Source: a virus (taxonomy: Duplodnaviria > Caudoviricetes). From it: a DNA stretch of 50,547 nucleotides. The notes beneath the pieces are model-generated. The model was not told the origin of the DNA, made no database searches, and saw only the letters and a program-made list of their open reading frames with translations. Numbering within the stretch: position 1 is the first letter of the stretch; each line of letters starts with the position of its first letter. The translations under genes and the position numbers were made by a program. Of this stretch, positions 1 to 50,547 are shown one piece after another. The DNA lies in IMG/VR virus record IMGVR_UViG_3300044714_000169, positions 1 through 50,547 of that record. The stretch is one strand, 5' to 3'.

Positions 1-127
1 GTTTTCCTGAACGACTTTCGGGCGAGGTTCAGAAGCAACCGCTTTAGCGCTTTTGTTGATTTCCTCCGCGACCGCATGATCGATTTCAGGGGGAGCCTCT
101 CCTTCCATTGCTCTGGCTACGATTTTA
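1..127. repeat. Terminal direct repeat (copy 1), probably assembly overlap of a circular contig
   Basis: nt 1-127 are identical to 50421-50547. 127 is a common assembler k-mer size, and a reading frame runs straight through the junction. Confidence 0.95.
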
Positions 128-774
128 TCTACCTCGGCGGAGGGAACTCCCCTCTTCAATAATTTACCAACTAACCCCAAAGGCCCCTCGAAGGCTGCGC
201 CTAATGCAGCGCCTTTTAAACCTATAGTCAACTTCTCACCTTCCTTCGCGTTGGCGGCTTCAAACGCACCGAAGGTTAGGCTACCTTGGAGTGCTCTCTT
301 GGCGAAGGCGTTGGCAGCTAGGTCAGAGATCCCGGAAGCTTCTACCGCCTCACCCCCCGCTAAAAACGGGATCGACATTCCAGCAAACTCGCCGGCAGCG
401 GCTGGTAGATTTGATCTCCCCTCCCTCGCGGCGATGGTTTTCATCGCGGTGTCAGCATGTTCCAGGTGTTGGATGGTCTTCTTCGCATCTTTATCGTCGG
501 GGAAACCAGCGCGCGCAATCGGGGTTAACAATCCTTTTGCCGCGCCAACTCCAAACTGGGCAACTTTCAAAGCGGCAGCGTCAGTTCCCGACATCGCTGG
601 ACGTTTGGTAACCTTCTCGAACTCAGTCCAGGCCGCGATCGGATTGTCCTGTTTCCCCAAACGCGGTTTTACCACCGCGTCGAAGTATTGACGTCGAGCA
701 AGGTCGTAGGTAGCCGCCGGCATATTAGGGTCGAACGACGAAGCTACCTGACTCCATGGTTTTGGGTCTGCCAT
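1..774 (-). CDS. N-terminal part of large internal virion/ejection protein (continues across the junction to 46857; ~1445 aa total)
   Basis: ATG at 774 directly follows the TAG of the 470-aa ORF. The open frame MADPKPWSQVASSFDPNMPAATYDLARRQYF... reaches MEGEAPP at 108 (=50528) in frame, adding 222 codons. Not in the ORF track. Confidence 0.85.
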   Translation of the reverse strand, partial: MADPKPWSQVASSFDPNMPAATYDLARRQYFDAVVKPRLGKQDNPIAAWTEFEKVTKRPAMSGTDAAALKVAQFGVGAAKGLLTPIARAGFPDDKDAKKTIQHLEHADTAMKTIAAREGRSNLPAAAGEFAGMSIPFLAGGEAVEASGISDLAANAFAKRALQGSLTFGAFEAANAKEGEKLTIGLKGAALGAAFEGPLGLVGKLLKRGVPSAEVDKIVARAMEGEAPPEIDHAVAEEINKSAKAVASEPRPKVVQEN

Positions 775-2187
775 CTAAATCGGTTCCTTGGGTCCAGCCA
801 AAAATCGTTGCAGGATACTTGGTTTGTCGGGTTTAGCGTTGTCGCCGCCGGCGAATTTATGTACGGTGTCTTTGCCGGATTCGGTCAAACGGGGAGTCAT
901 TTGGATTCCGGAGGGATCGCTGAAGGTTACCCGATCCCAGAAGGTCTTTACTAGGGTGACGTCCATGTTAAATTTATTACCGAGATCAGCTTGAGCGGCT
1001 TTCATCAGGTCGGAGGGGACATTACCCCCAGCCTTTTTGATATCGACCAGCGCCTTGAAGTTATCCAACGAATCCTTCTTATCTTTGGTGGTTGCTTCAG
1101 CTTCAGCTTTGATCATTGCGGCTTCGGCGCGTTTCCAGTCAGCGCCTGCTACAGTCGCCTCGATCCCAACCTTCTCCTTCTCTAACTTCAGCCCCTCCAA
1201 CGCGATTGGCTTTAAGTTAGGAGGTAACGCGTTTAACAACCCGCCTGCTTCCGCCTTCCTCATCGTCGAACCAAGTTTGTTGAGCGGGACGCCCATCTGG
1301 ATTAAACTATCCCCCAGCTTAGCTTGATCAGCCAACTCCGCTATCGAATTGGGTCGCATCTTAGCTTTAACTTCTGGAGAGATTGATCCAGTCTCCGCCA
1401 ATTGCTTACCCGCGGTATAGGCGTCACCGGGATCGGCAAATTTCCCGGATGAGATTAGACTATCCCCCAATTTAATCCCCCACTCCTTAATCTGAGCGTC
1501 GGTAGCTGCTCCCGCGGCGATATTGATCATTTTTGATCGTTGTTCAGGAGTTGCCTTAAACCAGTTTTCGGCGTTGACGTCGAAGCGGAATTTGTTCATG
1601 CGAACGAGAGTACCGTATGCTTTATCTCCCTCTTCTCCGCCTGCGGCGACTTGTTTAACCAACGCGTTAACCTTTGCCTCGTTATCGGCGACTTCAGCTG
1701 CGTTAGCCGCGGTCTTGTTGGCGAGAGCTGCAGCTCTCTGGCCCATCTGCTGGACGATCTCCCCCATAGACTTCGGTTTCGGCTGCTGGTCCTGTCCTTG
1801 CTGAGCTTGCCCCACCTGCGCGGTAGCAGTGGAAGGTTGACCGCCAGGCTGCGCGCCAACGGAAGCTGGTTGAACAGCGGGTTGTCCCGGTGAAGGTTGC
1901 CCATTCGTCGCCTTCTGCCCAGCCAATCCAGCAACCTGATCCTCCAACTTAGTTGGTAATGGTAACCCCGACTTCTTGACCAACTTATCAAACGCTTTAG
2001 GGTCGATCGGAAACCCCTGTTGAGCCATTGCGATGGCTGCTTGCAACGATTGAGTAGCCTGAACCTTCTGAGCGTTCTTAATATTGATCATCCGCTCCAT
2101 AAACCCCATTAACTGCTCACCTGCGGGTGGTTCGTGGGGAAGGCCCGCTTGGGGTAGTACCGCCGCAACTCCAGAAAACTCAGGCAT
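775..2187 (-). CDS. Internal virion/DNA ejection protein
   Basis: 470 aa, Ala/Gln/Lys-rich and helical; AGGAG RBS; lies between the small and large ejection-like genes as in podoviruses. Confidence 0.6.
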   Translation of the reverse strand: MPEFSGVAAVLPQAGLPHEPPAGEQLMGFMERMINIKNAQKVQATQSLQAAIAMAQQGFPIDPKAFDKLVKKSGLPLPTKLEDQVAGLAGQKATNGQPSPGQPAVQPASVGAQPGGQPSTATAQVGQAQQGQDQQPKPKSMGEIVQQMGQRAAALANKTAANAAEVADNEAKVNALVKQVAAGGEEGDKAYGTLVRMNKFRFDVNAENWFKATPEQRSKMINIAAGAATDAQIKEWGIKLGDSLISSGKFADPGDAYTAGKQLAETGSISPEVKAKMRPNSIAELADQAKLGDSLIQMGVPLNKLGSTMRKAEAGGLLNALPPNLKPIALEGLKLEKEKVGIEATVAGADWKRAEAAMIKAEAEATTKDKKDSLDNFKALVDIKKAGGNVPSDLMKAAQADLGNKFNMDVTLVKTFWDRVTFSDPSGIQMTPRLTESGKDTVHKFAGGDNAKPDKPSILQRFLAGPKEPI

Positions 2188-2197
2188 AATTTTCTCC

Positions 2198-2701
2198 TTA
2201 TGCTGCCGCCAACAGATACAACATCATCGCTGCTTCACCTGCTGAAGCTACCTGACTAAACGGACTCGATCCCGATGGTGATTGAGTAACTACCGAAGTC
2301 GGTGCAAAGCTGGTAGCTAAATTACCCAAAATCTGGTCTCCCCCCAACTCCAACTCCTCGTTTTGCAACCCAAGCTGGGCGAATTGAGCTGCCTGGCTCG
2401 ACTGCACCTGCTGTCGATAATTCGTGATCGACTGCATCATGTTAGTCGAACCACCCATACCCGACGCGGCGAAGGATTCTTTCAGAGCCGCAGTTCCTTG
2501 GGCTGTTTGTTGTTGATTCGACTGGTTAATCAGACTAAACAACTGTTGCAGGTTAGTGCCACTAGTAATGCTACTCAAACTCCCCGCGAAGGTGTTTCCG
2601 AGTGCCGGTCCAGCGTTGTTAATCCCACCAGACACTCCAGGAAACATACTTACTGGAGGTGGTACTGCAGTTACTTGCGGCGTTCCACCTGTCGGCTTCA
2701 T
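2198..2701 (-). CDS. Small internal virion/ejection (pilot-like) protein
   Basis: Gly/Ser/Gln/Ala-rich 167 aa; first of three ejection-like genes after the GNAT. Confidence 0.55.
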   Translation of the reverse strand: MKPTGGTPQVTAVPPPVSMFPGVSGGINNAGPALGNTFAGSLSSITSGTNLQQLFSLINQSNQQQTAQGTAALKESFAASGMGGSTNMMQSITNYRQQVQSSQAAQFAQLGLQNEELELGGDQILGNLATSFAPTSVVTQSPSGSSPFSQVASAGEAAMMLYLLAAA

Positions 2702-3273
2702 ATGATTATATTCTCCCTACGAGTCCGATACCACTTTTCCAACAACCCAAACATAGAAACGTTGTAGTATTTACCCTTCCACAGAACCGCCTCCTGCAAC
2801 TCACCTTCAAACTTCATTCCAAACACCATCGCGAAACGGGAAGCCAGTTTGTTGTAGGAGGGGATTGGCCCACTGATTCGATGGACTTTCACCTCATAGA
2901 ACAACCAGTCGAATAACTCATACACCGGAGCTTTGTTGATGTGTAAACTGATATTCCGGTCCCAAACGATAAAGTGAACGGTAGCATCCCCACCCACTTG
3001 TAAATTACCATTAACCAAGAATAACCCGTAATCCCCGATCAAGAAGTATCGGACATTCTCGTTGGAATTGGCCAACTGCCACAAAAACCATTCGGGTTTA
3101 TCTCGACTGAAATCGTCGAAGGCGTAGTCTTGAGTCCGAACATTCGCCCAGAGTCTATCCAGATTAAATTCTTTGAATTTCGGGTCGTCTGGGTTTAACC
3201 AAACTAAATCACGAAACCCTGTAAATTTACCGATGCTACGTTCGCTTTCAAGAAGATCTGGTTGCTTGTCCAT
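2698..3273 (-). CDS. GNAT (RimL/Acetyltransf_3-like) acetyltransferase in tail module
   Basis: VHRISGPIPSYNKLASRFAMVFGMKFEGELQEAVLWKGKYYNVSMFGLL is a typical RimJ/RimL C-terminal signature; position resembles T7 gp13-like genes. Confidence 0.8.
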   Translation of the reverse strand: MDKQPDLLESERSIGKFTGFRDLVWLNPDDPKFKEFNLDRLWANVRTQDYAFDDFSRDKPEWFLWQLANSNENVRYFLIGDYGLFLVNGNLQVGGDATVHFIVWDRNISLHINKAPVYELFDWLFYEVKVHRISGPIPSYNKLASRFAMVFGMKFEGELQEAVLWKGKYYNVSMFGLLEKWYRTRRENIII

Positions 3274-3536
3274 TGTGACTTCCTCGACGCGTAGATTATC
3301 GCGGCCTGGTCGACCGAAATGACATGTAGTCCGGTGGGGATATACCCCAAGTTATGAGTAACGGTAAACTCAGTGTTAGCTGATGAAGGTGTTTCGGTTT
3401 CAAGCCAGTAACCTTGGATATTCTGTCTTCCGCTAGCTGGAGAACCAAACTCGATTTTATTAACTCCATAGGTGATCAACTTCTGTAGTATAATTCGTGG
3501 ATCGACTCCCTTTCGGATATTATCCTTAATGATCAT
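3204..3536 (-). CDS. Small tail/virion protein
   Basis: FTVTHNLGYIP motif common in tail-associated beta domains; position after nozzle genes. Confidence 0.55.
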   Translation of the reverse strand: MIIKDNIRKGVDPRIILQKLITYGVNKIEFGSPASGRQNIQGYWLETETPSSANTEFTVTHNLGYIPTGLHVISVDQAAIIYASRKSQWTSNQIFLKANVASVNLQGFVI

Positions 3537-4966
3537 ACATTCTCCACCTTCTCACCCCTATCAGCGAAATGGGGGGTGAACCCGGTTAGAGAACAGATCC
3601 CTTGACCTGGGGGTTGGTTGTTAGGTAATTTCAACATGAGTATAATTAACTCTCCGGTCGCTTCGATATCAAAAAACGCGGTCTGGTCTTTTCCATCAGC
3701 GGCAATCGAACCGATGTTTATCGAACTGGTTTTGGTATCAATTATCGGAGCGTTACCTCCAAATCCACCCGATCCGATCCCCCCTTCCGGCCCAAACGGA
3801 GCGAATTGGGGCCGGGTAGTAGTGGCGGTTAGTTCCAGAGCGCAGATTCCTAAATCTTCGTAAAACACCTCCAACCTCATTAACGTCTTTTCCATTCCCG
3901 GCATATCCCAAAATGGTTCGTTGAATATCAACGTAGCAGATTGGTCTGTTCGGCTGCTAGGTAATGTATCAGCTTTGTAAGAAGTTCCAGAGTTGGTTCC
4001 AAACGCTAATACTAACCCGGTACCCACCAACGGATTGTTGGATACTAACGGAACGGCTGATGCGGTTACCGGGATATTTAAACTCGGAACAGAGCTGTTG
4101 TTGGTGACGGTAATGGTTGCAGATGTCGGTCCGTTCTCTTCATGATTATAACCGATTATAAAGCTGGCTCGGCCGAGTGGAGGGATCGTTACCGGTAGAT
4201 TAGTTGTTAACACTACCCAGTTAGGATCGCTGGTTGTAATCGCGGTGATAGTGATACTACCTGATGAATTGGGGTTGTATAATGTTAGAAGGTCTGAGTC
4301 ATATAGAGTTAGCAAACCAGGTTGGTTGGTAGAGGTTACGAGCGCGGGGATGGCGGACCAGGGAGCCAACCCGGTGGTGGGTACGTTGTAGCTCAGAGAA
4401 AGGTATCCCCCAGTCCCTAATGAGCCCCCGACAACTGCTAAGATACTATAACCAGCAGGTGCATCAGGAATACTAATCTGCATTAACTGACCACCGCCAC
4501 CATATCCACTACTTCCATGACCCAAATAAATCGGGTCTTGCAGAACTATTGTTGCTACGTTACCAACTTCCGAAGCGGAGATAATCACCGCGCTCCGGGG
4601 GACGTCGGTAGGAAAAGCGTTATTACGAATAACGGTTAACCCAGTTGCGAACAGCGCGCTTAACTGTATTACGTAGTTGCCGACTTCGGTGTTAATTGTT
4701 AACGTACCCGGATAAGTCCCATCAACACCTTCGGTAATACTGAGATTTATCTGGACCGTTTGGTTTTTTAGAATGTTTCCGCCACTAAAACCCGACTGGC
4801 TCCAGCCTGGTCCGGTCAGTGTAACCGAAGTGACGATTACAAAACCCTGATACGCGGTTAGGCTAACCGTTGACGTTAGGGTTGATCCCGCAGCCGCCGG
4901 CCCTATACCAACATTGTCTGGATTCACCAACAAATACGAATTGACTGGCGGTCGTTGTCCTGGCAT
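3533..4966 (-). CDS. Tail protein: Ig-like (ASH/choice-of-anchor D-like) domains plus nozzle-like C-terminal domain
   Basis: Beta-sandwich repeats (GTYPGTLTINT; LPVTIPPLGRASFIIGY...SATITVTNN); C-terminal WDMPGMEKTLMRLEVFYE resembles the C-terminal part of podovirus nozzle proteins. Confidence 0.5.
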   Translation of the reverse strand: MPGQRPPVNSYLLVNPDNVGIGPAAAGSTLTSTVSLTAYQGFVIVTSVTLTGPGWSQSGFSGGNILKNQTVQINLSITEGVDGTYPGTLTINTEVGNYVIQLSALFATGLTVIRNNAFPTDVPRSAVIISASEVGNVATIVLQDPIYLGHGSSGYGGGGQLMQISIPDAPAGYSILAVVGGSLGTGGYLSLSYNVPTTGLAPWSAIPALVTSTNQPGLLTLYDSDLLTLYNPNSSGSITITAITTSDPNWVVLTTNLPVTIPPLGRASFIIGYNHEENGPTSATITVTNNSSVPSLNIPVTASAVPLVSNNPLVGTGLVLAFGTNSGTSYKADTLPSSRTDQSATLIFNEPFWDMPGMEKTLMRLEVFYEDLGICALELTATTTRPQFAPFGPEGGIGSGGFGGNAPIIDTKTSSINIGSIAADGKDQTAFFDIEATGELIILMLKLPNNQPPGQGICSLTGFTPHFADRGEKVENV

Positions 4967-4967
4967 A

Positions 4968-6080
4968 CTAACTCGTATAAATATTGTCTATGGAGCTGAT
5001 AAACCCGCTGCTGGCTTGCGTTGGCGCTTGGATCTTCACCCACGATTGATCGTCGTAGTGATAAACCCATAAGTTGGTAATTCCGTTGGCTTGAGGGCAG
5101 ATTAACCAGTATGATAAATAATCAACAGTGGGTGAGATTCTGCCAATCATAGTTGCACTAACTTGGCTAACAGAGTTTTCGACATCAGCGATTATCGACT
5201 TTTTCGCTGATCCGCCAATCGGATTTAGATTACTACCATCGAATGAATAGATGTCTTCTTCACTCCTAAACGCTGATTGAGTCCCCCAACTAGCTAGTGA
5301 GTAAGGGGTGTAAACTCCAACTCCCTTCGGGCCATTTTCGAAGCTCTGAATCAAGAATGGGATTGACGGATTACCAGTTGGAGACATTGTGGTAATCCCA
5401 TGTGATCGATAGATAAATCCGATGTTGTAGGCAACCGACCAACCCGAAATCTGGTCCTCAACTTCGGGGATATCAGTTGCACCAGACGACGGATCGATAA
5501 TCGGGTTCCATTCAGTTGGGTTGTTAATTCCACACCAACGAACTCTTCGAGGATACTGAACCGTGTTCTCAAACGTATTCAGCATGATTAATCGAGCGTC
5601 GAGCTTACCTAGAAAGAGACAACCACCGGGAACATCACCCGAATAATAGAAGTCAGGGTTTATCGCGATGTTTAGTCCGCCCCCGGTCCAGAAGGTTAAT
5701 GGTTGTAATCCTGCACTAAAGTATAACACGTTTTGATAGATTTCAATTGCCCAAGGGGTAGAAGCTGCTGGAACAAACGGGATCAGATTACTTGCGTCAA
5801 GGGGGATCCAACTAGACCCATTCCAATAGTTAAAATCGGTCGAGGTGATAGCGACCGTATGCCACCCACCAGTAACGTCTTGAAACGACCGCATCCGGAG
5901 GATTGGGTTGGTTGAAGTTACCGCGCCTAAATTGTTGAAGTTGAATCCACTTTGGATCCTACCTTTATTGATCAACCAGTTGGTGATTTGCTTAAACGAG
6001 GACGCCTTCGCCGAGACAGACGGAAGTCCATCTAACCAACCTCCCCAAGGAGGGCCGATTTGTGGTTTGCGGTATGGCAT
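4968..6080 (-). CDS. Tail nozzle/packaged-DNA stabilisation protein (P22 gp10/T7 gp12-like beta-propeller part)
   Basis: N-terminal PPWGGW and NWLINKGRI; YPRRVRWCGINNPTEW and GATDIP motifs; follows the adaptor gene. Confidence 0.7.
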   Translation of the reverse strand: MPYRKPQIGPPWGGWLDGLPSVSAKASSFKQITNWLINKGRIQSGFNFNNLGAVTSTNPILRMRSFQDVTGGWHTVAITSTDFNYWNGSSWIPLDASNLIPFVPAASTPWAIEIYQNVLYFSAGLQPLTFWTGGGLNIAINPDFYYSGDVPGGCLFLGKLDARLIMLNTFENTVQYPRRVRWCGINNPTEWNPIIDPSSGATDIPEVEDQISGWSVAYNIGFIYRSHGITTMSPTGNPSIPFLIQSFENGPKGVGVYTPYSLASWGTQSAFRSEEDIYSFDGSNLNPIGGSAKKSIIADVENSVSQVSATMIGRISPTVDYLSYWLICPQANGITNLWVYHYDDQSWVKIQAPTQASSGFISSIDNIYTS

Positions 6081-6838
6081 TATCCAGCCGTGTTGGTAAA
6101 GTTACGTCTCGGAGATCGAGGTTGAATCCCGTAGTCAACCTTAGGTGCTTGAGCTTGCCTACGAGTCATGATTTGACCGATCAACCCAGGTACGAATTTG
6201 TTGGTTAGAGGGACGGTAAAACCGAATAATAATTGTTGCAAGGCGGTGGCTTTTTCACGTTCCAATAATTCCGCGTGCCCCCGCATCTCCGCGCCATAAT
6301 CCAAAATCTCTAACCAATCGTACGGCAGTAAAATAGGAGTCTCACCAATATCCACCGCCGACTGACTGGGATCAAGAACGTTACCGCTGTCATCCAAGAT
6401 TTGAGGAAGTTGGTAATAATCGAGGATGTAGGGGTAACTTTGATCTGCATACGGAGCCAACCAGATAGTTTCATTCTGCGGGGCCCAGACTGACGGAGGA
6501 CCAGGCTCCTGAACATTAAACATTCGAACGTACTGCATGTCTTTAAAATCTGGTTGAAAAGTCGATCCGTCAGGATAGGTTAGAGTTATCGCGTCGATTA
6601 ACCGACAGTCGGGTGGGTAGGGGATGGAGCTTAAACTTCCCTGCGTTCCGGGCCCTAACGTTCCGGGGACGCTAACCTCCAACGTCTCTAACTGGTAAGA
6701 CATGCAGAGGTTGATATAGCTGTCACGGATCCAGCCCATCACCCTACTAACCGCGTTTGGAGCTACAACGCTAACCAGATCGGCACGGTTACCTAACACC
6801 GCCAATACTCTCGAAACTCTGTCGTTAAAGATCGCCAT
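6080..6838 (-). CDS. Head-tail adaptor (tail tubular protein A-like)
   Basis: GPPSVW...IWLAPYADQSY.YILDYY and PYDWLEILDYGA motifs typical of podovirus adaptors. Confidence 0.7.
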   Translation of the reverse strand: MAIFNDRVSRVLAVLGNRADLVSVVAPNAVSRVMGWIRDSYINLCMSYQLETLEVSVPGTLGPGTQGSLSSIPYPPDCRLIDAITLTYPDGSTFQPDFKDMQYVRMFNVQEPGPPSVWAPQNETIWLAPYADQSYPYILDYYQLPQILDDSGNVLDPSQSAVDIGETPILLPYDWLEILDYGAEMRGHAELLEREKATALQQLLFGFTVPLTNKFVPGLIGQIMTRRQAQAPKVDYGIQPRSPRRNFTNTAG

Positions 6839-6839
6839 G

Positions 6840-7724
6840 TTAGTCGTGTACCGCGATACAGTTGATGGTTGTAAAATTGGCCGCTACCGCCGTTAACGCA
6901 GCAGTTTGTACGGTGATGGAAGTTCCAGATTTGGTTCCCGTTCCATCCATGCCTTGGATAATTGGGGCCCCACTAGTTGGTAAATCGCCAGTACAGCTAA
7001 CCGTATAGTTGGTATCAGCGAAGGGGGTATTCCAAGTTACGGTTGTGGAGCAAGTCGCAAATTGAGTAGCTGCTGTGGTACAGCCAGCCACACGTTTGGT
7101 TACGTTACACCCGAAACCGGAATCGTGCATGACTCCTGCAGCGCTGGTACCCCAAACACTCACAAGGCAGTGGCCAGCAGAAGTTGATCCCTGAGTGCCG
7201 CTGATTGCTAAGATAACTCCCGCCGCCGCTGTAGTACCCCCCTCTGCTAAGTCCGGGTAGGTAAATGTTGTGCTTGCTAGTAGAGACGAAACACCCCCAC
7301 CGGTGCGAGGCCCTGCTTGAGTAAACATTCCGAAGCCGTTGTTAAACTGTTCGAGAAAGAGGTTGTTGGTTCCGATAATTACCGAACCGTTATTTACCCA
7401 GAGAGAGTTTTCAAGTTCGAGCCCGGTACTCATCTCGAAAAATCCCGTGCAGCAGGAATCGGTTGAAACGTTAAGGATCGGTCCACTAACCGTACTAAGC
7501 TGAATACTGTTGAATAGGAAAGTTCCCGCCAAATAACTATCAAGGCAGGACCAATTTGCGTTAAGGAGGGGAACGTAGTTTTGGGTTCCTTGGGTGGGGA
7601 TGTTAAACCCGTAATTCGGGGTTACGGAGGGAGATGTAGAACAGGGAATCTGCGCGAATGCGGTCGCTCCGATCAGCAACAGCAAACTAAAACCGAAGCT
7701 CTTGAGGATCTTTGAATAGTTCAT
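6840..7724 (-). CDS. Tail fibre-like protein with predicted Sec signal peptide
   Basis: Start at ATG 7724: MNYSKILKSFGFSLLLLIGATAFA-Q. Followed by fibre anchor-like TPNYGFNIP...LLNANWSCLDSYL and C-terminal TVTWNTPFADTNYTVSC (gp53/H-lectin-like). Confidence 0.65.
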   Translation of the reverse strand: MNYSKILKSFGFSLLLLIGATAFAQIPCSTSPSVTPNYGFNIPTQGTQNYVPLLNANWSCLDSYLAGTFLFNSIQLSTVSGPILNVSTDSCCTGFFEMSTGLELENSLWVNNGSVIIGTNNLFLEQFNNGFGMFTQAGPRTGGGVSSLLASTTFTYPDLAEGGTTAAAGVILAISGTQGSTSAGHCLVSVWGTSAAGVMHDSGFGCNVTKRVAGCTTAATQFATCSTTVTWNTPFADTNYTVSCTGDLPTSGAPIIQGMDGTGTKSGTSITVQTAALTAVAANFTTINCIAVHD

Positions 7725-7929
7725 TTTTGTCGCTTTTTCCTTCCTGATTATCACGTAAAATCTCCGCGATTATCCTACTTCGGTAGTAGATTGACAGATC
7801 GTCGTAGCAACCATGGTCGCGGCACAGTTTTTTCCCTTGCTGCATAAAGAGCATGCTGATTGGGTGTTCGAACCCACATCGGTCGCAGACATCCCATTGT
7901 TCCCTCCAAATTCCGTGATGACGCGGCAT
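7687..7929 (-). CDS. Small Cys-rich (zinc-finger-like) protein
   Basis: CDRC...LCRDHGCYD; in operon order. Confidence 0.6.
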   Translation of the reverse strand: MPRHHGIWREQWDVCDRCGFEHPISMLFMQQGKKLCRDHGCYDDLSIYYRSRIIAEILRDNQEGKSDKNELFKDPQELRF

Positions 7930-7937
7930 TTTGATCC

Positions 7938-10900
7938 TTAATCAACTTGAGTCAGATGGCACGCTGCGTTGGCGCCAATGGTGATTGAGTTTGTTCCATT
8001 GGCCTTGGTTTGGAGTTGTAGCTGGGTTCCACTAGAAGTCGTACCGTTTTGAAGCTGAGCGAACACATGAACCATTTCTGTCGCAGCACCTGGAGCACCA
8101 GATGCGCCGGTTGCCGTTGCCCACGAAGCGGCGGCAAAGGTATTGATCTGGGCGTATGCGGCAGAAGCACCGATCGGGCCATCAGCGGCTAACGAATAAG
8201 AAGTTGGCGAGCCTGGGCCAGCAAACGTGAACGCCACCGTGGCGCTTGCTGCGAAGGTGATAGGGATTTGGCAGTCGAGTGTATAGTTCTTACTTGCCAC
8301 CAAGCTCCACGCCATTCCCGTAATGGTTGTGGCGGTTGCGGTGGTCTGCGCACTCATAGCGGTGGTTGTGAAGCCTACTGACTGATCGATGAGGCCTGCG
8401 GTCTTATTGCTGCTGTTGGATAAAAAGCCAGTGATTAAGAACTGACCGTCGTTTACGCAGCCAACTCCAATCGCCTGATCTCCACAGTACCGGTAAAAAA
8501 CATCTGAGACAGTCCCTGGAAGATTGTATCCAGTCACAAGATTAGAGATGACATTGGTCTGACATCTACCGGAAGTGTTACCGAAAATTTGCACCAGGCC
8601 AAGCAAGTTGGTATTCGCGTGCGTCATGGTGATGCAGGTATTGAGGTTTCCAGCGCCGAGGTTGAACCCATTCATTGCAAAGTCGCGGACGTTGACCAGC
8701 TCCAGAAGGTGGCCCGGTTGCTGAGTTCCTACGTCTACCCAAACTAGAGAGCCGGCGCCGTCCGCGCAAGTGGCCCCGGTGGTATAACTGGTACAGCCGG
8801 CGCCGCTCCACACTGGTTGCGTGGTTCCACTGGTACCAGCCGTTTGCACCATGTAGTAGTGGTTCGATGCGTTATTGGACGTGGGCTTGATCCAGTTCCC
8901 TGTCGTGGCGGGAACGGTGCCCAGATTGTATTGGGTGCTTGCCACCCAAGCCGGGGCTGTTCCTCCAATTTCAGTGTATCCACCAGATTCACGGTAACCA
9001 ATCAACGCCTGCGTGGGCGTTGTGTCGTTGGTCGATCCATCAGCACAATCCAGCGCTCCCTCTCCACTTGCACAGCCCGTGCCTAGCGGAGCACCGTCAA
9101 ACCCAACGTTGATGAGTTGAACGTTAACTGAGTTCCCACCCGGCCCGGTAACGAACTCGCGAGGTATGCATCCGGGGTCACCAGAGCAGGCGATACTTCC
9201 GTCCTCGAAAATTGCACTGTTGATGTTTCCTGAAGTTCCGCTGCTGGCGAGATAAAGCAGTATTGTGTTTGAAGCGCCTGTAATCGTGAAGTTTCTAACC
9301 AACGCTTGTCCGTTTACACCCACAACCGCCATCGCGGCCGTAAGAGTTGTCCCAGTGTTGCTTGGCTGGATTAAGATACCATCAGCGTCGAAGCGGGTTT
9401 GCGTGAAGTTCGAGCTTCCTGTTTGACCCGGCACACCCGCATTAGTGAAGAGATAGCGGTAGGTGGACGAGGCTGCGGAGCTGAGCAATGGATAAGACCC
9501 CGCCCCAAGATTCGATCCATGCGGGTTGGGCCATCGCAGAGTTCCCTGAGTACCCATCTGGAGGCAGTCAGTATTGCTATTCCCTCCAGTCGGACATATC
9601 CAATCTTCTCCCAGGTTTTCAAGCACAACGTGTTGGCCGTTGTTGTTGGTTGGTGAACTTGCCGCTACGCCAAACGTCGCACAAGGTGTGTTTGCTGCAG
9701 CCGTGGTGCAGACGTTGCGGCTTACTCCCATGTTGTCCCCAATGACGTGGCAGGGGATTGCGCTTGAGGCGTTGCACATGGCAATTAAAGCTGCGACTGT
9801 GGTTGTGCTTGAGTAGCACGAGGAGTGGATGACGTTGTTGAGGGGAAGGCAAGTTACCACGGCAACATTGAAAGTTTTCAACGTGGCCGTCAGACGTTCA
9901 AGGTAACTCGCGTTGTCACCCACATTAGCGATGTAGTTGGAAATGGAAACAGGTGCCCCAAAAGCGAGCTGCGCGCCGGAAGCGGAGGTAGCAGCGCCGT
10001 TATCCAGACCAATATAGGTATCGCTCGCATCGTTCGTGGGTCGCATGCCAGGGGTTGAGAGAGTCTTAGCTGAGTTGGAATCCACCAGCGTGATTTTGTG
10101 AGTCCCGGCGATCGAGCCGTTGAACTGCTGGCCTTGTTCGAATACCAGTCTTCCTTTGAGCCCGGTAGCGGCTGCACCACCAAAGCCTTCGTTTAACGTG
10201 AGAGCGCCTGGAGCCGAGCTGCTTCCGGTGTTATTCTCAGGACATGATACCCACGCTCCACCCGGACTGCTTACGCACTGCTGAGCAAAAAATCTTGGGG
10301 TAAGCGCCCCCCAACTGCTGACTGGTTCACTTACCGGGTTGGTGCTGTTGGCTACGTTGTCTCCAAAACGATCGAAGGAGACACCCGATGGAGAGGGCGA
10401 GGATCCTACCGAATCGGAGGTCTGAGTAGCGATGACGGAACCGGGCCAGAAGACTCCAGCACCAGTCCCATTGCCAAGCGCTGGGTAATAGGTTGGGGTG
10501 TTGGTTACCGTGTAGCTGGTCGTGTTTGTCGATGCGGTATCACTAAAGGAACAGATGTTTGCCGTTCCAACGGTTGAACAAGCTGCTCCGACAGTCAATC
10601 CAGTCGCTACTGAACCACAAGTGGTCGTAGAGCCCCCGCCGCAGATTGCGGTGTAGGGAGCAGGGCTATTCGCGGCGCCGGATGTTCGAATCACGTCGTA
10701 GGTAATGGTGCCTGTGGTTCCGAACTGCGGCCAGACAACCGGGATGCTCCCAGAACCGTTGGTCAGAGCGATGCCGGCGAGAAACGGGGCGCTAGTAATC
10801 GAACCGGTAGAGCTGTGCACGACGATATAGTAGTTATACTGGGTCGCGCCGGTATTCGCGAAGAGTGGCGCGGCTCCTACCGGACCAACCGAGTTCTTGA

Positions 10901-12800
10901 CCGAGGCAAAGCCGTTCTCAACGATCAGGCCAGCAGCCCCGATACCTAGAGGGTTGGAACTGCCGCATCCAGCCACTTCGAAGTACACGTTGTCCAACTC
11001 TACGTTGGGAACATTGCTGAAGACCCCGTTCGAACGGACACCAAATTGGGCCTGCGATTCGATTACGGAGTCAGAGATCCGCATCGTGTTGGCGTTTTGA
11101 TTGTCTACTCCGTTAGCCGCGCAACCAAGATTCATGTTGGTGTTTTTGATCCAGAGGATACCGGAGTTACCACCCCCACCAGCACCTTTAACCCCAACCG
11201 AGCAGAAAGTTGTGTCACAGTGCGACCAGCGGGAAGATTGGGTATCTAACCCGTCAATCACCGCCGATTGATCATTATCCACCTGAATCAAAGAACCAAA
11301 GGAGAATCCGCTGGTTTTGCTTCCCACCGGATTTGGGTTTGTTGAGTGGATATCGATAAAGTGGCTATGCTGTCCCGCCGACTCGATCATCGGGAAGTCG
11401 CAGTTATTACAGCCTGGTTGACCTGTAAAATTACTAATTGTCACGTCCCAGACGTAGTTTGGGAACGCCGTACTCCCGATGAAGAGGCAGGTATCAGCCA
11501 TTACGCAGGTAATGGTGGAACCGGCGAAATCCACGTGCAGGTAAGGCGACATTACCGTGACGCGAGCCTGCCAGGTATAAAGACCGGGGGGAATGACAAC
11601 CGAACCTACTTGATTATATTGAGGCCCCGATTGCGAGGAAGCGTTGATCGCCTCCTGGACTCCCAGCGAGGCGGAACCAATCGTAGTACCAGCCCCATGA
11701 CTGTTTGCCGCGGTAAAAGTGATTGTGCCTGCTGAGCCTCCAGCCTGCGTGCAGGTGCTGGAGGTGATCAACGCGGCTTCTGGAGTACCAACCCCCGAGA
11801 TATAGACGTAAGTTTGAGCGCTGTTGGCGGGGTAGTTTACCGCGTTAAAAGCGACTAGACCGCGCGGACAACTCGTCAAACTGATAACGTTGGTGCCACT
11901 ATTAACGGTGGCTGTTACCGCCCAGTTATCACTCGGCGAAGCGTAATAAATATTAGCGAAGTTGTTGACTGAAAACGTCGTTCCTACCGGCTGCACGACT
12001 GGTTGACTGGCTACAGGCGCGGTGGAAACGTTACCAGCAGCTGAACAACCATAACCCGAGCTGATACCTAAAGAGGATAAAACGTCGGCGGTCGGGCAAG
12101 GCGCGAGACTCATACTTAGAGTTCCCGTTGAACCGCCTCCTGAAAGCCCACTAGCTCCTGGGGTGTTGATACCCGTTAAGGTTCCACCACTACCAGGTGG
12201 GTTACCGCAACCCGTGCCATCCGCCTTCGCGTAGGTACCCGAAGCACAATTTCGTAGATCGATATTATTAGCGAATAGAGTAGCGTAAAAGTTGGTGAGG
12301 TTACCGATATTAAACACGTTGGAGGTTAAAGGCTGAAATCCCATCGTGACGATAGGGTTGGCGTTTAATAGAGTCCCAACCACTGGTTGTGGTTTAACCA
12401 GCGATAAACTACTCATGTTGGCAGAACTTCCAGTTAATAAGACGTTGGAGAGAGTGTTACTAACTCTACCCAACGGTGCGATGGTAACGGTATAAAGAGT
12501 GTTAGCGGGGACGATTTGGTCGTTACCCCAAACCTTACACGGGTTGCTGGGAGTTTGATAGTTAACGACGGAACCACTCGAATTGATCGCACACTTAGTG
12601 GTGGCAGGTGCCAGTGTAGAAGTCCCAACAATCGTGTAGTTGATTCCAGAGTTAAACGGGCTGATCGCGAATTGGACGTAACCACTGGTAGCTGGACTTC
12701 CAGCTGGATCGGTGATTAACCCAGTCACCGTGACAGACTGAGACCAACAAATCGGTAACGCGACCAACCATAAAAGCGCGGCGATGAAACGCGATTTCAT
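7938..12800 (-). CDS. Large tail spike/fibre-like adhesin (beta-helix regions, CBM-like module) with predicted signal peptide
   Basis: 1620 aa, Gly/Ser/Thr/Cys-rich. N-terminus MKSRFIAALLWLVALPICWS-Q; GVQEAINA...GSVVIPPGLY pectin-lyase-like start; PAWVASTQY...AGTSGTTQPVW module. Confidence 0.75.
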   Translation of the reverse strand: MKSRFIAALLWLVALPICWSQSVTVTGLITDPAGSPATSGYVQFAISPFNSGINYTIVGTSTLAPATTKCAINSSGSVVNYQTPSNPCKVWGNDQIVPANTLYTVTIAPLGRVSNTLSNVLLTGSSANMSSLSLVKPQPVVGTLLNANPIVTMGFQPLTSNVFNIGNLTNFYATLFANNIDLRNCASGTYAKADGTGCGNPPGSGGTLTGINTPGASGLSGGGSTGTLSMSLAPCPTADVLSSLGISSGYGCSAAGNVSTAPVASQPVVQPVGTTFSVNNFANIYYASPSDNWAVTATVNSGTNVISLTSCPRGLVAFNAVNYPANSAQTYVYISGVGTPEAALITSSTCTQAGGSAGTITFTAANSHGAGTTIGSASLGVQEAINASSQSGPQYNQVGSVVIPPGLYTWQARVTVMSPYLHVDFAGSTITCVMADTCLFIGSTAFPNYVWDVTISNFTGQPGCNNCDFPMIESAGQHSHFIDIHSTNPNPVGSKTSGFSFGSLIQVDNDQSAVIDGLDTQSSRWSHCDTTFCSVGVKGAGGGGNSGILWIKNTNMNLGCAANGVDNQNANTMRISDSVIESQAQFGVRSNGVFSNVPNVELDNVYFEVAGCGSSNPLGIGAAGLIVENGFASVKNSVGPVGAAPLFANTGATQYNYYIVVHSSTGSITSAPFLAGIALTNGSGSIPVVWPQFGTTGTITYDVIRTSGAANSPAPYTAICGGGSTTTCGSVATGLTVGAACSTVGTANICSFSDTASTNTTSYTVTNTPTYYPALGNGTGAGVFWPGSVIATQTSDSVGSSPSPSGVSFDRFGDNVANSTNPVSEPVSSWGALTPRFFAQQCVSSPGGAWVSCPENNTGSSSAPGALTLNEGFGGAAATGLKGRLVFEQGQQFNGSIAGTHKITLVDSNSAKTLSTPGMRPTNDASDTYIGLDNGAATSASGAQLAFGAPVSISNYIANVGDNASYLERLTATLKTFNVAVVTCLPLNNVIHSSCYSSTTTVAALIAMCNASSAIPCHVIGDNMGVSRNVCTTAAANTPCATFGVAASSPTNNNGQHVVLENLGEDWICPTGGNSNTDCLQMGTQGTLRWPNPHGSNLGAGSYPLLSSAASSTYRYLFTNAGVPGQTGSSNFTQTRFDADGILIQPSNTGTTLTAAMAVVGVNGQALVRNFTITGASNTILLYLASSGTSGNINSAIFEDGSIACSGDPGCIPREFVTGPGGNSVNVQLINVGFDGAPLGTGCASGEGALDCADGSTNDTTPTQALIGYRESGGYTEIGGTAPAWVASTQYNLGTVPATTGNWIKPTSNNASNHYYMVQTAGTSGTTQPVWSGAGCTSYTTGATCADGAGSLVWVDVGTQQPGHLLELVNVRDFAMNGFNLGAGNLNTCITMTHANTNLLGLVQIFGNTSGRCQTNVISNLVTGYNLPGTVSDVFYRYCGDQAIGVGCVNDGQFLITGFLSNSSNKTAGLIDQSVGFTTTAMSAQTTATATTITGMAWSLVASKNYTLDCQIPITFAASATVAFTFAGPGSPTSYSLAADGPIGASAAYAQINTFAAASWATATGASGAPGAATEMVHVFAQLQNGTTSSGTQLQLQTKANGTNSITIGANAACHLTQVD

Positions 12801-12804
12801 ATCT

Positions 12805-13224
12805 TCACCGTTGAATATAGGTTAGGTAACCTTGTGCGACTGGACTAGTACCGCCCGTAACCAAACAGAGCGCGTTACCGGATGCTGATTTTGTAAATTG
12901 CATACCAGCCGACATACTGATTAACGGGCTATTATTACCTGCCATTGCGCCGGTTAGAGTTGCAGTGACAGTACCACAGCTAGCGCTGGATCCGTATTCG
13001 AGTAGGTAGGTAGCAGCGGTCCCGGTTGCTGCGGTAAAGTTGAACCCGCAAACATAGATTGAGGTGGTACCGCTGATCGCGACTAATTGAGTGGTAGCGG
13101 CGGCAGATACGTTAATCGCGACACTTTGTTTTACTTCATTGGGAGCTAGACAAGGGTCTTGAATTCCCTGCCCGAACGCGACTGACGCGGTTAGTAGTAG
13201 AATCGACAGCAAAAGCTTTTTCAT
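12805..13224 (-). CDS. Virion-module beta-sandwich protein with predicted signal peptide
   Basis: MKKLLLSILLLTASVAFG-Q (ATG 13224; alternative GTG 13233); four Cys in the mature part. Confidence 0.65.
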   Translation of the reverse strand: MKKLLLSILLLTASVAFGQGIQDPCLAPNEVKQSVAINVSAAATTQLVAISGTTSIYVCGFNFTAATGTAATYLLEYGSSASCGTVTATLTGAMAGNNSPLISMSAGMQFTKSASGNALCLVTGGTSPVAQGYLTYIQR

Positions 13225-13229
13225 CTTGT

Positions 13230-13499
13230 TCACCTGATGTAAGCGCGGACTTGGCCGCTGGTTAGGGTTGCAATGTTGATCCCGTGAAATTTATCGGTTT
13301 TACCCGAGCGGACTTCTTCACCGTCAGCAGCGGGACCAGGATTCCAGATCACCTTCCCGAAACGGTCCTGAACTACGCAGGTTGCTCCCGCTGAATAACC
13401 CGACCATTCAAAATGATCGACGTAGATATCACCCAGAAATAAAACTCCGCCGCCCGCGGTGTCGAAATACCAAGGATTGGTCGTTAAGCTATTCGCCAC
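13230..13499 (-). CDS. Small putative virion protein
   Basis: 89 aa beta-rich; GGAGG RBS; structural operon. Confidence 0.55.
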   Translation of the reverse strand: MANSLTTNPWYFDTAGGGVLFLGDIYVDHFEWSGYSAGATCVVQDRFGKVIWNPGPAADGEEVRSGKTDKFHGINIATLTSGQVRAYIR

Positions 13500-13508
13500 A
13501 GAAGCCTC

Positions 13509-13715
13509 CTACCACCATTTAGTCTGCCGAGTTGGCATGTCTTGTAAGCGGACGGGTGGGTTTTGTCTCGCCGCCCAATCCTGCATTAGGTATTCATGTT
13601 CGATCCGAAATCTCATCATCATTTGGGTAATTTTCCAAACTGCGTAGATCAACCAGAAAATGGGGACGCTGACGACGACCTGTCCTAGTGAAATATCCCA
13701 CGACCAGCGAATCAT
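13509..13715 (-). CDS. Small single-pass membrane protein
   Basis: ATG 13715 after AGGAGAAGG; hydrophobic segment LGQVVVSVPIFWLIYAVW. Confidence 0.55.
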   Translation of the reverse strand: MIRWSWDISLGQVVVSVPIFWLIYAVWKITQMMMRFRIEHEYLMQDWAARQNPPVRLQDMPTRQTKWW

Positions 13716-13734
13716 CAGCGTCCTTCTCCTTTGG

Positions 13735-14424
13735 TTAATCGTAGTTGAATAAACAGTGAGCACCCAGTGAAGCAACTTGAACTACACTGGTTCCTGGGTT
13801 AACCCAACTCAACTCAACCTCTAACATCCCGATATCGTCAGCGCTGAAAACATAGGGACCGGCGGTCACAGACGAGGGCCCCGCAACGTCCTGATACGTG
13901 TATTGGGATAGAGATGGAGTTGTTGCAGTTTGGATCGCGGTGGCTGCGACCAAATCAGTCTGGGCGAAGGCAGCTCCCCCTGCGGTCTTGGAGTAGACCG
14001 TTTTCCCTAGTCGAAGGGTTGCAGAGGTTAAAGCTGCAGTGCCTACACTATAGATCGCGAAGAAGTCCAAAATCGCGATGCCTTTAGGCGGAGCCGGTGG
14101 ATAGTTCGTTTGAACTCCGGACGCGCTAAACTCACCGAGATTGTAGAGTTCGCCAATGCGTTGGATGGTAGGATTGCAACCACGTACGAAGACGGTGGCG
14201 GCCGAAGCTGCTATGTTTAAGCTCCAATCGCCTTTTGCGTTTCGTACGACAGTTTGCGCGCCACCACCCGAAGACTGCAGTCGGTTGGCGTCGAACAGGA
14301 TTAACCCGTCAACGTGCGGGGAGGAGCACATGAGTCTCCCCCCCAGCGGTACCAACGACGTTGGGTTCAAGTCGTTCTGTGTTGGGTTGTCGAAGATGGT
14401 ATCCGGAACATTCAGAACTGGCAT
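13735..14424 (-). CDS. Putative virion structural protein (capsid-associated)
   Basis: 229 aa beta-rich; immediately after MCP; AGGAGG RBS. Confidence 0.55.
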   Translation of the reverse strand: MPVLNVPDTIFDNPTQNDLNPTSLVPLGGRLMCSSPHVDGLILFDANRLQSSGGGAQTVVRNAKGDWSLNIAASAATVFVRGCNPTIQRIGELYNLGEFSASGVQTNYPPAPPKGIAILDFFAIYSVGTAALTSATLRLGKTVYSKTAGGAAFAQTDLVAATAIQTATTPSLSQYTYQDVAGPSSVTAGPYVFSADDIGMLEVELSWVNPGTSVVQVASLGAHCLFNYD

Positions 14425-14432
14425 ATTGCCTC

Positions 14433-15323
14433 CTATTGTCCCGGTGAGCCGTAAAAACCATGCCAGTAGGTTACACCCGGAATAAACCGGAAGTAAACAC
14501 TGTACGAGCTCCCCTTCGTCATGAAGTCGTCCTGACTGTCGAATTCGGGTTGAATCCTCCAGTAGAACTTCAGCGTATGGTCACGTTTATCGCCGAGGAC
14601 GAAAAAGTTAGTCGTCGACGTAAAATAGTGGTTGAAGAGTGGGTTCAGCCGTCCCTGCATCACGTTTACTTCGTTTGTACCCGTGTAGGGTTTATACGAA
14701 CTATGCAGGATTTCACCGGCTTTAAATTGCAGATCGACCGGCAATAAGACGTGAGCCGGCACCATCCGCTTTAAGAGACCACGCTCGTTTTTCATTTTCT
14801 CAAAAACGAGGATGGCTTCTTGCAAGCCGGTTACGCTGAAAGCAGCGTTGGTAGCTGATTGGTTGGTGTAGGTGCCACCTCCCAACAGGTTGTGGGTTGA
14901 ACAGAGAGTTCCACCATCAATCGTGGTTGTGGTGGTGAAAGCTCCCTGGATGATCCCGATCGCGTTGACTTCGAGTGTTTGACGGATGGAACCACCGAAG
15001 TCGGTCGAAACCTTCTTCATGACCCCGTATTGATCGTCATCCCACATTTCACGGGTAACTTGGAACCCCATGCCGTAGCTGACGGGTTGGTATCGGAGCG
15101 ATCCACCTTGGATGGGATCATCCATCTTAATTGGCTCGCCTTCAGGCTTGGTGGGGATGGCGCCAAGACCCGCGACGAGTTGATCTTCCTCGTAGGCTTT
15201 GGTGGTTGGGTGAACGTTGAATACCTCCGGGTATTCCTCCGGATGCATGGCAAGGTCTTCGTAGATAACGCTGAAGAGCCCGGCCGCAAGAAGCTGTGCA
15301 AACTGCCCTCTTGTAGTTGCCAT
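14433..15323 (-). CDS. Major capsid protein (HK97 fold, Mu gpT-like family)
   Basis: KAYEEDQLVAGLG..PTKPEG, YGMGFQVTREMWDDDQYG, LLPVDL, C-terminal WHGFYGSPG. Confidence 0.9.
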   Translation of the reverse strand: MATTRGQFAQLLAAGLFSVIYEDLAMHPEEYPEVFNVHPTTKAYEEDQLVAGLGAIPTKPEGEPIKMDDPIQGGSLRYQPVSYGMGFQVTREMWDDDQYGVMKKVSTDFGGSIRQTLEVNAIGIIQGAFTTTTTIDGGTLCSTHNLLGGGTYTNQSATNAAFSVTGLQEAILVFEKMKNERGLLKRMVPAHVLLPVDLQFKAGEILHSSYKPYTGTNEVNVMQGRLNPLFNHYFTSTTNFFVLGDKRDHTLKFYWRIQPEFDSQDDFMTKGSSYSVYFRFIPGVTYWHGFYGSPGQ

Positions 15324-15335
15324 AGTTCCTCCGCG

Positions 15336-15950
15336 TTAGGTCTGAAGTTGTTGACAAGCTGGAGCAACGACGAATGCTTCACGTCCATTCAACAAACCGA
15401 CCGCATCGATCAGTTCGAAGATGTAGACGCAACCGCCGGTTGCCGCAGTTGTAATGTTGTTATCGATGTACCAATAGTTGTTGCCAGCGTCCTTGGTCAA
15501 ACCGTAAAGTTTGCCCACATCTGCCTGCGCGACAGTTGCGTTGGCAGCGGTGTTGGAGTTACCCAACGTGCCGACAAACACCATCTCACTGGTAGCGATG
15601 TAGAATCCGATCGTCCCGTCATTGGGTGGCGCGCCGATCGGGATCAAGACCGCGCTCGATTGATTTTGAACGCTGCCGTAGGTTAACGTTTTTGCCACGC
15701 CGCTAGTGGTCAGATTGCTGAAGGTTTCAACCGTAAATCCAGCAATAATCGCAGTCGCAACGCTGTTCATGGTTGGGCAGGGAATGATAAATCCAGTTGC
15801 GCCAGCCACGTCCACTTGAGCAGGGACGCCGAGATTACCGGTTTGAGCGGACTTCTCGGACATCCTCTTTATCTCGGGCAAGGCAGTACCAGATCCGAGT
15901 GGGTTTTTCCAGTTTCGGATTGGTGTTGCAATACCAGTTGAAGCTGCCAC
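15336..15950 (-). CDS. Capsid decoration/cement-like protein
   Basis: 204 aa Ala/Gly/Thr-rich with VAQADVG motif; directly upstream of MCP. Confidence 0.55.
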   Translation of the reverse strand: MAASTGIATPIRNWKNPLGSGTALPEIKRMSEKSAQTGNLGVPAQVDVAGATGFIIPCPTMNSVATAIIAGFTVETFSNLTTSGVAKTLTYGSVQNQSSAVLIPIGAPPNDGTIGFYIATSEMVFVGTLGNSNTAANATVAQADVGKLYGLTKDAGNNYWYIDNNITTAATGGCVYIFELIDAVGLLNGREAFVVAPACQQLQT

Positions 15951-16445
15951 TTATTTTCTCCTGGGGGTGTCGAATTCAAAGGTTGGAGCACCCGCCCTTT
16001 CAGCCTCGACTCGAAAGTCGTCCTTCGCTGCACGCTTCATTTCGGCCATCTGCTCGTCTTGGTCGAGCAACAGGAATTCGTAGACTTCGAGGGGACAGGC
16101 CATTAGGATAATATCCCCCACGACGTATGTACCATCCTGCTGCAGGCCGTTCGCGATGATTTTAGGTTTGGCTTCTCCCGATAAGACCTTTGTCGCGTTC
16201 GGTTCCTTGACAATGTGATAGTCTTTGGATTCAAACTCGATGATTTGTCCACCATCGGATTTATGAGCCCAGAAGTAGTGTAGTTTGGGGTCGCCTTTCA
16301 CTTCGAGTTTGCTCTTGCCCATGCGTACGCGCAACTGTTCGTAGCGTTGTTTTCGTTGTGCTGGTGTCAGCTCGCCGATTGGTGCGGCGGATTTAAGTTC
16401 GGGTTTAACTTCGGCTACTGCTGTTGCTGGAGTTTGAGTTGACAT
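15951..16445 (-). CDS. Conserved head-module hypothetical protein
   Basis: HYFWA...VVGDIILMACP motif seen in genes upstream of this MCP type. Confidence 0.55.
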   Translation of the reverse strand: MSTQTPATAVAEVKPELKSAAPIGELTPAQRKQRYEQLRVRMGKSKLEVKGDPKLHYFWAHKSDGGQIIEFESKDYHIVKEPNATKVLSGEAKPKIIANGLQQDGTYVVGDIILMACPLEVYEFLLLDQDEQMAEMKRAAKDDFRVEAERAGAPTFEFDTPRRK

Positions 16446-17125
16446 TATCGCGCCGCCTTATCAAAAGTCAGAGGCCATTTACCCTCTGCGATGTTTTTTT
16501 GCCCGGTACGGTATTGAGCTTCGGTGATTCCGAGACCGGGTAGGATTTTCCCGGTAACGGTGGGTGGTAATGGCTCTAATACTTCTGGGGTTTCGTGCCC
16601 GGCGGAAGCGCGTTCAGCGGTTAAACGAGCTGCGTTAGCTTCGGCGTCTTTGTCTTCCTGATCCAGTTTGGCCTTGTTCTGGCCAACTAGGTTGTAGTAG
16701 GCGGTCTCCCAATAACGAAAGTCAACTTGAAATTCGGGAGTCATTCCAGCCATGATCTTTTCGACGTCTGGTAGAAAGCGATCCCAGTATTTTTTATCAC
16801 GCGCTGCTTGAACTTTTGCCGCAGCAATTAAGGTGGCGCGAGCTCCGTCCAACTCAGGCTGGTTGACGGTGGTAGATTGGTTCAAATCGGTTCGCTCCGT
16901 TCGAACGGTAGTGCCTTTTTCATGACCAGGCACTTTGGTTGGATCTTGCGTTCGGATTGCTTCCTTAGCCTGCGCGATGACTGCTTTCTCGCGCTTACTG
17001 TAGTAGTCGATGATTAAAGACGCTTGTTCAGCGGCTGATTTACCCTGCAACTTGGTAACCAGTTCACTTGGCAACGCCTGCGGTGTATCGACTCTCTCGT
17101 CTGGACTGAATACTGGATCTGGCAT
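16445..17125 (-). CDS. Putative scaffolding protein
   Basis: Charged, helical 226 aa between portal and capsid genes; C-terminal LGITEAQY. Confidence 0.6.
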   Translation of the reverse strand: MPDPVFSPDERVDTPQALPSELVTKLQGKSAAEQASLIIDYYSKREKAVIAQAKEAIRTQDPTKVPGHEKGTTVRTERTDLNQSTTVNQPELDGARATLIAAAKVQAARDKKYWDRFLPDVEKIMAGMTPEFQVDFRYWETAYYNLVGQNKAKLDQEDKDAEANAARLTAERASAGHETPEVLEPLPPTVTGKILPGLGITEAQYRTGQKNIAEGKWPLTFDKAAR

Positions 17126-17384
17126 TTAAATTCTCCTCTTCGCGTTTTCGCTCCTCTTGTTCGAGGATTGAAGTTAGTTGTTGCTCGGCCTGGGCCGGTA
17201 GAGTTTCGAAATTTCGAAGTTCCTCCATCCTACCTTGAAATTTATGAAGGTCGCGATCCGCCCGGGATGGATCCATTAGCACCATTACGTTGTGCCGACG
17301 TGACTTGAGCAACTGTGTCCGATAGGTTTTGTAATTCGGGTCCTGAAACAGAGCTCTCAGGCTGAGGCACTCCTGCTTGGTCAA
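17064..17384 (-). CDS. Small helical protein following portal (start uncertain)
   Basis: C-terminal part of ORF 17064..17783 (PNYKTY...FQGRMEEL); fills the gap between portal and scaffold. Confidence 0.45.
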   Translation of the reverse strand: MTKQECLSLRALFQDPNYKTYRTQLLKSRRHNVMVLMDPSRADRDLHKFQGRMEELRNFETLPAQAEQQLTSILEQEERKREEENLNARSSIQSRRESRYTAGVAK

Positions 17385-19212
17385 GGGCTCGGGGGTTAGA
17401 TTGAGGCTTACCTCCACCGAGCAATTCTCGCACATCAGGGACCAGTTTTTTCCGGTCGTAGACGTTGAAGGCGAAGAGGATTCGGTTGGAGAGCTCACGG
17501 GCTCCGTCCAACACTTGGAGGCTAAGTTCCTGAGCAGGGCTGCCAGGCGGCATCTGAGCGATTTGCGGAGCCAAAGCCATGATTTCTTTATAGTAAGCAG
17601 ACATAGTGTTAGACATGAGAAGGAGATTTTGGCGATCAACTTCCCTGTTGGCTCCTGCGTCGCTAGCTCCGAGACCGAAGAAGACAGCTCGGAGTTCTTC
17701 TGGATCTTTGATTGAGAAAGCTTGTTTAAGAAAGTCTCCATTTTCCCCATATTGGCTCCAGTCCGCGGATTTCGCGAAGTCACGGTAGTGAACGAAGATC
17801 AGTTGACCTTGTTTGTTGAAACTGCGACGGAGACGTTGAAGGTAGATGTCTTGGCGTTGGTTGCCTTCGGATAGGAGAGCGAGGGTCGCTTGAGAAGCGT
17901 AGATTCCCTTTTTACCGACGGGTCCAGTACCGAATCCTTGTTTCGCGGAGCTGACGCCGGAGTAGCGTTCGGCTAGCGCCATCACTGCGTTTTCTTCCTC
18001 GATCATTGATTCGTAGTTACCACCGAATTCCAACGGTTCGATGTCGTCCATTGAGTCAACTTCGAAGACTTTGCCGGGGTACCACTCGGTCGATGGATTA
18101 GCCCCGGTGTAGGAAGTCTTCTTTTTCCATCCGGGTACGTTGACGATATTGGATTTATCGCGGCGCGCATTATGGATCTGAGCCTGCTCCTCCTGCGACT
18201 GCTCGAGGATGTTAGGGATGCAGTCACCGACAATACTGCCTTCTCGAGGCATGATCCGGAGATCGACAAAGGGGTCAAGGTCGCCTGGCAGATAGTTGTA
18301 CCAGAGACGGATAATACCGTCTTTACCATTCCCGGAAAACGGGTTGAAGGTGAGCACGATATCAGCCATTTTGCCGGGGGTGAGTTCATAGGATCCCCAC
18401 ATTTCGATTACGGTGAAGGGGCGAGTTACGTCAGGGGTTAGTGAGTAACCAGCGTCGTTGGCTAATGAGTCGCGAGCGGAGGAGGTGGTTGATTGGTTGG
18501 TCGACGACCCCATCAACACACTACTCGCTGGACCTGCTGGCCAGCCAAACGGGGGAGGGAGATGACGACGAAATTCGACTTCTTCCTTGGTAAAGCGTAG
18601 TCGGTGGAAGATTGCGGTACAGTCACGGAAGAATTGGGCGGTAACAGGGTAGGGGAATAAATCATCGAATGGGATGTTATCGATTACGAGACTTTCGCGT
18701 GAGAATGATTTAATATTGCCTTCGGCGTCAGCTCGGTCTCGCGTTTCACTAACCCAACAGTTCTTTAACACGTGAAGGCCGGTTTTCACTGTTAGGAAGA
18801 TTCCTAGATCGACCGGGTCAAAGAAGTTGATGTTATATTTACACTCGGTGTCCATCCACTCGCCTAGTGCGTTTAGAACGTTAGCTCCCGGTTTGTTGGA
18901 GAATGTTGCAGGTTTCCAAAACGGTCGAGTTGAAAACATGAGTCCGACGTTGTTTGCAGCGAGTAAGTCGGTATGCATCCGGATAAGTTGGGGGACGAAG
19001 TTTGAGGCTTTGTAGTAGGGGATTGTTCGGATTGCTTGGGCGGGTTTTGCCGCATAGTTATCAACCCAACGACGGTAATCACCGTCGATTTCCTTCGAGC
19101 GGGATTCCACCGACTTCCAGAATTTGTTCTTCGCCCAACCAAAGATCTGGTTCAGTTTATCTACCGGAACGTTTTCGAGTTTCGGGAAGACTGGACAGAT
19201 TTTTATTGGCAT
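17242..19212 (-). CDS. Portal protein
   Basis: 656 aa after TerL; SNFVPQLIRMHTD, EQSQEEQAQIHNARRD, AERYSGVS helical portal motifs. Confidence 0.85.
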   Translation of the reverse strand: MPIKICPVFPKLENVPVDKLNQIFGWAKNKFWKSVESRSKEIDGDYRRWVDNYAAKPAQAIRTIPYYKASNFVPQLIRMHTDLLAANNVGLMFSTRPFWKPATFSNKPGANVLNALGEWMDTECKYNINFFDPVDLGIFLTVKTGLHVLKNCWVSETRDRADAEGNIKSFSRESLVIDNIPFDDLFPYPVTAQFFRDCTAIFHRLRFTKEEVEFRRHLPPPFGWPAGPASSVLMGSSTNQSTTSSARDSLANDAGYSLTPDVTRPFTVIEMWGSYELTPGKMADIVLTFNPFSGNGKDGIIRLWYNYLPGDLDPFVDLRIMPREGSIVGDCIPNILEQSQEEQAQIHNARRDKSNIVNVPGWKKKTSYTGANPSTEWYPGKVFEVDSMDDIEPLEFGGNYESMIEEENAVMALAERYSGVSSAKQGFGTGPVGKKGIYASQATLALLSEGNQRQDIYLQRLRRSFNKQGQLIFVHYRDFAKSADWSQYGENGDFLKQAFSIKDPEELRAVFFGLGASDAGANREVDRQNLLLMSNTMSAYYKEIMALAPQIAQMPPGSPAQELSLQVLDGARELSNRILFAFNVYDRKKLVPDVRELLGGGKPQSNPRALDQAGVPQPESSVSGPELQNLSDTVAQVTSAQRNGANGSIPGGSRPS

Positions 19213-19217
19213 TTAAG

Positions 19218-19403
19218 TTACCGATCGAACGCGTTTGTTTGAGGCCCTCTACGAACTGTATGATGTGCGCCATGAACACTGCCAACTGGAGATACCGTTC
19301 GCAGTCCGGCCTCACCGGAATTATGAGTTCCGGCCCAGGTTCCTCGCGCCCGAGAAGTTCTGCCTGGTTTATGCTTCAAATATCTCCAGTTGGCACTGCT
19401 CAT
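19218..19403 (-). CDS. Small basic hypothetical protein
   Basis: GGAGG RBS; overlaps TerL stop (ATGA). Confidence 0.5.
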   Translation of the reverse strand: MSSANWRYLKHKPGRTSRARGTWAGTHNSGEAGLRTVSPVGSVHGAHHTVRRGPQTNAFDR

Positions 19404-21109
19404 ACATATCCTCCGTATTCATGGCGCGTAGATGTGAACGGTACCTGTTTCGACTTTAAAATCTCCTCATCGTGCTGTCTGGCTTCGATCTCTCCCGGAC
19501 TCAACGGGAATTGACACTCGAACACCGCATATGCGGTAGCGTCAACCTGATCCTTCAGGTGATAGTGAGGGAAGCTAACTATCTGGGTTTTCAACTGAGG
19601 TCGGTCGAGCCGGAGGTAGAGCCGATGCTCTTCGATTGGGTGGGTTAGGTAGAGCCGGATTCGGTCGTCCTTCGAGATCTTTCCGCCTGGAGGGGTAACT
19701 CCCTCCGCCCGCAGTTTTAAGTGTTTAACCCCTTCTCTCCCTTGCTTTTTGCAGATCAGGCATTCGGGCCAAAGGTCGCGTGTGTTGATGATATCCCCGA
19801 CTTCCTTCTGCGCGCCAACGGATTCATACCGGTTGTGGTTAAATCTCATCTTGTCGTTCAGCTGGTGCCATTCCTCAACCATCTGGCCCATGGAGCAGTT
19901 TTTACCGATACATTCGAGTACGAAGATCCGTTTGGTAAAATCACCACCAACCGCCGTGATCGCATTCTCGCATTTGGCCGACTGACCGCCGCTCGACGGG
20001 TCGTAGAAACTGTTTCGAACCAGGTCTTTGAGTTTGACTCGTGGAGATCCGTCGGTGGGGACAATCTCCTGCTTTTCGAAATCGACTTTAAAATACCGTA
20101 GGTCAGCGGAGTTAAAATCACCCCCGGTAGGGGGGATGGGGGAGTTCAGGTAGTTACAGCTGAACAAATACGGGCCTTGACGCTCCAAAATATCCGCCAG
20201 CACCGATTCAGTGAACCGTTGATAAAAGGCGATCGACCCATCATCGTTGTAAACCGAACGCTCAGTCCAAACGAACTTTCCGGGCATGTTGACTTTAATC
20301 CACCCGTAGATATCGGATTCACCCGCTTTCCAGTGAGTACCGATCATCAACTCTTCAGATTCCTCCGGGTGGTTTAACATTCCAGCTGCTGACTGAAACC
20401 AGCTCTGAACCTCGAAAGCGAGCGGTTCGGATTTAGACGCCTTCTCCCCAAAGATATCCTCGTAGATCAACACGTCCCAGTGAAAACCTGTTCGCTTGGC
20501 CCCGACCCCATCACAGGTGATCGTTGACTCGTCGAAGGATTTGGTTCGGGGGATCGTGATCTCAGAGTCAGTCCATTTGGTTTCGTTGGTGTTGGAAGGG
20601 ATGATCTCGGGGAACAACCACCGCAGCATATCGTTGTTTTCAAGATGCCACTTGGGATCGCGGAGATCCTTTTGGGCGACGGTGTCGGATTCACCGATCA
20701 ATAGAAACCGGAGATTTCGGGGATCTCGCTCTGGATAGGCGCGGTAATAGGCCAACAGTTCGACCGCCTGGTTGTGTTTGTCAATCACATCTCCGAGCCT
20801 CAAGATATCGGAGAGGAAGAGGGAGTTACCGCCTGCCAACCGCCATAACATATAGGCTTTGATACAGGTGGATTTAAAATGTCCGCGCGGCTCCAAATAC
20901 CCGTGTTTATTTTTTGGGGGCTTTTGCAGTTTGTCACACAGCTCGAGGTGGAAGTTCAACACCAAATCTTTATACCCCATCACCACCTTGGTAAAGTAAT
21001 AAAGACCACCCGACGGCTCGAAACACTTTCGGCGCAACAGGGAGCGTAGCTCCTCCGCCCGCCCTTCCCCTGCGAGCTGCATTACCGGAGATTGATCGAG
21101 ATTACCCAA
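19400..21109 (-). CDS. terL: Terminase large subunit
   Basis: PRGHFKST Walker A, TGFHWDVLIYED Walker B, FYDPSSG and KDQVDA RNase H-like nuclease motifs. Confidence 0.92.
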   Translation of the reverse strand: MGNLDQSPVMQLAGEGRAEELRSLLRRKCFEPSGGLYYFTKVVMGYKDLVLNFHLELCDKLQKPPKNKHGYLEPRGHFKSTCIKAYMLWRLAGGNSLFLSDILRLGDVIDKHNQAVELLAYYRAYPERDPRNLRFLLIGESDTVAQKDLRDPKWHLENNDMLRWLFPEIIPSNTNETKWTDSEITIPRTKSFDESTITCDGVGAKRTGFHWDVLIYEDIFGEKASKSEPLAFEVQSWFQSAAGMLNHPEESEELMIGTHWKAGESDIYGWIKVNMPGKFVWTERSVYNDDGSIAFYQRFTESVLADILERQGPYLFSCNYLNSPIPPTGGDFNSADLRYFKVDFEKQEIVPTDGSPRVKLKDLVRNSFYDPSSGGQSAKCENAITAVGGDFTKRIFVLECIGKNCSMGQMVEEWHQLNDKMRFNHNRYESVGAQKEVGDIINTRDLWPECLICKKQGREGVKHLKLRAEGVTPPGGKISKDDRIRLYLTHPIEEHRLYLRLDRPQLKTQIVSFPHYHLKDQVDATAYAVFECQFPLSPGEIEARQHDEEILKSKQVPFTSTRHEYGGYV

Positions 21110-21110
21110 T

Positions 21111-21281
21111 TTATCTGACCGCGGGTCCGAATACCCGATAACCCAAAAGTCCGACTAAAACGAACAAGACCAGATAACCGCTAAACCTCCGCCATAAAAA
21201 AACATTCGCCTCGTAGTTGGTCCATCCGGCGAACAAGATCGCGATAATGTAGATCATCCAGAATAAAAAACTCATCGGCAT
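21111..21281 (-). CDS. 56-aa two-TM membrane protein
   Basis: MPMSFLFWMIYIIAILFAGWTNYEANVFLWRRFSGYLVLFVLVGLLGYRVFGPAVR; AGGAGG RBS; not in ORF track. Confidence 0.7.
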   Translation of the reverse strand: MPMSFLFWMIYIIAILFAGWTNYEANVFLWRRFSGYLVLFVLVGLLGYRVFGPAVR

Positions 21282-21292
21282 AAAGCCTCCTG

Positions 21293-21829
21293 TTAACCTT
21301 CAGATTGCGAATCAATCGTGCGCGGCCCGTTATCGCGGGCCTGGTTCAACTCCTCGGCAACGTTCGCTGCGTGCATCAGCGCAGCTGGATCAAACACCCG
21401 TTGAGTAACCTCCCCTTCATACCGACGATTCCTCGGTACCTCAACATTCCGGTCTAAGATATCCTGGCCGGCTTTAATCGCGTTATGGTCCGACCCCTCG
21501 GCGATAATCTTTTCGAACCGGTCCAACACCTTCATCGATAATTCGTTAATCCGCTCGGCTGCGATTAAATTCCTCGCCCCGAGATCCTTCATCGTAGCCT
21601 CAAAAATCTCCTTCGAATAATTTCGCAGATCATTTTGAAACTCCGGATCTGAACAATAATTCCGAATCGTCTGGTACGAATACCCGGTGATCAGCGAAAT
21701 CTCCTTCAGCGAGTTTTTTTCGAGGAGGAACTTCATCACCTCTTTCTTCCGGAGGTCCAGAGAGAGGCCGTTGATCGCACGGCCCCCCTGTGGACCACCA
21801 AACCCACTATGCTGTGGTTGCGTTGACAT
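21293..21829 (-). CDS. terS: Terminase small subunit (putative)
   Basis: N-terminal HTH (SLKEISLITGYSYQTIRNY) and AIKAGQDILDR oligomerisation helix; upstream of TerL. Confidence 0.7.
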   Translation of the reverse strand: MSTQPQHSGFGGPQGGRAINGLSLDLRKKEVMKFLLEKNSLKEISLITGYSYQTIRNYCSDPEFQNDLRNYSKEIFEATMKDLGARNLIAAERINELSMKVLDRFEKIIAEGSDHNAIKAGQDILDRNVEVPRNRRYEGEVTQRVFDPAALMHAANVAEELNQARDNGPRTIDSQSEG

Positions 21830-21831
21830 AA

Positions 21832-22140
21832 CTAACTGGTCTGGACAATCTGAGCGCTGGTCGGGGTTGGAGTCGCCGCCGGCACAATCGGAACGTTAAG
21901 CGTCGCTTGAATTGGCGCCGAACCCCCCGGTGGAGTAAAATTACTAACGCAGGTCAAATTATACGACGTCGCCGCCGGCGACGCCACACACGCCGCTGAG
22001 CAGTTCGGCCCACTCGGCGTAAGGCTGATATCGGCGGTATCATCCACCGACCAGATAAAACTGGTTCCCGCCGGAAACTCCGATCCCGCCGGCAACCCTT
22101 GAAATTGAAACCCACTCGTCCCACCCGCTGGTGTTGACAT
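21832..22140 (-). CDS. Small Ig-like beta protein, first gene of late operon (alternative start 22248)
   Basis: ATG 22140 after GGAG; FIWSVDD...YNLTC pattern. The longer 296-aa ORF call extends through the promoter and is unlikely. Confidence 0.55.
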   Translation of the reverse strand: MSTPAGGTSGFQFQGLPAGSEFPAGTSFIWSVDDTADISLTPSGPNCSAACVASPAATSYNLTCVSNFTPPGGSAPIQATLNVPIVPAATPTPTSAQIVQTS

Positions 22141-22291
22141 CTCCGTATCTCCCTCTACCTGAATTATCCGTGCTTTATTCGGCCTCCGAAGCCGGTGGTG
22201 CTTCAACTTTTCGCGCTGCCACCAGCCCTCGAACCAGGTTGCCTTCATTCCACCACCACCTGAAGCAAGCGGGAGGCCTTCATATGGATCC

Positions 22292-22330
22292 ATTATAACT
22301 GGGCTGTTGAGAGGAAGCAACGGCCAGTGG
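22292..22330 (-). promoter_or_regulatory. Leftward sigma70 promoter with CCACTGG box (late/structural operon)
   Basis: Reverse strand: CCACTGG-CCG-TTGCTT-N17-TATAAT. Confidence 0.8.
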
Positions 22331-22550
22331 ACGACTTCCTTTGAGCAGATCAAGGGCCGGTCACTAAACCCCCGGACAAATGGGGGAGAGTCTCGGCCCC
22401 CCGGTCCGCTCGTCCCCGTTTTGGGGGGACGGGGTGGCTGGGTGAGAACTTTGCGCTTGCTGAAAATGCAACCGGTGCTGCTGTTGGTATTGGCAGCGAA
22501 AACGTTATCAACACTCGAACAATTTGCGCGATCTGCACCGAAGATTTCTG

Positions 22551-22579
22551 TTGCTTTCGGTTTGCAGAAAGCGTATGAT
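22551..22579 (+). promoter_or_regulatory. Rightward sigma70 promoter lacking CCACTGG box
   Basis: TTGCTT-N17-TATGAT upstream of AAGGAGG RBS and gene 22616. Confidence 0.6.
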
Positions 22580-22615
22580 AAATAACAGTTAGAACAACCA
22601 CCACATCCAAGGAGG

Positions 22616-22822
22616 ATGACCATGACCAACGTAACGATCAGCTTCACCGCCGAACAAATGACCAAACTGAACCAACTGATGGCCACAAGGCAGAACCAGA
22701 CCGTTGAGCAAGTTGCCGCCACCGTGGTGGAGAGAGGGTTGTACGACCTGAGCTACCGCACGGAGAGGAACCGGAAGGTTTGGCAGCAGTTCAAGGAGTA
22801 TAGGAAGTCGACCAGGGGGTAA
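22616..22822 (+). CDS. Small early protein, ribbon-helix-helix-like regulator
   Basis: AAGGAGG RBS; beta-strand NVTISFT followed by two helices. Confidence 0.6.
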   Translation: MTMTNVTISFTAEQMTKLNQLMATRQNQTVEQVAATVVERGLYDLSYRTERNRKVWQQFKEYRKSTRG

Positions 22823-23039
22823 CGGTGGTCGTCGTTAGCACCGAGGGTGAGAGCGGCACAGCGCTCGATCCCTGGAGGTTAACATGAGTTCGTAATAGCT
22901 CCCCCTCTTGCAATCCGCCCCCGATTTGAGTTAAAATTGGTTTAGAATGGAGGAACAATCGATGTTCACGGTTTTGTTGGTGGGACTCGTTTTCGTGGCA
23001 CCACTCTTGTTGGATTATGTTGTGTGAAAGGACAATACG

Positions 23040-23423
23040 ATGAAGGTGACGATGAAGGACAGAAAGATTCCTCTCCGGAAGGATGGTTATCCGGATTTCG
23101 ACCGGCTGAATTATCAAGGCAGTTCGGATGACGAGGTAGCGGCAGCTCGGCAAAAGAACAACTCGAAGCCCAGTTTGTTGGATGTGTTTACACCGGTGGA
23201 GGTGGTTGAGTTGGTGAACCGCGCTTTGTATCAACTCGATTACCAAAAGACCGCCCATCAGAAATATCAGCAGCGCCAGAGGGATTTCCAGGCGCCGATC
23301 AAGGCGAAGTTGAAGGAGTTGTTCCCGTCGGTCAGTTGGTTGAAGGCGACGCCTGAGCAGATTCAGCAGGCGATGGAGGAGGTTTACCCGAAGGAGGAAA
23401 AATCAGGAGGTGAACCGAAGTAA
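23040..23423 (+). CDS. Early hypothetical protein
   Basis: AAGGA RBS; shares V.R.LY.L.Y with 22616 product. Confidence 0.65.
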   Translation: MKVTMKDRKIPLRKDGYPDFDRLNYQGSSDDEVAAARQKNNSKPSLLDVFTPVEVVELVNRALYQLDYQKTAHQKYQQRQRDFQAPIKAKLKELFPSVSWLKATPEQIQQAMEEVYPKEEKSGGEPK

Positions 23424-23427
23424 GCGG

Positions 23428-23466
23428 CCACTGGCTCTTGATTTCAAATCAACATCCGGTTATAAT
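23428..23466 (+). promoter_or_regulatory. Sigma70 promoter with CCACTGG box
   Basis: CCACTGG-CTC-TTGATT-N17-TATAAT. Confidence 0.85.
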
Positions 23467-23485
23467 CTAACCAGACTTGAGAGAT

Positions 23486-23587
23486 TGTGTGTCTCTTATC
23501 TCTAACCCCTCAATATACTACCTTTGAAAACGATAGCGTCCTTTTGAAGTAGTAGTATAGAGAGTGATTAGAAGCTAGAGACACACA
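23486..23587. repeat. Long imperfect inverted repeat (~100-nt hairpin)
   Basis: Nested arms TGTGTGTCTCT/AGAGACACACA, TCTAA/TTAGA, TATACTAC/GTAGTATA. Confidence 0.75.
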
Positions 23588-23612
23588 GTTAATTTAAGAA
23601 GGGTAGGTAACC

Positions 23613-24374
23613 GTGGGCCAAAAATACACCAACATCAGCGAGATCTCACAGGAAGGCTGGACGATTACACGCGGCTGGCCTGATCTGCTGTATTTTAAAG
23701 AGAATGAGGATGGCACGTTAGACGCTGTCTTTATCACCAATCGGTCGTCTTCCCGTCAGTTTACGATGGAGAAGGCGGCGACTCTCCGGATTATGGAGGA
23801 TTTAGGGTTGAATGTCCGAATCAACTCCAACGGGACTTTGTTGACGATTGATGAGTTTGAACACTCCGGAATGGGCTCGTTGTCGAGTCATGGGGTTCAG
23901 ACGATTTATAATTACCGGAGGGAGTTGAAGCAGTTAAAATATCAACTCTCTCAGTTAACTCCCGACGACCCTCGTTATTTTCAGTTGGAACAGAGAATCG
24001 GCAGAAAGCAAAGAGTAGTTAACAATTACGAGAAGGATAAACAAGCTTTCGACGTTAAACCAACCAACGAAGTTAATAACAAACCAGCCGCCAACGACGG
24101 TCATCCGATGGTGGAGTATTCAAACCGGTTAAACCGGTTATTAACTCGGATGCGCGCCAAGGGGAGAGAGAAAGAGTGGACGGATAAACTGCAAACTCTC
24201 CGGACCGTTGCGATTGAAGATCAAAGTCGGATTTTGCAGACGATTGAGGACGAACTAGACAGTATGGAAAAGATCGCGTCGGTGGAAGAGAAGAAGCCAC
24301 CAGCAACCACCGAAACCGAGTTCGACGAGATTGCTAGAGAGGAGGCAGAAAAACGCAACCAGACTCAGATCTGA
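23613..24374 (+). CDS. Protein with degenerate VRR-NUC/PD-(D/E)XK-like N-domain and coiled-coil C-terminus
   Basis: GWTITRGWPDLL and LGLNVRI resemble VRR-NUC, but the ExK motif is absent. Confidence 0.5.
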   Translation: MGQKYTNISEISQEGWTITRGWPDLLYFKENEDGTLDAVFITNRSSSRQFTMEKAATLRIMEDLGLNVRINSNGTLLTIDEFEHSGMGSLSSHGVQTIYNYRRELKQLKYQLSQLTPDDPRYFQLEQRIGRKQRVVNNYEKDKQAFDVKPTNEVNNKPAANDGHPMVEYSNRLNRLLTRMRAKGREKEWTDKLQTLRTVAIEDQSRILQTIEDELDSMEKIASVEEKKPPATTETEFDEIAREEAEKRNQTQI

Positions 24375-24528
24375 TCAGACAAAAACACTCCCAAGCGATG
24401 GCAGCGTTGGCTGAGCTTGTTTTACAGGGAGTCGACTATATCCACGCTCCCCAGCCGATCTTTAGCTGGGCGGGGGTAATCTGCTTAATGAAACCAACCG
24501 ATGATCAATATCATCCCAAGGAGGATGA

Positions 24529-24834
24529 ATGACCGCGAAGTCCTGTTACCTGTGCAAACATTGGAAGCCGAATCGGGGGAACCAGCGCGGCTCGGCTGAA
24601 TTAGACCCCACTGAACGTCCACAATTTCCAACTTTTCGTTCACGCTGGGGAACTTGTAGTTTAGTTCAGTTGGGGTTGGCCGCGCCGATGGTTTTGTTTG
24701 TCCGAGGCTCCGAAATTCGGAATGCCGGCTTACCAGTCGAACTCCACACCGTCCACGACTTCTCCTGCGCGGGGTGGGAACCAGCTGGAACTCCAACTCC
24801 AACTTCAAGCTCAAATAATTCCACTGGTGCTTGA
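24529..24834 (+). CDS. Cys-rich hypothetical protein
   Basis: CYLCKHW...GTC...FSC; AAGGAGG RBS. Confidence 0.6.
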   Translation: MTAKSCYLCKHWKPNRGNQRGSAELDPTERPQFPTFRSRWGTCSLVQLGLAAPMVLFVRGSEIRNAGLPVELHTVHDFSCAGWEPAGTPTPTSSSNNSTGA

Positions 24835-24859
24835 ATTTGTTTTTTGGTCAGAGTATAAT
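24821..24859 (+). promoter_or_regulatory. Sigma70 promoter with CCACTGG box
   Basis: CCACTGG-TGC-TTGAAT-N17-TATAAT. Confidence 0.85.
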
Positions 24860-24887
24860 TGGGTAGAATTTAAAGGAGGCGGTACGA

Positions 24888-25082
24888 ATGTTAACTAATC
24901 GAGAACGAGCCAACCGATCAGATCAGTCGACTTCAATCACTAAACAACAGCGCCGGGCAAAACTGAACCGGGATCAGAGAATCGTCGGCCGGGCGATCCT
25001 ACGTAAATCGATTCAACTGAATAAGTTGATCTCTTGGAGAGAGGAGTTGTCACATGGGCGCGCCAAAATGTCCGCAAATTAA
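24888..25082 (+). CDS. Small basic hypothetical protein
   Basis: AAGGAGG RBS downstream of promoter. Confidence 0.55.
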   Translation: MLTNRERANRSDQSTSITKQQRRAKLNRDQRIVGRAILRKSIQLNKLISWREELSHGRAKMSAN

Positions 25083-25371
25083 TCGCTTACGGAGTTTAAC
25101 CAGCTGGTTGCAGTCAATCGTCGATCACTATCCCGACCGCGACCAGTTCATCAGCAAAGACGGCGCGGAGATGGAAGTGATCGCAGCGTTGGAGTGGTTA
25201 ACCACCTTCCTCGAGAACCGTAACCTCTACCACAAACGCCAACAGTTAAAGAACAAACATCTCATGCGCTTGGCCAAAGAACACGGGTTGTTCGACGAAT
25301 CCACCAAAAAGCTGGTCGACGCCGAGTTGTTCGATCATGTGGCAAATCAAGGAGACTCTGATGAAGACTGA
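25054..25371 (+). CDS. Early helical hypothetical protein
   Basis: GAGGAG RBS; C-terminal similarity to 26605 product. Confidence 0.6.
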   Translation: MGAPKCPQINRLRSLTSWLQSIVDHYPDRDQFISKDGAEMEVIAALEWLTTFLENRNLYHKRQQLKNKHLMRLAKEHGLFDESTKKLVDAELFDHVANQGDSDED

Positions 25372-25510
25372 CATGCAAGCTTGCTACGACGCGGGCAGAT
25401 CTGCGCGCCAAAAAGGTTTCGCACGTGTCTGCCCCTACTACGAAGAACCGAAAGCCGAAAAGTACTGGCTTGCTGGCTACGACAATATTGACTTTAAGGA
25501 GGTCAAATGA
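25361..25510 (+). CDS. Rmf-like (ribosome modulation factor fold) small protein
   Basis: MKTDMQACYDAGRSARQKGFARVCPYYEEPKAEKYWLAGYD... matches the G..A...G....CPY......W..G pattern; AAGGAG RBS; 49 aa, not in ORF track. Confidence 0.6.
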   Translation: MKTDMQACYDAGRSARQKGFARVCPYYEEPKAEKYWLAGYDNIDFKEVK

Positions 25511-25938
25511 CTGCTACCAAACCCGACAAATGGACCCGAACCCCCACCAGCATCGGCAACTGTTGCGACAAATGTGGGCAACAGTACTGTTCCCACAGCC
25601 CTTGGCCAGAACTCTTTTGCCCGCTGACCGACAGTCCTTCCGATCAAAAGATCAAACTCTACTGCGACCAACTCCAGCTAATGGTCCGGCGTCTGCGCGC
25701 GGAGCCAAGCCTCGAACATATGAAAGCTGTTGTCGATACCTGCCGATCAATCGAATCGATGGCGTTTACCGCGGCGATCCTGAAGTACAAAAAAGCCGTG
25801 CAGGTTACCAACAACAAAATAAGTTGGTTAACCCCAGCCGCAGTCGCCGAACACCTACAATCTACCGCAACCCAACCGGAACTGTTACCCGCACAAACCA
25901 ACAACGAGGTGCCGGCTAAATGCCCACCTACCTCGTAA
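25507..25938 (+). CDS. Hypothetical protein with Cys/His cluster
   Basis: CCDKC..YCSH...FCP; AAGGAGG RBS. Confidence 0.6.
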   Translation: MTATKPDKWTRTPTSIGNCCDKCGQQYCSHSPWPELFCPLTDSPSDQKIKLYCDQLQLMVRRLRAEPSLEHMKAVVDTCRSIESMAFTAAILKYKKAVQVTNNKISWLTPAAVAEHLQSTATQPELLPAQTNNEVPAKCPPTS

Positions 25939-26324
25939 TCGAAAAAAGTTACTCCAACAACGAGGAGATCTTCGGGTATTTGTCACAAACCAACCTCGAA
26001 GATCTTTTATCAGGGTTACGGCGCTTTTACCACCGAAGTTCAGACTTTACAATCTACGAACTTCGGGTTACCGAAGTCGGTCAATTCGATCCACCCAACT
26101 GTGTGCCGTTAGGGGTGGTTGCAAAACTGGAAGCTCGCGATAAGGTTACCTTGTTTTCGAACAAATGGGGTAGTTACATCGACGAATTGCCGAAAGAACA
26201 ATTCGAGATTGAACTGACCCGAATGTCCGACTATCTGGAGCAAAAACGTCTGCTGTTGAGGCAGCGATTCCAACCACAGGAGGCAACACCCGATGTCGAA
26301 AAGCAACAAACCCCAACTAGTTAA
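25920..26324 (+). CDS. Hypothetical protein
   Basis: GAGGT RBS; operon packing. Confidence 0.55.
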   Translation: MPTYLVIEKSYSNNEEIFGYLSQTNLEDLLSGLRRFYHRSSDFTIYELRVTEVGQFDPPNCVPLGVVAKLEARDKVTLFSNKWGSYIDELPKEQFEIELTRMSDYLEQKRLLLRQRFQPQEATPDVEKQQTPTS

Positions 26325-26499
26325 AATCGGCAAACACTATCTCGACCCCTCCAACGTCGCCGGGATAAAAGAGGCCAAGGAAGGTCTCTACATAATTATG
26401 CTTCACTCGAGCCCGAATCCGGAATACCCGTTATGGCTATCGGAGAAAAGCCTGGAGAGAGCCAAGCAGTATTTCGACATTCTGGGAGACGAGGACTGA
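26293..26499 (+). CDS. Hypothetical protein
   Basis: AGGAGG RBS. Confidence 0.6.
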   Translation: MSKSNKPQLVKIGKHYLDPSNVAGIKEAKEGLYIIMLHSSPNPEYPLWLSEKSLERAKQYFDILGDED

Positions 26500-26504
26500 A
26501 AATA

Positions 26505-26543
26505 CCACTGGTCTTTGATTTTCAAAATTTTTTGCTGTATAAT
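26505..26543 (+). promoter_or_regulatory. Sigma70 promoter with CCACTGG box
   Basis: CCACTGG-TCT-TTGATT-N17-TATAAT. Confidence 0.85.
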
Positions 26544-26604
26544 CTGGTTGTGATTAAAATTCAACCGCCGAAAAATTCGGCTAACCGAACAGGAGAAAAA
26601 CAAA

Positions 26605-26907
26605 ATGTCTACCACACCAACCATCGACCTGGCGAAGCTGCAAGCTGAGGTTGCCGGGCTGTCAAACGACGACCTGAAAGCCCAGCTGTTGAAGATCAAA
26701 GTTCGACAGAAGAAGCAGCAGGCTAAGATGCAGGGAACTGGCTCCCAGAAGGCCTATCAAGAACGTCAGAAAGCCTTGCGGAAGCTGTTGAAGGAGAAGG
26801 CGATCGCGCTCGGGATCTACGACGAGATCAACGAGCAGGCGAAAGCCCAGGCCGACGCCGAGTTGACCGCGGAAGCCGAGCCCGACGCGGAAGAAGTCGA
26901 AGCCTAA
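26605..26907 (+). CDS. Helical Lys-rich protein with acidic tail (possible nucleoid/DNA-binding)
   Basis: Own promoter, AGGAG RBS, downstream hairpins. Confidence 0.7.
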   Translation: MSTTPTIDLAKLQAEVAGLSNDDLKAQLLKIKVRQKKQQAKMQGTGSQKAYQERQKALRKLLKEKAIALGIYDEINEQAKAQADAELTAEAEPDAEEVEA

Positions 26908-26908
26908 A

Positions 26909-27021
26909 TTTGGTGGGAGGTAACCACCAAACAGCCGATTGTGGTTATCCTGGCGCGAGCCACAGTCGTAAAACCCGGAGTGGAGTTCCATGTCCTCCTT
27001 TCTCCACTCCGGGGGATTTTT
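26909..27021 (+). ncRNA. Putative structured RNA: three consecutive hairpins, the last terminator-like
   Basis: TTTGGTGG/CCACCAAA; CGATTGTGGTT/AGCCACAGTCG (with G-U); CCCGGAGTGGAG/CTCCACTCCGGG followed by a T run. Confidence 0.5.
26974..27021 (+). terminator. Probable intrinsic terminator
   Basis: 12-bp GC-rich stem followed by GGATTTTT. Confidence 0.55.
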
Positions 27022-27053
27022 ACCGAAGATAGGAGGTTGGGAGGAACAACAAG

Positions 27054-27452
27054 ATGACTGAGCCTGCCGCATGGCTAATTGAATCAGCGATACATGATAG
27101 CAACGGTCCTTACTACCTGTGCGTGCGGACGCTTGGGCTGGTGGGTTTCTTTGACTGGAAACCGGACAATCAGGCCGCTATTCGCTTTGGTCGCAAGGAG
27201 GATGCAGAAAGGGTCCGCGACACAATTAAGCAACTTTGCCCTGAATTATTCCCGCATACCAATCCTATGCCGCAAGCCGTAGAACACTCATGGTTTGGGC
27301 AGAGAGAAGCGACCCCATTCCGCAACTCCTGCAACCGTCATAGCGACTGCGCGGCGGCGACCGAAAATTGGAAACGTAACCACAACGGACAATTGCCCGG
27401 AGTCAACTTCCACTGCCACGACGAAGAATGCGAGGACTGCTTTGGCTGCTAA
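27054..27452 (+). CDS. Hypothetical protein with C-terminal Cys/His cluster
   Basis: GAGGA RBS; CNRHSDC...CHDEECEDCFGC. Confidence 0.6.
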   Translation: MTEPAAWLIESAIHDSNGPYYLCVRTLGLVGFFDWKPDNQAAIRFGRKEDAERVRDTIKQLCPELFPHTNPMPQAVEHSWFGQREATPFRNSCNRHSDCAAATENWKRNHNGQLPGVNFHCHDEECEDCFGC

Positions 27453-27471
27453 CGATACAGAAGGAAAAGTT

Positions 27472-28632
27472 ATGACTGAGCCTGAAGCCCAACAATGGAT
27501 GAACTATCGCAGGACGCACCTTGCAGAAATGGCCGACTGGACGCCGGGATTCGACATGCTCAATGTATCGGTGAGCCATGCAGATGCGGCGAACGGTTCT
27601 CCTAAGCTAGGCGACAAAATCGCACGAAACCCGGCGAATCACGACGACAAATGGCTGGTTGCTAAAGCGTATTTCGAGGCGAACTTCGAGGCTCCTGCCG
27701 CCCCATCCCAGACACGACAGCCGCCACCAGAACAATGCCGCGACATACCCGGCTGGCCTGAATACTGGGCATCGCTCGATAAGGATTCGCAGGACAAACT
27801 AACCGCTGCTGGACTTGAAGGCGCGCGTGCATGGTTCGCTATCGGAGCAGTGTGGGGAGCGCGACATATGGCGGATACACGACAGCCAGTAGAAGGGCCA
27901 ACAAACTATTCAACGAACCTCGCGCCCGTCTACATCGCAGAGCAGATTTTCTTCCACGTACTTATGCACGGCGGAGAGGGAAATCCGTTTCGATCAATCG
28001 CAAACAAGTGGTTCATTGATCTGGCTGCGCCGAAAATCCGCGAGTTGCTAACTGCCGCGCCCCAGACACGACAGAGTGCGGAAGAAACTCCGATGAAGTC
28101 GAATACGGAAACTCCGACCGATGAAGAACTTCGCCTCGCCAATACGCCGGAAGGAAAATTGCTGACGCAGGTGACCCGAGAACTGACTGGTGACTCGGAA
28201 CTAGAAATGTGCTCGACCTGCCGAATGCTGACTCCGCGAATGATTATGCGTGTCAGTCAGGAAGCGATGCGACGTTGGGCCAGTCTGCAGGCCCCATCTC
28301 CTAACGATTGGATTCCAGTAAGTGAGAAGCTGCCGGAGCCTGTTAAAGAGGTGCTTATCATCGTGTTGCGCCATGTGTGGTCGAATTCGGGAAAGACTAT
28401 CGTGCCTGCTGACAGTTGGGTGCAGCTCGGCTCACTACGGCCCGACAAAGTGTGGATTGACGACGATTCAACGATCGGCACGGCGGACGAAAAGCGAGCC
28501 TCGAAGATTCACCAGACCGAATGGCGAGAGGTTACCCACTGGATGCCGAAGCCAGAACTGCCGCCGTCGGCCTACCCTAGCTCCCCCAGCCTTAAAGGAG
28601 AACACGCGATTAAACGGAGACAAAAATGGTGA
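27472..28632 (+). CDS. Mosaic multi-domain protein with C-terminal DUF551-like domain
   Basis: Start at ATG 27472 (AAGGA RBS); WIPVSEKLP...VTHWMPKP is the DUF551 signature. Confidence 0.7.
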   Translation: MTEPEAQQWMNYRRTHLAEMADWTPGFDMLNVSVSHADAANGSPKLGDKIARNPANHDDKWLVAKAYFEANFEAPAAPSQTRQPPPEQCRDIPGWPEYWASLDKDSQDKLTAAGLEGARAWFAIGAVWGARHMADTRQPVEGPTNYSTNLAPVYIAEQIFFHVLMHGGEGNPFRSIANKWFIDLAAPKIRELLTAAPQTRQSAEETPMKSNTETPTDEELRLANTPEGKLLTQVTRELTGDSELEMCSTCRMLTPRMIMRVSQEAMRRWASLQAPSPNDWIPVSEKLPEPVKEVLIIVLRHVWSNSGKTIVPADSWVQLGSLRPDKVWIDDDSTIGTADEKRASKIHQTEWREVTHWMPKPELPPSAYPSSPSLKGEHAIKRRQKW

Positions 28633-28865
28633 GAGTTAAAGCGATTGGAGATCACGCCGAAGTCTACTGCGGCAGCGCAGACAATGGAACCACCGTCACG
28701 CTAGACCCGGAAGAGACTCAGAGCTTGTGCCAGCAACTGATTGACTTGCGTGACCGTAGAAAGCTGGACTCTACATTAAAGGGCCGCAAGCCTCCTGAAG
28801 GCTGGCAAGCAGACATTGGCGCCCCAGGGTTAGAAGAACTCGATTGGATGCGAGGGGAAAGTTGA
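28626..28865 (+). CDS. Hypothetical protein
   Basis: GGAG RBS; operon packing. Confidence 0.5.
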   Translation: MVRVKAIGDHAEVYCGSADNGTTVTLDPEETQSLCQQLIDLRDRRKLDSTLKGRKPPEGWQADIGAPGLEELDWMRGES

Positions 28866-29038
28866 TGCCATTCCCCTGCGTATCCCTAACAGATCGAACT
28901 TCTGGGAATTATCCGAAGTGGAACAAGAACTCTCAATTTGAGAAGGATTGCCTCAAACAAGTTGGACTGCCGGAGGATTATCATCCAACCGAAGAAGAAG
29001 CTGAGCGGATTGTGATCGCGGCACTAGAAGGTTCCTGA
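28865..29038 (+). CDS. Hypothetical protein
   Basis: TGATG overlap with previous gene. Confidence 0.45.
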   Translation: MPFPCVSLTDRTSGNYPKWNKNSQFEKDCLKQVGLPEDYHPTEEEAERIVIAALEGS

Positions 29039-29114
29039 CGAGAAACATAGAGACGAATGTCCGATTGGTGTGGCTGAGGCTGCTCTCTCTGGGCTCACAA
29101 AGGAAGGGTCACAA

Positions 29115-29438
29115 ATGCATTATCCGAAAATCAAGCATCCCGAATGGCTGAAGTTTTGCACGATTGAGCGCACCTACAAACTCTATCGTGAGGGCAACTT
29201 ACCAGCCTCGATAGAGGGATTTATGCTCGTGACGCCTCTTAAGCACGCCTTGCGGTGTATTTACGGAAGCGATCTTCGTGCAGCCCTAGTGCTATTGCGT
29301 CAGGCTCTTTGGGGCCATGCTAAACGGCCTTATGCCTACGCAAACTGGCTCCTGCACCGCAAGCAATGGGAAAACGAGGAAATAGCCGAAGAGATGAAAG
29401 AGATCGAAGATGAGATTAAGGCTGAGGGTAGAGACTAG
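29115..29438 (+). CDS. Hypothetical protein
   Basis: ATG 29115 after AAGGAAGG. Confidence 0.55.
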   Translation: MHYPKIKHPEWLKFCTIERTYKLYREGNLPASIEGFMLVTPLKHALRCIYGSDLRAALVLLRQALWGHAKRPYAYANWLLHRKQWENEEIAEEMKEIEDEIKAEGRD

Positions 29439-29522
29439 AGGTGGCGCAACGAAAGGGGACACGCGAATGAGTTACACCGAAGAGGGTGAAATTGCAGACA
29501 ACGACGGAAGGACTCGGCCCCA

Positions 29523-29723
29523 ATGACAACCTCTGATCCCAGGACAAAGAGAACGCGCCAAATTAAACGCTGGGCCGCGTTAGATTTCGGTCCGAGGGAA
29601 GAATCGACAGGGTGTCCGCAATGTGGCAGCAAGATACGCTCGTTCAAAGGGCAGCAATGTTACCAAGCGCCCCATGAATGGCACGACGAAAATAATGCTC
29701 ACTACTTGCAGAAAAAGCGCTGA
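29523..29723 (+). CDS. Small protein with CPQC motif
   Basis: AAGGA RBS; CxxC. Confidence 0.4.
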   Translation: MTTSDPRTKRTRQIKRWAALDFGPREESTGCPQCGSKIRSFKGQQCYQAPHEWHDENNAHYLQKKR

Positions 29724-29768
29724 CTAGCTTTGTGGGGCCAGAGAGAACACGGAAGGGAGCAATGAGAG

Positions 29769-30074
29769 ATGAAGTGTAAGCATTGTTTTACCTCAAATAG
29801 CCGAGAGTGTTTCCGAAGTTTTACGGGCTGCAAGATTATCGGCGTTCTGTTCGATGCTTTCCCGCTACGTTGCCGCGACTTGCAGGAAGGCACGCAGACG
29901 TTCGTGTTTGATTGCGGACATGCTATAACCTTCGCCTCTAACGGCTCGTTTTGGCCGGAATCGGACGATGGAGTACGGCAAGCGATTGAAGATACACGCG
30001 AACGCATCAAACGCGACCAACAAGACGCAGAAGGGATTCTCAAGCTGGCTGGAGCTTTACCGGAGGCCCGATGA
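29769..30074 (+). CDS. Hypothetical protein
   Basis: ORF overlapping next start (ATGA). Confidence 0.5.
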   Translation: MKCKHCFTSNSRECFRSFTGCKIIGVLFDAFPLRCRDLQEGTQTFVFDCGHAITFASNGSFWPESDDGVRQAIEDTRERIKRDQQDAEGILKLAGALPEAR

Positions 30075-30691
30075 ACTCTCCTGAGAGCGCCAAGGAACGA
30101 TGCCCGACATGCAAGAGCCCAGATGTCGCAGAGCGCTGGTGTATGTCATGGCACTGGGATGTGACGTTTACTCCGCATCGCGTAGGTGCTACTTTAACGG
30201 GCTGCGTTTTGTGCTTGAACCCCATACACGGCGCGGCTCCTCTGCCCCAGCCTACAGCCCCGCCCGAAACGTTTGCGTCACGCTCAGAAGAGAAGCGTAT
30301 TCGTTCTATGCGTGGCGATCCTAATCCTCTTGATCCGCGTCCGGTGGCTCAGACAATAGAAGCCGAGCAATCACGAGAAGAGTTTGAGAAATGGATGGCT
30401 GCGGAGTACGACTCGATTCGACTAGGGCGAGATCCAGAAAGCGGCTTGTACTTCTCTAATCATGCCGACCGAATGTGGGATACGTGGCAAGCTGCGGCGG
30501 CCTTCTCTGCCCACCAGAAAGCAGAACTAACGCAAACTTTGAGGAATTTGTTGGCAGTAATTCACCGGGACGGAGGTCACTACGCAGCGGAACACGGATT
30601 GGATAAAGCCAGCCTTGATGCCGAGAAGGTTGTTATACAAACAAGAGCCGAGCTTGCGTCTCTCCGCGAAGTTCTGATGAAACTTTCCTAG
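30071..30691 (+). CDS. Mosaic hypothetical protein (N-terminal Zn-binding motif)
   Basis: GGAGG RBS; CPTC...C..C; LRNLLAVIHRDGGHY accessory module. Confidence 0.6.
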   Translation: MNSPESAKERCPTCKSPDVAERWCMSWHWDVTFTPHRVGATLTGCVLCLNPIHGAAPLPQPTAPPETFASRSEEKRIRSMRGDPNPLDPRPVAQTIEAEQSREEFEKWMAAEYDSIRLGRDPESGLYFSNHADRMWDTWQAAAAFSAHQKAELTQTLRNLLAVIHRDGGHYAAEHGLDKASLDAEKVVIQTRAELASLREVLMKLS

Positions 30692-30779
30692 ATAGTCACG
30701 CTGCTGGCGGCGATATTCAACTCGCGCTCCACCCTCTCAGCCGGTCCCGAGAAGGAGAAACACGATCAAAACTCCAATG

Positions 30780-30818
30780 CCACTGGTCCTTGAAATCCTC
30801 CGCAAATTATGATATAAT
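30780..30818 (+). promoter_or_regulatory. Sigma70 promoter with CCACTGG box (replication/modification operon)
   Basis: CCACTGG-TCC-TTGAAA-N17-TATAAT. Confidence 0.85.
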
Positions 30819-30866
30819 TAGGCTTGTTAGAGAACAGAAGTTGATCCCCACAAATCAGGAGGCCAC

Positions 30867-31961
30867 TTGATCGCGAATGTCAGCCGACTTCGACAGTTTC
30901 AAGCTTGTCGGGAGAAAGCGTATAACTGGGATGAGCTGAGATTAACTTCCTATCGTGATGCCGACCCGTTGATGATCGGAGAGGCCTATCACCGCGGTTC
31001 CGAGGTCTTAGCCAAACTGGGTGATATCGAAGCCGCGGTACAGGCAGCGGAAGACACCTTCCGGAAGCGGTTGGAAGGCCAAATGATCCTCCCGGAGGAA
31101 CGCCCTGAAATCGAGCGTGAGATCGAGTTTGTTCGGCATGCCACCCGAGCATGGGCAGCTCACTATGACACCGCCGACTTCAAGATTTTATGGCCGGAGG
31201 TTTCCGGGATGGTTCCGCTGCCAAATACGGAACATCACTGTTTCTTCGTCCATCGAATTCTCTATCCGAACGACCCTAATCCCGCTCACGCGCTGATGTG
31301 TATAGATGCGCGCTGTCGACAACCTCACTTCTTAAAATTCCGCACTGACGGAGTCCTCGAATTCTACCACAAAGTCTGGTTGCTGGAACAAAAGACGACT
31401 AGTTCCACCGCCCGAAACAACTTCTGGCCGAAGTGGAATATGGAATTTCAAGTCGGCTGTTACATGTACGGGGTTTGGAGAAAGACCGGCGTCCGTCCCT
31501 CCGGCGTCATGATCAACGCGATCATCAAACACTTCCAGCGGGATAACTCCCGAAAAACCGACAACGGTGGATACAAAATGAAGTTGGATCCCACCAACGT
31601 CGACTTCGAGCGGGAAGGCTTCGTCTACACCGAGGCGATGTTATTATCGTTCGAGAAAGATCTGATCGCTCAAGCTAACGAATACGAGGCTGCGTTCAGC
31701 AACCCGCTCAAAATCTTCCGAAACACCGATAACTGCTTCAACTACAACCGGGCTTGTTATTACTGGAACCGGTGTCAGAGAAAATACTCGGGCGAAACCA
31801 CCGTTGAAGTTGAAGGCGAATTCCGCGAACGCCCGAAAGACTACGTCGAGTTATCATACTACGAATTGTTGGGGTTACCAACCCCGGAACAAGGAGAAAC
31901 ATGTCAACCGAACGAAGCGAGTGTGAAGACTGCGGACTCGAATTCGACCCCAGTGAGTTAG
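30867..31961 (+). CDS. PD-(D/E)XK Cas4/RecB-like exonuclease
   Basis: SRLRQFQACRE; GEAYH; FRTDGV...LEQKT; QVGCY; C-terminal CFNYNRAC.YWNRC Fe-S-type cysteines. Confidence 0.8.
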   Translation: MIANVSRLRQFQACREKAYNWDELRLTSYRDADPLMIGEAYHRGSEVLAKLGDIEAAVQAAEDTFRKRLEGQMILPEERPEIEREIEFVRHATRAWAAHYDTADFKILWPEVSGMVPLPNTEHHCFFVHRILYPNDPNPAHALMCIDARCRQPHFLKFRTDGVLEFYHKVWLLEQKTTSSTARNNFWPKWNMEFQVGCYMYGVWRKTGVRPSGVMINAIIKHFQRDNSRKTDNGGYKMKLDPTNVDFEREGFVYTEAMLLSFEKDLIAQANEYEAAFSNPLKIFRNTDNCFNYNRACYYWNRCQRKYSGETTVEVEGEFRERPKDYVELSYYELLGLPTPEQGETCQPNEASVKTADSNSTPVS

Positions 31962-32059
31962 ACGTCGACGGTCTTTGTCAAGAATGTCGAGATGGGGGTG
32001 ACGGAGTAGAAGAAGAAGAAGAAGAAGAAGAAGAACAGGAGGAAGAAGATGCCAGTTGA
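31901..32059 (+). CDS. 52-aa highly acidic Zn-finger microprotein
   Basis: AAGGAG RBS; MSTERSECEDC...LCQECRDGGDGVEEEEEEEEEQEEEDAS; (GAA)9 at 32009-32035; not in ORF track. Confidence 0.65.
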   Translation: MSTERSECEDCGLEFDPSELDVDGLCQECRDGGDGVEEEEEEEEEQEEEDAS

Positions 32060-32726
32060 CCGAGTTTGCCTCTACTCAGGCGGGCTCGACTCTACCACGC
32101 TTCTTTGGAGTCTGCGCCCAAACGTGAAAGCCCTGCTCATCAACTACGGGCAACGCCACGCGGTCGAACTCGTCCACGCAGCCAAACTCTGTAACACGTT
32201 CGGGATCGATTATGAAACCGCGGATCTGTCGGGGATCAACCGACTAATCCATAAAGGTAGTCAATCAGGTGACGAACTTCCCCCCGATGGTCACTACGCC
32301 GAGGAAACGATGAAAACCACCATCGTTCCCAACCGAAATTCTATCATGTTATCAGTGGCTGTCGGTTGGGCGGTAGCAACCGGGTGTAAAGAAGTTTACT
32401 TCGCCGCCCACGCTGGCGATCACACGATCTACCCCGACTGCCGACGTCAATTCATCGACAAGTTTGCTGAAGCGATGATCGAAGCTAACTTATGGAACCC
32501 AGTTCTAGTTCGAGCGCCATTTGTCCTGATGAACAAATCCGATATCGTGAAGCTGGCCAATAACCTGGGCGTCCCCTTCCAGATGACCTGGAGTTGTTAC
32601 AAAGGTGACAAAATCCACTGCGGTAAGTGTGGAACCTGCACCGAACGGCGGGAAGCATTCCAGCTAGCCGATATCAACGACACTACCGAGTACGAGTATA
32701 CCGGACCGTTGATGGAGGCGAAGTGA
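32049..32726 (+). CDS. queC: 7-cyano-7-deazaguanine (preQ0) synthase
   Basis: SGGLDS PP-loop, YGQRH, VPNRN, YPDCR, TWSCY...HCGKCGTC. Confidence 0.95.
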   Translation: MPVDRVCLYSGGLDSTTLLWSLRPNVKALLINYGQRHAVELVHAAKLCNTFGIDYETADLSGINRLIHKGSQSGDELPPDGHYAEETMKTTIVPNRNSIMLSVAVGWAVATGCKEVYFAAHAGDHTIYPDCRRQFIDKFAEAMIEANLWNPVLVRAPFVLMNKSDIVKLANNLGVPFQMTWSCYKGDKIHCGKCGTCTERREAFQLADINDTTEYEYTGPLMEAK

Positions 32727-32926
32727 GCATCCTCGACCCCAAAAAAATCGCCCAATCAATCATCTCCGACCCAACCAAATGGGTGTTGATGAAATGTGGG
32801 TTTTGTGGTAACGTCGATCACTGGCGAGTCTTAATCAACGTCACCGGGGTTGTCTGTTGGTGTCAAAAGTGTCAGAAGAAGTACAAACTTGAATCCGATT
32901 CCGGGGTAAAGGTGATAGATGCCTAA
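32723..32926 (+). CDS. Zinc-ribbon protein
   Basis: GTG start overlapping queC stop; CGFC...CQKC. Confidence 0.55.
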   Translation: MSILDPKKIAQSIISDPTKWVLMKCGFCGNVDHWRVLINVTGVVCWCQKCQKKYKLESDSGVKVIDA

Positions 32927-33677
32927 ATTTGCTACAGTCGCAATCGATAGTGTAGGAGAACTCGCTCGCCTCTTCTTCAGCAAGGACATGGGTAAGGGTG
33001 CAAACGACCGTGAAAAAATCCGCGCCATGCAGAACTATCCGGGCGCGACTGAACGGTTAAACATGCTCTGTCGATCGTTGAAACAAAAACGTGACAAGGG
33101 GGTGGAAATTGTCTTCACGGCTCATGAAGATATCGAAAAAGTATACGCTAGGGGCGGCGCCATGGCAGGGAAAGGTCAGGCACCTCCTGATCCAGTTGCT
33201 GTCAAGGGTTGGCCAGATGTCCCGGGTAAGAGGGCTCCCGACGAATTCTGCCGCGCGTGCGATAATGTACTCCGCGTACGTCGAGTTAATAACAGCCCCG
33301 CATGGATTGCTGCACGCGAATCAATCGGAGTTGGCGCGGATTACTGGGAGGTTAAAGACCGGTTTAACGGACCCGCAGTTAGAGCAGGCCTACTACCCGC
33401 CAACTACGAGGAGTTGAAAAAGTCCATCTGCGCGGTAAACCCAGGTTGGTGGCGAGCCCCTTACCTCTGGATGCTCTACGGCCCTTACGGAATCGGGAAG
33501 ACCCGCAGTTTGTTAAGCTTCCCCAAACCAATCTTCGTTATCGACCTCGACAAGGGAACAAAATCAATCACTGAGGAAGAAGCCAAATCCGCCCAAATGA
33601 CCATCGATCAATCTATCGACGTTGAGGAATCCGCCCACTACGACAGATTCTTCGGAATTTTGGAGGCAGCGTTCTAA
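32919..33677 (+). CDS. Sak4/AAA_24-like RecA-fold ATPase, circularly permuted
   Basis: Walker B TVAIDS at N-terminus, IVFTAHE, EVKDRF; Walker A GPYGIGKT and VIDLDKG near C-terminus. Confidence 0.8.
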   Translation: MPKFATVAIDSVGELARLFFSKDMGKGANDREKIRAMQNYPGATERLNMLCRSLKQKRDKGVEIVFTAHEDIEKVYARGGAMAGKGQAPPDPVAVKGWPDVPGKRAPDEFCRACDNVLRVRRVNNSPAWIAARESIGVGADYWEVKDRFNGPAVRAGLLPANYEELKKSICAVNPGWWRAPYLWMLYGPYGIGKTRSLLSFPKPIFVIDLDKGTKSITEEEAKSAQMTIDQSIDVEESAHYDRFFGILEAAF

Positions 33678-33678
33678 C

Positions 33679-33918
33679 TTGACCAAACTAGCCGACCACA
33701 TCCAAATCTCTCTCACGATTTCAGACGAACGTTGGCCTGAAATCACCCTCGTGGGTCAGCGGTCAGGGACCTGCGGAACCGCAGCCGCAATCACCCAAAA
33801 ACAGCAGTACGACCTAGCCTACGGAAAAGGCGAGGAAATGCTGCATAACCTGCTCAGACCGGCAGTCGACGAACTGATAAAACGTCGGAAAGGGCCCAAA
33901 TTAAACCCAGGAGAATAA
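33679..33918 (+). CDS. Hypothetical protein (start uncertain)
   Basis: Fills gap between ATPase and SSB. Confidence 0.45.
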   Translation: MTKLADHIQISLTISDERWPEITLVGQRSGTCGTAAAITQKQQYDLAYGKGEEMLHNLLRPAVDELIKRRKGPKLNPGE

Positions 33919-33919
33919 A

Positions 33920-34348
33920 ATGTTAAGAACAGAAGACATGTCGAAAGTTTCCGACTCCGACCTGATGAAGGAGGGTTGGTATCGGGTACGAATCAGTAAC
34001 GTGAAGGAAACCGACGATTCCGGGAATCAACTTCTCTCCAAAACCGGACAGGAACCAATCGTCGAGTTAACCTTGAAGGTTCAGAACGAGGGGGAGTTCT
34101 TCGGTCGTTCGTTTAAGGACAAACCCTCGCTGCAACCCCACGCGCTGTTCAAACTGAAGGCGTATTACAAAGCGGTTGGGTACGCGCCGGGACCGGAAGG
34201 CCACGATCCGGCAAAGCTGCTGGACGGGGAGGTTTGGGTATGGGTTAGCCCGGGTCAGTATCAGGGTCAACCGGTGTTAAACATCCCCCCGTATTCAATT
34301 CGTAGTTTGCAGGAAGGCGCCGGCGGTCCAGGCGGGAAGAAGAACTAA
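33920..34348 (+). CDS. DUF669-like single-stranded DNA-binding protein
   Basis: EGWYRVRI...SKTG...LTLKV..GEFFGR...ALFKLK; usual partner of Sak4. Confidence 0.75.
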   Translation: MLRTEDMSKVSDSDLMKEGWYRVRISNVKETDDSGNQLLSKTGQEPIVELTLKVQNEGEFFGRSFKDKPSLQPHALFKLKAYYKAVGYAPGPEGHDPAKLLDGEVWVWVSPGQYQGQPVLNIPPYSIRSLQEGAGGPGGKKN

Positions 34349-34452
34349 TGTGGGCGCTCGTGTTGGTAATTAGTTACGGGGCTTTAGTCGTTTGGCTAGA
34401 GTCCCGTAGCGAGCGCAAGGAGAGGGAGAGGTGGAGGAAACGTGGAGATTAG
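34348..34452 (+). CDS. 34-aa membrane-anchored peptide
   Basis: TAATG overlap; MWALVLVISYGALVVWL followed by a basic tail. Confidence 0.4.
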   Translation: MWALVLVISYGALVVWLESRSERKERERWRKRGD

Positions 34453-34981
34453 CAAGGAATTTAAATTTGAGGCGAGTCACGTTTTACCAAACCACCCGGG
34501 TAAGTGTTCCAGACTTCACGGCCACTCCTGGGTGCTGAGAGTTGCGGTAACGGGTGAAGTCAACCGCGAAACCGGCTTCGTGATGGACTACGCTGATTTG
34601 AAGAAGTGTGTCCAGCCGATCGTCGACGCCCTAGACCACCGTCATCTAGGTACTTTCGCACTACCAGGAGGGCAAGCCCCTTTGGCACTTTACCAGTGGA
34701 AGCCTGAAGGCCCCGATATCCACTACCCGAACGAGATCTACCCCAGCTCCGAAAATCTCCTTTGGTGGATTGCGGGACAACTTCACGGCCTCGACCTTTA
34801 TCGGATCAAACGATTCAAACAAGATCCTGAAATTCGGTCTTTCCGACCTGGCGAGATTATCCCCTTCGAAGAGCGCGAGAAGATCGACGTCATCAGCCGG
34901 TGGTCCTACATCCAATTAAACGAAACTTGCACCTCATCAGCAATCTTATGCCGAGACGAATTTAATGCCCTACAACGCTGA
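34442..34981 (+). CDS. queD: 6-carboxy-5,6,7,8-tetrahydropterin synthase
   Basis: FEASH.L, CSRLHGHSW, MDYADLK, LDHRHL, PSSENL, ET motifs. Confidence 0.93.
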   Translation: MEISKEFKFEASHVLPNHPGKCSRLHGHSWVLRVAVTGEVNRETGFVMDYADLKKCVQPIVDALDHRHLGTFALPGGQAPLALYQWKPEGPDIHYPNEIYPSSENLLWWIAGQLHGLDLYRIKRFKQDPEIRSFRPGEIIPFEEREKIDVISRWSYIQLNETCTSSAILCRDEFNALQR

Positions 34982-35288
34982 ACTGCAAATGCTGCGGGAA
35001 TTCTTCCTGTTGAACGCGCCACGAATACTCTGCGTGTTCTGCCATCTACCCATCTACCCACCTGAATTATCCAACCGATTAACCTTCGGGCATCGTCGCC
35101 ACACCAAAGTTCACTTTGCAAATTTCACGGTTCACCACGGAGACGGGAACCGTGAAAACAACACTGACCAGAATTTAAAAAACAGTCACAGCGACTGTCA
35201 CAAGCGTTATCACAAACAACTACTACTCCATGGAGGAACAAATGCCGTTAACAGCAGCCCAAATTCAACAGAAAGTCAACCAAGTTAA
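34965..35288 (+). CDS. HNH endonuclease-like protein
   Basis: CVFC...VHHGDGNRENN...NL...HSDCHKRYH. Confidence 0.75.
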   Translation: MPYNAELQMLREFFLLNAPRILCVFCHLPIYPPELSNRLTFGHRRHTKVHFANFTVHHGDGNRENNTDQNLKNSHSDCHKRYHKQLLLHGGTNAVNSSPNSTESQPS

Positions 35289-35550
35289 CAACTGGGTTAC
35301 CGCGATCGAGGGTAACGCCCACCAAACTGTCGCCTCGGCGATCAAGGGTATCGCCGGGATCATGGGAGATTTCGCCACCGATCTGTTGGAGGCGAAAGCG
35401 GCGTTGGCTGCGCTTCAGTCGAAGACACCCGGGCAAACCCCAGCACCGCCAACCAACCCAAATCCACCCGCAGCCAACCCGAACCCGAACCCAACGCCGG
35501 CACCGGCAGCTCAACCCAACGCGCAGACCCAACCAACAAAAACAGCCTAA
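35242..35550 (+). CDS. Coiled-coil protein with Pro/Asn-rich tail
   Basis: GGAGG RBS; PNPPAANPNPNPTP tail. Confidence 0.6.
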   Translation: MPLTAAQIQQKVNQVNNWVTAIEGNAHQTVASAIKGIAGIMGDFATDLLEAKAALAALQSKTPGQTPAPPTNPNPPAANPNPNPTPAPAAQPNAQTQPTKTA

Positions 35551-35565
35551 GGGAGGAGGTTCCAG

Positions 35566-35616
35566 ATGGCAGGCAAGAAGAAGATGAAAAAGATGAAGGA
35601 CAAGAAGAAACACTAA
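35566..35616 (+). CDS. 16-aa Lys-rich micropeptide
   Basis: GGGAGGAGGT RBS then MAGKKKMKKMKDKKKH*. Confidence 0.45.
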   Translation: MAGKKKMKKMKDKKKH

Positions 35617-35633
35617 CCGAAGGGAGATGATCC

Positions 35634-36362
35634 ATGTCTGATACGGGAGAGGTAAAATTACCGATTGCTGAAACCTTTCACTCGATTCAGGGTGAAGGAC
35701 AGTGGGTCGGTACCCCAATGCACTTTATTCGTCTTGCCGGCTGCCCAGTTGGACGACCTGCCAAAGTCGTGAAGGCGAGTGAGTTTGGGCCTCTCCCGCT
35801 TCTCCCTACCGGGGAACAGGCGATGGCCTGTGCAACGTGGGATGGGAGAGGGTTTTGGTGTGACACCGATTACAACAAGCATGAGGAGGTGCTGATCGAA
35901 CAGCTGTTAGCTGAAACCTGGGAGAAACACATCTGTCTGACTGGAGGAGAACCGTTAATCCACTGGAAGAAGTTGATCGGTGGACTCTTCCCCGGCGCTA
36001 TACGAGACGGGGTCAAAATCCATATTGAAACCTCGGGTACAGTTGACGTCGACTTCGGCCAAATGACGCAGAAGGCTGTAACCGACGTTGACTGGCAACT
36101 TTGGTTCACGTGCGCGCCAAAAATCAACTGTACCGATAACATGATCCGTCACTGCGATGAACTGAAGCTGTTGGTCGACGCCCGCTTCCACCCCGACGAA
36201 CTGACCGACAGTATGCGTAACCACCCTAACGTCTTTCTATGCCCAGTCAACAACGTCGACGACGTAAGACTCGACAACGTCGAGCGCGCGATGTTTTGGT
36301 TACAAAAATTCCCAAATTGGAGACTCTCGTGCCAAATGCACAAGTTCCTAAAAATGCGGTAG
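35634..36362 (+). CDS. queE: 7-carboxy-7-deazaguanine synthase (radical SAM)
   Basis: ETFHSIQGEG, FIRLAGC, WCDTDY, LTGGEP, IETSG, WRLSCQMHK. Confidence 0.93.
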   Translation: MSDTGEVKLPIAETFHSIQGEGQWVGTPMHFIRLAGCPVGRPAKVVKASEFGPLPLLPTGEQAMACATWDGRGFWCDTDYNKHEEVLIEQLLAETWEKHICLTGGEPLIHWKKLIGGLFPGAIRDGVKIHIETSGTVDVDFGQMTQKAVTDVDWQLWFTCAPKINCTDNMIRHCDELKLLVDARFHPDELTDSMRNHPNVFLCPVNNVDDVRLDNVERAMFWLQKFPNWRLSCQMHKFLKMR

Positions 36363-36772
36363 ACTGGAAAGGGGTTTGGGAGGTAATTTTCGGGATCTTC
36401 ACGATCCTAATCTTACTCAACCTGCTCCTAACCCCAGCCCACGCGCAAACAACCACCTGCCCTTCGCCAACCCCAGGTAGCCCGCACATCTGTTTAAAAT
36501 GGACAGATAGTACCACCGCCGGCGCTACCTACAACGTTTACCGCACAACCACCTCGGGAGCGGAAAATTACTCAACCCCACTTAATTCAACCCCGTTACC
36601 AGCGGGAACCACCGCATACTACGACTCAACCGTTGCAGTCGGGACCACGTATTACTACACGTTGGCCGCCGTCGGAACAGGAGGTGTATTGAGCACTCCG
36701 ACCGCTGAGGTCAGTGCTCAAATAACAGTGCCACCTAACACACCTACGGGGCTCAGCGTTTCGGTTGATTGA
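36329..36772 (+). CDS. Exported fibronectin type III domain protein
   Basis: GTG 36329 after GGAG; signal/TM IFGIFTILILLNLLLTPAHA-Q; LKW...YNVYR...YYDSTV..GTTYYY. Confidence 0.7.
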   Translation: MPNAQVPKNAVDWKGVWEVIFGIFTILILLNLLLTPAHAQTTTCPSPTPGSPHICLKWTDSTTAGATYNVYRTTTSGAENYSTPLNSTPLPAGTTAYYDSTVAVGTTYYYTLAAVGTGGVLSTPTAEVSAQITVPPNTPTGLSVSVD

Positions 36773-36790
36773 CTGTGAGGTAACCTACTA

Positions 36791-37156
36791 ATGTTGTTGG
36801 ACTTCAGGAAACCGCAGGTAGCTATCGTCGAAAAGTTCGTCTCGCAAACTGGTAAATACCTCTGTTTCCTGGGCAATCATTACCACAAAGGTCATACCTG
36901 CTGGGTGTTCGGCTCTAGTAATAAGGTTACTGGGGAGATAGTTATGCGGCATTACTCTTCAGCCACCAACTCAATCAGTCCAAAAGCCGAGTGTGAAACC
37001 GCTTGGAGAAAGTTTAAGGAGGGGATGCTTGCCAAACCGAAATCGGACTTTGAAGAAGACACCCATATTACACGCCCTTGGGAGAAGGAACAAATCCGAC
37101 GCGGCGGTAGTCTCGCAGTTGCACTTGCAAAATCTAAGCGAGACAAACCCAATTGA
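36791..37156 (+). CDS. Hypothetical protein
   Basis: GAGGT RBS; operon packing. Confidence 0.55.
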   Translation: MLLDFRKPQVAIVEKFVSQTGKYLCFLGNHYHKGHTCWVFGSSNKVTGEIVMRHYSSATNSISPKAECETAWRKFKEGMLAKPKSDFEEDTHITRPWEKEQIRRGGSLAVALAKSKRDKPN

Positions 37157-37439
37157 CAGATTTTACCGGATCGCGTCTGAGCTGTGCGATCTCCACCATA
37201 AGAAATCCTTAGACTACGGCACCGACGGAGATACCTACCAAAACTTCCGTGGATCGGCGAAGATGGGAATCGAACCCTGGAAGGGTGCTTTCATCCGACT
37301 GCAGGACAAAGTCCAACGAATCTGTAAATTCGCGAAAGACGGTAAGTTGGCCAACGAGTCCGTGATCGACAGTTTCTCCGACCTCGCCGTCTACGCGATC
37401 ATCTGTCGAATTCTGTTTGAAGAGGAGCAAGCTAAGTGA
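37125..37439 (+). CDS. DUF1599/Nmad1-like all-alpha NTP pyrophosphohydrolase (start uncertain)
   Basis: KKSLDYG...NF...IRLQDKVQR...ESVIDSFSDLAVYAII. Confidence 0.75.
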   Translation: MQNLSETNPIDRFYRIASELCDLHHKKSLDYGTDGDTYQNFRGSAKMGIEPWKGAFIRLQDKVQRICKFAKDGKLANESVIDSFSDLAVYAIICRILFEEEQAK

Positions 37440-37984
37440 ATCAACATCAGATTGAAAACGGGGTTACCCTAATCTTGAAGGGCTTGGGTTGCGACCCCAA
37501 AGACCACAACTACACCGATACACCCGAACGTTACGCAAAAGCCCTGCTCGAGATGTTCCAACCATCCGATACCGAATGGGCAACCTTCGAGGAGAACTTC
37601 AATGACTTCATCCTACTACGCGGGCATAAAATGTGGTCGCTTTGCCCGCACCATCTGCTTCCCGTCCACTTCACCGTTAGTCTCGCCTACGTACCTAACG
37701 GAAATGTTCTCGGGCTTTCGAAACTGGCACGGCTTCTGGATGAGTGCAATAACGGTCCCCTCCTCCAAGAAAGATTTACCAAACTGGCGGTGGATAAGGT
37801 TGGACAGGTATGTCCTGGGATTAAAGGAGCTGCATGTCTCGTTCATGGCACTCACTCCTGTCTTTCTATGCGTGGGGTTAAAAGCTCGGCAGACTTTGTC
37901 ACGTATAAGTTGGGTGGGGTGTTCGAATCAGACAGTTCGTTAGAGCAGAGATTTTTCACGTTGGCGCAGAGAAGGGAGGGTTAA
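37436..37984 (+). CDS. folE: GTP cyclohydrolase I
   Basis: DTPER, SLCPHHLLP, GLSKLARL, LQER, HSCLSMRGV. Confidence 0.95.
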   Translation: MNQHQIENGVTLILKGLGCDPKDHNYTDTPERYAKALLEMFQPSDTEWATFEENFNDFILLRGHKMWSLCPHHLLPVHFTVSLAYVPNGNVLGLSKLARLLDECNNGPLLQERFTKLAVDKVGQVCPGIKGAACLVHGTHSCLSMRGVKSSADFVTYKLGGVFESDSSLEQRFFTLAQRREG

Positions 37985-37985
37985 A

Positions 37986-40418
37986 TTGGCCGAAATCGTC
38001 TGGGGTGAGGGACCCTTCTCCGCTCGATTAATCATCATCGGGCAGAATCCAGGTCCCGAAGAAATGGAACAAAATCGGCCGTTCGTCGGGGCCAGCGGGA
38101 GAATACTCGACCATGCGCTACAAAAAGTGGGAATTCGTCGCTCTGATTGCTTCATCACTAACGTTTGTAAGCATTTTATACCTCCTGGTCAACCAGTGCC
38201 CCCATTGCTGTTATCCGCGGACCGTCCAATGTTGGATAAAGAGCTCGGGATGCTCCACAACGCCCAGGTGATCTTAACCCTGGGAAAAGAAGCCTTCGAG
38301 TCGTTAACCTGGAAAGACCTCCAAATCCGCCACAACCGAAAGGGCGCGGAGAAGAAAAAGAACGCTTGGTTGCGCGGTTGCCCGTATCAATGGGGGAAAT
38401 ACTGGATCATTCCCGCTGTCCACCCTTCCTTCATCATGCGTACCGGCTTTATCGAGTCCCCACTATTTGAGGTTGACCTTGACCGCGCCCGTCGGTTCGC
38501 GTTCGAAGCAGCCCGACCCCCCGAGGATCACTACCATGACAACTGTACCGATCAAGAGATTCGAGATTACGTTAGACTTTGTGTTGACAGGAAAGAATGC
38601 GGACTTGACATCGAAACTCCTGAAACAACTGTCGACGATGACGACCTCGACCCGAGTATCGTCTCTCCTATCGACCTTATCGGATTGTCTGCGGAAATCG
38701 GAGAATCCGTCGGAGTTCGTCAAGATCAATTCGATCTCCTCCGACCACTCTTCGACGATACTTCTCGATACCCAGTCACTGTCTGGGGGCATAATTGCGG
38801 CGCTTTCGACTTCTACCACATCACCAAAACGTTAGGGTTTAAATTTGGAGGGATAAAGCGTGCTGACGCTATGCTGGGAATGCACTTGTTGTGGAGCCAC
38901 CTCACAAATAAAGACGCAGCTACCTGTTTCAGTATCTTCACGGATATCCCGTACTACAAGAACACCCGCAAGCTTGATCCTCACTTCTACGATACCATTG
39001 GAAATTGCCGAGACACCTATGGTGCACTTTGGGCGGGACGAAACATCCTGCGCGAAATGCGGAAACATCCTGGGATGGAGAGTCTGTTTTGGAACCATAT
39101 GATGGGTGCGGTAGACATCACCAACGAGTGGAGGGTGGTTGGAATCAACACCGACCAAAATCGAGCCGGTCGTGATCTGTTAGTCTGTGGGTTAGCACTA
39201 CAACAATACGAGGAAATCTGGAACAAACTAATGCCGTTTGTCAGCTGGTCTTCCCCCAAACAACTGATCGAACTATTTCGGAAACAAGGCCTGCCAATCT
39301 TCAAGCGAAAAAGGCCGGGAAAGAACGGTGGCCCACCCAAATTCACGGAGACATGTGATGACGACGCGCTCGAAATCTACGTTAAAAGGTTTAACAGTCA
39401 AATCGCCAAACTCGTTCAGGAAATGCGAGTCCTCGCGCACGCAGCCGACTTTCTCGATGTCGCTCGAGCAGATGGGCATGTGAGTCCACGATTTAAACTT
39501 GCTGGCCAGGTCGGTGGCCGAGTTCAGGCAGTTGATCCTGATCTCCAAAATATCCCGGAAACGATTGCTGGAGTATTCCCTCGAGCGATATACATTCCAG
39601 ATCGGCCAAGTGAACAAGTGTTTGGAATTACTGACTTCTCTCAGATTGAATACCGACTCTACGTCACCCAGGCCAAAGACCAAGCGGGGATCGATCAGAT
39701 AAACTCGGGAGACTACCTGTATGGCTTCTTCTACGAAGATATCTTCAAAGAACCGTTCTTTCTCCCCAACCGACCTCGATCCAAATCCAATATCGACCCG
39801 AACGTACCACCATGGAAACTTCTCGTTGCGAAGTCATGGCCGCTGGGATTTATCTACGGAAGAGGGGTCCCTGCTGCTACAGGTCTGCCAATTACTAACC
39901 GAGACTGTGAGCGTATTTACAGCAAGTTCCACCAAGACCATCCACGGATCCAGCCATTCCACACTGAATTGCTCTACACCGCTAGCCGGGTTGGTTACCT
40001 TCTTAGCCCATTTGGCCGCATGCGACGTTTTCCAAACAGCAAGGGGCAGAGAAACGAAATCCTCTCATTCCCCGGACAAGTGGTCGCAGTTGATGTCTTA
40101 TTCCGCAACGCACTGCTCCCGCTGCCAGAGATTCTTAAAGAGCGGTTCGGGGGCCGTCTACTCTTTAGCGTTCATGATTCCGTCGGCTGGTGCGTTAGGA
40201 AAGAGTTTGCCAAACAAGCTAGAGAAACCGTCGACGAAACCATGAGCGCGGCGCTGGCCGAGTTGGGAGGGCTACGGATACCCGTAGAAACAAAACTGGG
40301 TCCAAACTGGGGTGAAGCGAAACGATACGAGGTCTACTTTGGAAACACTAACTCCGCGCCAACAACTGGAACGCTTCCTCCAAATGTTGAATCGACAAGT
40401 TTGGGGGCGGGACAGTAA
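37986..40418 (+). CDS. polA: Family A DNA polymerase with N-terminal uracil-DNA glycosylase-like domain and 3'-5' exonuclease
   Basis: UDG: IIGQNPG..E..RPFVG.SG, HPS. Exo: LDIET, GHN..FD. Pol: LQNIP, DFSQIEYR, AKSWPLGFIYG, VHDS. Confidence 0.9.
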   Translation: MAEIVWGEGPFSARLIIIGQNPGPEEMEQNRPFVGASGRILDHALQKVGIRRSDCFITNVCKHFIPPGQPVPPLLLSADRPMLDKELGMLHNAQVILTLGKEAFESLTWKDLQIRHNRKGAEKKKNAWLRGCPYQWGKYWIIPAVHPSFIMRTGFIESPLFEVDLDRARRFAFEAARPPEDHYHDNCTDQEIRDYVRLCVDRKECGLDIETPETTVDDDDLDPSIVSPIDLIGLSAEIGESVGVRQDQFDLLRPLFDDTSRYPVTVWGHNCGAFDFYHITKTLGFKFGGIKRADAMLGMHLLWSHLTNKDAATCFSIFTDIPYYKNTRKLDPHFYDTIGNCRDTYGALWAGRNILREMRKHPGMESLFWNHMMGAVDITNEWRVVGINTDQNRAGRDLLVCGLALQQYEEIWNKLMPFVSWSSPKQLIELFRKQGLPIFKRKRPGKNGGPPKFTETCDDDALEIYVKRFNSQIAKLVQEMRVLAHAADFLDVARADGHVSPRFKLAGQVGGRVQAVDPDLQNIPETIAGVFPRAIYIPDRPSEQVFGITDFSQIEYRLYVTQAKDQAGIDQINSGDYLYGFFYEDIFKEPFFLPNRPRSKSNIDPNVPPWKLLVAKSWPLGFIYGRGVPAATGLPITNRDCERIYSKFHQDHPRIQPFHTELLYTASRVGYLLSPFGRMRRFPNSKGQRNEILSFPGQVVAVDVLFRNALLPLPEILKERFGGRLLFSVHDSVGWCVRKEFAKQARETVDETMSAALAELGGLRIPVETKLGPNWGEAKRYEVYFGNTNSAPTTGTLPPNVESTSLGAGQ

Positions 40419-41772
40419 ACTGTTTGAGGTCGCGTTGGAGTTTATCCAGACGCGGACTTCAAATTTAGAGATCAAAGACGACGAACGAGCACAACTGAAA
40501 CAAGCTTTCATGAAGGCGTTTCAGATGTCGGAGGAAGAATTACAGAATGCAACCACGAATTCAACTGGTGGAAACGGACACTCAACCCATAACGATATCG
40601 ACTCCGTCCGATCAGATGAAGAGCTTCAAAAAATCCTGCCAACTGGGGGGTTGCTACGTGACTATGTGGAATATACCTCACATAGCGAGGCTCCACTGGT
40701 CTACCACGTAATGTCTTTTTTGTGTGCAATTGGTGCTGTTATCAACCGTCGAATTTGGCTTGACATGGGCTACTATCGAGTGTTTCCCGCTATTGGAGTT
40801 ATCATCCTCGGCCCTTCAGGCATTAAGAAGACATCCGCGACTGACATTGTGGTTAGATTGCTCGGCGACGTCGGAACGGTCAAGCTCTATTCTGAAAAAC
40901 TTACACCGGAAGCACTTATCGAGGGGATGAAGGGAGATGCAACCGGACTTTTATACGCGCCCGAGATGACAGTCTTCCTGAACAAGGTTAAATACAACGA
41001 GGGGTTAATCCAGTTGATCACTCGTTTCATGGACTGCCCAGACCGTTGGGAGTCAGGTACAATCATGAGGGGTAAACATGCGCTTACTAACATCGCTATT
41101 AGCAGTCTTATGTGTAGTACCAGCGATTGGTTTATCCGGTCTACTCCTGCAGATAGCTTTGGAGGTGGGTTTATCGCCAGAAACCTCCTGGTTGTTCAAG
41201 AGTCTAGTTCTCGGTGCGAGCCTATACCTAATCCTGGTGATCCACGTATACGTGAAGGCATTATACAAGGTCTGGCTGGAATCCACTCGCTCGAAGGGGC
41301 GATGAGTTTTAGCCCGGCCGCGATGAAGTGTTACGTAGACTGGTATCGAGGAGAACATCAAGTTGAATCCAAGCAACCCGATCACGAGATCATGTCGACT
41401 TACTTTAACCGCAAGCCGGACCATATTAAAAGACTTGCAATCAGTCTGCATATGGCTGAGCATTCAAACTTTATTCTGTGTCTTGATTGCTTTGAGCGCG
41501 CCCTCTCTCTTCTCGACTGGTTGGAACAATTCATCCCCAAACTTCTGGAACAGATGTTTCGATCGTCTACTGGGGAAGAGTTGGAGCTGGTTTATCGAAT
41601 TATCCGACAACAGGGAACGATCGGTCACTCAGATCTCGTTAGGAAAGTTGGATACACGATGGACGCGCAGAGGGTGAAAGGGATTATCCTGTCGTTGAGG
41701 GAAGCTGGACAGGTAGTTGAGGTGAACGACCCGTTGTTTGGGCACAGTTACCAGGCGAAGGGTAACCGATGA
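40312..41772 (+). CDS. DUF3987-like (primase-associated) helicase/ATPase with C-terminal winged helix
   Basis: SEAPLVYH, ILGPSGIKKTS P-loop, TPEALI, GGGFIAR. Confidence 0.75.
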   Translation: MKRNDTRSTLETLTPRQQLERFLQMLNRQVWGRDSKLFEVALEFIQTRTSNLEIKDDERAQLKQAFMKAFQMSEEELQNATTNSTGGNGHSTHNDIDSVRSDEELQKILPTGGLLRDYVEYTSHSEAPLVYHVMSFLCAIGAVINRRIWLDMGYYRVFPAIGVIILGPSGIKKTSATDIVVRLLGDVGTVKLYSEKLTPEALIEGMKGDATGLLYAPEMTVFLNKVKYNEGLIQLITRFMDCPDRWESGTIMRGKHALTNIAISSLMCSTSDWFIRSTPADSFGGGFIARNLLVVQESSSRCEPIPNPGDPRIREGIIQGLAGIHSLEGAMSFSPAAMKCYVDWYRGEHQVESKQPDHEIMSTYFNRKPDHIKRLAISLHMAEHSNFILCLDCFERALSLLDWLEQFIPKLLEQMFRSSTGEELELVYRIIRQQGTIGHSDLVRKVGYTMDAQRVKGIILSLREAGQVVEVNDPLFGHSYQAKGNR

Positions 41773-41957
41773 CCGAAAAACAGATCGAGATTCTCCAAAT
41801 GCTCGCTGATGGTATGTTGCAAAAGCAGATCGCGGGCAAGTTAGGTCGCAATCGTTGTACGGTTAGATTTCACATTACTCGTATGCTAAGATCTACTAAA
41901 TCGGTTAACACACCTAACTTAGTCGCCTGGGGATTTCGTAACGGGATAATCAAATGA
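41769..41957 (+). CDS. LuxR-type HTH protein
   Basis: TEKQIEILQMLADG...KQIAGKLG....TVRFH. Confidence 0.85.
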   Translation: MTEKQIEILQMLADGMLQKQIAGKLGRNRCTVRFHITRMLRSTKSVNTPNLVAWGFRNGIIK

Positions 41958-42412
41958 TCGACGACTGGGATTACACCGCTCGCCAACTCGGATATAAAGA
42001 CGAGCGAGACCTGTTTCAACGACTCTACGTCGAAGAAGGTCGATCGATCAGTATGTTGGCGCAGATGTTAAAATCTGGTACCGCAACCATCAGCCGCCGA
42101 CTCGATATGCTCGAAATTTCAAAACGTCCACGTGGGGGAGATAACAACTCCGGCAGGCAGATGTACAAACTAACTCATCTAGACCAACGAGTCGTGTTAA
42201 CGTTGCCGTTAAACCTATTACCCGAATTAACCAAAATCAGCCGATCACTGTGGTATAAATATCGCCGTTTCCGAGGAGAACCGAATGGACTTCTGCATTT
42301 TATCACCACTAATGGGGTTGGAGAGGTACAGCCGATTATCGAACCACCATCTAATCCTCCCCCAGATCAAACACCCAAAATACATCAAATTCTACCAGGA
42401 GAGGAAGGCTGA
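41954..42412 (+). CDS. HTH DNA-binding protein
   Basis: LYVEEGRSISMLAQML...TATISRRL...EI.KR. Confidence 0.65.
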   Translation: MIDDWDYTARQLGYKDERDLFQRLYVEEGRSISMLAQMLKSGTATISRRLDMLEISKRPRGGDNNSGRQMYKLTHLDQRVVLTLPLNLLPELTKISRSLWYKYRRFRGEPNGLLHFITTNGVGEVQPIIEPPSNPPPDQTPKIHQILPGEEG

Positions 42413-43061
42413 AGGTGACCACATTCTACTTGACAATGGAGCATACGAAGGGGAGGTTAACCCGACTGAACTGGTTGACTCGATCAAACTTTATTCACCT
42501 AATGTGGTGGTACTACCTGACAAACTGTTGTCGGAGTGGGAGATTACCTGGCGAATGTCATCCGACTTCCTGGACCGATACGGAGATCAATTTGATTGTG
42601 AATGGGCGTATTGCCCTCAATCAACCCCAGATGATATCCTGGGATGGGTTGAAGGCCTCGTACACGCTCTCCAAGATTCGAGAATCAGTTGGATTTGTCT
42701 GCCACGAGCTTTGGGTACTCACATTACCCATGACCCTTTCATACGAGCGAACGTTTGTTCCCGTATCCGAAGTCTTGGCAAAAAAGTACACGCCTTGGGA
42801 ATGTTATCGGGGTCAGTGGCGGAACTTAAACCTCTCCGAGCTGCGGGTTGTAATTCAATTGATTCAGCAGCGCCGGTCTGGAGAGGATTATGTGGATGGA
42901 AGTTGGGGGCACCAGAGAGGTGGCCAGAAGTTGAGGTTGAGTGGGAGTTAGATACCTGGCTCCGTCCTGACTGCGCGATTCCGGTTGGCCCGATTGACGA
43001 GATTATCTTATCAAACCTGGAGGCATGTGGTGTCAACGTTAGTGTTAGGCGCGGAGTATAA
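42285..43061 (+). CDS. dpdA: TGT-like (DpdA-family) deazaguanine transglycosylase, divergent
   Basis: ILLDNGAYEG, VVLPD, PQS, VHALG, SIDSAAP TIM-barrel motifs; co-occurs with folE/queCDE. Confidence 0.7.
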   Translation: MDFCILSPLMGLERYSRLSNHHLILPQIKHPKYIKFYQERKAEGDHILLDNGAYEGEVNPTELVDSIKLYSPNVVVLPDKLLSEWEITWRMSSDFLDRYGDQFDCEWAYCPQSTPDDILGWVEGLVHALQDSRISWICLPRALGTHITHDPFIRANVCSRIRSLGKKVHALGMLSGSVAELKPLRAAGCNSIDSAAPVWRGLCGWKLGAPERWPEVEVEWELDTWLRPDCAIPVGPIDEIILSNLEACGVNVSVRRGV

Positions 43062-43275
43062 ACTAGACGACCAGGTTTGTCTGGTCGTCCGGATAATCAA
43101 ATCCCAATCGATCTTTGAAGATGATTCGGGGGTTGAACAAATCGACGAGCTTTACGCCGAGTTGAAGAGACCTGATGGATCTCCCGAGTTCGTTAGTTTA
43201 ATGAAGAATTCCACTAAGTTTACCGAGAAGAAATCTAACATCCGGGCGTTGGATCCGGTTTGGAGGCCGAAGTGA
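43030..43275 (+). CDS. Hypothetical protein
   Basis: GGAGG RBS then GTG. Confidence 0.5.
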   Translation: MSTLVLGAEYKLDDQVCLVVRIIKSQSIFEDDSGVEQIDELYAELKRPDGSPEFVSLMKNSTKFTEKKSNIRALDPVWRPK

Positions 43276-43628
43276 AATTGAAAAAGAGCTACACACCGAT
43301 GGGCGCACGTTTATTAGTATCCGAGATCATAACTTCTTTATCACTCGAAGAACGCGGAGCGCGTGCCGGATTAACCGTGATCGTCGAAACCGATAACCGA
43401 CCAACCCCGACCACCGGCAAAATCGAAGCGCTCGGCAGCGACCCGATCTTCAAAGACGAAGATATCCAAATAGGCGATATCGTCTTCTACGGGCCGCATG
43501 CCGGCACAGTTCACACGATTGAGGGGCACGAGTTCAAAATGCTCGAGTTCCAGGAGATCACCCTGGTTGAGCGAGACCGAACTACCACTTCGGCTGAACT
43601 CGAAGAGACTCCAACTGTGAATACGTAA
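43272..43628 (+). CDS. groES: GroES-like co-chaperonin
   Basis: PMGARLLV...GKIEALG...IQIGDIVFYGPHAGT..TIEG.EF.ML...EI. Confidence 0.85.
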   Translation: MKLKKSYTPMGARLLVSEIITSLSLEERGARAGLTVIVETDNRPTPTTGKIEALGSDPIFKDEDIQIGDIVFYGPHAGTVHTIEGHEFKMLEFQEITLVERDRTTTSAELEETPTVNT

Positions 43629-43773
43629 CTGGAGTTCCTTGCACCGCCGACAGAGAAGCAATCGCTGCTTCAATCCCCTGAGCTGCGGCTACTGCGTCTG
43701 CGGCGGTCGAACCCTTCAACTGGCCCAACACTGGCGTCAACAAACCCAAAACCAAATCGATAATGTTGATCAT
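43582..43773 (-). CDS. Small amphipathic protein, lysis cassette
   Basis: ATGA overlap with lipoprotein gene; hydrophobic N-terminus. Confidence 0.55.
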   Translation of the reverse strand: MINIIDLVLGLLTPVLGQLKGSTAADAVAAAQGIEAAIASLSAVQGTPVTYSQLESLRVQPKW

Positions 43774-44135
43774 TGAATCACCCCTTTTAACTCGGTGACA
43801 AACAAATTAGCGTTAGCGATCGCGGTGGTTAGCCCAGCCTGCGCCGACTTAACCGGTACACACGTCGCGGTGGTGGATGGAGGCGGAACAGCCTGTGACC
43901 AACCACAATAAGCCTCAGTTGCGGTGATTAAAGCGTTTTGACCAGCTACCGCCTGGTTGATAACGGTACAAGCGGTTTGTTTCGGGTTGGAGGTACAGGT
44001 AGTTTGAAACTGAGTTTGAGCCGCTTGCAGCGCTCCCTGTAACGCGGCAGCGGTATTCCTCGCGCCCTGCTCTAACGGGGTAGTCGGACAAGCGATCAAC
44101 GGGATAACCAACAACAACCACAATAGTTTCTTCAT
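43770..44135 (-). CDS. Lipoprotein, spanin-like
   Basis: MKKLLWLLLVIPLIA-C lipobox; helical; GAGGAG RBS. Confidence 0.65.
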   Translation of the reverse strand: MKKLLWLLLVIPLIACPTTPLEQGARNTAAALQGALQAAQTQFQTTCTSNPKQTACTVINQAVAGQNALITATEAYCGWSQAVPPPSTTATCVPVKSAQAGLTTAIANANLFVTELKGVIQ

Positions 44136-44147
44136 ATTTCTCCTCTA

Positions 44148-44564
44148 CTAGTTTTGTGGAACTACTAACGGTTTAACAACCTGTTTGGGGGTTTCCTCCT
44201 GCTGCGCCCGCATAGCTGCTTGAGCGATCGGGCGTTGAGACAACTGAATCTCGGAGAAGTGTTGTACCCCATAACTCGTTGCCCAATGCCATAACCCCGC
44301 GATCACCACACTCCAAGCGGGGATGTTGATTAAGAGTTGGTGGCCTGTACCAGCCGGCGACCAAACCCAGCTAACACCCAATGTACCGATCCCGCTCAAA
44401 ACGATTCGAGCAGCTACGTTTAGTTTGCTGGTGTAATAACTGACCCAAGGGATAGCTTTAGTCCGCTTGGCGAAGTCTAACAAATAAGCGGATAGGATAG
44501 CGACACCCACGCTAGTGGGGATTGTAGGTGCCGCAGGAGCTAACGTGTTAGTGTCGAAAAACAT
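44148..44564 (-). CDS. Holin-like membrane protein
   Basis: About three hydrophobic segments; near endolysin and lipoprotein. Confidence 0.55.
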   Translation of the reverse strand: MFFDTNTLAPAAPTIPTSVGVAILSAYLLDFAKRTKAIPWVSYYTSKLNVAARIVLSGIGTLGVSWVWSPAGTGHQLLINIPAWSVVIAGLWHWATSYGVQHFSEIQLSQRPIAQAAMRAQQEETPKQVVKPLVVPQN

Positions 44565-45877
44565 TATGGGTTCCCTCCTACTTCGTGCAAAACGTTGTGT
44601 TCGGCTCCAATCAACTCCATCAGTTTGTTGTAGTCTTGGTAGATCTGATTGACCGCATCCGTCCGAAATTGTTTTTCTGGTATCCGGGCCTTGTTTACCA
44701 ACTCACTCGGCCCTTCAAACGCTTCCTGGATCGTTCGACCCTTCCCGGTAGCGCACAACAAATTCCCGTAGGCAGACGTCGTGACCAACTTATTGGTCTC
44801 GTCAAACATCACGTCGAAAAAATACAGGTGCTCCCTATCGGTCCGGGTAAACCCGCGAACCGGAATCCCCGCAACCGGTTTAAACTGCTCAGAAGGGTGA
44901 GGGGGAACAGTCAGCCTCAAACCCGCGGCGAAACCATGGCCTAGTTCCATCCGCTCTGGCTGTTCTCCCCTCGCCATCTTGGCGATGAGCTCGCCAAGAT
45001 CCTCGTTAACCAATTCCAATATCGTTGGGAAGGCGTCGTAACCCATCCGCGGGGTAAATTCAAGCGCCCAAACCCCCTCTGAATTGACGATTGTGTTTAG
45101 GTCAACCGGACCTATATGACCGTATTCGGCTAAAATCGGTTCGAACAGCCGAATCCCCTGCTCAACAACGTGGTCGTGTTCACACTTCCAAACCACGTTA
45201 AAAGCGCAACCGGTCGACGGACCCAAGTCATCATTCATCATCGCCTTGTGCTCGATTGTGTGGTTGAACGGCTCCATAAACTTTTCACCGTTAAACCAAC
45301 CTTCGGTAGAGACGGCAACGCCTTTCACATGGCGTTGAAGTTCAAACTCGGGTGAGTGTTTCGCAGCCGACTCAAAATAATCCAACATCGCGATCATGTC
45401 TTCGGTGTCGTAGGCGGAGTAAGTTTGAACCTCCGAATCCTTAGCTAACTCCCCGGAGGCTTTGAAGACGAGTCGGGTGTTGACCCGTCTGGCGTATTTT
45501 CTCCCTTCCTCCCAGTCGAAGAAGGTTTTGGTTTCTGGAAACCTAACCCCCGCTTGTTCCAATAACTCGAATGCAAGTGAGCGATCAAGTTCAATCTGAT
45601 CAGCAAATACAGAACCAGCCCAAGTGAAGTGACCACGAGCACGCAAGCGATCAGCAGTTTTTCCTCCGCCAGAGGAATCAAACAGAACAATGGTTTTATC
45701 GTCAAGGTAATTCTCCCAGTTGGCGGCGGAGTCCAACTTCTGTAAAAGCCCGTTGTAATTGTCTTTAGTTCGGGTGTCACGGCAGTTGACCGCGACCAAA
45801 TGTCCGGCTTGGCGCAAGCGAAGTGCCAACCCGTAACCTTCACCTGAACCCGAAAGCATCAGAAATTTCTCAGCCAC
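44564..45877 (-). CDS. PurD (GAR synthetase)-like ATP-grasp amide ligase
   Basis: ELDR...AG; VFKASG; EHKAMMNDDLGPSTG (cf. DTGPNTGG); LEFTPRMGYD (cf. EFNxRFGDP). Confidence 0.8.
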   Translation of the reverse strand: MAEKFLMLSGSGEGYGLALRLRQAGHLVAVNCRDTRTKDNYNGLLQKLDSAANWENYLDDKTIVLFDSSGGGKTADRLRARGHFTWAGSVFADQIELDRSLAFELLEQAGVRFPETKTFFDWEEGRKYARRVNTRLVFKASGELAKDSEVQTYSAYDTEDMIAMLDYFESAAKHSPEFELQRHVKGVAVSTEGWFNGEKFMEPFNHTIEHKAMMNDDLGPSTGCAFNVVWKCEHDHVVEQGIRLFEPILAEYGHIGPVDLNTIVNSEGVWALEFTPRMGYDAFPTILELVNEDLGELIAKMARGEQPERMELGHGFAAGLRLTVPPHPSEQFKPVAGIPVRGFTRTDREHLYFFDVMFDETNKLVTTSAYGNLLCATGKGRTIQEAFEGPSELVNKARIPEKQFRTDAVNQIYQDYNKLMELIGAEHNVLHEVGGNP

Positions 45878-45885
45878 GTTGCTCC

Positions 45886-46227
45886 TTACGGGTACGTTGT
45901 ACCCTTTTTTACCTGAACATGTATATGTTCGTTGTCAGTTCCGGGAGATTCGAGAAAGCCGTAGAAGCGATCCCATCCGAGAGTTGACATTAAGTTAGCC
46001 AACACCCCCGACTTCTGATCCGGGGTAAAGTTGTGTGTACGGATATCGTAGGCTTCACCTCGGTGGTGAGGGTCAGCTGGCCCCGAGTGTTCCCCGTCGC
46101 AGGCGGATGTGATTACTAAATCCAAAGCTAACCTCTCCGCGCATTGTTGAATCGCCGAGAGGATGACGAATCCCCCCGGCGCGATCACTGTAAATAACAC
46201 CCCCGGCTTTACGGTAACCAAATTCAT
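45886..46227 (-). CDS. M15-type (Hedgehog/DD-peptidase fold) Zn peptidase, probable endolysin
   Basis: ITS..DG.H....PHHRGEAYDIR...EHIHVQ. Confidence 0.75.
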   Translation of the reverse strand: MNLVTVKPGVLFTVIAPGGFVILSAIQQCAERLALDLVITSACDGEHSGPADPHHRGEAYDIRTHNFTPDQKSGVLANLMSTLGWDRFYGFLESPGTDNEHIHVQVKKGTTYP

Positions 46228-46475
46228 CCTTTACCTCCCGAATGATCCGGCTCCTCCGCAGCGACAAACTCCTTCTGAGCGTGGGAGACCAAATTTGATG
46301 GGAACGGCTTCGGTTGGTTACCTTCATACTCAGGCTGACTAACCGTATTTGGTGCAACTTTCCCCCATTTACCAGATTGATGACTATTAGCGTGGTTGAC
46401 TAGATTCGGAGCCAACGAGCTAGCGATCGGCTCACTTCCATCACCGTGGATCGGTTTCATTCCCACTTTGCTCAC
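46224..46475 (-). CDS. Small hypothetical protein with internal repeats
   Basis: PNLVNHA/PNTVSQP/SNLVSHA. Confidence 0.45.
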   Translation of the reverse strand: MSKVGMKPIHGDGSEPIASSLAPNLVNHANSHQSGKWGKVAPNTVSQPEYEGNQPKPFPSNLVSHAQKEFVAAEEPDHSGGKG

Positions 46476-46860
46476 ACTCCTTCACTGCCTTTTCATAGGC
46501 GTCTGCGTACTCTGACCAGTTTATATCGAGCAGCCGAGACATCTGCCACTCACTAGCGAGAGCATCGTTATGTTGGTTTTGGAGAACTGATCCGGGGTAG
46601 CCGGAAAAGCTATCCGGGTTGTTTTCTAATTCAGGGTGTTGCTGACTGAAGATCTGATCTTTGTCGACATCTTCGGTGGTAATTCCACCGTACCGACAGA
46701 GCACCGCCTCATCCATCTCGTGGCGTAAGAGTAGGAAGTTGAAGTAATAATCTTTCAAATCGACACAGCGGATTATCAAATCATCCCCCTCAAACTTCCA
46801 ATCACCAGGTTCGCCCAGTCGAGCTTCACTGGCAGGAATCGTTTCCAAAATTATCCTCAT
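46441..46860 (-). CDS. Hypothetical protein with HExxE...H...E putative metal site
   Basis: GDW...LLRHEMDEAVLC..GIT.EDVD...QHNDALASE. Confidence 0.6.
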   Translation of the reverse strand: MRIILETIPASEARLGEPGDWKFEGDDLIIRCVDLKDYYFNFLLLRHEMDEAVLCRYGGITTEDVDKDQIFSQQHPELENNPDSFSGYPGSVLQNQHNDALASEWQMSRLLDINWSEYADAYEKAVKECEQSGNETDPR

Positions 46861-49800
46861 TGGACTCCCTTCTCCTTCCCCAACCCCAACTCAAATTTAA
46901 TTTGTTCCTCCATATCGCGGTCGGGAGTCTCCTTCATCGGCTTAAAGCCGAGCACTTTCAGTAGCGCAGGGGTTGGGTGACCGTCGTCGGTGAACGGTTC
47001 TTCCCCCGACTGTAACACCGACTCGATGTTTCGAGCCTCGATCCCAGCCGGGAAGAAATCCATCGGGTATTCAAGCACGCGTTTCCGCGCCGCTCTTCCA
47101 TCCGGAGTTTCCTCCCAAGCTTTACCCAGATCAAGAACAAACTGCGCGTGCGGACTCAATCCATACCCAGCTGGGGAGACAAAAAACCACTTGGAAGCAT
47201 CCGCTCCAATCCCGTTCATCGCGCTGACGGATGCGTAATTCGTCGCCGCCCACAGCGCCAGAGTCTTCGTCGCCTGTTGGGGATATTCTGCGAATTTGGT
47301 AGAACCCCTCCTTAAGAAGTCGAGATAGTTCATCGGCCACATGCCGAACTGTCCGAAGATTCTCCCCGCGCCCGTTCGTAACAGTGTAGGTTGCATACCC
47401 CGCCTGTACGGCCACAAAGTAATATCGGTCATCTCGAGAGCGATTTGCTTTGCTGCCTCCTGGGGGGCGGTAGTATGAATTAAGTCGACCATCCGATTCG
47501 CTACCGCCTTGTCGTTGAACCATAAATGGGTGCGATCCTTTATCAGTTCATCGAGAGTAATCTTTCCAGATTTATAGTCTGTAATCCCGTCGAGTGCGTC
47601 AAGATACTCCCCATAAAACCCAACAGCTCGTCCGACATTATGTCCACCACGTGAAGGAGATAGTAATTTTTGGGCCAGTTTGGTGATTCGATCTGTGCTA
47701 GCACCAGGTGGTAGTTCGGAGAAGATATCTCCATAAAGGTCTCCCATATTCTTTCTGCCCAGCAAAGCTCCCGACTCTTCCGCTAGCTTAAACCCGTTCT
47801 GGGCGAAGTAGGTCAGGCCACGCATAAACCGAGAAGGTCCCAACACCGGCATGGTGGTTGTAAACACTTGAAGCGCATCTCTCACCGGAATGCTGGCGCG
47901 GAGCCCCAAGCCGGCGGCATACGACCAAACCAGCAGCTTGTTGATGATCGCGCCCGGGTACTGGAACTCAGTCGGCAGCTGAGCCCAGTCTGGGAGAGTT
48001 TTATTCATCTGCTTGGCTCTCTCTCCCAAAAAACGTTGGAAATCTGACACCGACTGTTTCATCACCTGACTTGTAACATCAGGTATGCCAGACATATAAC
48101 GAAGATAGTTATCAAGAGGATACCGCATGTTTCCAAGAATGTAGCTCCCGTCTCTCGACTTCTTATCAACAAGACTCCTCAATTCTCTCATCGGCTTTTC
48201 CAACTTCTGCATTCGAGCTTCGCGGATGAGGGTATCCATAAAACTACCTAGGTGTCGGTTTTTCGGATCTAGCTTTCCCGTCGCCATCAACCGCTCGAAG
48301 GTTGACATGTCACGGAGTTCTTTACGAGTTCCACCGCTATAGACCATCTCGGTGTTGTAGTTGTGACCGCGCAAACGGGGTAATTCATCGCGCAGGTAGT
48401 TAAACGGGTTGATCCCGGTACGGTCACGGAATTCCTGCATCCAGTTGTTCAGCCCGGCGACTTTATTTAAATCTTCATCGTTCAGTTTTAACTTCTCCCC
48501 CATCTGCTTCCAATAACGGGGTTCGGTCATCAAGACTTCCATATAATCGTATTGCTTTTTGCCAGCGCCTTCCAACAACCCAGCCGCTTTGTCGTAGAGA
48601 TCGTGAGCTTCAGTTTCATACGCTCGATCAGCCTCCGACAGGTCCTTCCAACGATCGAAGATCGGCAAATTACGTCCTGCCTTCGACAACGCCGCGTTAA
48701 CCCGCGAATCCAAGTCCGCTACCCATGGTTGCATCGGGCGGAACAACCCTGAGATCGCTGTCCAACCTTTCCAGCGGGTGTCAGGCGGAGTATCCATCGG
48801 GCCTGGATCCTTTACCGCAGACCCACCGCGCGGAGTGAAGGGTCCCCTGATCCCCCTCATCTCCGCTTCGGTGGAGATCGACGGTGCGATGGAACTACCG
48901 TCGGAGTCGTGGATAATAGTAGCTAAATCCTCAAACGCTGACGCCATCTGAATTTTACCGTCAGTTCCCATCACCTTCCAGACGTTGGTTTCGGGGTCAT
49001 GCCAAGCGTCGGATAACATGTTTTTGATCTGATCCCGCATTTCAAATGTGCGGGCGTCGGAGCTGCGTAACAGAAGATCCTTCATCTTCCGTTGAACCAC
49101 CCTCGCGGGAGCGTACCAATCGGAACCGCGGGCGGCGGTTAACAACGAGTCAGCAACGTTATTAACCATCTTTAAAACCGTTTCGGTGGAGGTATCGAGT
49201 GCGACGATTCGAGAAAGGTATTCGTTGTTACCGGTCCTGATTGCTGATGCCGCATGAACAAACGCTTCCTCGTTTAACATCCCATCCGGCAAATCTTTAT
49301 AAGCTCCCAACCCCTTCAACTCCTGCCCAATCTCAAACATCGTACCGAAGTTTTCGGGGGTAATTGAATCGTGGTAGCCTTGGATGATCGGAGTCCCATC
49401 GGTAATATGAAACTTATCAACGTGAAGGTTTTCATGATAAACATGCATCCGATCGATCCCGGGGCTGTAAACGATTGCGGGGACACCTTTCGGCCCCCCA
49501 AACTCAGGAAGATCTTTAACAAACTTATCGGTATCTCCCGGATCCAACACAAACGCTTCAACACCCGGACTCGAAAGGTCTTGCAACCGTTCGTTGGAAG
49601 TCTTTAACGCAACTCTTCGTTGGGTTTGTCCAATTTCGAAACTGTCGAAGAGGATGGTTTCTAACCCGTTTTTCCCCATTCTTACATGAACTGATTCCGA
49701 GTCAGGGATTCGAATATCCGCGATCGGTTGGAGTTTATTTCCAATCCCCAATTCCTCAAACCGACCTTTTGGTGGTTCCTTCGCGACGATCTCTTCGAGC

Positions 49801-50547
49801 CGATTCTTCTCGATCTCGTGTTCGCGACCGGTAACTTCAGGAGTTAGATCCTCACCCAATTCAGGCTCTCGGATCCATTCAACTGGAATCACATCCTTCA
49901 GATCCCAGTTCGATAACTGTTGAGCAATCGTTTCCTTCGACTTCATGGGGGTGGCTGGATCCCACAATTTATCGATCTGCTGAACCACCTGTTGACGAGC
50001 TCCTTTGGAAAGCGGATAATTTTCCTCATCCAACAGTTCAAACGACTTGGCCTGTAAATCGGCGTACGAAGGTCGCTTTGGCTGCGCTGATTCAACCACT
50101 ACGCTGTCGCTAGTTGCCGGATCCGCTTTAACGTTTGAAAGCGTGAGATCCGCAGCCACCGCGGGCGCATGATTCTCCTCCGTCCGAATTACCTTAGCGC
50201 CTTTAAAACTTTCTTCGGTCTCGTTAGCGATCGTCCCCATAAACTTCTGAGCATCCGACCAACTATCGGGGTGGAAGTGAATTCCCTCTACCTTCCCTCC
50301 GGTCTTAAGATATGACTGTACCTCGCGAAGAGCCTTCCCCTCCGCGCCTGAACCGACCTTGACAATTTGTGGTGCTCCGCTAGCGTCGGTGAGGAGAACA
50401 TTAACGCCTTTAATGTTGGGGTTTTCCTGAACGACTTTCGGGCGAGGTTCAGAAGCAACCGCTTTAGCGCTTTTGTTGATTTCCTCCGCGACCGCATGAT
50501 CGATTTCAGGGGGAGCCTCTCCTTCCATTGCTCTGGCTACGATTTTA
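46857..50547 (-). CDS. C-terminal part of large internal virion/ejection (polyvalent) protein
   Basis: Open frame continuous with 1..774 through the circular junction; HENLH...EEAF zincin-like motif; helical C-terminal region with QFGMWPMNY. Confidence 0.85.
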   Translation of the reverse strand, partial: KIVARAMEGEAPPEIDHAVAEEINKSAKAVASEPRPKVVQENPNIKGVNVLLTDASGAPQIVKVGSGAEGKALREVQSYLKTGGKVEGIHFHPDSWSDAQKFMGTIANETEESFKGAKVIRTEENHAPAVAADLTLSNVKADPATSDSVVVESAQPKRPSYADLQAKSFELLDEENYPLSKGARQQVVQQIDKLWDPATPMKSKETIAQQLSNWDLKDVIPVEWIREPELGEDLTPEVTGREHEIEKNRLEEIVAKEPPKGRFEELGIGNKLQPIADIRIPDSESVHVRMGKNGLETILFDSFEIGQTQRRVALKTSNERLQDLSSPGVEAFVLDPGDTDKFVKDLPEFGGPKGVPAIVYSPGIDRMHVYHENLHVDKFHITDGTPIIQGYHDSITPENFGTMFEIGQELKGLGAYKDLPDGMLNEEAFVHAASAIRTGNNEYLSRIVALDTSTETVLKMVNNVADSLLTAARGSDWYAPARVVQRKMKDLLLRSSDARTFEMRDQIKNMLSDAWHDPETNVWKVMGTDGKIQMASAFEDLATIIHDSDGSSIAPSISTEAEMRGIRGPFTPRGGSAVKDPGPMDTPPDTRWKGWTAISGLFRPMQPWVADLDSRVNAALSKAGRNLPIFDRWKDLSEADRAYETEAHDLYDKAAGLLEGAGKKQYDYMEVLMTEPRYWKQMGEKLKLNDEDLNKVAGLNNWMQEFRDRTGINPFNYLRDELPRLRGHNYNTEMVYSGGTRKELRDMSTFERLMATGKLDPKNRHLGSFMDTLIREARMQKLEKPMRELRSLVDKKSRDGSYILGNMRYPLDNYLRYMSGIPDVTSQVMKQSVSDFQRFLGERAKQMNKTLPDWAQLPTEFQYPGAIINKLLVWSYAAGLGLRASIPVRDALQVFTTTMPVLGPSRFMRGLTYFAQNGFKLAEESGALLGRKNMGDLYGDIFSELPPGASTDRITKLAQKLLSPSRGGHNVGRAVGFYGEYLDALDGITDYKSGKITLDELIKDRTHLWFNDKAVANRMVDLIHTTAPQEAAKQIALEMTDITLWPYRRGMQPTLLRTGAGRIFGQFGMWPMNYLDFLRRGSTKFAEYPQQATKTLALWAATNYASVSAMNGIGADASKWFFVSPAGYGLSPHAQFVLDLGKAWEETPDGRAARKRVLEYPMDFFPAGIEARNIESVLQSGEEPFTDDGHPTPALLKVLGFKPMKETPDRDMEEQIKFELGLGKEKGVQ
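50421..50547. repeat. Terminal direct repeat (copy 2)
   Basis: Identical to 1-127. Confidence 0.95.

Follow-up and report, generated by a model that had tools for sequence, protein, structure and literature searches.

Cysteine-rich proteins with predicted signal peptides in the structural operon of a podovirus: candidate exported adhesins

The window analyzed here is the whole stretch of IMGVR_UViG_3300044714_000169, a complete podovirus record of 50.5 kb. The record derives from a soil podophage. The virus is a lytic-type podovirus, probably with a host among the Acidobacteriota, and its portal, terminase, and HK97-type capsid genes indicate a tailed particle that is packaged in the cytoplasm. 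Between the genes for the capsid protein and an SU10-type adaptor, the minus strand carries a trio of genes encoding gpA (139 aa), gpB (1620 aa), and gpC (294 aa). These lie inside the structural operon, where the original prediction had placed them. The features of this cassette and its borders are as follows.

14433-15323, minus strand: major capsid protein, upstream border of the cassette (PF25209, E 7.6e-14; phrog_371)
12805-13233, minus strand: gpA, predicted exported jelly-roll protein with 4 mature Cys (ORF)
13171-13224, minus strand: gpA signal peptide, 18 aa, predicted cleavage AFG/Q (sequence features)
7938-12800, minus strand: gpB, 1620 aa, predicted exported fibre/spike-like protein with 42 mature Cys (ORF; 50 relatives)
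12741-12800, minus strand: gpB signal peptide, 20 aa, predicted cleavage CWS/Q (sequence features)
12261-12740, minus strand: gpB N-terminal beta-rich domain, approximately residues 21-180, directly behind the leader (identity to P0114)
9858-12038, minus strand: gpB conserved core, residues 255-981, likely a right-handed beta-helix (homologues; Atlas cluster)
7941-9857, minus strand: gpB C-terminal region, residues 982-1620, lineage-specific, Cys-paired (homologue comparison)
7687-7929, minus strand: g80, located between gpB and gpC, small and rich in Cys (zinc-ribbon-like), without a leader (ORF)
6840-7724, minus strand: gpC, 294 aa from ATG 7724, predicted exported fibre-like protein with 10 mature Cys (ORF)
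7653-7724, minus strand: gpC signal peptide, 24 aa, predicted cleavage AFA/Q (sequence features)
7515-7652, minus strand: gpC N-terminal conserved module TPN..P....N.N...LD, directly past the cleavage site (alignment)
6843-7112, minus strand: gpC C-terminal beta-sandwich of ~90 aa, residues 205-294, lectin-like, with 4 conserved Cys (model)
6080-6838, minus strand: SU10-type adaptor, downstream border of the cassette (PF24175, 29.9 bits, cut-off 27)
4968-6080, minus strand: g370, conserved tail protein (phrog_3287 "virion structural protein", E 5.9e-19)

The genes are closely packed. Upstream, g89 and gpA overlap or are separated by 5 nt, and gpA itself measures 139 aa from ATG 13224 or 142 aa from GTG 13233. 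The spacing is 4 nt between gpA and gpB, 8 nt between gpB and g80, and 1 nt between gpC and the adaptor gene, while g80 overlaps gpC, whose open frame spans 6840-7754 on the minus strand. A BLAST match to g80 exists in the relative L006, and in our reading the Cys-rich ORFs of ~89 aa near the capsid genes of L126, L129, L130, and L133 resemble it. By BLAST, g370 is common to all nine adaptor-defined relatives. The product of g477 (3533-4966) lacks a leader and remains an alternative fibre candidate.

The original prediction began from signal-peptide-like starts that are each followed by Gln, and this pattern is present in all three proteins. Each N-terminus runs from K/R through a hydrophobic core of 10-11 residues to small residues at -3/-1 and Gln at +1, and the predicted sites are of the Sec/signal peptidase I type. 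Leaders were scored with our own heuristic rather than SignalP. Six of the 72 ORFs in the window were positive, including gpA, gpB, and gpC; the others were a lipobox protein (43770-44135), the capsid protein, whose weakly scoring call is probably false, and an ORF at 45886-46227. Because shuffling of residues 2-41 yields 2.56 expected positives per 72 ORFs, the heuristic is weak on its own, and the case for leaders is carried by their conservation in homologues.

Leaders were found in all 19 aligned gpA relatives, in 45 of 50 gpB relatives, and, by the heuristic, in 95 of 149 proteins that share the gpC C-terminal domain. Across viral and genomic loci with the gpA domain, 63 of the 91 that could be scored have a leader (10 further loci were unscorable). 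We read Gln at +1 together with small -3/-1 residues in 16 of the 19 gpA relatives, with two sites ambiguous. Furthermore, similarity begins at the predicted +1 residue when gpB is compared to P0069 and gpC to P0221.

An alternative is that the hydrophobic N-termini have a function other than that of a cleaved export signal. In that case folding would take place in the cytoplasm, as for ordinary fibres, with the helix serving as a membrane tether or being removed by a phage protease, or the true starts would lie downstream. The false positives given by the heuristic are consistent with this view, as are the relatives without a detected leader (5 of 50 for gpB and 54 of 149 for gpC-type proteins) and the public database gene call for gpB, which begins at residue 129 and thus omits the leader. 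However, the five gpB exceptions start with V or within the mature part and are therefore truncated calls, and many of the 54 gpC-type exceptions are fragments or have borderline leaders (e.g., P0092, P0206, and P0223). Likewise, gpB residues 23-180 are 45% identical to P0114, a signal-peptide protein of 443 aa with a gpC-type C-terminus, and so the sequence upstream of residue 129 is coding. The gpB N-domain also has weaker similarity to P0228, P0212, and P0214. The latter two are leaderless and open directly with a gpB-like N-domain, which is in line with the alternative; hence a leader is not obligatory for domains of this type. On balance, we regard this alternative as improbable.

Cysteine content also speaks against cytoplasmic folding. 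The mature parts of the trio had been described as Cys-rich, and the counts bear this out: mature gpA, gpB, and gpC together hold 56 Cys in 1991 residues (2.8%), compared to 32 in 5929 residues (0.54%) for 17 other late proteins (odds ratio 5.3, Fisher p 2e-14). The mature counts of 4, 42, and 10 are all even, and most of the cysteines occur in close pairs. Within the gpA family, we read the cysteines as changing pairwise, with a local CX7-8C pair taking the place of a DPC/YVC pair. Enrichment, even numbers, and pairwise change all fit an oxidising compartment, and we infer disulfides from them. The association extends to other viral loci, where proteins of at least 300 aa have a median Cys content of 1.67% with a signal peptide versus 0.83% for the remainder (n=71 and 378, p 9e-10). 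Since leaders are kept in three families, similarity begins at the predicted cleavage site, and the cysteines are abundant and mostly paired, the proposed export and periplasmic disulfide folding are well supported. Folding beyond the cytoplasm is therefore probable for the trio, although adhesins of tailed phages do not usually fold there.

The original prediction also described beta-helix spike regions. For gpB the support amounts to a lead: of the named Atlas clusters, PF13229 Beta_helix lies closest to residues 255-985 (score 0.92), whereas a Pfam search of gpB itself gave no match. Among the homologues compared, only P0081 matches the C-terminal region, and residues 1479-1614 match a 231-aa ORF of an Acidobacteriota MAG (G002). 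Searches returned no relative among 50,697 cultured-phage records, no sequence-level match among solved structures, no fibre family in Pfam or PHROG, and no NCBIfam match, Por/T9SS-type domain included.

For gpC, 547 representative proteins match at E<=1e-3, mostly over residues ~200-294. Its N-terminal module, a putative fibre anchor in the original prediction, recurs in all seven signal-peptide proteins aligned, with invariant T, N, P, N, and D columns. The structural model reaches a pLDDT of about 85-97 for the C-terminal part only. With VIA-align, this domain resembles the C-terminus of the LKA1 gp49 tailspike (Z 8.2), discoidin I (8.2), and the R1 pyocin fibre (7.6), and of the best 15 rows, 10 belong to the C-terminal parts of tailspikes or tail fibres from phages or of pyocin fibres (Z 8.2-5.4). 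Foldseek ranks this set first as well, but with E-values no better than 0.077.

Behind its leader, gpA consists of a jelly-roll domain of ~120 aa (model pLDDT 78, 8 strands). Its family comprises 34 proteins at E<=1e-3, gpA itself counted, and its Atlas clusters are 100% viral. One could suppose that gpA alone serves to cement or decorate the capsid. Its gene lies four genes past the capsid gene, and VIA-align pairs the model with the trimeric cement protein of phage KHP40 (Z 8.1, rmsd 3.6, 107 residues aligned) and with Pam1 and GP4 capsid entries (Z 6.7-6.8). Yet these values are at the background of 7-8 stated for the tool, and similar scores come from jelly rolls that are unrelated (Ena pili, GOLD domains, XepA, TNF/C1q). 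A protein whose leader and two Cys pairs are conserved is also ill-suited to a head assembled in the cytoplasm. In other phages the domain forms the C-terminus of signal-peptide proteins of 250-450 aa at other positions. A cement role is thus very improbable. In unrelated phage contigs the domain is placed variously, for example ahead of portal-like genes, and an accessory gene therefore fits better than a fixed virion part.

Cellular relatives of the trio occur in Acidobacteriota and Alphaproteobacteria MAGs. The closest relatives of gpB are signal-peptide proteins of ~1500-1700 aa on Mb-size Acidobacteriota contigs, to which its core is up to 76% identical. In the 20 kb surrounding these chromosomal genes we found no recognisable phage gene, and the genes occur as tandem pairs alongside a lipoprotein. 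At L121, where ten ORFs in all were searched against Pfam, the eight small ORFs beside two large ones matched only a DSP phosphatase, an IS1595 transposase, and a zinc ribbon. The core is sporadic: among 301 genomes sampled from the phylum to which G002 belongs, it was found in 6.

Because these relatives are chromosomal and lie in contexts that do not resemble prophages, display or action at the envelope of the infected cell gains weight, and the main rival is that the trio is exported without ever joining virions. In this view, gpB and gpC would be fibres of the envelope resembling the mosaic adhesive trimers (MAT) of Bdellovibrio, or free proteins that degrade or bind polysaccharide, which the phage would have taken from its host or have in common with it. 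Their site of action would be the periplasm or the infected cell's surface, or they would work as soluble enzymes once lysis has occurred, and gpA would be a small accessory of the periplasm or a mask for the receptor. Possible effects are stripping or masking of receptors, superinfection exclusion, keeping progeny off debris, and loosening of matrix. The variable position of gpA-domain genes is consistent with this rival, as is the finding of gpB and gpC in none of the nine adaptor-defined relatives of the phage, six of which lack any large protein with a signal peptide in the retrieved part of the sequence. The order of leader, conserved beta-rich N-domain, fibre, and variable tip is also that of MAT proteins as described in PMC10769870. 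Signal-peptide proteins of Porphyromonas gingivalis prophages are likewise read as envelope modifiers in PMC10367356.

Several observations weigh against this rival. The trio takes up ~6.2 kb, or 12% of the 50.5-kb genome, at a central place in the structural operon and with translationally coupled spacing. The gpC tip resembles those of tailspikes and pyocin fibres. A periplasmic location alone does not amount to the surface of a diderm cell, and no outer-membrane export signal was found. Other soil podoviruses, which have the same arrangement, add to this argument. One of them (G305) encodes three signal-peptide proteins of 1476, 685, and 580 aa with 45, 15, and 19 Cys, located after Cys-free internal-protein-like genes and before a 99-aa membrane protein; by T7 gene order, we take this to be the slot of T7 gp17. 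Another (G307) encodes four signal-peptide proteins, three of which retain a common N-domain of ~165 aa at 47-60% identity, as in tailspike sets. Neither has another large fibre-like protein among ORFs of at least 150 aa in the record parts read. Two relatives of the phage (L129 and L130) encode an 856-aa signal-peptide protein with 20 Cys. We regard the non-virion explanation as a substantial possibility that falls short of an even chance.

We favor, at about even confidence, the reading in which all three proteins are exported and oxidised in the periplasm, gpB and gpC are appendages that attach to virions at or after lysis, and the role of gpA is left open. The original claim that they are virion parts is partly supported, by the beta-helix lead, the gpC tip, and the late-operon position. 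The build of both larger proteins is that of a tailspike or tail fibre, and most likely they are the receptor-binding or depolymerising appendages of the phage. In the proposed pathway, the host Sec system would translocate the three late proteins, signal peptidase I would expose Gln, which we infer is converted to pyroGlu, and oxidation in the periplasm would form many local disulfides. Mature gpB would then present its beta-rich N-domain, beta-helix core, and variable C-terminal part, and mature gpC its conserved N-module, variable middle, and lectin-like tip. The small jelly-roll gpA could be an accessory knob, a partner, or a receptor mask. Fibreless particles assembled in the cytoplasm would meet these proteins only once holin opens the inner membrane, and gpB and gpC would attach at that point or after lysis. 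Such attachment is plausible because other soil podoviruses carry only signal-peptide proteins of this kind in the fibre slot.

Among known systems, podovirus tailspikes and fibres (P22 gp9, T7 gp17, SU10 gp12/gp13/gp16, and LKA1 gp49) resemble the trio in their place in a late structural module by an SU10-type adaptor and in their modular build of a conserved N-part and a variable remainder. They share the beta-helix-like core of gpB, and the gpC beta-sandwich is similar to those of the LKA1 gp49, phi297 gp61, and Pam1 tailspikes. However, they lack signal peptides, whereas the trio is Cys-rich and has a predicted cleavable leader before the N-domain. SU10 fibres dock via their extreme N-termini in the cytoplasm (PMC9509320). 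Sec-exported or signal-arrest-release endolysins and PBSX XepA are late phage proteins that cross the inner membrane before lysis, as is predicted for the trio. These function in lysis, whereas gpB and gpC have no lysin domains; the gpA model matches the jelly rolls of the XepA C-domain (Z 7.3) and YomS (Z 7.0) at background values. A further parallel is the filamentous-phage adhesin g3p, along with other Sec-dependent virion proteins: this adhesin has a signal peptide, forms its disulfides in the periplasm, and becomes part of the particle beyond the cytoplasm. The assembly of filamentous phages takes place at the membrane and involves no lysis, whereas the particle here is a tailed capsid packaged in the cytoplasm.

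According to PMC10769870, the signal peptide of MAT proteins is followed by an N-domain of ~130 aa that is conserved and beta-rich, and the long fibre behind it bears exchangeable tips with tailspike-like, beta-sandwich, TNF-like, and lectin folds, among others. The layout of gpB and its chromosomal relatives matches this. One relative (P0002) has a weak Bdello_MAT_N match (E 6e-4, 19.6 bits versus a cut-off of 60), and gpA, gpB, and gpC do not match the model. MAT genes reside in the chromosome of the predator, whereas the trio lies in a viral late operon and its likeness is one of sequence layout. [quoted passage not shown] The three proteins here likewise have Gln at +1. The P. gingivalis proteins are products of small accessory genes of temperate Bacteroidota phages, whereas two of the proteins described here are large, fibre-like, and encoded in a structural operon, with cellular relatives in Acidobacteriota and Alphaproteobacteria.

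The virus record is complete at 50,547 bp and carries a terminal repeat of 127 bp. Because of this end repeat, the open reading frame (ORF) at positions 1-774 runs on into 46857-50528, and together these minus-strand stretches form one gene of roughly 1,440 codons that specifies no Cys. This gene has no family match and probably encodes an internal or ejection protein. No tRNA genes were found in the window, and there is no near relative of it among 50,697 cultured-phage records, in which searches by megablast and tblastn with the window region, gpA, gpB, and gpC also gave no match. Plus-strand positions 32049-37984 hold genes for preQ0 (7-deazaguanine) synthesis, with matches to QueC (E 2.5e-57), a PTPS/QueD-like protein (E 4.2e-27), and GTP cyclohydrolase I (E 1.3e-37); the ORF at 35634-36362 is QueE-like by eye and has no Pfam match. 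These genes suggest that the phage has modified DNA. Positions 37986-40418 encode a family A DNA polymerase fused with a UDG-superfamily domain.

The late genes lie on the minus strand in the order terminase-like gene, portal, g204, capsid, g229, g88, g89, gpA, gpB, g80 (a small, Cys-rich, leaderless protein), gpC, adaptor, g370, and further genes. Those most relevant here are as follows.

Selected genes of the late module
Portal gene, minus strand: SU10_portal match, E 9.5e-6, below cut-off
14433-15323, minus strand: capsid gene, PF25209, E 7.6e-14
12805-13224, minus strand: gpA, 139 aa
7938-12800, minus strand: gpB, 1620 aa
6840-7724, minus strand: gpC, 294 aa
6080-6838, minus strand: SU10-type adaptor, PF24175, 29.9 bits (cut-off 27)
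After the adaptor, minus strand: g370, phrog_3287 “virion structural protein”

We classify the virus as a podovirus with a distant relation to the SU10 type. Neighboring genes are spaced by 1-8 nt or overlap, and thus gpA, gpB, and gpC are part of the late operon. Their position in the late structural module beside the tail genes is that of a podovirus tail fibre or tailspike. None of the three has a Pfam, PHROG, or NCBIfam family match. When compared with PDB sequences by phmmer and hmmsearch, gpB and gpC matched nothing, and gpA gave only two rows at chance level (E 0.017 and 0.022).

All three proteins begin with a leader in which K/R residues precede a hydrophobic stretch without charge; small residues occupy -3/-1, and Gln comes next. 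The original prediction of three signal peptides that each precede a Gln therefore holds both by eye and by a heuristic of our own (not SignalP), which looks for a positive n-region, an uncharged hydrophobic h-region of 7-15 residues, and small residues at -3/-1. Six of the 72 ORFs in the window are flagged in this way: gpA, gpB, gpC, the capsid protein (weakly), and the ORFs at 45886-46227 and 43770-44135. With residues 2-41 shuffled, 2.56 matches per 72 ORFs are expected, and therefore the heuristic alone proves little. The ORF at 43770-44135, within minus-strand positions 43582-44564, has a lipobox-type leader with Cys at the predicted +1 position and is flanked by ORFs of 63 and 138 aa with hydrophobic stretches. 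This group, which has no PHROGs or NCBIfam match, may be a spanin/holin-type lysis cluster, in which case the host would be diderm.

Conservation among homologs, a check that the original prediction had proposed, yields a leader at the start of all 19 aligned gpA relatives, in 45 of 50 gpB relatives, and in 95 of the 149 gpC-type proteins listed (by the heuristic; many of the others are fragments or have borderline leaders). The other five gpB relatives start with V or within the mature part and are truncated. Furthermore, similarity between gpB and the database protein P0069, and likewise between gpC and P0221, begins at the predicted +1 residue. By manual reading, Gln occupies the +1 position in 16 of the 19 gpA relatives (two are ambiguous), and it follows 29 of 71 heuristic leaders on signal-peptide proteins in viral loci.

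Cysteine content was also examined. Cys makes up 56 of the 1991 residues in the mature parts of the three proteins, while 17 other late proteins have 32 in a total of 5929 residues (odds ratio 5.3, p 2e-14), in agreement with the earlier description of these parts as unusually Cys-rich. The mature counts are all even (4 in gpA, 42 in gpB, and 10 in gpC), and most Cys of gpB occur in pairs whose partners are 3-19 residues apart. In the gpA family the pattern changes by pairs: the Cys of DPC and YVC are present in one subgroup, a second lacks both and has a local CX7-8C pair, and a further pair (C83, C120) is invariant. Among signal-peptide proteins of at least 300 aa in viral loci, the median Cys content is 1.67% versus 0.83% in other proteins (n = 71 and 378, p 9e-10). 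Export followed by oxidative folding is very probable for gpA, gpB, and gpC and is the simplest account of leaders that are conserved, of conservation that starts at +1, and of Cys residues that are paired, enriched, and co-varying. That the proteins are not exported, as the chance rate of the heuristic and the leaderless relatives might be taken to indicate, is unlikely.

Besides gpA itself, 33 members of its family were found at E<=1e-3. Wider collections gave 129 relatives from IMG/VR and another 24 from species-representative genomes, the latter chiefly MAGs of Acidobacteriota and Alphaproteobacteria, and the nearest Atlas clusters are 100% viral. The ORF with this domain has a leader in 63 of 91 scorable loci (10 more could not be scored), and the 28 leaderless cases are mainly long ORFs with doubtful starts or ORFs clipped at locus ends. 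The predicted structure (pLDDT 78) is an eight-stranded jelly roll whose matches are generic: virus turret, KHP40 cement protein, Ena pili, XepA/YomS, TNF/C1q, and the Bd2133 tip (Z 9.3-6.3). A Foldseek search of the PDB gave nothing at E<=1e-3; a viral library gave 35 matches at that threshold, mostly small uncharacterised Caudovirales proteins. Because the best VIA-align Z values (9.3 and 8.1) do not rise above background, assignments of gpA as a cement protein, an Ena-like pilin, or a XepA-like lysis factor were reduced to leads. We also rejected a fixed pairing of gpA with a giant signal-peptide protein, which is true for the window and loci L071, L092, and L097 and fails in another group, where the large downstream gene is leaderless and portal-like by eye (from its N-terminus alone). 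In L071, L092, and L097, which are prophage-like loci from Alphaproteobacteria, a signal-peptide protein of 253-446 aa with the gpA domain precedes one of ~2370-2390 aa; in L071 the pair comes directly after tail genes and is followed by small membrane proteins. The theme recurs here in elements that may be of the siphovirus type.

The public entry for gpB (P0038, 1492 aa) begins at residue 129, and the leader and most of the N-domain are thereby lost (12417-12800, minus strand). The upstream part is coding, since P0114 matches residues 23-180 at 45% identity and the alignment with P0069 begins at the +1 Gln. Similarly truncated gene calls may conceal the leaders of further fibre genes from metagenomes. 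The N-domain also occurs in P0114 and P0228, which end in a gpC-type tip, and the leaderless proteins P0212 and P0214 begin directly with a gpB-like N-domain; the proteins are thus built as mosaics. For the conserved core of gpB (residues 255-981), the nearest named Atlas cluster is PF13229 Beta_helix (score 0.92, 186 shared features), and nine of the ten best named matches belong to the same clan. The beta-helix regions proposed originally are thus a lead from Atlas proximity, with no match in Pfam or PHROG. In Pfam, Beta_helix does exceed its cut-off in the chromosomal neighbor of a gpB relative.

In gpC, two modules can be distinguished. The N-terminal one is common to seven proteins, in which it comes immediately behind the leader and T, N, P, N, and D do not vary. 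The TPN... segment that had been likened to a fibre anchor is therefore a recurrent element; regarding its docking, a complex prediction with two adaptor copies and three copies of gpC residues 25-110 returned “no answer” (score 0.00, mark 0.32) and is neutral for binding. The C-terminal ~90 residues define a large family, to which 547 representative proteins belong at E<=1e-3. The gpC model is confident for residues 205-294 only, and in VIA-align this domain is best aligned with the C-terminus of LKA1 gp49 (4ru4; Z 8.2, rmsd 2.5, 82 residues), the H-type lectins discoidin I (2w94; Z 8.2) and Helix pomatia agglutinin (2ccv; Z 7.4), the R1 (6cxb) and R2 pyocin fibres (Z 7.6 and 6.3), and the Pam1, phi297, AP22, KP32, and K64-1 spikes (Z 7.1-5.8), all values that sit at the tool's stated background limit. 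Foldseek ranked the same set, with E values of at least 0.077. The coherence of this list makes a predicted tip resembling tailspikes, R-pyocin fibres, and H-type lectins a good lead. A seven-row alignment of the domain found six viral loci, three of them weak. Among 301 sampled genomes from the phylum to which the Acidobacteriota MAG G002 belongs, a single match of the domain was convincing (E 3.3e-10). Another 18 had marginal E values of 1.7e-4 to 9.8e-4, lay with one exception in ORFs of ~405-424 aa, and were taken as chance.

Other soil podoviruses were then compared. The adaptor as a lone query found no locus, and a three-row alignment was used instead. The nine relatives defined in this way share the portal, g204, capsid, g89, g370, adaptor, and ATP-grasp genes, and gpB and gpC are absent from all of them. 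In three of the nine, Cys-rich signal-peptide proteins follow the ATP-grasp gene (856 and 162 aa in both L129 and L130; 230 and 237 aa in L133), and the retrieved stretches of the other six contain no such protein. The ATP-grasp-like protein itself (44564-45877, minus strand; weak GARS_A match, E 5e-5, below cut-off) is kept at 34-36% identity in five of these relatives, where it closes the late module.

Two further records are incomplete. In G305, an unrelated podovirus record (71% complete), the capsid gene is followed by an adaptor-like gene of 258 aa, a gene of 1191 aa, and three Cys-poor genes. Next come the signal-peptide proteins, three in number and 1476, 685, and 580 aa long (45, 15, and 19 Cys, respectively), and after them a membrane protein of 99 aa. 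In T7, this slot is occupied by the tail fibre gene and then the holin gene. There is no other large fibre-like gene among the G305 ORFs of at least 150 aa. In G307 (44% complete), which encodes a 226-aa protein with an SU10_adaptor match below cut-off (E 3.3e-5), four signal-peptide proteins of 762-1580 aa surround a 167-aa gene that is lysozyme-like by eye. Three of the four share an N-domain of ~165 aa at 47-60% identity and are otherwise divergent, like tailspike sets. PHROGs and Pfam recognised few proteins in G305, G307, and a further record, G308, and the labels “adaptor,” “nozzle,” and “internal protein” are positional in these records, except for the SU10_adaptor match in G307 and the portal in G308.

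Tailed-phage assembly is classically cytoplasmic. The proteins described here would instead be made as Sec pre-proteins, and the spikes or fibres would fold oxidatively in the periplasm; finished, fibreless particles would be loaded with them once the holin breaches the inner membrane. We favor virion appendages because both the modules and the locations of the genes correspond to receptor-binding proteins and because no leaderless alternative is evident in the DNA read from several soil podoviruses. For the whole chain, in which exported proteins of the gpB/gpC type are attached to the virion when the holin opens the inner membrane, we judge the chances to be evenly balanced.

The gpB core has chromosomal relatives. 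It is up to 76% identical to signal-peptide proteins of ~1500-1700 aa whose contigs reach 1.85 Mb and in some cases bear the names Candidatus Acidoferrum or Sulfotelmatobacter, and these relatives also have motifs typical of fibre repeats. The core occurs in 6 of the 301 sampled genomes, and no capsid, portal, or terminase gene was recognisable in the six chromosomal 20-kb loci. Three of these loci (L121, L122, and L124) contain tandem large signal-peptide paralogs. They represent a recurring island in Acidobacteriota chromosomes, with shared small upstream genes (a zinc ribbon of ~80-90 aa, an ORF of ~75-80 aa, and several ORFs of ~200 aa) and, in L121 and L124, a lipoprotein of ~220-230 aa after the paralogs. 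Ten ORFs of L121 (the two large ones and eight neighbors) gave Pfam matches to DSP phosphatase, IS1595 transposase, zinc ribbon, and Beta_helix, and to no phage family; the phosphatase-like ORF is one of those of ~200 aa, and the transposase lies inside the locus.

The main rival to virion appendages is that the proteins are MAT-like envelope fibres or enzymes and at no stage become part of the particle. Support for it comes from these chromosomal relatives, from the varied locations of the gpA domain, and from the phage relatives that lack gpB and gpC; we regard it as a real possibility that is on balance doubtful. The appendage reading in its full extent holds that a widespread set of soil podoviruses, whose hosts are probably Acidobacteriota, make receptor-binding spikes and fibres as Sec pre-proteins that fold in the periplasm and are loaded at holin breach, and that the same modules would circulate between these viruses and MAT-like fibre genes on the host chromosomes. 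We put this forward tentatively, at somewhat short of an even chance.

If true, such two-compartment assembly would be a route not described for tailed phages and would change the view of how lysis timing and assembly are coupled. Exported, disulfide-locked receptor-binding proteins would also change the annotation of fibres in uncultured soil phages, as exemplified by the lost leader in the public gpB call, and expression for host-range or depolymerase work would have to be directed to the periplasm rather than the cytoplasm. If the proteins never reach the virion, they would form a large and so far unrecognised group of envelope fibres or enzymes that phages encode and have in common with Acidobacteriota chromosomes, which would matter for how receptors are masked and matrix is degraded in soil.

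Full-text literature searches returned no description of signal peptides on tailspikes or tail fibres, although supplements may hold relevant annotations, and titles and abstract openings on signal peptides of Acidobacteria phage tail fibres held nothing to the point. A study of Porphyromonas gingivalis phages lists five genes with signal peptides that follow the Q-rule and have no known function (PMC10367356), and a rumen phage paper counts signal peptides and goes no further (PMC5723332).

Comparison with known systems reveals both likenesses and differences. Canonical tail fibres fold in the cytoplasm and have no export signal, whereas gpA, gpB, and gpC all carry leaders. The fibres of SU10 dock via their N-termini to adaptor and nozzle, according to the structural report (PMC9509320). 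Like the Q-rule substrates of Bacteroidetes, all three proteins have Gln at +1. The abstract of the Q-rule paper (PMC5837995) calls this rule specific to Bacteroidetes, and terms for other phyla did not occur in that paper. The named cellular relatives here are Acidobacteriota, Alphaproteobacteria, and a few others, with none named Bacteroidota. At predicted SPase I sites, +1 Gln is frequent outside Bacteroidota contexts (in gpA relatives and in viral loci L002-L163), and either there are Bacteroidota among the hosts or a similar preference exists elsewhere. Regarding the MAT fibres of Bdellovibrio, gpA, gpB, and gpC do not match the family model (NF053851 Bdello_MAT_N) at E<=0.05 in NCBIfam, and its only match was the database protein P0002, which scored 19.6 bits where the cut-off is 60. 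The MAT layout of a leader, a conserved beta-rich N-domain of ~130 aa, a fibre, and a swappable tip, as set out in PMC10769870, is also that of gpB and its relatives, in which the N-domain of residues 23-180 is common to P0114 and P0228 with their gpC-type tips.

Follow-up and report, generated by a model that had tools for sequence, protein, structure and literature searches.

The closest described relatives of the system considered here are the DpdA3 transglycosylases of Cellulophaga phage phiST (gp042) and Campylobacter phage CP220 (CPT_0056), proteins of about 260 aa that consist of a bare TGT-type barrel and are encoded by genes lying beside those for FolE, QueD, QueE and replication proteins; according to the accessible text of the study that defined them (Hutinet 2023, PMC10516641), DpdA3 phages are fully modified, with all G replaced. 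The same text records that enzymes of the bacterial DpdA/DpdA1 type modify 0.1–30% of G at sequence motifs.

The window, i.e. the whole stretch of DNA analysed (50,547 nucleotides), is the complete 50.5 kb genome of a soil phage. Between positions 32049 and 43061, genes for QueC, QueD, QueE and FolE are interspersed among replication genes and accompanied by a 258-aa TGT-like gene, just as the earlier note had placed them, and all features of this region described below lie on the + strand. To judge from its sequence, what is encoded here is a module for 7-deazaguanine modification of DNA, set among the replication genes of a tailed phage of lytic type; the presence of pathway genes together with a DpdA3-type relative bears out the note's reading to this effect, and the module and the DpdA3 assignment are jointly proposed with considerable confidence.

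The putative 7-cyano-7-deazaguanine (preQ0) synthase QueC (32049..32726, 225 aa) matched Pfam QueC at 2.5e-57 and TIGR00364 at 179.5 bits, exceeding the cut-off of 150.3, and its translation contains a PP-loop SGGxDS-type motif and a Cys cluster at the C-terminus. QueD, a 6-carboxytetrahydropterin synthase with additional C-terminal sequence (34442..34981, 179 aa), matched Pfam PTPS at 4.2e-27 and TIGR03367 at 91.4 bits (cut-off 89.25); that it might be a DpdL-type Leu variant, of the kind described in the accessible text of PMC10516641, was ruled out by retention of the CxxxHGH Cys. The QueE-like radical-SAM 7-carboxy-7-deazaguanine synthase (35634..36362) was recognised through PHROG 2076 (4.5e-25), the NCBIfam models scoring 54–71 bits, under their cut-offs of 200–300; its three Cys are kept throughout the clade, with an insertion of ~30 aa separating the first from the second. 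The GTP cyclohydrolase I FolE (37436..37984) matched Pfam at 1.3e-37 and PHROG 2197 at 8.4e-35, its NCBIfam score of 136 bits lying under the cut-off of 162. By homology, these four enzymes would turn GTP into the free base preQ0. Searches across the whole genome gave no match to QueF (PF14489) or to the GATase_7 amidotransferase (PF13537), in agreement with the previous failure to recognise queF or gat-queC.

The product of 42285..43061 (P0001) has the length of 258 aa and the LDNGAYEG motif previously described, and gave no match in Pfam, PHROG, NCBIfam or PDB sequences. Its placement among the DpdA subfamilies by HMM and phylogeny, proposed in the earlier note, was undertaken with profile A1, comprising 42 sequences related to the protein; this profile matched phiST DpdA3 at E 3.8e-18 (hhalign probability 98.7% over 220 columns) and CP220 DpdA3 at E 4.7e-5 but had no match up to E 10 in either DpdA1 phage searched, 9g or CAjan, an outcome that points to a DpdA3-type minimal TGT-fold transglycosylase. 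Identity to the phiST and CP220 proteins is only about 22–24%, but the motifs LDNGA, PD, HxLG and DS..P.W are shared. In a quick tree, the protein falls in its own clade of 26 rows, sister to T4-like and jumbo phage proteins, with phiST and CP220 on long branches elsewhere.

The AF2 model of the protein (pLDDT 93.9) is a TGT-type barrel: the best VIA match aligned 234 of the 258 residues to TGT (Z 15.9, rmsd 4.2), 50 of 50 among the matches listed being TGT, and in BFVD the phiST protein M4SLA5 matched the model with a TM of 0.76. Sequence and model together indicate a bare TIM barrel of the TGT/DpdA base-exchange superfamily without the zinc subdomain. TGT (PF01702), although the best structural match, is about 110 residues longer and has a zinc motif (CxCxxC...H) not seen in the alignment of the window protein, which gave no PF01702 match and only 0.4% by hhalign against E. 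coli TGT. Bacterial DpdA 7UI4 (Foldseek rank 31, E 2.9e-5, TMq 0.55) likewise has the TIM-barrel base-exchange fold, and the residues D50, D79, H169 and D193, invariant in the 42-sequence alignment, parallel in order its active-site Asp95, Asp130, His181 and Asp256; this Asp, Asp, His, Asp order and a preQ0 supply pathway are common to the window and to bacterial DpdA/DpdA1. Unlike those enzymes, however, the window protein has neither a zinc site nor the large Ins8 insertion, 65 residues following D193 where bacterial DpdA holds the latter, and 9g DpdA scored 3.3% by hhalign.

The surrounding block contains a Sak4-like AAA_24 recombination ATPase (32919..33677; Pfam AAA_24 4.5e-14, PHROG 124 2.6e-21) and a conserved 142-aa protein (33920..34348; weak DUF669 match, E 0.086; 37–60% identity in related loci), possibly a DUF669-type SSB partner of Sak4, more distant loci having AAA_24 and then a DUF669 gene. 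An HNH endonuclease-like ORF (34965..35288; PHROG 1571, E 1.5e-4), found in 8 loci, lies between queD and queE. The 810-aa DNA polymerase A (37986..40418) carries an N-terminal UDG-superfamily domain, Pfam locating a family-4-like UDG at residues 7–153 (1.6e-22) and DNA_pol_A at residues 419–777 (1.6e-25) and detecting no exonuclease domain in residues 151–420; the polymerase of one relative (L057) has such a domain at 7.5e-12. The polymerase had been called altered, in the sense of Z-genome phages, a description at odds with its score of 46.5 bits against the DpoZ model (cut-off 500); it is instead a UDG–PolA fusion, a known theme according to the accessible text of PMC13697223. As portrayed there, the UDG-fused family A polymerases of SP-15-like phages and SPO1 share the N-terminal UDG and PolA with that of the window phage, for which DNA modification is predicted, but these phages differ in their T-hypermodified DNA and in having much larger polymerases with three insertions. 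Following polA are genes for a DUF3987 primase/helicase-type replication protein (40312..41772; DUF3987 1.1e-12, PHROG 14296 DNA primase 1.6e-22), a small GerE/LuxR-type HTH protein (41769..41957; Pfam GerE 3.8e-9) and u152 (41954..42412), a conserved 152-aa HTH-like protein found in 27 of 54 loci, with a weak HTH_38 match (E 0.044) and a relative matching HTH_23 and Sigma70_r4 (E 2e-4 to 3e-3); u152 lies directly upstream of the DpdA3-like gene, which it overlaps by 128 nt.

A DUF1599-like gene, folE and polA are consecutive without an intergenic gap, as had been observed, folE starting 4 nt upstream of the DUF1599-like stop and polA 2 nt past the folE stop. The first of these probably occupies 37119..37439, with a TTG start, rather than 36993..37439, because its 16 homologues measure 84–151 aa. 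It would encode a four-helix protein of 106 aa (DUF1599 E 0.004; PHROG 1485 4.7e-15) with H26, K29, D32, Y33, G34, R60, D63, K64, R67, E80, D84 and D88 as invariant residues. Its designation as a DUF1599 NTP pyrophosphatase could not be upheld: the DUF1599 matches reached 17–18 bits (E 0.004–0.009; 17.8 bits at E 0.004) against a Pfam cut-off of 25, and the best fold matches of the AF2 model (pLDDT 89.6), although MazG-type, have Z values of 5.9–6.7, within the noise range for helical bundles. Sister phages put a DUF3310 or PF18909 protein in this position, and the slot ahead of folE is filled, in 16 of the 24 loci that make up the window's clade, by DUF3310 (8), PF18909 (5) or DUF1599-like (3) proteins; since hhalign found no homology between the DUF1599-like protein and the DUF3310 or PF18909 proteins, the tie is purely positional. 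Between queE and this slot lies u121 (36791..37156), a conserved 121-aa protein without a Pfam or PHROG match or a usable match in the ESM Atlas, detected by tblastn in 22 of 53 loci at 28–51% identity, its ORF cluster comprising 15 loci. The window's accessory genes (DUF1599-like, u121 and u152) differ from those of the known DpdA3 system (MazG, DpdL and AAA_18).

Of 45 dereplicated viral loci encoding a protein related to the 258-aa one, 36 have one or more genes of the preQ0 pathway no further than 7 kb away, a co-location that argues against chance co-occurrence, and a nucleotide-enzyme-type gene lies within the same distance in 24. A kinase-type gene adjoins, lies near or is fused to the DpdA3-like gene in all six cultured phages with a profile match: the neighbours are MazG and AAA_18 in phiST, HD+AAA_33 and AAA_28 in CP220, and the T4-type dNMP kinase PF21448 in D479 and Ahp1, where the adjacency of a standard T4-like gene may be incidental; Bakedbeans shows a weak DNMK match as well as AAA_28 three genes upstream; and EVB91_073 of RHph_I1_18 is a fusion of a DpdA3-like domain (3e-27) with DUF3310. 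An independent fusion event is represented by metagenomic P0213, in which a DpdA3-like domain (hhalign 99.6%) is joined to PF18909 (1.5e-14). In T7 gp1.7, a dTMP/dGMP kinase according to the accessible text of PMC7693777 (citing Tran 2012), Pfam recognised DUF3310 (4.5e-23) and no other domain, while PF18909 takes its name from the Z-genome dATP/dGTP diphosphohydrolase, and MazZ-type enzymes convert dGTP to dGMP (PMC8342488). Binding to DNA or to the replisome is an equally possible role for both domains.

From these comparisons, insertion is tentatively placed at the nucleotide level, with a probability falling just short of one half. The substrate of the 258-aa enzyme would be a free deoxyguanosine nucleotide or nucleoside rather than DNA, preQ0 being put in place of its guanine; a small helical partner (DUF1599-like here, DUF3310 or PF18909 in sister phages) would take charge of the dG nucleotide, phosphorylation to the triphosphate would fall to kinases of the host or the phage, and the UDG–PolA polymerase of the phage would incorporate the result. 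Support is drawn from the kinase-type genes of the six cultured phages, the fusions to DUF3310 and PF18909, the occupants of the slot before folE and the 24 loci with nucleotide-enzyme-type genes; the free dADG nucleoside seen in CP220-infected cells, as given in the accessible text of PMC10516641, was also counted in its favour. The nucleotide-level route of the earlier note finds independent support on changed grounds, the pyrophosphatase and the altered polymerase having proved weak as arguments and the kinase and pyrophosphohydrolase neighbours of other phages, with the two fusions, having been added. No gene for a nucleotide kinase, MazG, HD or dGTPase protein was recognised in the window itself, so the route would here require host kinases to accept the modified nucleotide. 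Its relation to Z-genome PurZ/MazZ/DatZ and to T4 hmC synthesis is an analogy of mechanism, not membership: if the nucleotide-level reading is right, a pyrophosphohydrolase would likewise yield a monophosphate, the base would be rebuilt, and kinases would supply the triphosphate to the phage polymerase, and the Z-genome PF18909 domain does occur in sister phages and, in P0213, is fused to a DpdA3-like protein. However, the window has no PurZ, DatZ or DpoZ and no recognisable MazZ, and the base would be rebuilt by a TGT-fold transglycosylase, unprecedented on mononucleotides.

This reading contradicts the published view, since the authors who defined DpdA3 favour post-replicative insertion, as for all such modifications (accessible text of PMC10516641). 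On the post-replicative reading, which is ranked narrowly behind pre-replicative insertion and given a probability somewhat below one half, the DpdA3-type barrel would act on the phage DNA itself, putting preQ0 in place of G and perhaps moving with the replisome, and the helical proteins, fused domains and u152 would be DNA- or replisome-targeting partners replacing the lost zinc subdomain. Every characterised TGT/DpdA acts on a polynucleotide, bacterial DpdA using Asp95 and Asp256 on DNA (PMC10164549), but the window enzyme lacks the zinc subdomain and has its 65 residues past D193 in place of Ins8. The translational overlap of the conserved HTH-like u152 with the DpdA3-like gene would suit a DNA-level enzyme, and the lack of a recognisable kinase or dGTPase in the window counts the same way. 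A DNA polymerase within four called genes of the DpdA3-like gene in 41 of the 45 loci (directly adjacent in 18) has been added to this side, but such proximity does not discriminate between the routes, polymerase genes also adjoining the gene for DpdA1 in phage 9g. No precedent has been worked out for exchanging all G base by base on duplex DNA, and post-replicative insertion leaves unexplained both the repeated kinase, MazG, HD and dUTPase_2 neighbours and the fusions, whose partner domains are known solely from enzymes of dG nucleotides. Among fully substituted phage bases, those whose synthesis is understood (hmC, hmU, Z) are, as far as is known, made before replication, which is also counted against it.

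As to the final base, we consider it rather probable that the phage DNA carries 2'-deoxy-preQ0 instead of G, QueC being present and QueF and an amidotransferase absent, and dPreQ0 accordingly stands as the default prediction, as previously suggested; such a base would protect the DNA against restriction. By analogy with the three tested DpdA3 phages, replacement is probably at or near full. According to the accessible text of PMC10516641, those phages carry dDG, dADG and fdPreQ1 and none dPreQ0, whereas the window pairs a DpdA3-type enzyme with QueC and no QueF. Modification by a base other than preQ0, whatever the stage of insertion, is consistent with that record and with conserved clade genes without assigned function (u121 in 15 loci; an ATP-grasp protein, 44564..45877, in 18 of 54): QueC might release an amide intermediate (dADG), or u121 or the ATP-grasp protein might modify preQ0 further. 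Such an outcome is nevertheless thought unlikely, with QueC exceeding the equivalog cut-off for preQ0 synthase and no QueF, amidotransferase, DpdL-type QueD paralogue, methylase or formylase recognised. Very improbable is the absence of any DNA modification, with auxiliary metabolic genes boosting queuosine/tRNA modification in the host or folate metabolism and the barrel otherwise employed, for although FolE and QueD-like genes occur in phages for other reasons and the 258-aa protein matches no curated family, it is a profile-level relative of DpdA3 from two fully modified phages, its relatives co-locate with preQ0 genes in the 36 loci noted above, its acidic and His active-site pattern is kept, and it lacks both the tRNA-binding parts of TGT and a PF01702 match.

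Should the preferred nucleotide-level reading prove true, the base swap would happen before the DNA is copied.

The window corresponds to one entire viral record that carries direct terminal repeats and is rated 100% complete, in which terminase, portal, major head protein and other virion proteins are coded on the minus strand and an early/replication block occupies the plus strand from ~23.6 to 43.6 kb. Searches of the window for tRNA genes found none, and megablast comparison of the region with 50,697 phage records returned no match, indicating that no GenBank phage record is close at the DNA level. The only public runs found to contain the sequence were two sets of assembled soil-metagenome contigs, X1 (all sampled words) and X2 (0.08).

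Profile searches confirmed that the four preQ0-pathway genes proposed in the earlier note are present, all on the plus strand and inside the same 11 kb: QueC (32049–32726; Pfam E 2.5e-57; TIGR00364 179.5 bits, above the equivalog cut-off of 150.3), QueD (34442–34981; PTPS 4.2e-27; TIGR03367 91.4 bits versus a cut-off of 89.25), a QueE-like radical-SAM enzyme (35634–36362; PHROG QueE-like 4.5e-25) and FolE (37436–37984; Pfam 1.3e-37; NCBIfam 136 bits, under the cut-off of 162). The PP-loop and Cys cluster of QueC and the Cys of the QueD CxxxHGH motif were both retained in translation. With the NCBIfam QueE models the third gene scored 54–71 bits, below the equivalog cut-offs (best 70.7 versus 200), and it is treated here as a divergent QueE on the basis of its PHROG match and of three cluster cysteines conserved across relatives. 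Throughout the window clade (loci L007–L029) the first two iron-sulfur cysteines of this QueE are separated by an insertion of ~30 residues (Cx28Cx9C in the window), which is absent from more distant loci. Interspersed among the pathway genes are those for a Sak4-like ATPase, a possible SSB partner, an HNH protein, a UDG-PolA polymerase, a DUF3987 primase/helicase and two HTH proteins. Neither QueF nor a GATase_7 domain was found by searching the whole genome, in agreement with the earlier note, which recognised no queF or gat-queC, and domain matches to the remaining window ORFs included no kinase, MazG, HD or dGTPase.

The 258-aa TGT-like protein (P0001; 42285–43061, plus strand) gave no match with Pfam (E ≤ 0.01), PHROGs or NCBIfam, nor with PDB sequences, 7UI4 included, whether searched as a single sequence or as a profile, the latter giving none at E ≤ 10. 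Its family comprised 130 matches among 332 candidates (90% clusters) and 562 clusters at 50% identity (E ≤ 0.001); the 120 relatives listed were all without precomputed Pfam annotation, and their sources named every one of them just 'hypothetical protein'. Alignment of the query with 41 of these 120 (A1, 42 sequences) established D50, E55, P78, D79, R141, R154, H169, G172, D193, A196, P197, W199 and R200 as invariant, and the same active-site motifs could be read in the proteins of phages phiST, CP220 and RHph_I1_18. The AF2 model built on A1 (pLDDT 93.9, pTM 0.92) was an eight-stranded barrel, for which a Foldseek search of the PDB was led by TGT (from E 4.7e-6), with DpdA 7UI4, the DNA preQ0 insertase, ranked 31 and the unrelated TIM barrels 2qw5 and 6k0k in the same list at ~3e-5. 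With VIA-align the model gave Z 15.9 and rmsd 4.2 over 234 aligned residues, all 50 of the 50 entries listed being TGT, and the best matches among viral structure models were a 422-aa protein (E 2.7e-15) and the 259-aa phiST protein M4SLA5 (E 1.9e-14, TM 0.76). On the AF2 model and the structure searches, P0001 has a TGT/DpdA-type TIM-barrel fold. The PF01702 model, positive in each of 14 control genomes (14 of 14), found nothing in the window genome at E ≤ 10; nor did it detect DpdA in 9g, CAjan, CP220 or phiST.

The canonical TGT zinc motif is CxCxxC...H, and a search of A1 for a structural zinc site detected no Cys cluster, the only nearly invariant Cys after D193 being C248; P0001 extends just 65 residues beyond D193. 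In the account of PMC10164549, TGT and bacterial DpdA share the Zn site, and bacterial DpdA combines it with a large insertion after the nucleophile and deploys Asp95 as acid/base, Asp130 and His181 in base recognition and Asp256 as nucleophile. D50, D79, H169 and D193 follow one another in the same order and are positioned at the ends of model strands; from this chain order and strand-end position we infer that they may be the equivalents of the bacterial DpdA active-site residues. Local hhalign pairing of LDNGAYE in the P0001 family with LDSGAFS in 9g DpdA had a probability of 3.3%, and net charge and pI gave no separation, DpdA3-like, DpdA1 and TGT proteins all being acidic.

The DpdA3 subfamily was defined from CGPG_00065 of phiST and Campylobacter phage homologues (Hutinet et al. 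2023, PMC10516641). The A1 profile matched the phiST record at 32547–33245 (E 3.8e-18), the gene for the 259-aa protein gp042, and the CP220 record at 54768–55337 (E 4.7e-5), while hhalign of A1 against gp042 gave a probability of 98.7% (E 4e-16, 220 columns). The phiST genes run in the order MazG, small QueD-like gene, AAA_18 ATPase, gp042, polymerase, which matches that of CGPG_00068 to 00064 in PMC10516641 (MazG, QueD-like, unknown, DpdA3, unknown, polymerase); from this we infer that gp042 is CGPG_00065. For 9g and CAjan, which are DpdA1 phages, the A1 profile had no match at E ≤ 10. Given matches in phiST and CP220 and none in 9g or CAjan, P0001 is by sequence a DpdA3-type enzyme, not DpdA1, DpdA2 or bDpdA, which provides the subfamily placement that had been suggested as a check on this gene. 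Comparison of the family profile by hhalign with E. coli TGT (0.4%) and 9g DpdA (3.3%) gave no significant match.

A quick maximum-likelihood analysis covering 58 rows, with SH-aLRT support, placed the window clade (26 rows, 88) as sister (90) to a group of four proteins of large Vibrio, Aeromonas and Rhizobium phages (100), and phiST and CP220 elsewhere on long branches. A tblastn search of phages with P0001 yielded four usable distant matches; rows at E 8–9 (Bacillus phage BSP7, Phocaeicola phage PV4-TP1) were taken as noise. The CP220 protein CPT_0056 (7676–8452 of locus L067) showed a weak match to DUF6610 (E 0.005, below cut-off), a domain linked in PMC10516641 to the archaeal-virus DpdA4, which hints at DpdA3 and DpdA4 being nearer to each other than to DpdA1/DpdA2.

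On these sequence matches it is secure that the module makes preQ0 and encodes a DpdA3-type base-exchange enzyme, and the phage DNA very probably contains a 7-deazaguanine. The default product, somewhat more likely than not, is dPreQ0, because QueC is present without QueF, an amidotransferase or a DpdL-type gene; a conserved 121-aa protein (u121; 36791–37156, plus strand) and an ATP-grasp gene leave room for another end product. All G is replaced in the DpdA3 phages CP220, phiST and Flavobacterium phage immuto_2-6A, and tests of DpdA3 activity in E. coli failed, as described in PMC10516641; if P0001 behaves like its tested DpdA3 relatives, G replacement in this phage would likewise be complete.

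A search of the ESM Atlas with u121 found nothing. Between queE and u121, a 177-aa ORF (36239–36772, plus strand) occurring only in this genome overlaps the end of queE by 124 nt; it has a basic N-terminus, a single hydrophobic stretch and a part rich in Thr and Pro that weakly matches tail-fibre-type repeats in PHROGs, and it resembles a moron or an ORF whose start was mis-called. The ATP-grasp protein (44564–45877, minus strand; 437 aa) has weak PurD-like matches (GARS_A E 5e-5, GARS_C E 8e-3), is kept in 18 of 54 loci of the phage clade and is coded between a GroES-like gene and a gene of ~1200–1700 aa, probably a tail gene; it could be an amide-forming enzyme, though nothing ties the protein to the base pathway. 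The GroES-like co-chaperonin itself (43260–43628, plus strand; Cpn10 E 1.9e-6) follows the module and is conserved in 19 loci.

An IMG/VR scan recovered 53 related loci, approximately half of them from syntenic 47–50 kb phages that share one gene order, namely QueD, QueE, u121, a small gene, FolE, PolA, primase, an HTH-like protein (u152), the DpdA3-like protein and the GroES-like protein. In the window the u152 ORF (41954–42412, plus strand) runs 128 nt into the DpdA3-like gene, and its 152 aa compare with a family median of 133 aa, which may reflect a read-through tail in this copy. When the loci were dereplicated on the DpdA3-like protein (90% identity), 45 groups remained, window included; their neighbouring genes were called by a simple greedy ORF picker, so that gene distances are approximate. 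At least one preQ0-pathway gene was present within 7 kb in 36 of the 45, and a DNA polymerase gene, PolA or PolB according to clade, in 44; the polymerase directly adjoined the DpdA3-like gene in 18 groups and lay within four called genes in 41. Polymerase proximity does not discriminate between mechanisms, because the DpdA1 gene of 9g (one genome, annotation only) also adjoins polymerase genes.

A separate clade (L034, L035, L038, L047, L048, L050, L053 and L055) was characterised by a fixed block of two unknown genes (365 and 302 aa), DpdA3-like, PolB, dUTPase_2 and ribonucleotide reductase, often with thymidylate-kinase-like and HD genes nearby. The 365- and 302-aa genes had no Pfam or PHROG match, and no FolE, QueD or QueE was found within 7 kb; these phages may rely on host preQ0 precursors or insert another base.

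The gene position immediately before folE proved variable. In the window it is occupied by a DUF1599-like gene (37119–37439) whose probable start is the TTG at 37119, because its 16 database homologues span 84–151 aa; from that start the product has 106 aa and the gene shares 38 nt with the end of u121. The earlier note had taken this gene for a DUF1599-like pyrophosphatase. DUF1599 (PF07659, Nmad1) scored 16.9–17.8 bits versus a cut-off of 25 and matched over profile positions 16–59 only, a relative in locus L028 reached 20.0 bits, and the protein matched PHROG 1485, a family with no annotated function, at 4.7e-15. Invariant positions in an 18-sequence alignment were H26 K29 D32 Y33 G34 ... 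R60 D63 K64 R67 ... E80 D84 D88, and the AF2 model (pLDDT 89.6) was a four-helix bundle for which Foldseek gave no match at E ≤ 0.001 (top AF_0060, E 0.93). A wide VIA search placed MazG/HisE/RS21-C6-type NTP pyrophosphohydrolases, with the longest coverage, among the chains listed (8 of 50), at Z values of 6.7 (2yxh), 6.6 (2a3q), 6.5 (1vmg), 6.5 (2p06), 6.4 (1yvw), 6.3 (2oie), 6.0 (7bgm) and 5.9 (7ody, S-2L MazZ), a range of 5.9–6.7 that the tool itself regards as noise for helical proteins. Pyrophosphatase activity is a possible function for this protein.

Across the 24 window-clade loci containing the interval before folE, the position held DUF3310 in 8 (Pfam 2.6e-16), PF18909 in 5 (1.4e-15), the DUF1599-like protein in 3, window included, and nothing recognised in 8. 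The DUF3310 proteins found there match PHROG 'nucleotide kinase' families (down to 1.7e-29), and T7 gp1.7, an enzyme that phosphorylates dTMP and dGMP (PMC7693777, citing Tran et al. 2012), showed no Pfam domain other than DUF3310 (residues 122–184, 4.5e-23). PF18909 bears the name 'dATP/dGTP diphosphohydrolase, N-terminal', and the corresponding proteins match PHROG 801, 'dATP/dGTP pyrophosphohydrolase'; in Z-genome phages, enzymes of the MazZ type are described as converting dGTP to dGMP for PurZ (PMC8342488). Comparison by hhalign of the DUF3310, PF18909, DUF1599-like and dUTPase_2 clusters detected no homology, and the three families that occupy the position before folE are therefore positional analogues only. 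Near the DpdA3-like gene of more distant loci were dUTPase_2/MazG-like (6 groups), HD (3), thymidylate-kinase-like (2) and dUTPase (2) genes, some such nucleotide-enzyme-type gene being present within 7 kb in 24 of the 45 groups.

Equivalent neighbours were apparent in cultured phages: in all six with a profile match, a nucleotide-kinase-type gene was located beside, near or fused to the DpdA3-like gene. In phiST these neighbours are MazG (gp039) and AAA_18 (gp041), and in CP220 the gene is flanked on both sides (CPT_0055, HD + AAA_33; CPT_0057, AAA_28). In Vibrio phage D479 (A1 5.4e-27) it is followed by a T4-type dNMP kinase (PF21448) and then a DCD/dUTPase-like gene, an order repeated in Aeromonas phage Ahp1_CNU-2021 (A1 1.7e-28; DNMK 1.7e-17), and Vibrio phage Bakedbeans (A1 2.4e-15) has AAA_28 three genes upstream and a weak DNMK-like match downstream (E 7.7e-4, under cut-off). 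In Rhizobium phage RHph_I1_18 the 422-aa EVB91_073 is a fusion, A1 matching residues 1–247 (3e-27) and DUF3310 residues 353–411 (24.2 bits versus a cut-off of 24). A second, independent fusion was the 356-aa metagenomic protein P0213, with A1 over residues 1–219 (hhalign 99.6%) and PF18909 over 256–345 (1.5e-14). Of the 150 representatives listed, the 13 longest were covered by the fusion scan; searching by words for fused proteins of at least 453 aa yielded none, a result that the tool's own note rates as weak evidence. In the D479, Ahp1 and RHph_I1_18 loci (L002, L068 and L066), the DpdA3-like gene or fusion plus kinase precedes the DCD/dUTPase-like gene, and FolE lies 2–3 kb upstream.

The window polymerase (37986–40418, plus strand; 810 aa) consists of a UDG-superfamily domain and a PolA polymerase. 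In its UDG domain, GQNPGP stands where family-4 enzymes have an acidic motif. A Pfam scan of residues 151–420 detected no 3'–5' exonuclease domain, which relatives have; DIE- and NxxxFD-like motifs are visible by eye, and the exonuclease is probably present but divergent.

With regard to where the base is exchanged, the comparative pattern tentatively favours a swap on the free nucleotide rather than on DNA, a reading to which we would give slightly less than an even chance; DpdA3-type enzymes, P0001 included, might then be deoxyguanosine nucleotide/nucleoside base-exchange enzymes and not DNA-modifying ones, a proposal likewise put forward provisionally. On this reading a free nucleotide would have its guanine exchanged for a 7-deazaguanine by the TGT-fold barrel, with help from a small helical partner that handles dG nucleotides (DUF1599-like, DUF3310 or PF18909) and is sometimes fused to the barrel, and kinases would return the product to the triphosphate for use by the phage's own polymerase. 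The nucleotide-level route suggested in the earlier note is thus partly upheld, through the kinase and pyrophosphohydrolase neighbours and the two fusions; the two arguments on which it had been built are weak, the DUF1599 match being below cut-off and the DpoZ model scoring 46.5 bits versus a cut-off of 500 with the window polymerase. No published proposal of such a route for 7-deazaguanines was found in a search of openly available papers.

Exchange of G at the DNA level after replication, as published, is held to be only slightly less probable than the nucleotide-level reading. All known TGT/DpdA enzymes act on polynucleotides, an HTH-like gene overlaps the enzyme gene, and no kinase or dGTPase could be recognised in the window. 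It counts against DNA-level exchange, however, that those fully substituted phage bases whose routes have been worked out are made at the nucleotide level, as do the missing zinc subdomain, the repeated linkage to NTP pyrophosphohydrolases, HD hydrolases and nucleotide kinases, and the two fusions to domains otherwise known only from dG-nucleotide enzymes, a link that concerns the parent enzyme and not the domain's own role. The case made in PMC10516641 for post-replicative insertion is simply that a DpdA homologue is present; the paper also reports free dADG nucleoside in CP220-infected cells, a further point against exchange on DNA. A Z-genome-type system, with DpoZ and MazZ/DatZ in the same genome, was not found in the window, DpoZ being far below its cut-off and no window ORF matching MazG, HD or PF18909, the last found only in sister loci.

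DpdA3 and phage preQ0 pathways are already known; new are the deep unannotated clade of the DpdA3 family, the prediction that DpdA3 is paired with a pathway ending at QueC, the variable nucleotide-domain position before folE, and the fusion and neighbourhood evidence on mechanism. No curated model recognises the P0001 family, and such modified-DNA phages are therefore currently invisible to annotation. 7-Deazaguanine DNA is one of the main means by which phages escape restriction and some CRISPR nucleases. By the account in PMC10516641, attempts to obtain activity from DpdA3, the enzyme of phages that replace every G, have never succeeded, either in vitro or in E. coli. The combination of kinase and pyrophosphohydrolase neighbours with two fusions makes pre- versus post-replicative insertion a direct bench question. 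If the nucleotide-level route is true, it would offer an enzymatic way to make 7-deaza-dG nucleotides, and would be the first pre-replicative purine swap by a transglycosylase.

Follow-up and report, generated by a model that had tools for sequence, protein, structure and literature searches.

A natural, apparently functional circular permutant of a Sak4-like RecA-fold ATPase in an uncultured phage lineage

The window, meaning the whole stretch of DNA analysed here, is a soil phage genome sequence of 50,547 nucleotides (Caudoviricetes; IMG/VR record IMGVR_UViG_3300044714_000169). It represents a complete genome and carries direct terminal repeats. All of the genes and motifs given coordinates below are on the plus strand. 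The first is a gene at 30867..31961 (+) that encodes a PD-(D/E)XK nuclease of a recombination module (PF12705, E 2e-7, 31.6 bits versus a cut-off of 22). This gene is followed by queC and then by an open reading frame at 32919..33677 (+) encoding a Sak4-like protein (AAA_24, RecA-fold), which its non-collinear profile matches mark as circularly permuted and which we call cpSak4. Directly downstream is a small conserved ORF (33679..33918, +) having tblastn matches in 13 of 16 full loci; it belongs to no Pfam, PHROG or NCBIfam family and its start is uncertain, a TTG codon being present at 33679 directly after the Sak4 stop. The next gene (33920..34348, +) encodes a 142-residue protein assigned to the DUF669 family (PF05037) together with its orthologues. 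The match of the window protein itself is weak (E 0.086, below the Pfam cut-off), and 14 of 17 orthologues match DUF669, the best with an E of 5.7e-7. This protein is likely the cognate single-stranded DNA-binding protein (SSB). The queD and queE genes lie past the DUF669 gene.

The cpSak4 ORF begins with an ATG that has a Shine-Dalgarno-like AAAGGTGA directly 5' of it and that overlaps the stop codon of a small ORF preceding it. The encoded protein has 252 residues; like Sak4/AAA_24 proteins, it is of approximately 250 residues and lacks extra domains. Sak4/AAA_24 proteins (PF13479, PHROG_124, TIGR01618) are core-only RecA-like phage annealases, examples being those of HK620 and staphylococcal phage 52A, and their usual order is an N-terminal Walker A motif, an acidic beta-2 strand, Walker B and then C-terminal hairpins. 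The initial annotation of this DNA had instead read the order Walker B, AHE, CDNVLRV, EVKDRF, Walker A, VIDLDKG and a final helix, with every element present once. The translation bears out both the order and the single copies: Walker A, Walker B, AHE and the KDR hairpin each occur once in cpSak4.

The Walker B strand ATVAIDS (aa 5-11, 32931..32951, +) starts only four residues from the new N-terminus. Its ATVAID (aa 5-10) fits the hhhhD pattern and Asp10 aligns to the invariant D139 of P0133, a relative having the canonical order. A loop of low model confidence follows (32991..33038, +; pLDDT 62-79), which contains the invariant residues K26, I34, R35 and Y40 and is likely an L1-like DNA-binding loop. 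The AHE motif (aa 68-70, with H69 and E70) ends the long central strand and leads into a Gly-rich loop (motif and loop together at 33120..33197, +). E70 aligns with E197, which is invariant in the canonical set, and the Gly-rich loop (aa 76-93), also modelled with low confidence (pLDDT 63-64), is a likely L2-like candidate. CDNVLRV is found at aa 114-120. The EVKDRFN hairpin motif follows (aa 144-150, 33348..33368, +; K146 and R148), which the canonical relatives share in the form WEAKDRxGR and which aligns to R279 of P0133.

The ancestral termini are joined at 33405..33464 (+), where the former C-terminal helix (aa 163-173) is followed by the nine-residue linker NPGWWRAPY (aa 174-182) that leads into strand beta-1. 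The cpSak4 sequence LPANYEEL aligns to CPPDWNEL of P0133, which is near the P0133 C-terminus. The P-loop of Walker A and strand beta-1 before it, LWMLYGPYGIGKT (aa 183-195, 33465..33503, +; K194 and T195), are in the C-terminal third of the chain, and GPYGIGKT at aa 188-195 fits GxxxxGK[ST]. Strand beta-2, IFVIDLDKG (aa 205-213, 33531..33557, +; D211 and G213), follows Walker A as had been annotated, although the DxExG form recorded there does not hold, the sequence being D-L-D-x-G. The acidic residue at beta-2 is hence Asp in cpSak4 in place of the Glu (E-G-G) of most canonical relatives; P0133 likewise has DLDLG, and the canonical gene of locus L021 likewise encodes Asp. The chain ends with a last helix and the new C-terminus (…LEAAF, stop; aa 240-251, 33636..33677, +). 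The canonical counterpart of this helix continues straight into the Walker B strand, such that the P0133 sequence '…VANFD-KAKYRALAVDS' corresponds to the cpSak4 C-terminus followed by the cpSak4 N-terminus. Hence, the cpSak4 termini differ from those of Sak4/AAA_24 proteins in lying between the pre-Walker B helix and the Walker B strand, and a conserved linker bridges the former ends of the chain.

Profile searches gave the same picture. cpSak4 matched Pfam AAA_24 (PF13479) with an E of 4.5e-14 (53.2 bits versus a cut-off of 27) in two stretches, in the better of which aa 184-234 fall on positions 5-57 of the 195-position profile. The match to PHROG_124 ('Sak4-like ssDNA annealing protein', E 2.6e-21) was also in two stretches, the best being aa 3-150 on positions 108-236 of 382, and NCBIfam TIGR01618 aligned aa 3-85 to positions 81-157 of 220 with 28.1 bits, a score below its cut-off. 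Relative to the family, profile positions of about 100-195 come first in cpSak4 and positions 5-57 come last. The two non-collinear matches that the initial annotation had predicted of an HMM search were therefore obtained with both Pfam and PHROG, and a collinear full-length match to a known family, which was to have argued against permutation, was found in none of the Pfam, PHROG or NCBIfam profiles. By profile score cpSak4 is an AAA_24 protein, although its domain order is not collinear with that of the family. BLASTP of cpSak4 against P0133 aligned query residues 3-166 to subject residues 132-298 (E 5e-20) and query residues 184-245 to subject residues 63-122 (E 7e-11), and hhalign comparison of the permuted and canonical profiles matched the Walker B half with a probability of 99.9 (E 5e-35).

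An HMM of the canonical set found two non-collinear domains in all 27 permuted members tested. We also performed the suggested in silico re-permutation by joining each sequence to a second copy of itself. The canonical HMM then ran across the C-to-N junction in 27/27 sequences, the match spanning from about aa 232 of copy 1 to about aa 165 of copy 2 in each case, and the score of the window protein was 124.2 bits when self-concatenated versus 118.2 bits in its native order. Circular permutation in general is recognized by two segments that match a single one-domain protein but with their order exchanged, and by collinearity upon duplication of the sequence, and cpSak4 has both properties.

The rotated order is not peculiar to the window. 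Among 665 candidates, 167 proteins match cpSak4 at E<=1e-3. The 120 of these 167 that were listed have 229-275 residues with 52-100% identity and 91-100% coverage, are collinear with cpSak4, and keep both termini within a few residues; these are permuted homologues of the kind that the initial annotation had proposed to look for. In the same 120 proteins (of 167) K194, T195, H69, D115, K146, G191 and G213 are present in 120/120, with K194 and T195 always within the C-terminal third. Among these listed homologues D211 is found in 119/120 (E in the other one), R148 in 118/120 and E70 in 117/120, and residue 10 is D in 118/120, the remaining two being N-terminally truncated. The linker is conserved as well (W178 in 114/120 and Y182 in 118/120 of those listed) and the P-loop G193 varies in 7/120. 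Moreover, the window protein retains all 12 of the columns that are invariant in the canonical set, including loop residues outside the ATP site.

As the window is metagenome-derived, and the only sequencing run found to contain the whole stretch may be its source, the rotated order could in principle be a local misassembly or a chimeric contig, an explanation to which we assign practically no probability. A second contig, of 50,447 nt and depth 27.1, came from a different assembly pipeline (although it may share its source sample with the window assembly) and covered positions 32053-34500 without a single difference, gap or joint, which is the coverage check that had been called for. The permuted order was also present on 18 viral loci from different records, and the 120 listed proteins of the 167 came from several sources. 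Conservation of the same rearranged gene across a phage lineage indicates a real natural variant rather than an error. Independent genomes thus share the permuted arrangement, which assembly error did not create; these data already contradict misassembly.

The family was not detected elsewhere: tblastn against cultured phages (INPHARED) gave no cpSak4 match at E<=1e-3, and in representative prokaryote genomes there were 94 pattern matches to the family, none of which was confirmed. Hence, no host or prophage copy was found in those genomes. No RNA datasets were listed among the sequencing runs containing the stretch.

The AlphaFold model of cpSak4 is one confident domain (pLDDT 87.6, pTM 0.84), and the new junction region (helix 163-173 and strand 183-188) was modelled with pLDDT values of 92-96. 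The model has the same secondary-structure elements as that of P0133, with their order rotated. The structure comparisons were made with sequential aligners. The best structural match was the Sak4 of phage 52A (8rc5; rmsd 2.9 over 128 residues), with a Z of 7.8 that according to the tool is within the range that can arise from a common arrangement. This match aligned model residues 1-174 to chain residues 88-259, which is the Walker B half only, whereas the canonical relative aligned to the same 8rc5 chain from one end to the other (Z 18.9, 204 residues). Comparison of cpSak4 with RecA (3cmu) gave a Z of 5.0. A sequence search of the PDB returned only 8rc5 (E 1.6). Foldseek with the cpSak4 model gave 0 matches at E<=1e-3 versus at least 500 for the canonical relative, and in BFVD there was no full-length match, only partial matches to AAA-domain phage proteins with TM values of 0.29-0.47, the top match being A0A516LUR7 (248 aa, 204 columns). 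As sequential structure search nearly misses cpSak4 and readily finds its canonical relative, similar permutants may be hidden among the viral proteins labelled 'fold unknown', an annotation blind spot of such searches toward permuted folds.

Given the rotated order, its conservation throughout the lineage, the retention of all catalytic motifs and the confident single-domain model, we consider it probable that the gene encodes a naturally occurring, working ATPase that is a circularly permuted version of a Sak4-like protein made up of the RecA-fold core only (Pfam AAA_24). The initial annotation had suggested the same reading, which the conserved order, motifs and model uphold, with function being deduced. 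Relative to canonical Sak4, the chain begins four residues ahead of the Walker B strand and proceeds through the likely DNA-binding loops to the C-terminal hairpins and helix. The nine-residue linker then connects the old C-terminal helix to the old N-terminus, which comprises beta-1, the P-loop and the acidic strand beta-2, and the helix that leads into Walker B in canonical proteins closes the chain. Judging by the families, the three-dimensional ATP site would be rebuilt unchanged.

The closest relatives having canonical order are about 34% identical to cpSak4 in the Walker B half and about 41% identical in the Walker A half. The canonical set, which is from metagenomes, comprises P0133 and P0135-P0144 plus loci L019, L020 and L021. 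These relatives are collinear with AAA_24 (13/14 match; P0133 aa 61-221 align to profile positions 3-153). They are proteins of about 310 residues, most of which have an insert of about 45 residues after strand beta-2, whereas P0133 and the L021 protein have the D-x-D-x-G form and lack this insert. In L019 and L020 the canonical AAA_24 gene is directly after a homologous PD-(D/E)XK nuclease gene, and in L020 it is also upstream of queD and queE. The cpSak4 gene is a positional orthologue of these canonical Sak4 genes. No queC was seen between the nuclease and canonical Sak4 genes in the stretches fetched. A single metagenome contig carried P0133 (1181 nt, without flanks) and no viral contig carrying it was found.

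In a phylogenetic tree the 34 permuted rows were on one side of a branch having support of 83/89 and present in 81% of bootstrap trees, which is moderate support for a permuted clade. The two nearest canonical rows were long branches of uncertain place and, as these branches are long and the tree has no outgroup, it does not tell which canonical lineage was the source. A single origin of the permuted family is not contradicted by the tree. The usual route to circular permutation is duplication followed by fusion, and the most likely history would be a single event in which a canonical gene was duplicated in tandem, the copies became fused in frame and the outer halves were lost. Scoring of 2348 candidates among longer proteins (442-2000 aa) gave 0 fused or duplicated forms, which is weak evidence, and a six-frame profile scan of 21 loci (18 of them permuted) and of window positions 28920-37677 found no relic half-genes apart from the gene itself.

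Since permutants usually arise by duplication and fusion, an intermediate that had lost its function could resemble cpSak4 if a single genome were considered. The gene could be such a decaying, non-working remnant of a tandem duplication, in which the Walker B half of the first copy was joined to the Walker A half of the copy behind it. We judge this very improbable. The 120 listed homologues keep their termini at 52-100% identity and retain the catalytic residues in 118-120 of 120, cpSak4 is the product of the sole AAA_24 gene of a complete genome (one match genome-wide), its model is a confident single domain and the flanks contain no relic halves. The conservation data already contradict a remnant, and a working permutant is the reading we retain.

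The gene neighbourhood bears on what such a permutant would do. The nuclease gene is upstream of cpSak4 in 18/18 related loci and the DUF669-family gene is downstream in 16/16 full loci. All 16 full viral loci have nuclease, queC, cpSak4 and DUF669 genes in this order, with queD and queE after the DUF669 gene (queD was detected in 15). The exonuclease, Sak4 and DUF669 set that had been described as an intact neighbourhood is therefore conserved, although the genes are not directly adjacent: queC follows the nuclease gene and the small ORF precedes the DUF669 gene. Like known Sak4/AAA_24 genes, cpSak4 is beside genes encoding a DUF669 SSB and a nuclease, and the protein has significant profile matches to that family together with 8rc5 as its best structural match. 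The Sak4 of HK620 is described as an ATP-dependent annealase that is stimulated by the neighbouring SSB (PMC5928155), and DUF669 proteins are described as SSB partners of Sak4/AAA proteins (PMC5928155, PMC13687109, PMC8093625). A DUF669 SSB and an AAA protein are reported to perform recombinational repair (PMC13687109), and nuclease, Sak4 and DUF669 SSB together constitute a described recombination module (PMC8093625, PMC13687109).

By analogy with these systems, cpSak4 would most likely be an ATP-dependent annealase of ssDNA, with the DUF669 SSB and the PD-(D/E)XK nuclease as its partners. cpSak4 would be an ATP-dependent ssDNA-binding and annealing protein: the nuclease would expose ssDNA, the DUF669 SSB would coat it, and cpSak4 would be loaded there, thereby serving recombination-dependent replication and break repair of the 50.5-kb phage. 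An alternative that we consider improbable, though less so than a remnant, is that cpSak4, although truly permuted and with its ATPase fold intact, is no longer a recombinase or annealase but, for example, an accessory ATPase for DNA replication or for 7-deazaguanine DNA modification. The que genes that surround cpSak4 in the 16 full loci favor such a role, as does the negative search for a TGT/DpdA-family transglycosylase in the complete genome, which leaves parts of the 7-deazaguanine pathway unaccounted for; moreover, the annealase assignment is derived from family and neighbourhood. However, L019 and L020 have the nuclease-Sak4 pair without an intervening queC, the nuclease, Sak4 and DUF669 SSB match the published module, and the invariant canonical columns, including those of loops outside the ATP site, are all kept. 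We therefore favor an annealase.

RecA-fold ATPases function in recombination, replication and transport across all life, and our literature search found no report of natural circular permutants of the RecA-fold ATPase core. It is possible, although we hold this only tentatively, that the cpSak4 family is the first natural circular permutation described within the RecA/Rad51-superfamily ATPase core and is the sole recombinase of widespread uncultured soil phages of about 50 kb that carry 7-deazaguanine genes. If so, the family would show that the RecA fold tolerates chain ends relocated to a point immediately ahead of the buried Walker B strand, and the moved termini and new linker could alter how filaments assemble, how partners are loaded or how host systems directed against phage recombinases recognize the protein. 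A conserved and apparently functional permutant is a natural experiment on how the fold assembles, which connections it can do without and which sites accept new termini, and could be of use in engineering split or sensor recombinases and new annealases for recombineering. It would also define the module by which this lineage of uncultured phages recombines its DNA.

Two described systems invite comparison. The 'Healer' module of a Pseudomonas phage (Gp63, a DUF669 SSB, and Gp64, an AAA-domain protein; PMC13687109), for which homologous-recombination repair of broken phage DNA is the proposed role, likewise has DUF669 and AAA-type genes adjacent to one another in a replication region. Both the gene order and the order of the AAA chain differ here, and the DUF669 protein of the window is short (142 aa), with no long Pro/Gln-rich tail seen. 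The circularly permuted P-loop GTPases (YlqF/YawG 'YRG' and cpRAS; PMC2430557) are described as having, throughout a family, the nucleotide-binding motifs rotated within one P-loop domain as in cpSak4. However, these are TRAFAC GTPases rather than RecA-fold ASCE ATPases, with another cut point and another biology, and the parallel is an analogy rather than family-level homology.

The permuted Sak4 gene (32919-33677, + strand) is an ORF of 252 residues. Just upstream of its ATG is AAAGGTGA, which resembles a Shine-Dalgarno sequence, and the ATG itself overlaps the stop codon of a small zinc-ribbon ORF. The permuted gene is the only AAA_24 gene in the complete genome. At 50,547 bases and with a direct terminal repeat of 128 bases (1-128 repeated at 50420-50547), the window is a complete virus record; its classification as direct-terminal-repeat and 100% complete makes the window a whole phage genome. 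The initial annotation had listed a series of motifs in rotated order, and every one was found in single copy and in the order claimed: the Walker B strand ATVAIDS (aa 5-11), AHE (aa 68-70), CDNVLRV (aa 114-120), EVKDRFN (aa 144-150), LWMLYGPYGIGKT, which includes Walker A (aa 183-195; nt 33465-33503), IFVIDLDKG (aa 205-213) and a terminal helix (aa 240-251).

Compared with each profile of the AAA_24/Sak4 family, the protein has its motifs in rotated order. As had been predicted, Pfam AAA_24 matched the protein in two non-collinear stretches (E 4.5e-14, 53.2 bits against a cut-off of 27), the best of which placed profile positions 5-57 of 195 on aa 184-234. The same was seen with PHROG_124, 'Sak4-like ssDNA annealing protein' (E 2.6e-21, two stretches, the best being positions 108-236 of 382 on aa 3-150), and a sub-cut-off match to NCBIfam TIGR01618 placed positions 81-157 of 220 on aa 3-85. 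A full-library search with permuted Sak4 gave 39 proteins; ranked under the permuted family were proteins of ~310 aa with two-stretch matches, query residues 3-150 falling on residues ~130-280. By BLASTP against P0133, the closest canonical-order relative, the Walker B half (query 3-166) aligned with subject 132-298 (34% identity, E 5e-20) and the Walker A half (query 184-245) with subject 63-122 (41% identity, E 7e-11). These ~310-aa relatives are ordinary collinear AAA_24 proteins: PF13479 matched 13 of 14, and P0133 aa 61-221 corresponded to profile positions 3-153. In all 27 permuted proteins an HMM made from the 14 canonical relatives found two non-collinear domains, one aligning aa 3 to ~160 with HMM 127 to ~280 and the other aa ~183-225 with HMM 15-60. 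The re-permutation in silico proposed in the initial annotation was done by concatenating each of the 27 proteins to itself and rescoring with this HMM. The best domain spanned the C-to-N junction in 27/27 (HMM ~100 to ~280, starting near aa 232 in the first copy and ending near aa 165 in the second), and the window protein rose from 118.2 to 124.2 bits. Profile-profile comparison of the permuted and canonical Walker B halves gave a probability of 99.9 (E 5e-35).

A local misassembly was considered as the source of this order. A separately assembled 50,447-nt contig (depth 27.1) agreed with 32053-34500 throughout, without a single difference, gap or joint; it came from the sole run with the whole stretch, a soil metagenome that is possibly the source of the window itself. 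Permuted homologues were also sought and found. A word-indexed protein search gave 167 proteins at E<=1e-3 out of 665 candidates, and the 120 listed were of 229-275 aa, 52-100% identical and collinear with the query over 91-100% of its length; they came from several sources, many on contigs of 46-51 kb. IMG/VR held 18 loci with the permuted gene. Misassembly was therefore ruled out, since it could not recur identically in so many records.

Conservation indicates that permuted Sak4 is under selection as an enzyme. Residues K194, T195, H69, D115, K146, G191, G213, R52 and E236 were each present in 120/120 listed homologues, D211 in 119 and D10 in 118, both D10 exceptions being N-terminally truncated calls. 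The window protein has kept the corresponding residue in all 12 columns that are invariant across the 14 canonical relatives, and the positions of both termini were conserved in 27 aligned members. In one viral locus (L012) the first ~20 residues of the homologue lie in another reading frame (3940-4002 versus 4001-4693), which would be due to a frameshift or else to a sequencing error.

The AlphaFold2 model, built with a 27-sequence alignment as input, was a single compact domain (pLDDT 87.6, pTM 0.84, zero segments <50). Its elements are a strand (6-10), helices (12-24, 41-59), strands (63-75, 94-99, 116-123, 126-130), a helix (163-173), a strand (183-188), a helix (196-200), strands (205-209, 227-230) and a helix (240-251); apart from the rotation of their order, they match those of the P0133 model. 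Two lower-confidence loops (aa 25-40 and 76-93) bear invariant residues and may be placed like the L1 and L2 DNA-binding loops of RecA-like proteins. Foldseek of the permuted model against PDB gave 0 matches at E<=1e-3. In an exhaustive VIA search the top rank was 8rc5, Sak4 of staphylococcal phage 52A (Z 7.8, rmsd 2.9, 128 residues), the match being confined to the Walker B half (model 1-174 on chain 88-259), followed by RecA 3cmu (Z 5.0, model 1-161 on 135-260). With the P0133 model, the 8rc5 match extended from one end to the other (204 residues at Z 18.9; model 31-306, chain 10-259). For this model 69 chains reached Z>=8, and Foldseek gave at least 500 matches at E<=1e-3, RAD51, Sak4 and KaiC among them. 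The sequential structure search result is as expected for a permutant. As the superpositions made were sequential only, the proposed placement of aa 175-252 in three dimensions is based on the high pTM of the model and on homology. The best viral predicted-structure match in BFVD was the unnamed protein A0A516LUR7 (248 aa, 204 aligned columns, TM 0.47, 16% identity).

In P0133 a helix ends with '…VANFD' and is followed by 'KAKYRALAVDS', and permuted Sak4 starts with 'MPKFATVAIDS' and ends with '…LEAAF'; the new termini therefore lie within a few residues of the helix-to-Walker B loop, and by this alignment nothing was lost at the cut. At the join, 'LPANYEEL' (aa 159-166) aligns with 'CPPDWNEL' near the canonical C-terminus, and helix 163-173 is followed by a 9-residue linker, NPGWWRAPY, then by strand beta-1 and the P-loop. 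The linker has pLDDT 92-96, and its conserved residues are family-specific (W178 in 114/120 and Y182 in 118/120 listed homologues). The closest canonical-order relatives, P0133 (aa 1-60) and that of locus L021, have an N-terminal extension of ~60 residues (pLDDT <50) ahead of strand beta-1, which has no counterpart in the permuted family.

An exonuclease-Sak4-DUF669 neighbourhood had been described as intact. The order PD-(D/E)XK nuclease, queC, permuted Sak4 and DUF669-like gene was indeed kept in 16/16 full-length viral loci, but queC and a small ORF are interposed and the window DUF669 match is weak (E 0.086; PF05037 matched 14/17 orthologues, best 5.7e-7). The small ORF (33679-33918), conserved before the DUF669 gene in 13/16 loci, had no family match in Pfam, PHROG or NCBIfam. 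Downstream, queD was found in 15/16 loci and queE in those that extend that far; two truncated loci hold the nuclease, queC and the start of the permuted gene. The main alternative, which we consider improbable, is that permuted Sak4 kept the ATPase fold and took another role, for example one tied to these interleaved 7-deazaguanine genes. The module recurs in two viral loci with canonical-order relatives: L020 has a nuclease (31% identical to that of the window, E 4e-44), a collinear AAA_24 gene, queD and queE in that order, and L019 has a nuclease and then a collinear AAA_24 gene. The permuted gene therefore stands where an ordinary Sak4 gene would be.

HK620 Sak4, a core-only homologue of RecA, requires ATP for binding ssDNA and annealing complementary strands, and is stimulated by the SSB encoded beside it (PMC5928155). 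The 52A protein forms filaments with ATP-gamma-S (PMC11846896), sak4 genes are commonly upstream of SSB genes, DUF669 included (PMC8093625), and a DUF669 SSB and an AAA protein act in homologous-recombination repair of broken phage DNA (PMC13687109). By inference, permuted Sak4 is a predicted ATP-dependent annealase of a nuclease-annealase-SSB module, in which chain topology would be the only thing altered.

A tree was built from 34 permuted and 16 canonical proteins, and all the permuted ones fell on one side of one branch (support 83/89, seen in 81% of bootstrap trees); the long branches of P0133 and of P0143, another canonical-order relative, were of unsure placement. The textbook route to circular permutation is duplication-fusion followed by trimming. 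Neither a duplicated or fused intermediate among the longer proteins searched (weak evidence) nor relic half-genes in the locus flanks scanned were found. The event is probably old.

The full-text literature covered, subscription papers lying outside it, gave no report of circular permutation of Sak4, nothing relevant on permuted AAA_24/PF13479 proteins and, among the papers listed, none joining circular permutation with the RecA fold or Rad51. Candidate papers on circularly permuted RecA, P-loop ATPases or Walker A dealt with methylases and engineered peptides, and in PMC8093625 'permuted' refers to genome termini. A precedent is known among P-loop proteins of another class, the permuted GTPases (PMC2430557). 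Pfam, PHROG and NCBIfam hold no dedicated model for the permuted family, which was absent from the cultured phages and representative prokaryote genomes searched.

The genes for preQ0 (7-deazaguanine) synthesis are all present in the window: QueC (32049-32726), QueD/PTPS (34442-34981), QueE (35634-36362) and GTP cyclohydrolase I (37436-37981). No transglycosylase of the TGT/DpdA family turned up when the complete genome was searched in six frames. The queC genes beside permuted Sak4 (L001-L018) fall into two classes of identity to that of the window, 30-33% and 48-62%, which suggests gene replacement inside an otherwise syntenic module. An HNH-like ORF between queD and queE (34965-35288; Pfam HNH_3, E 0.038 only) was present in 9/16 related loci (L001, L002, L004, L006, L009, L010, L011, L015 and L016) and absent from the others, a distribution consistent with a homing-endonuclease gene that is mobile. 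Between the nuclease and queC lies a 52-aa protein (31901-32059) with CxxC…CxxC motifs, a C-terminal run of ~17 Glu/Asp and only a weak family match, PHROG_6107. The structural module, with a SU10-type adaptor (6080-6835), a sub-cut-off portal match (17242-19209) and a large terminase (19400-21106), resembles that of SU10-like phages. The 810-aa product of one ORF (37986-40415) combines a family A DNA polymerase with a uracil-DNA-glycosylase-superfamily domain at its N-terminus.
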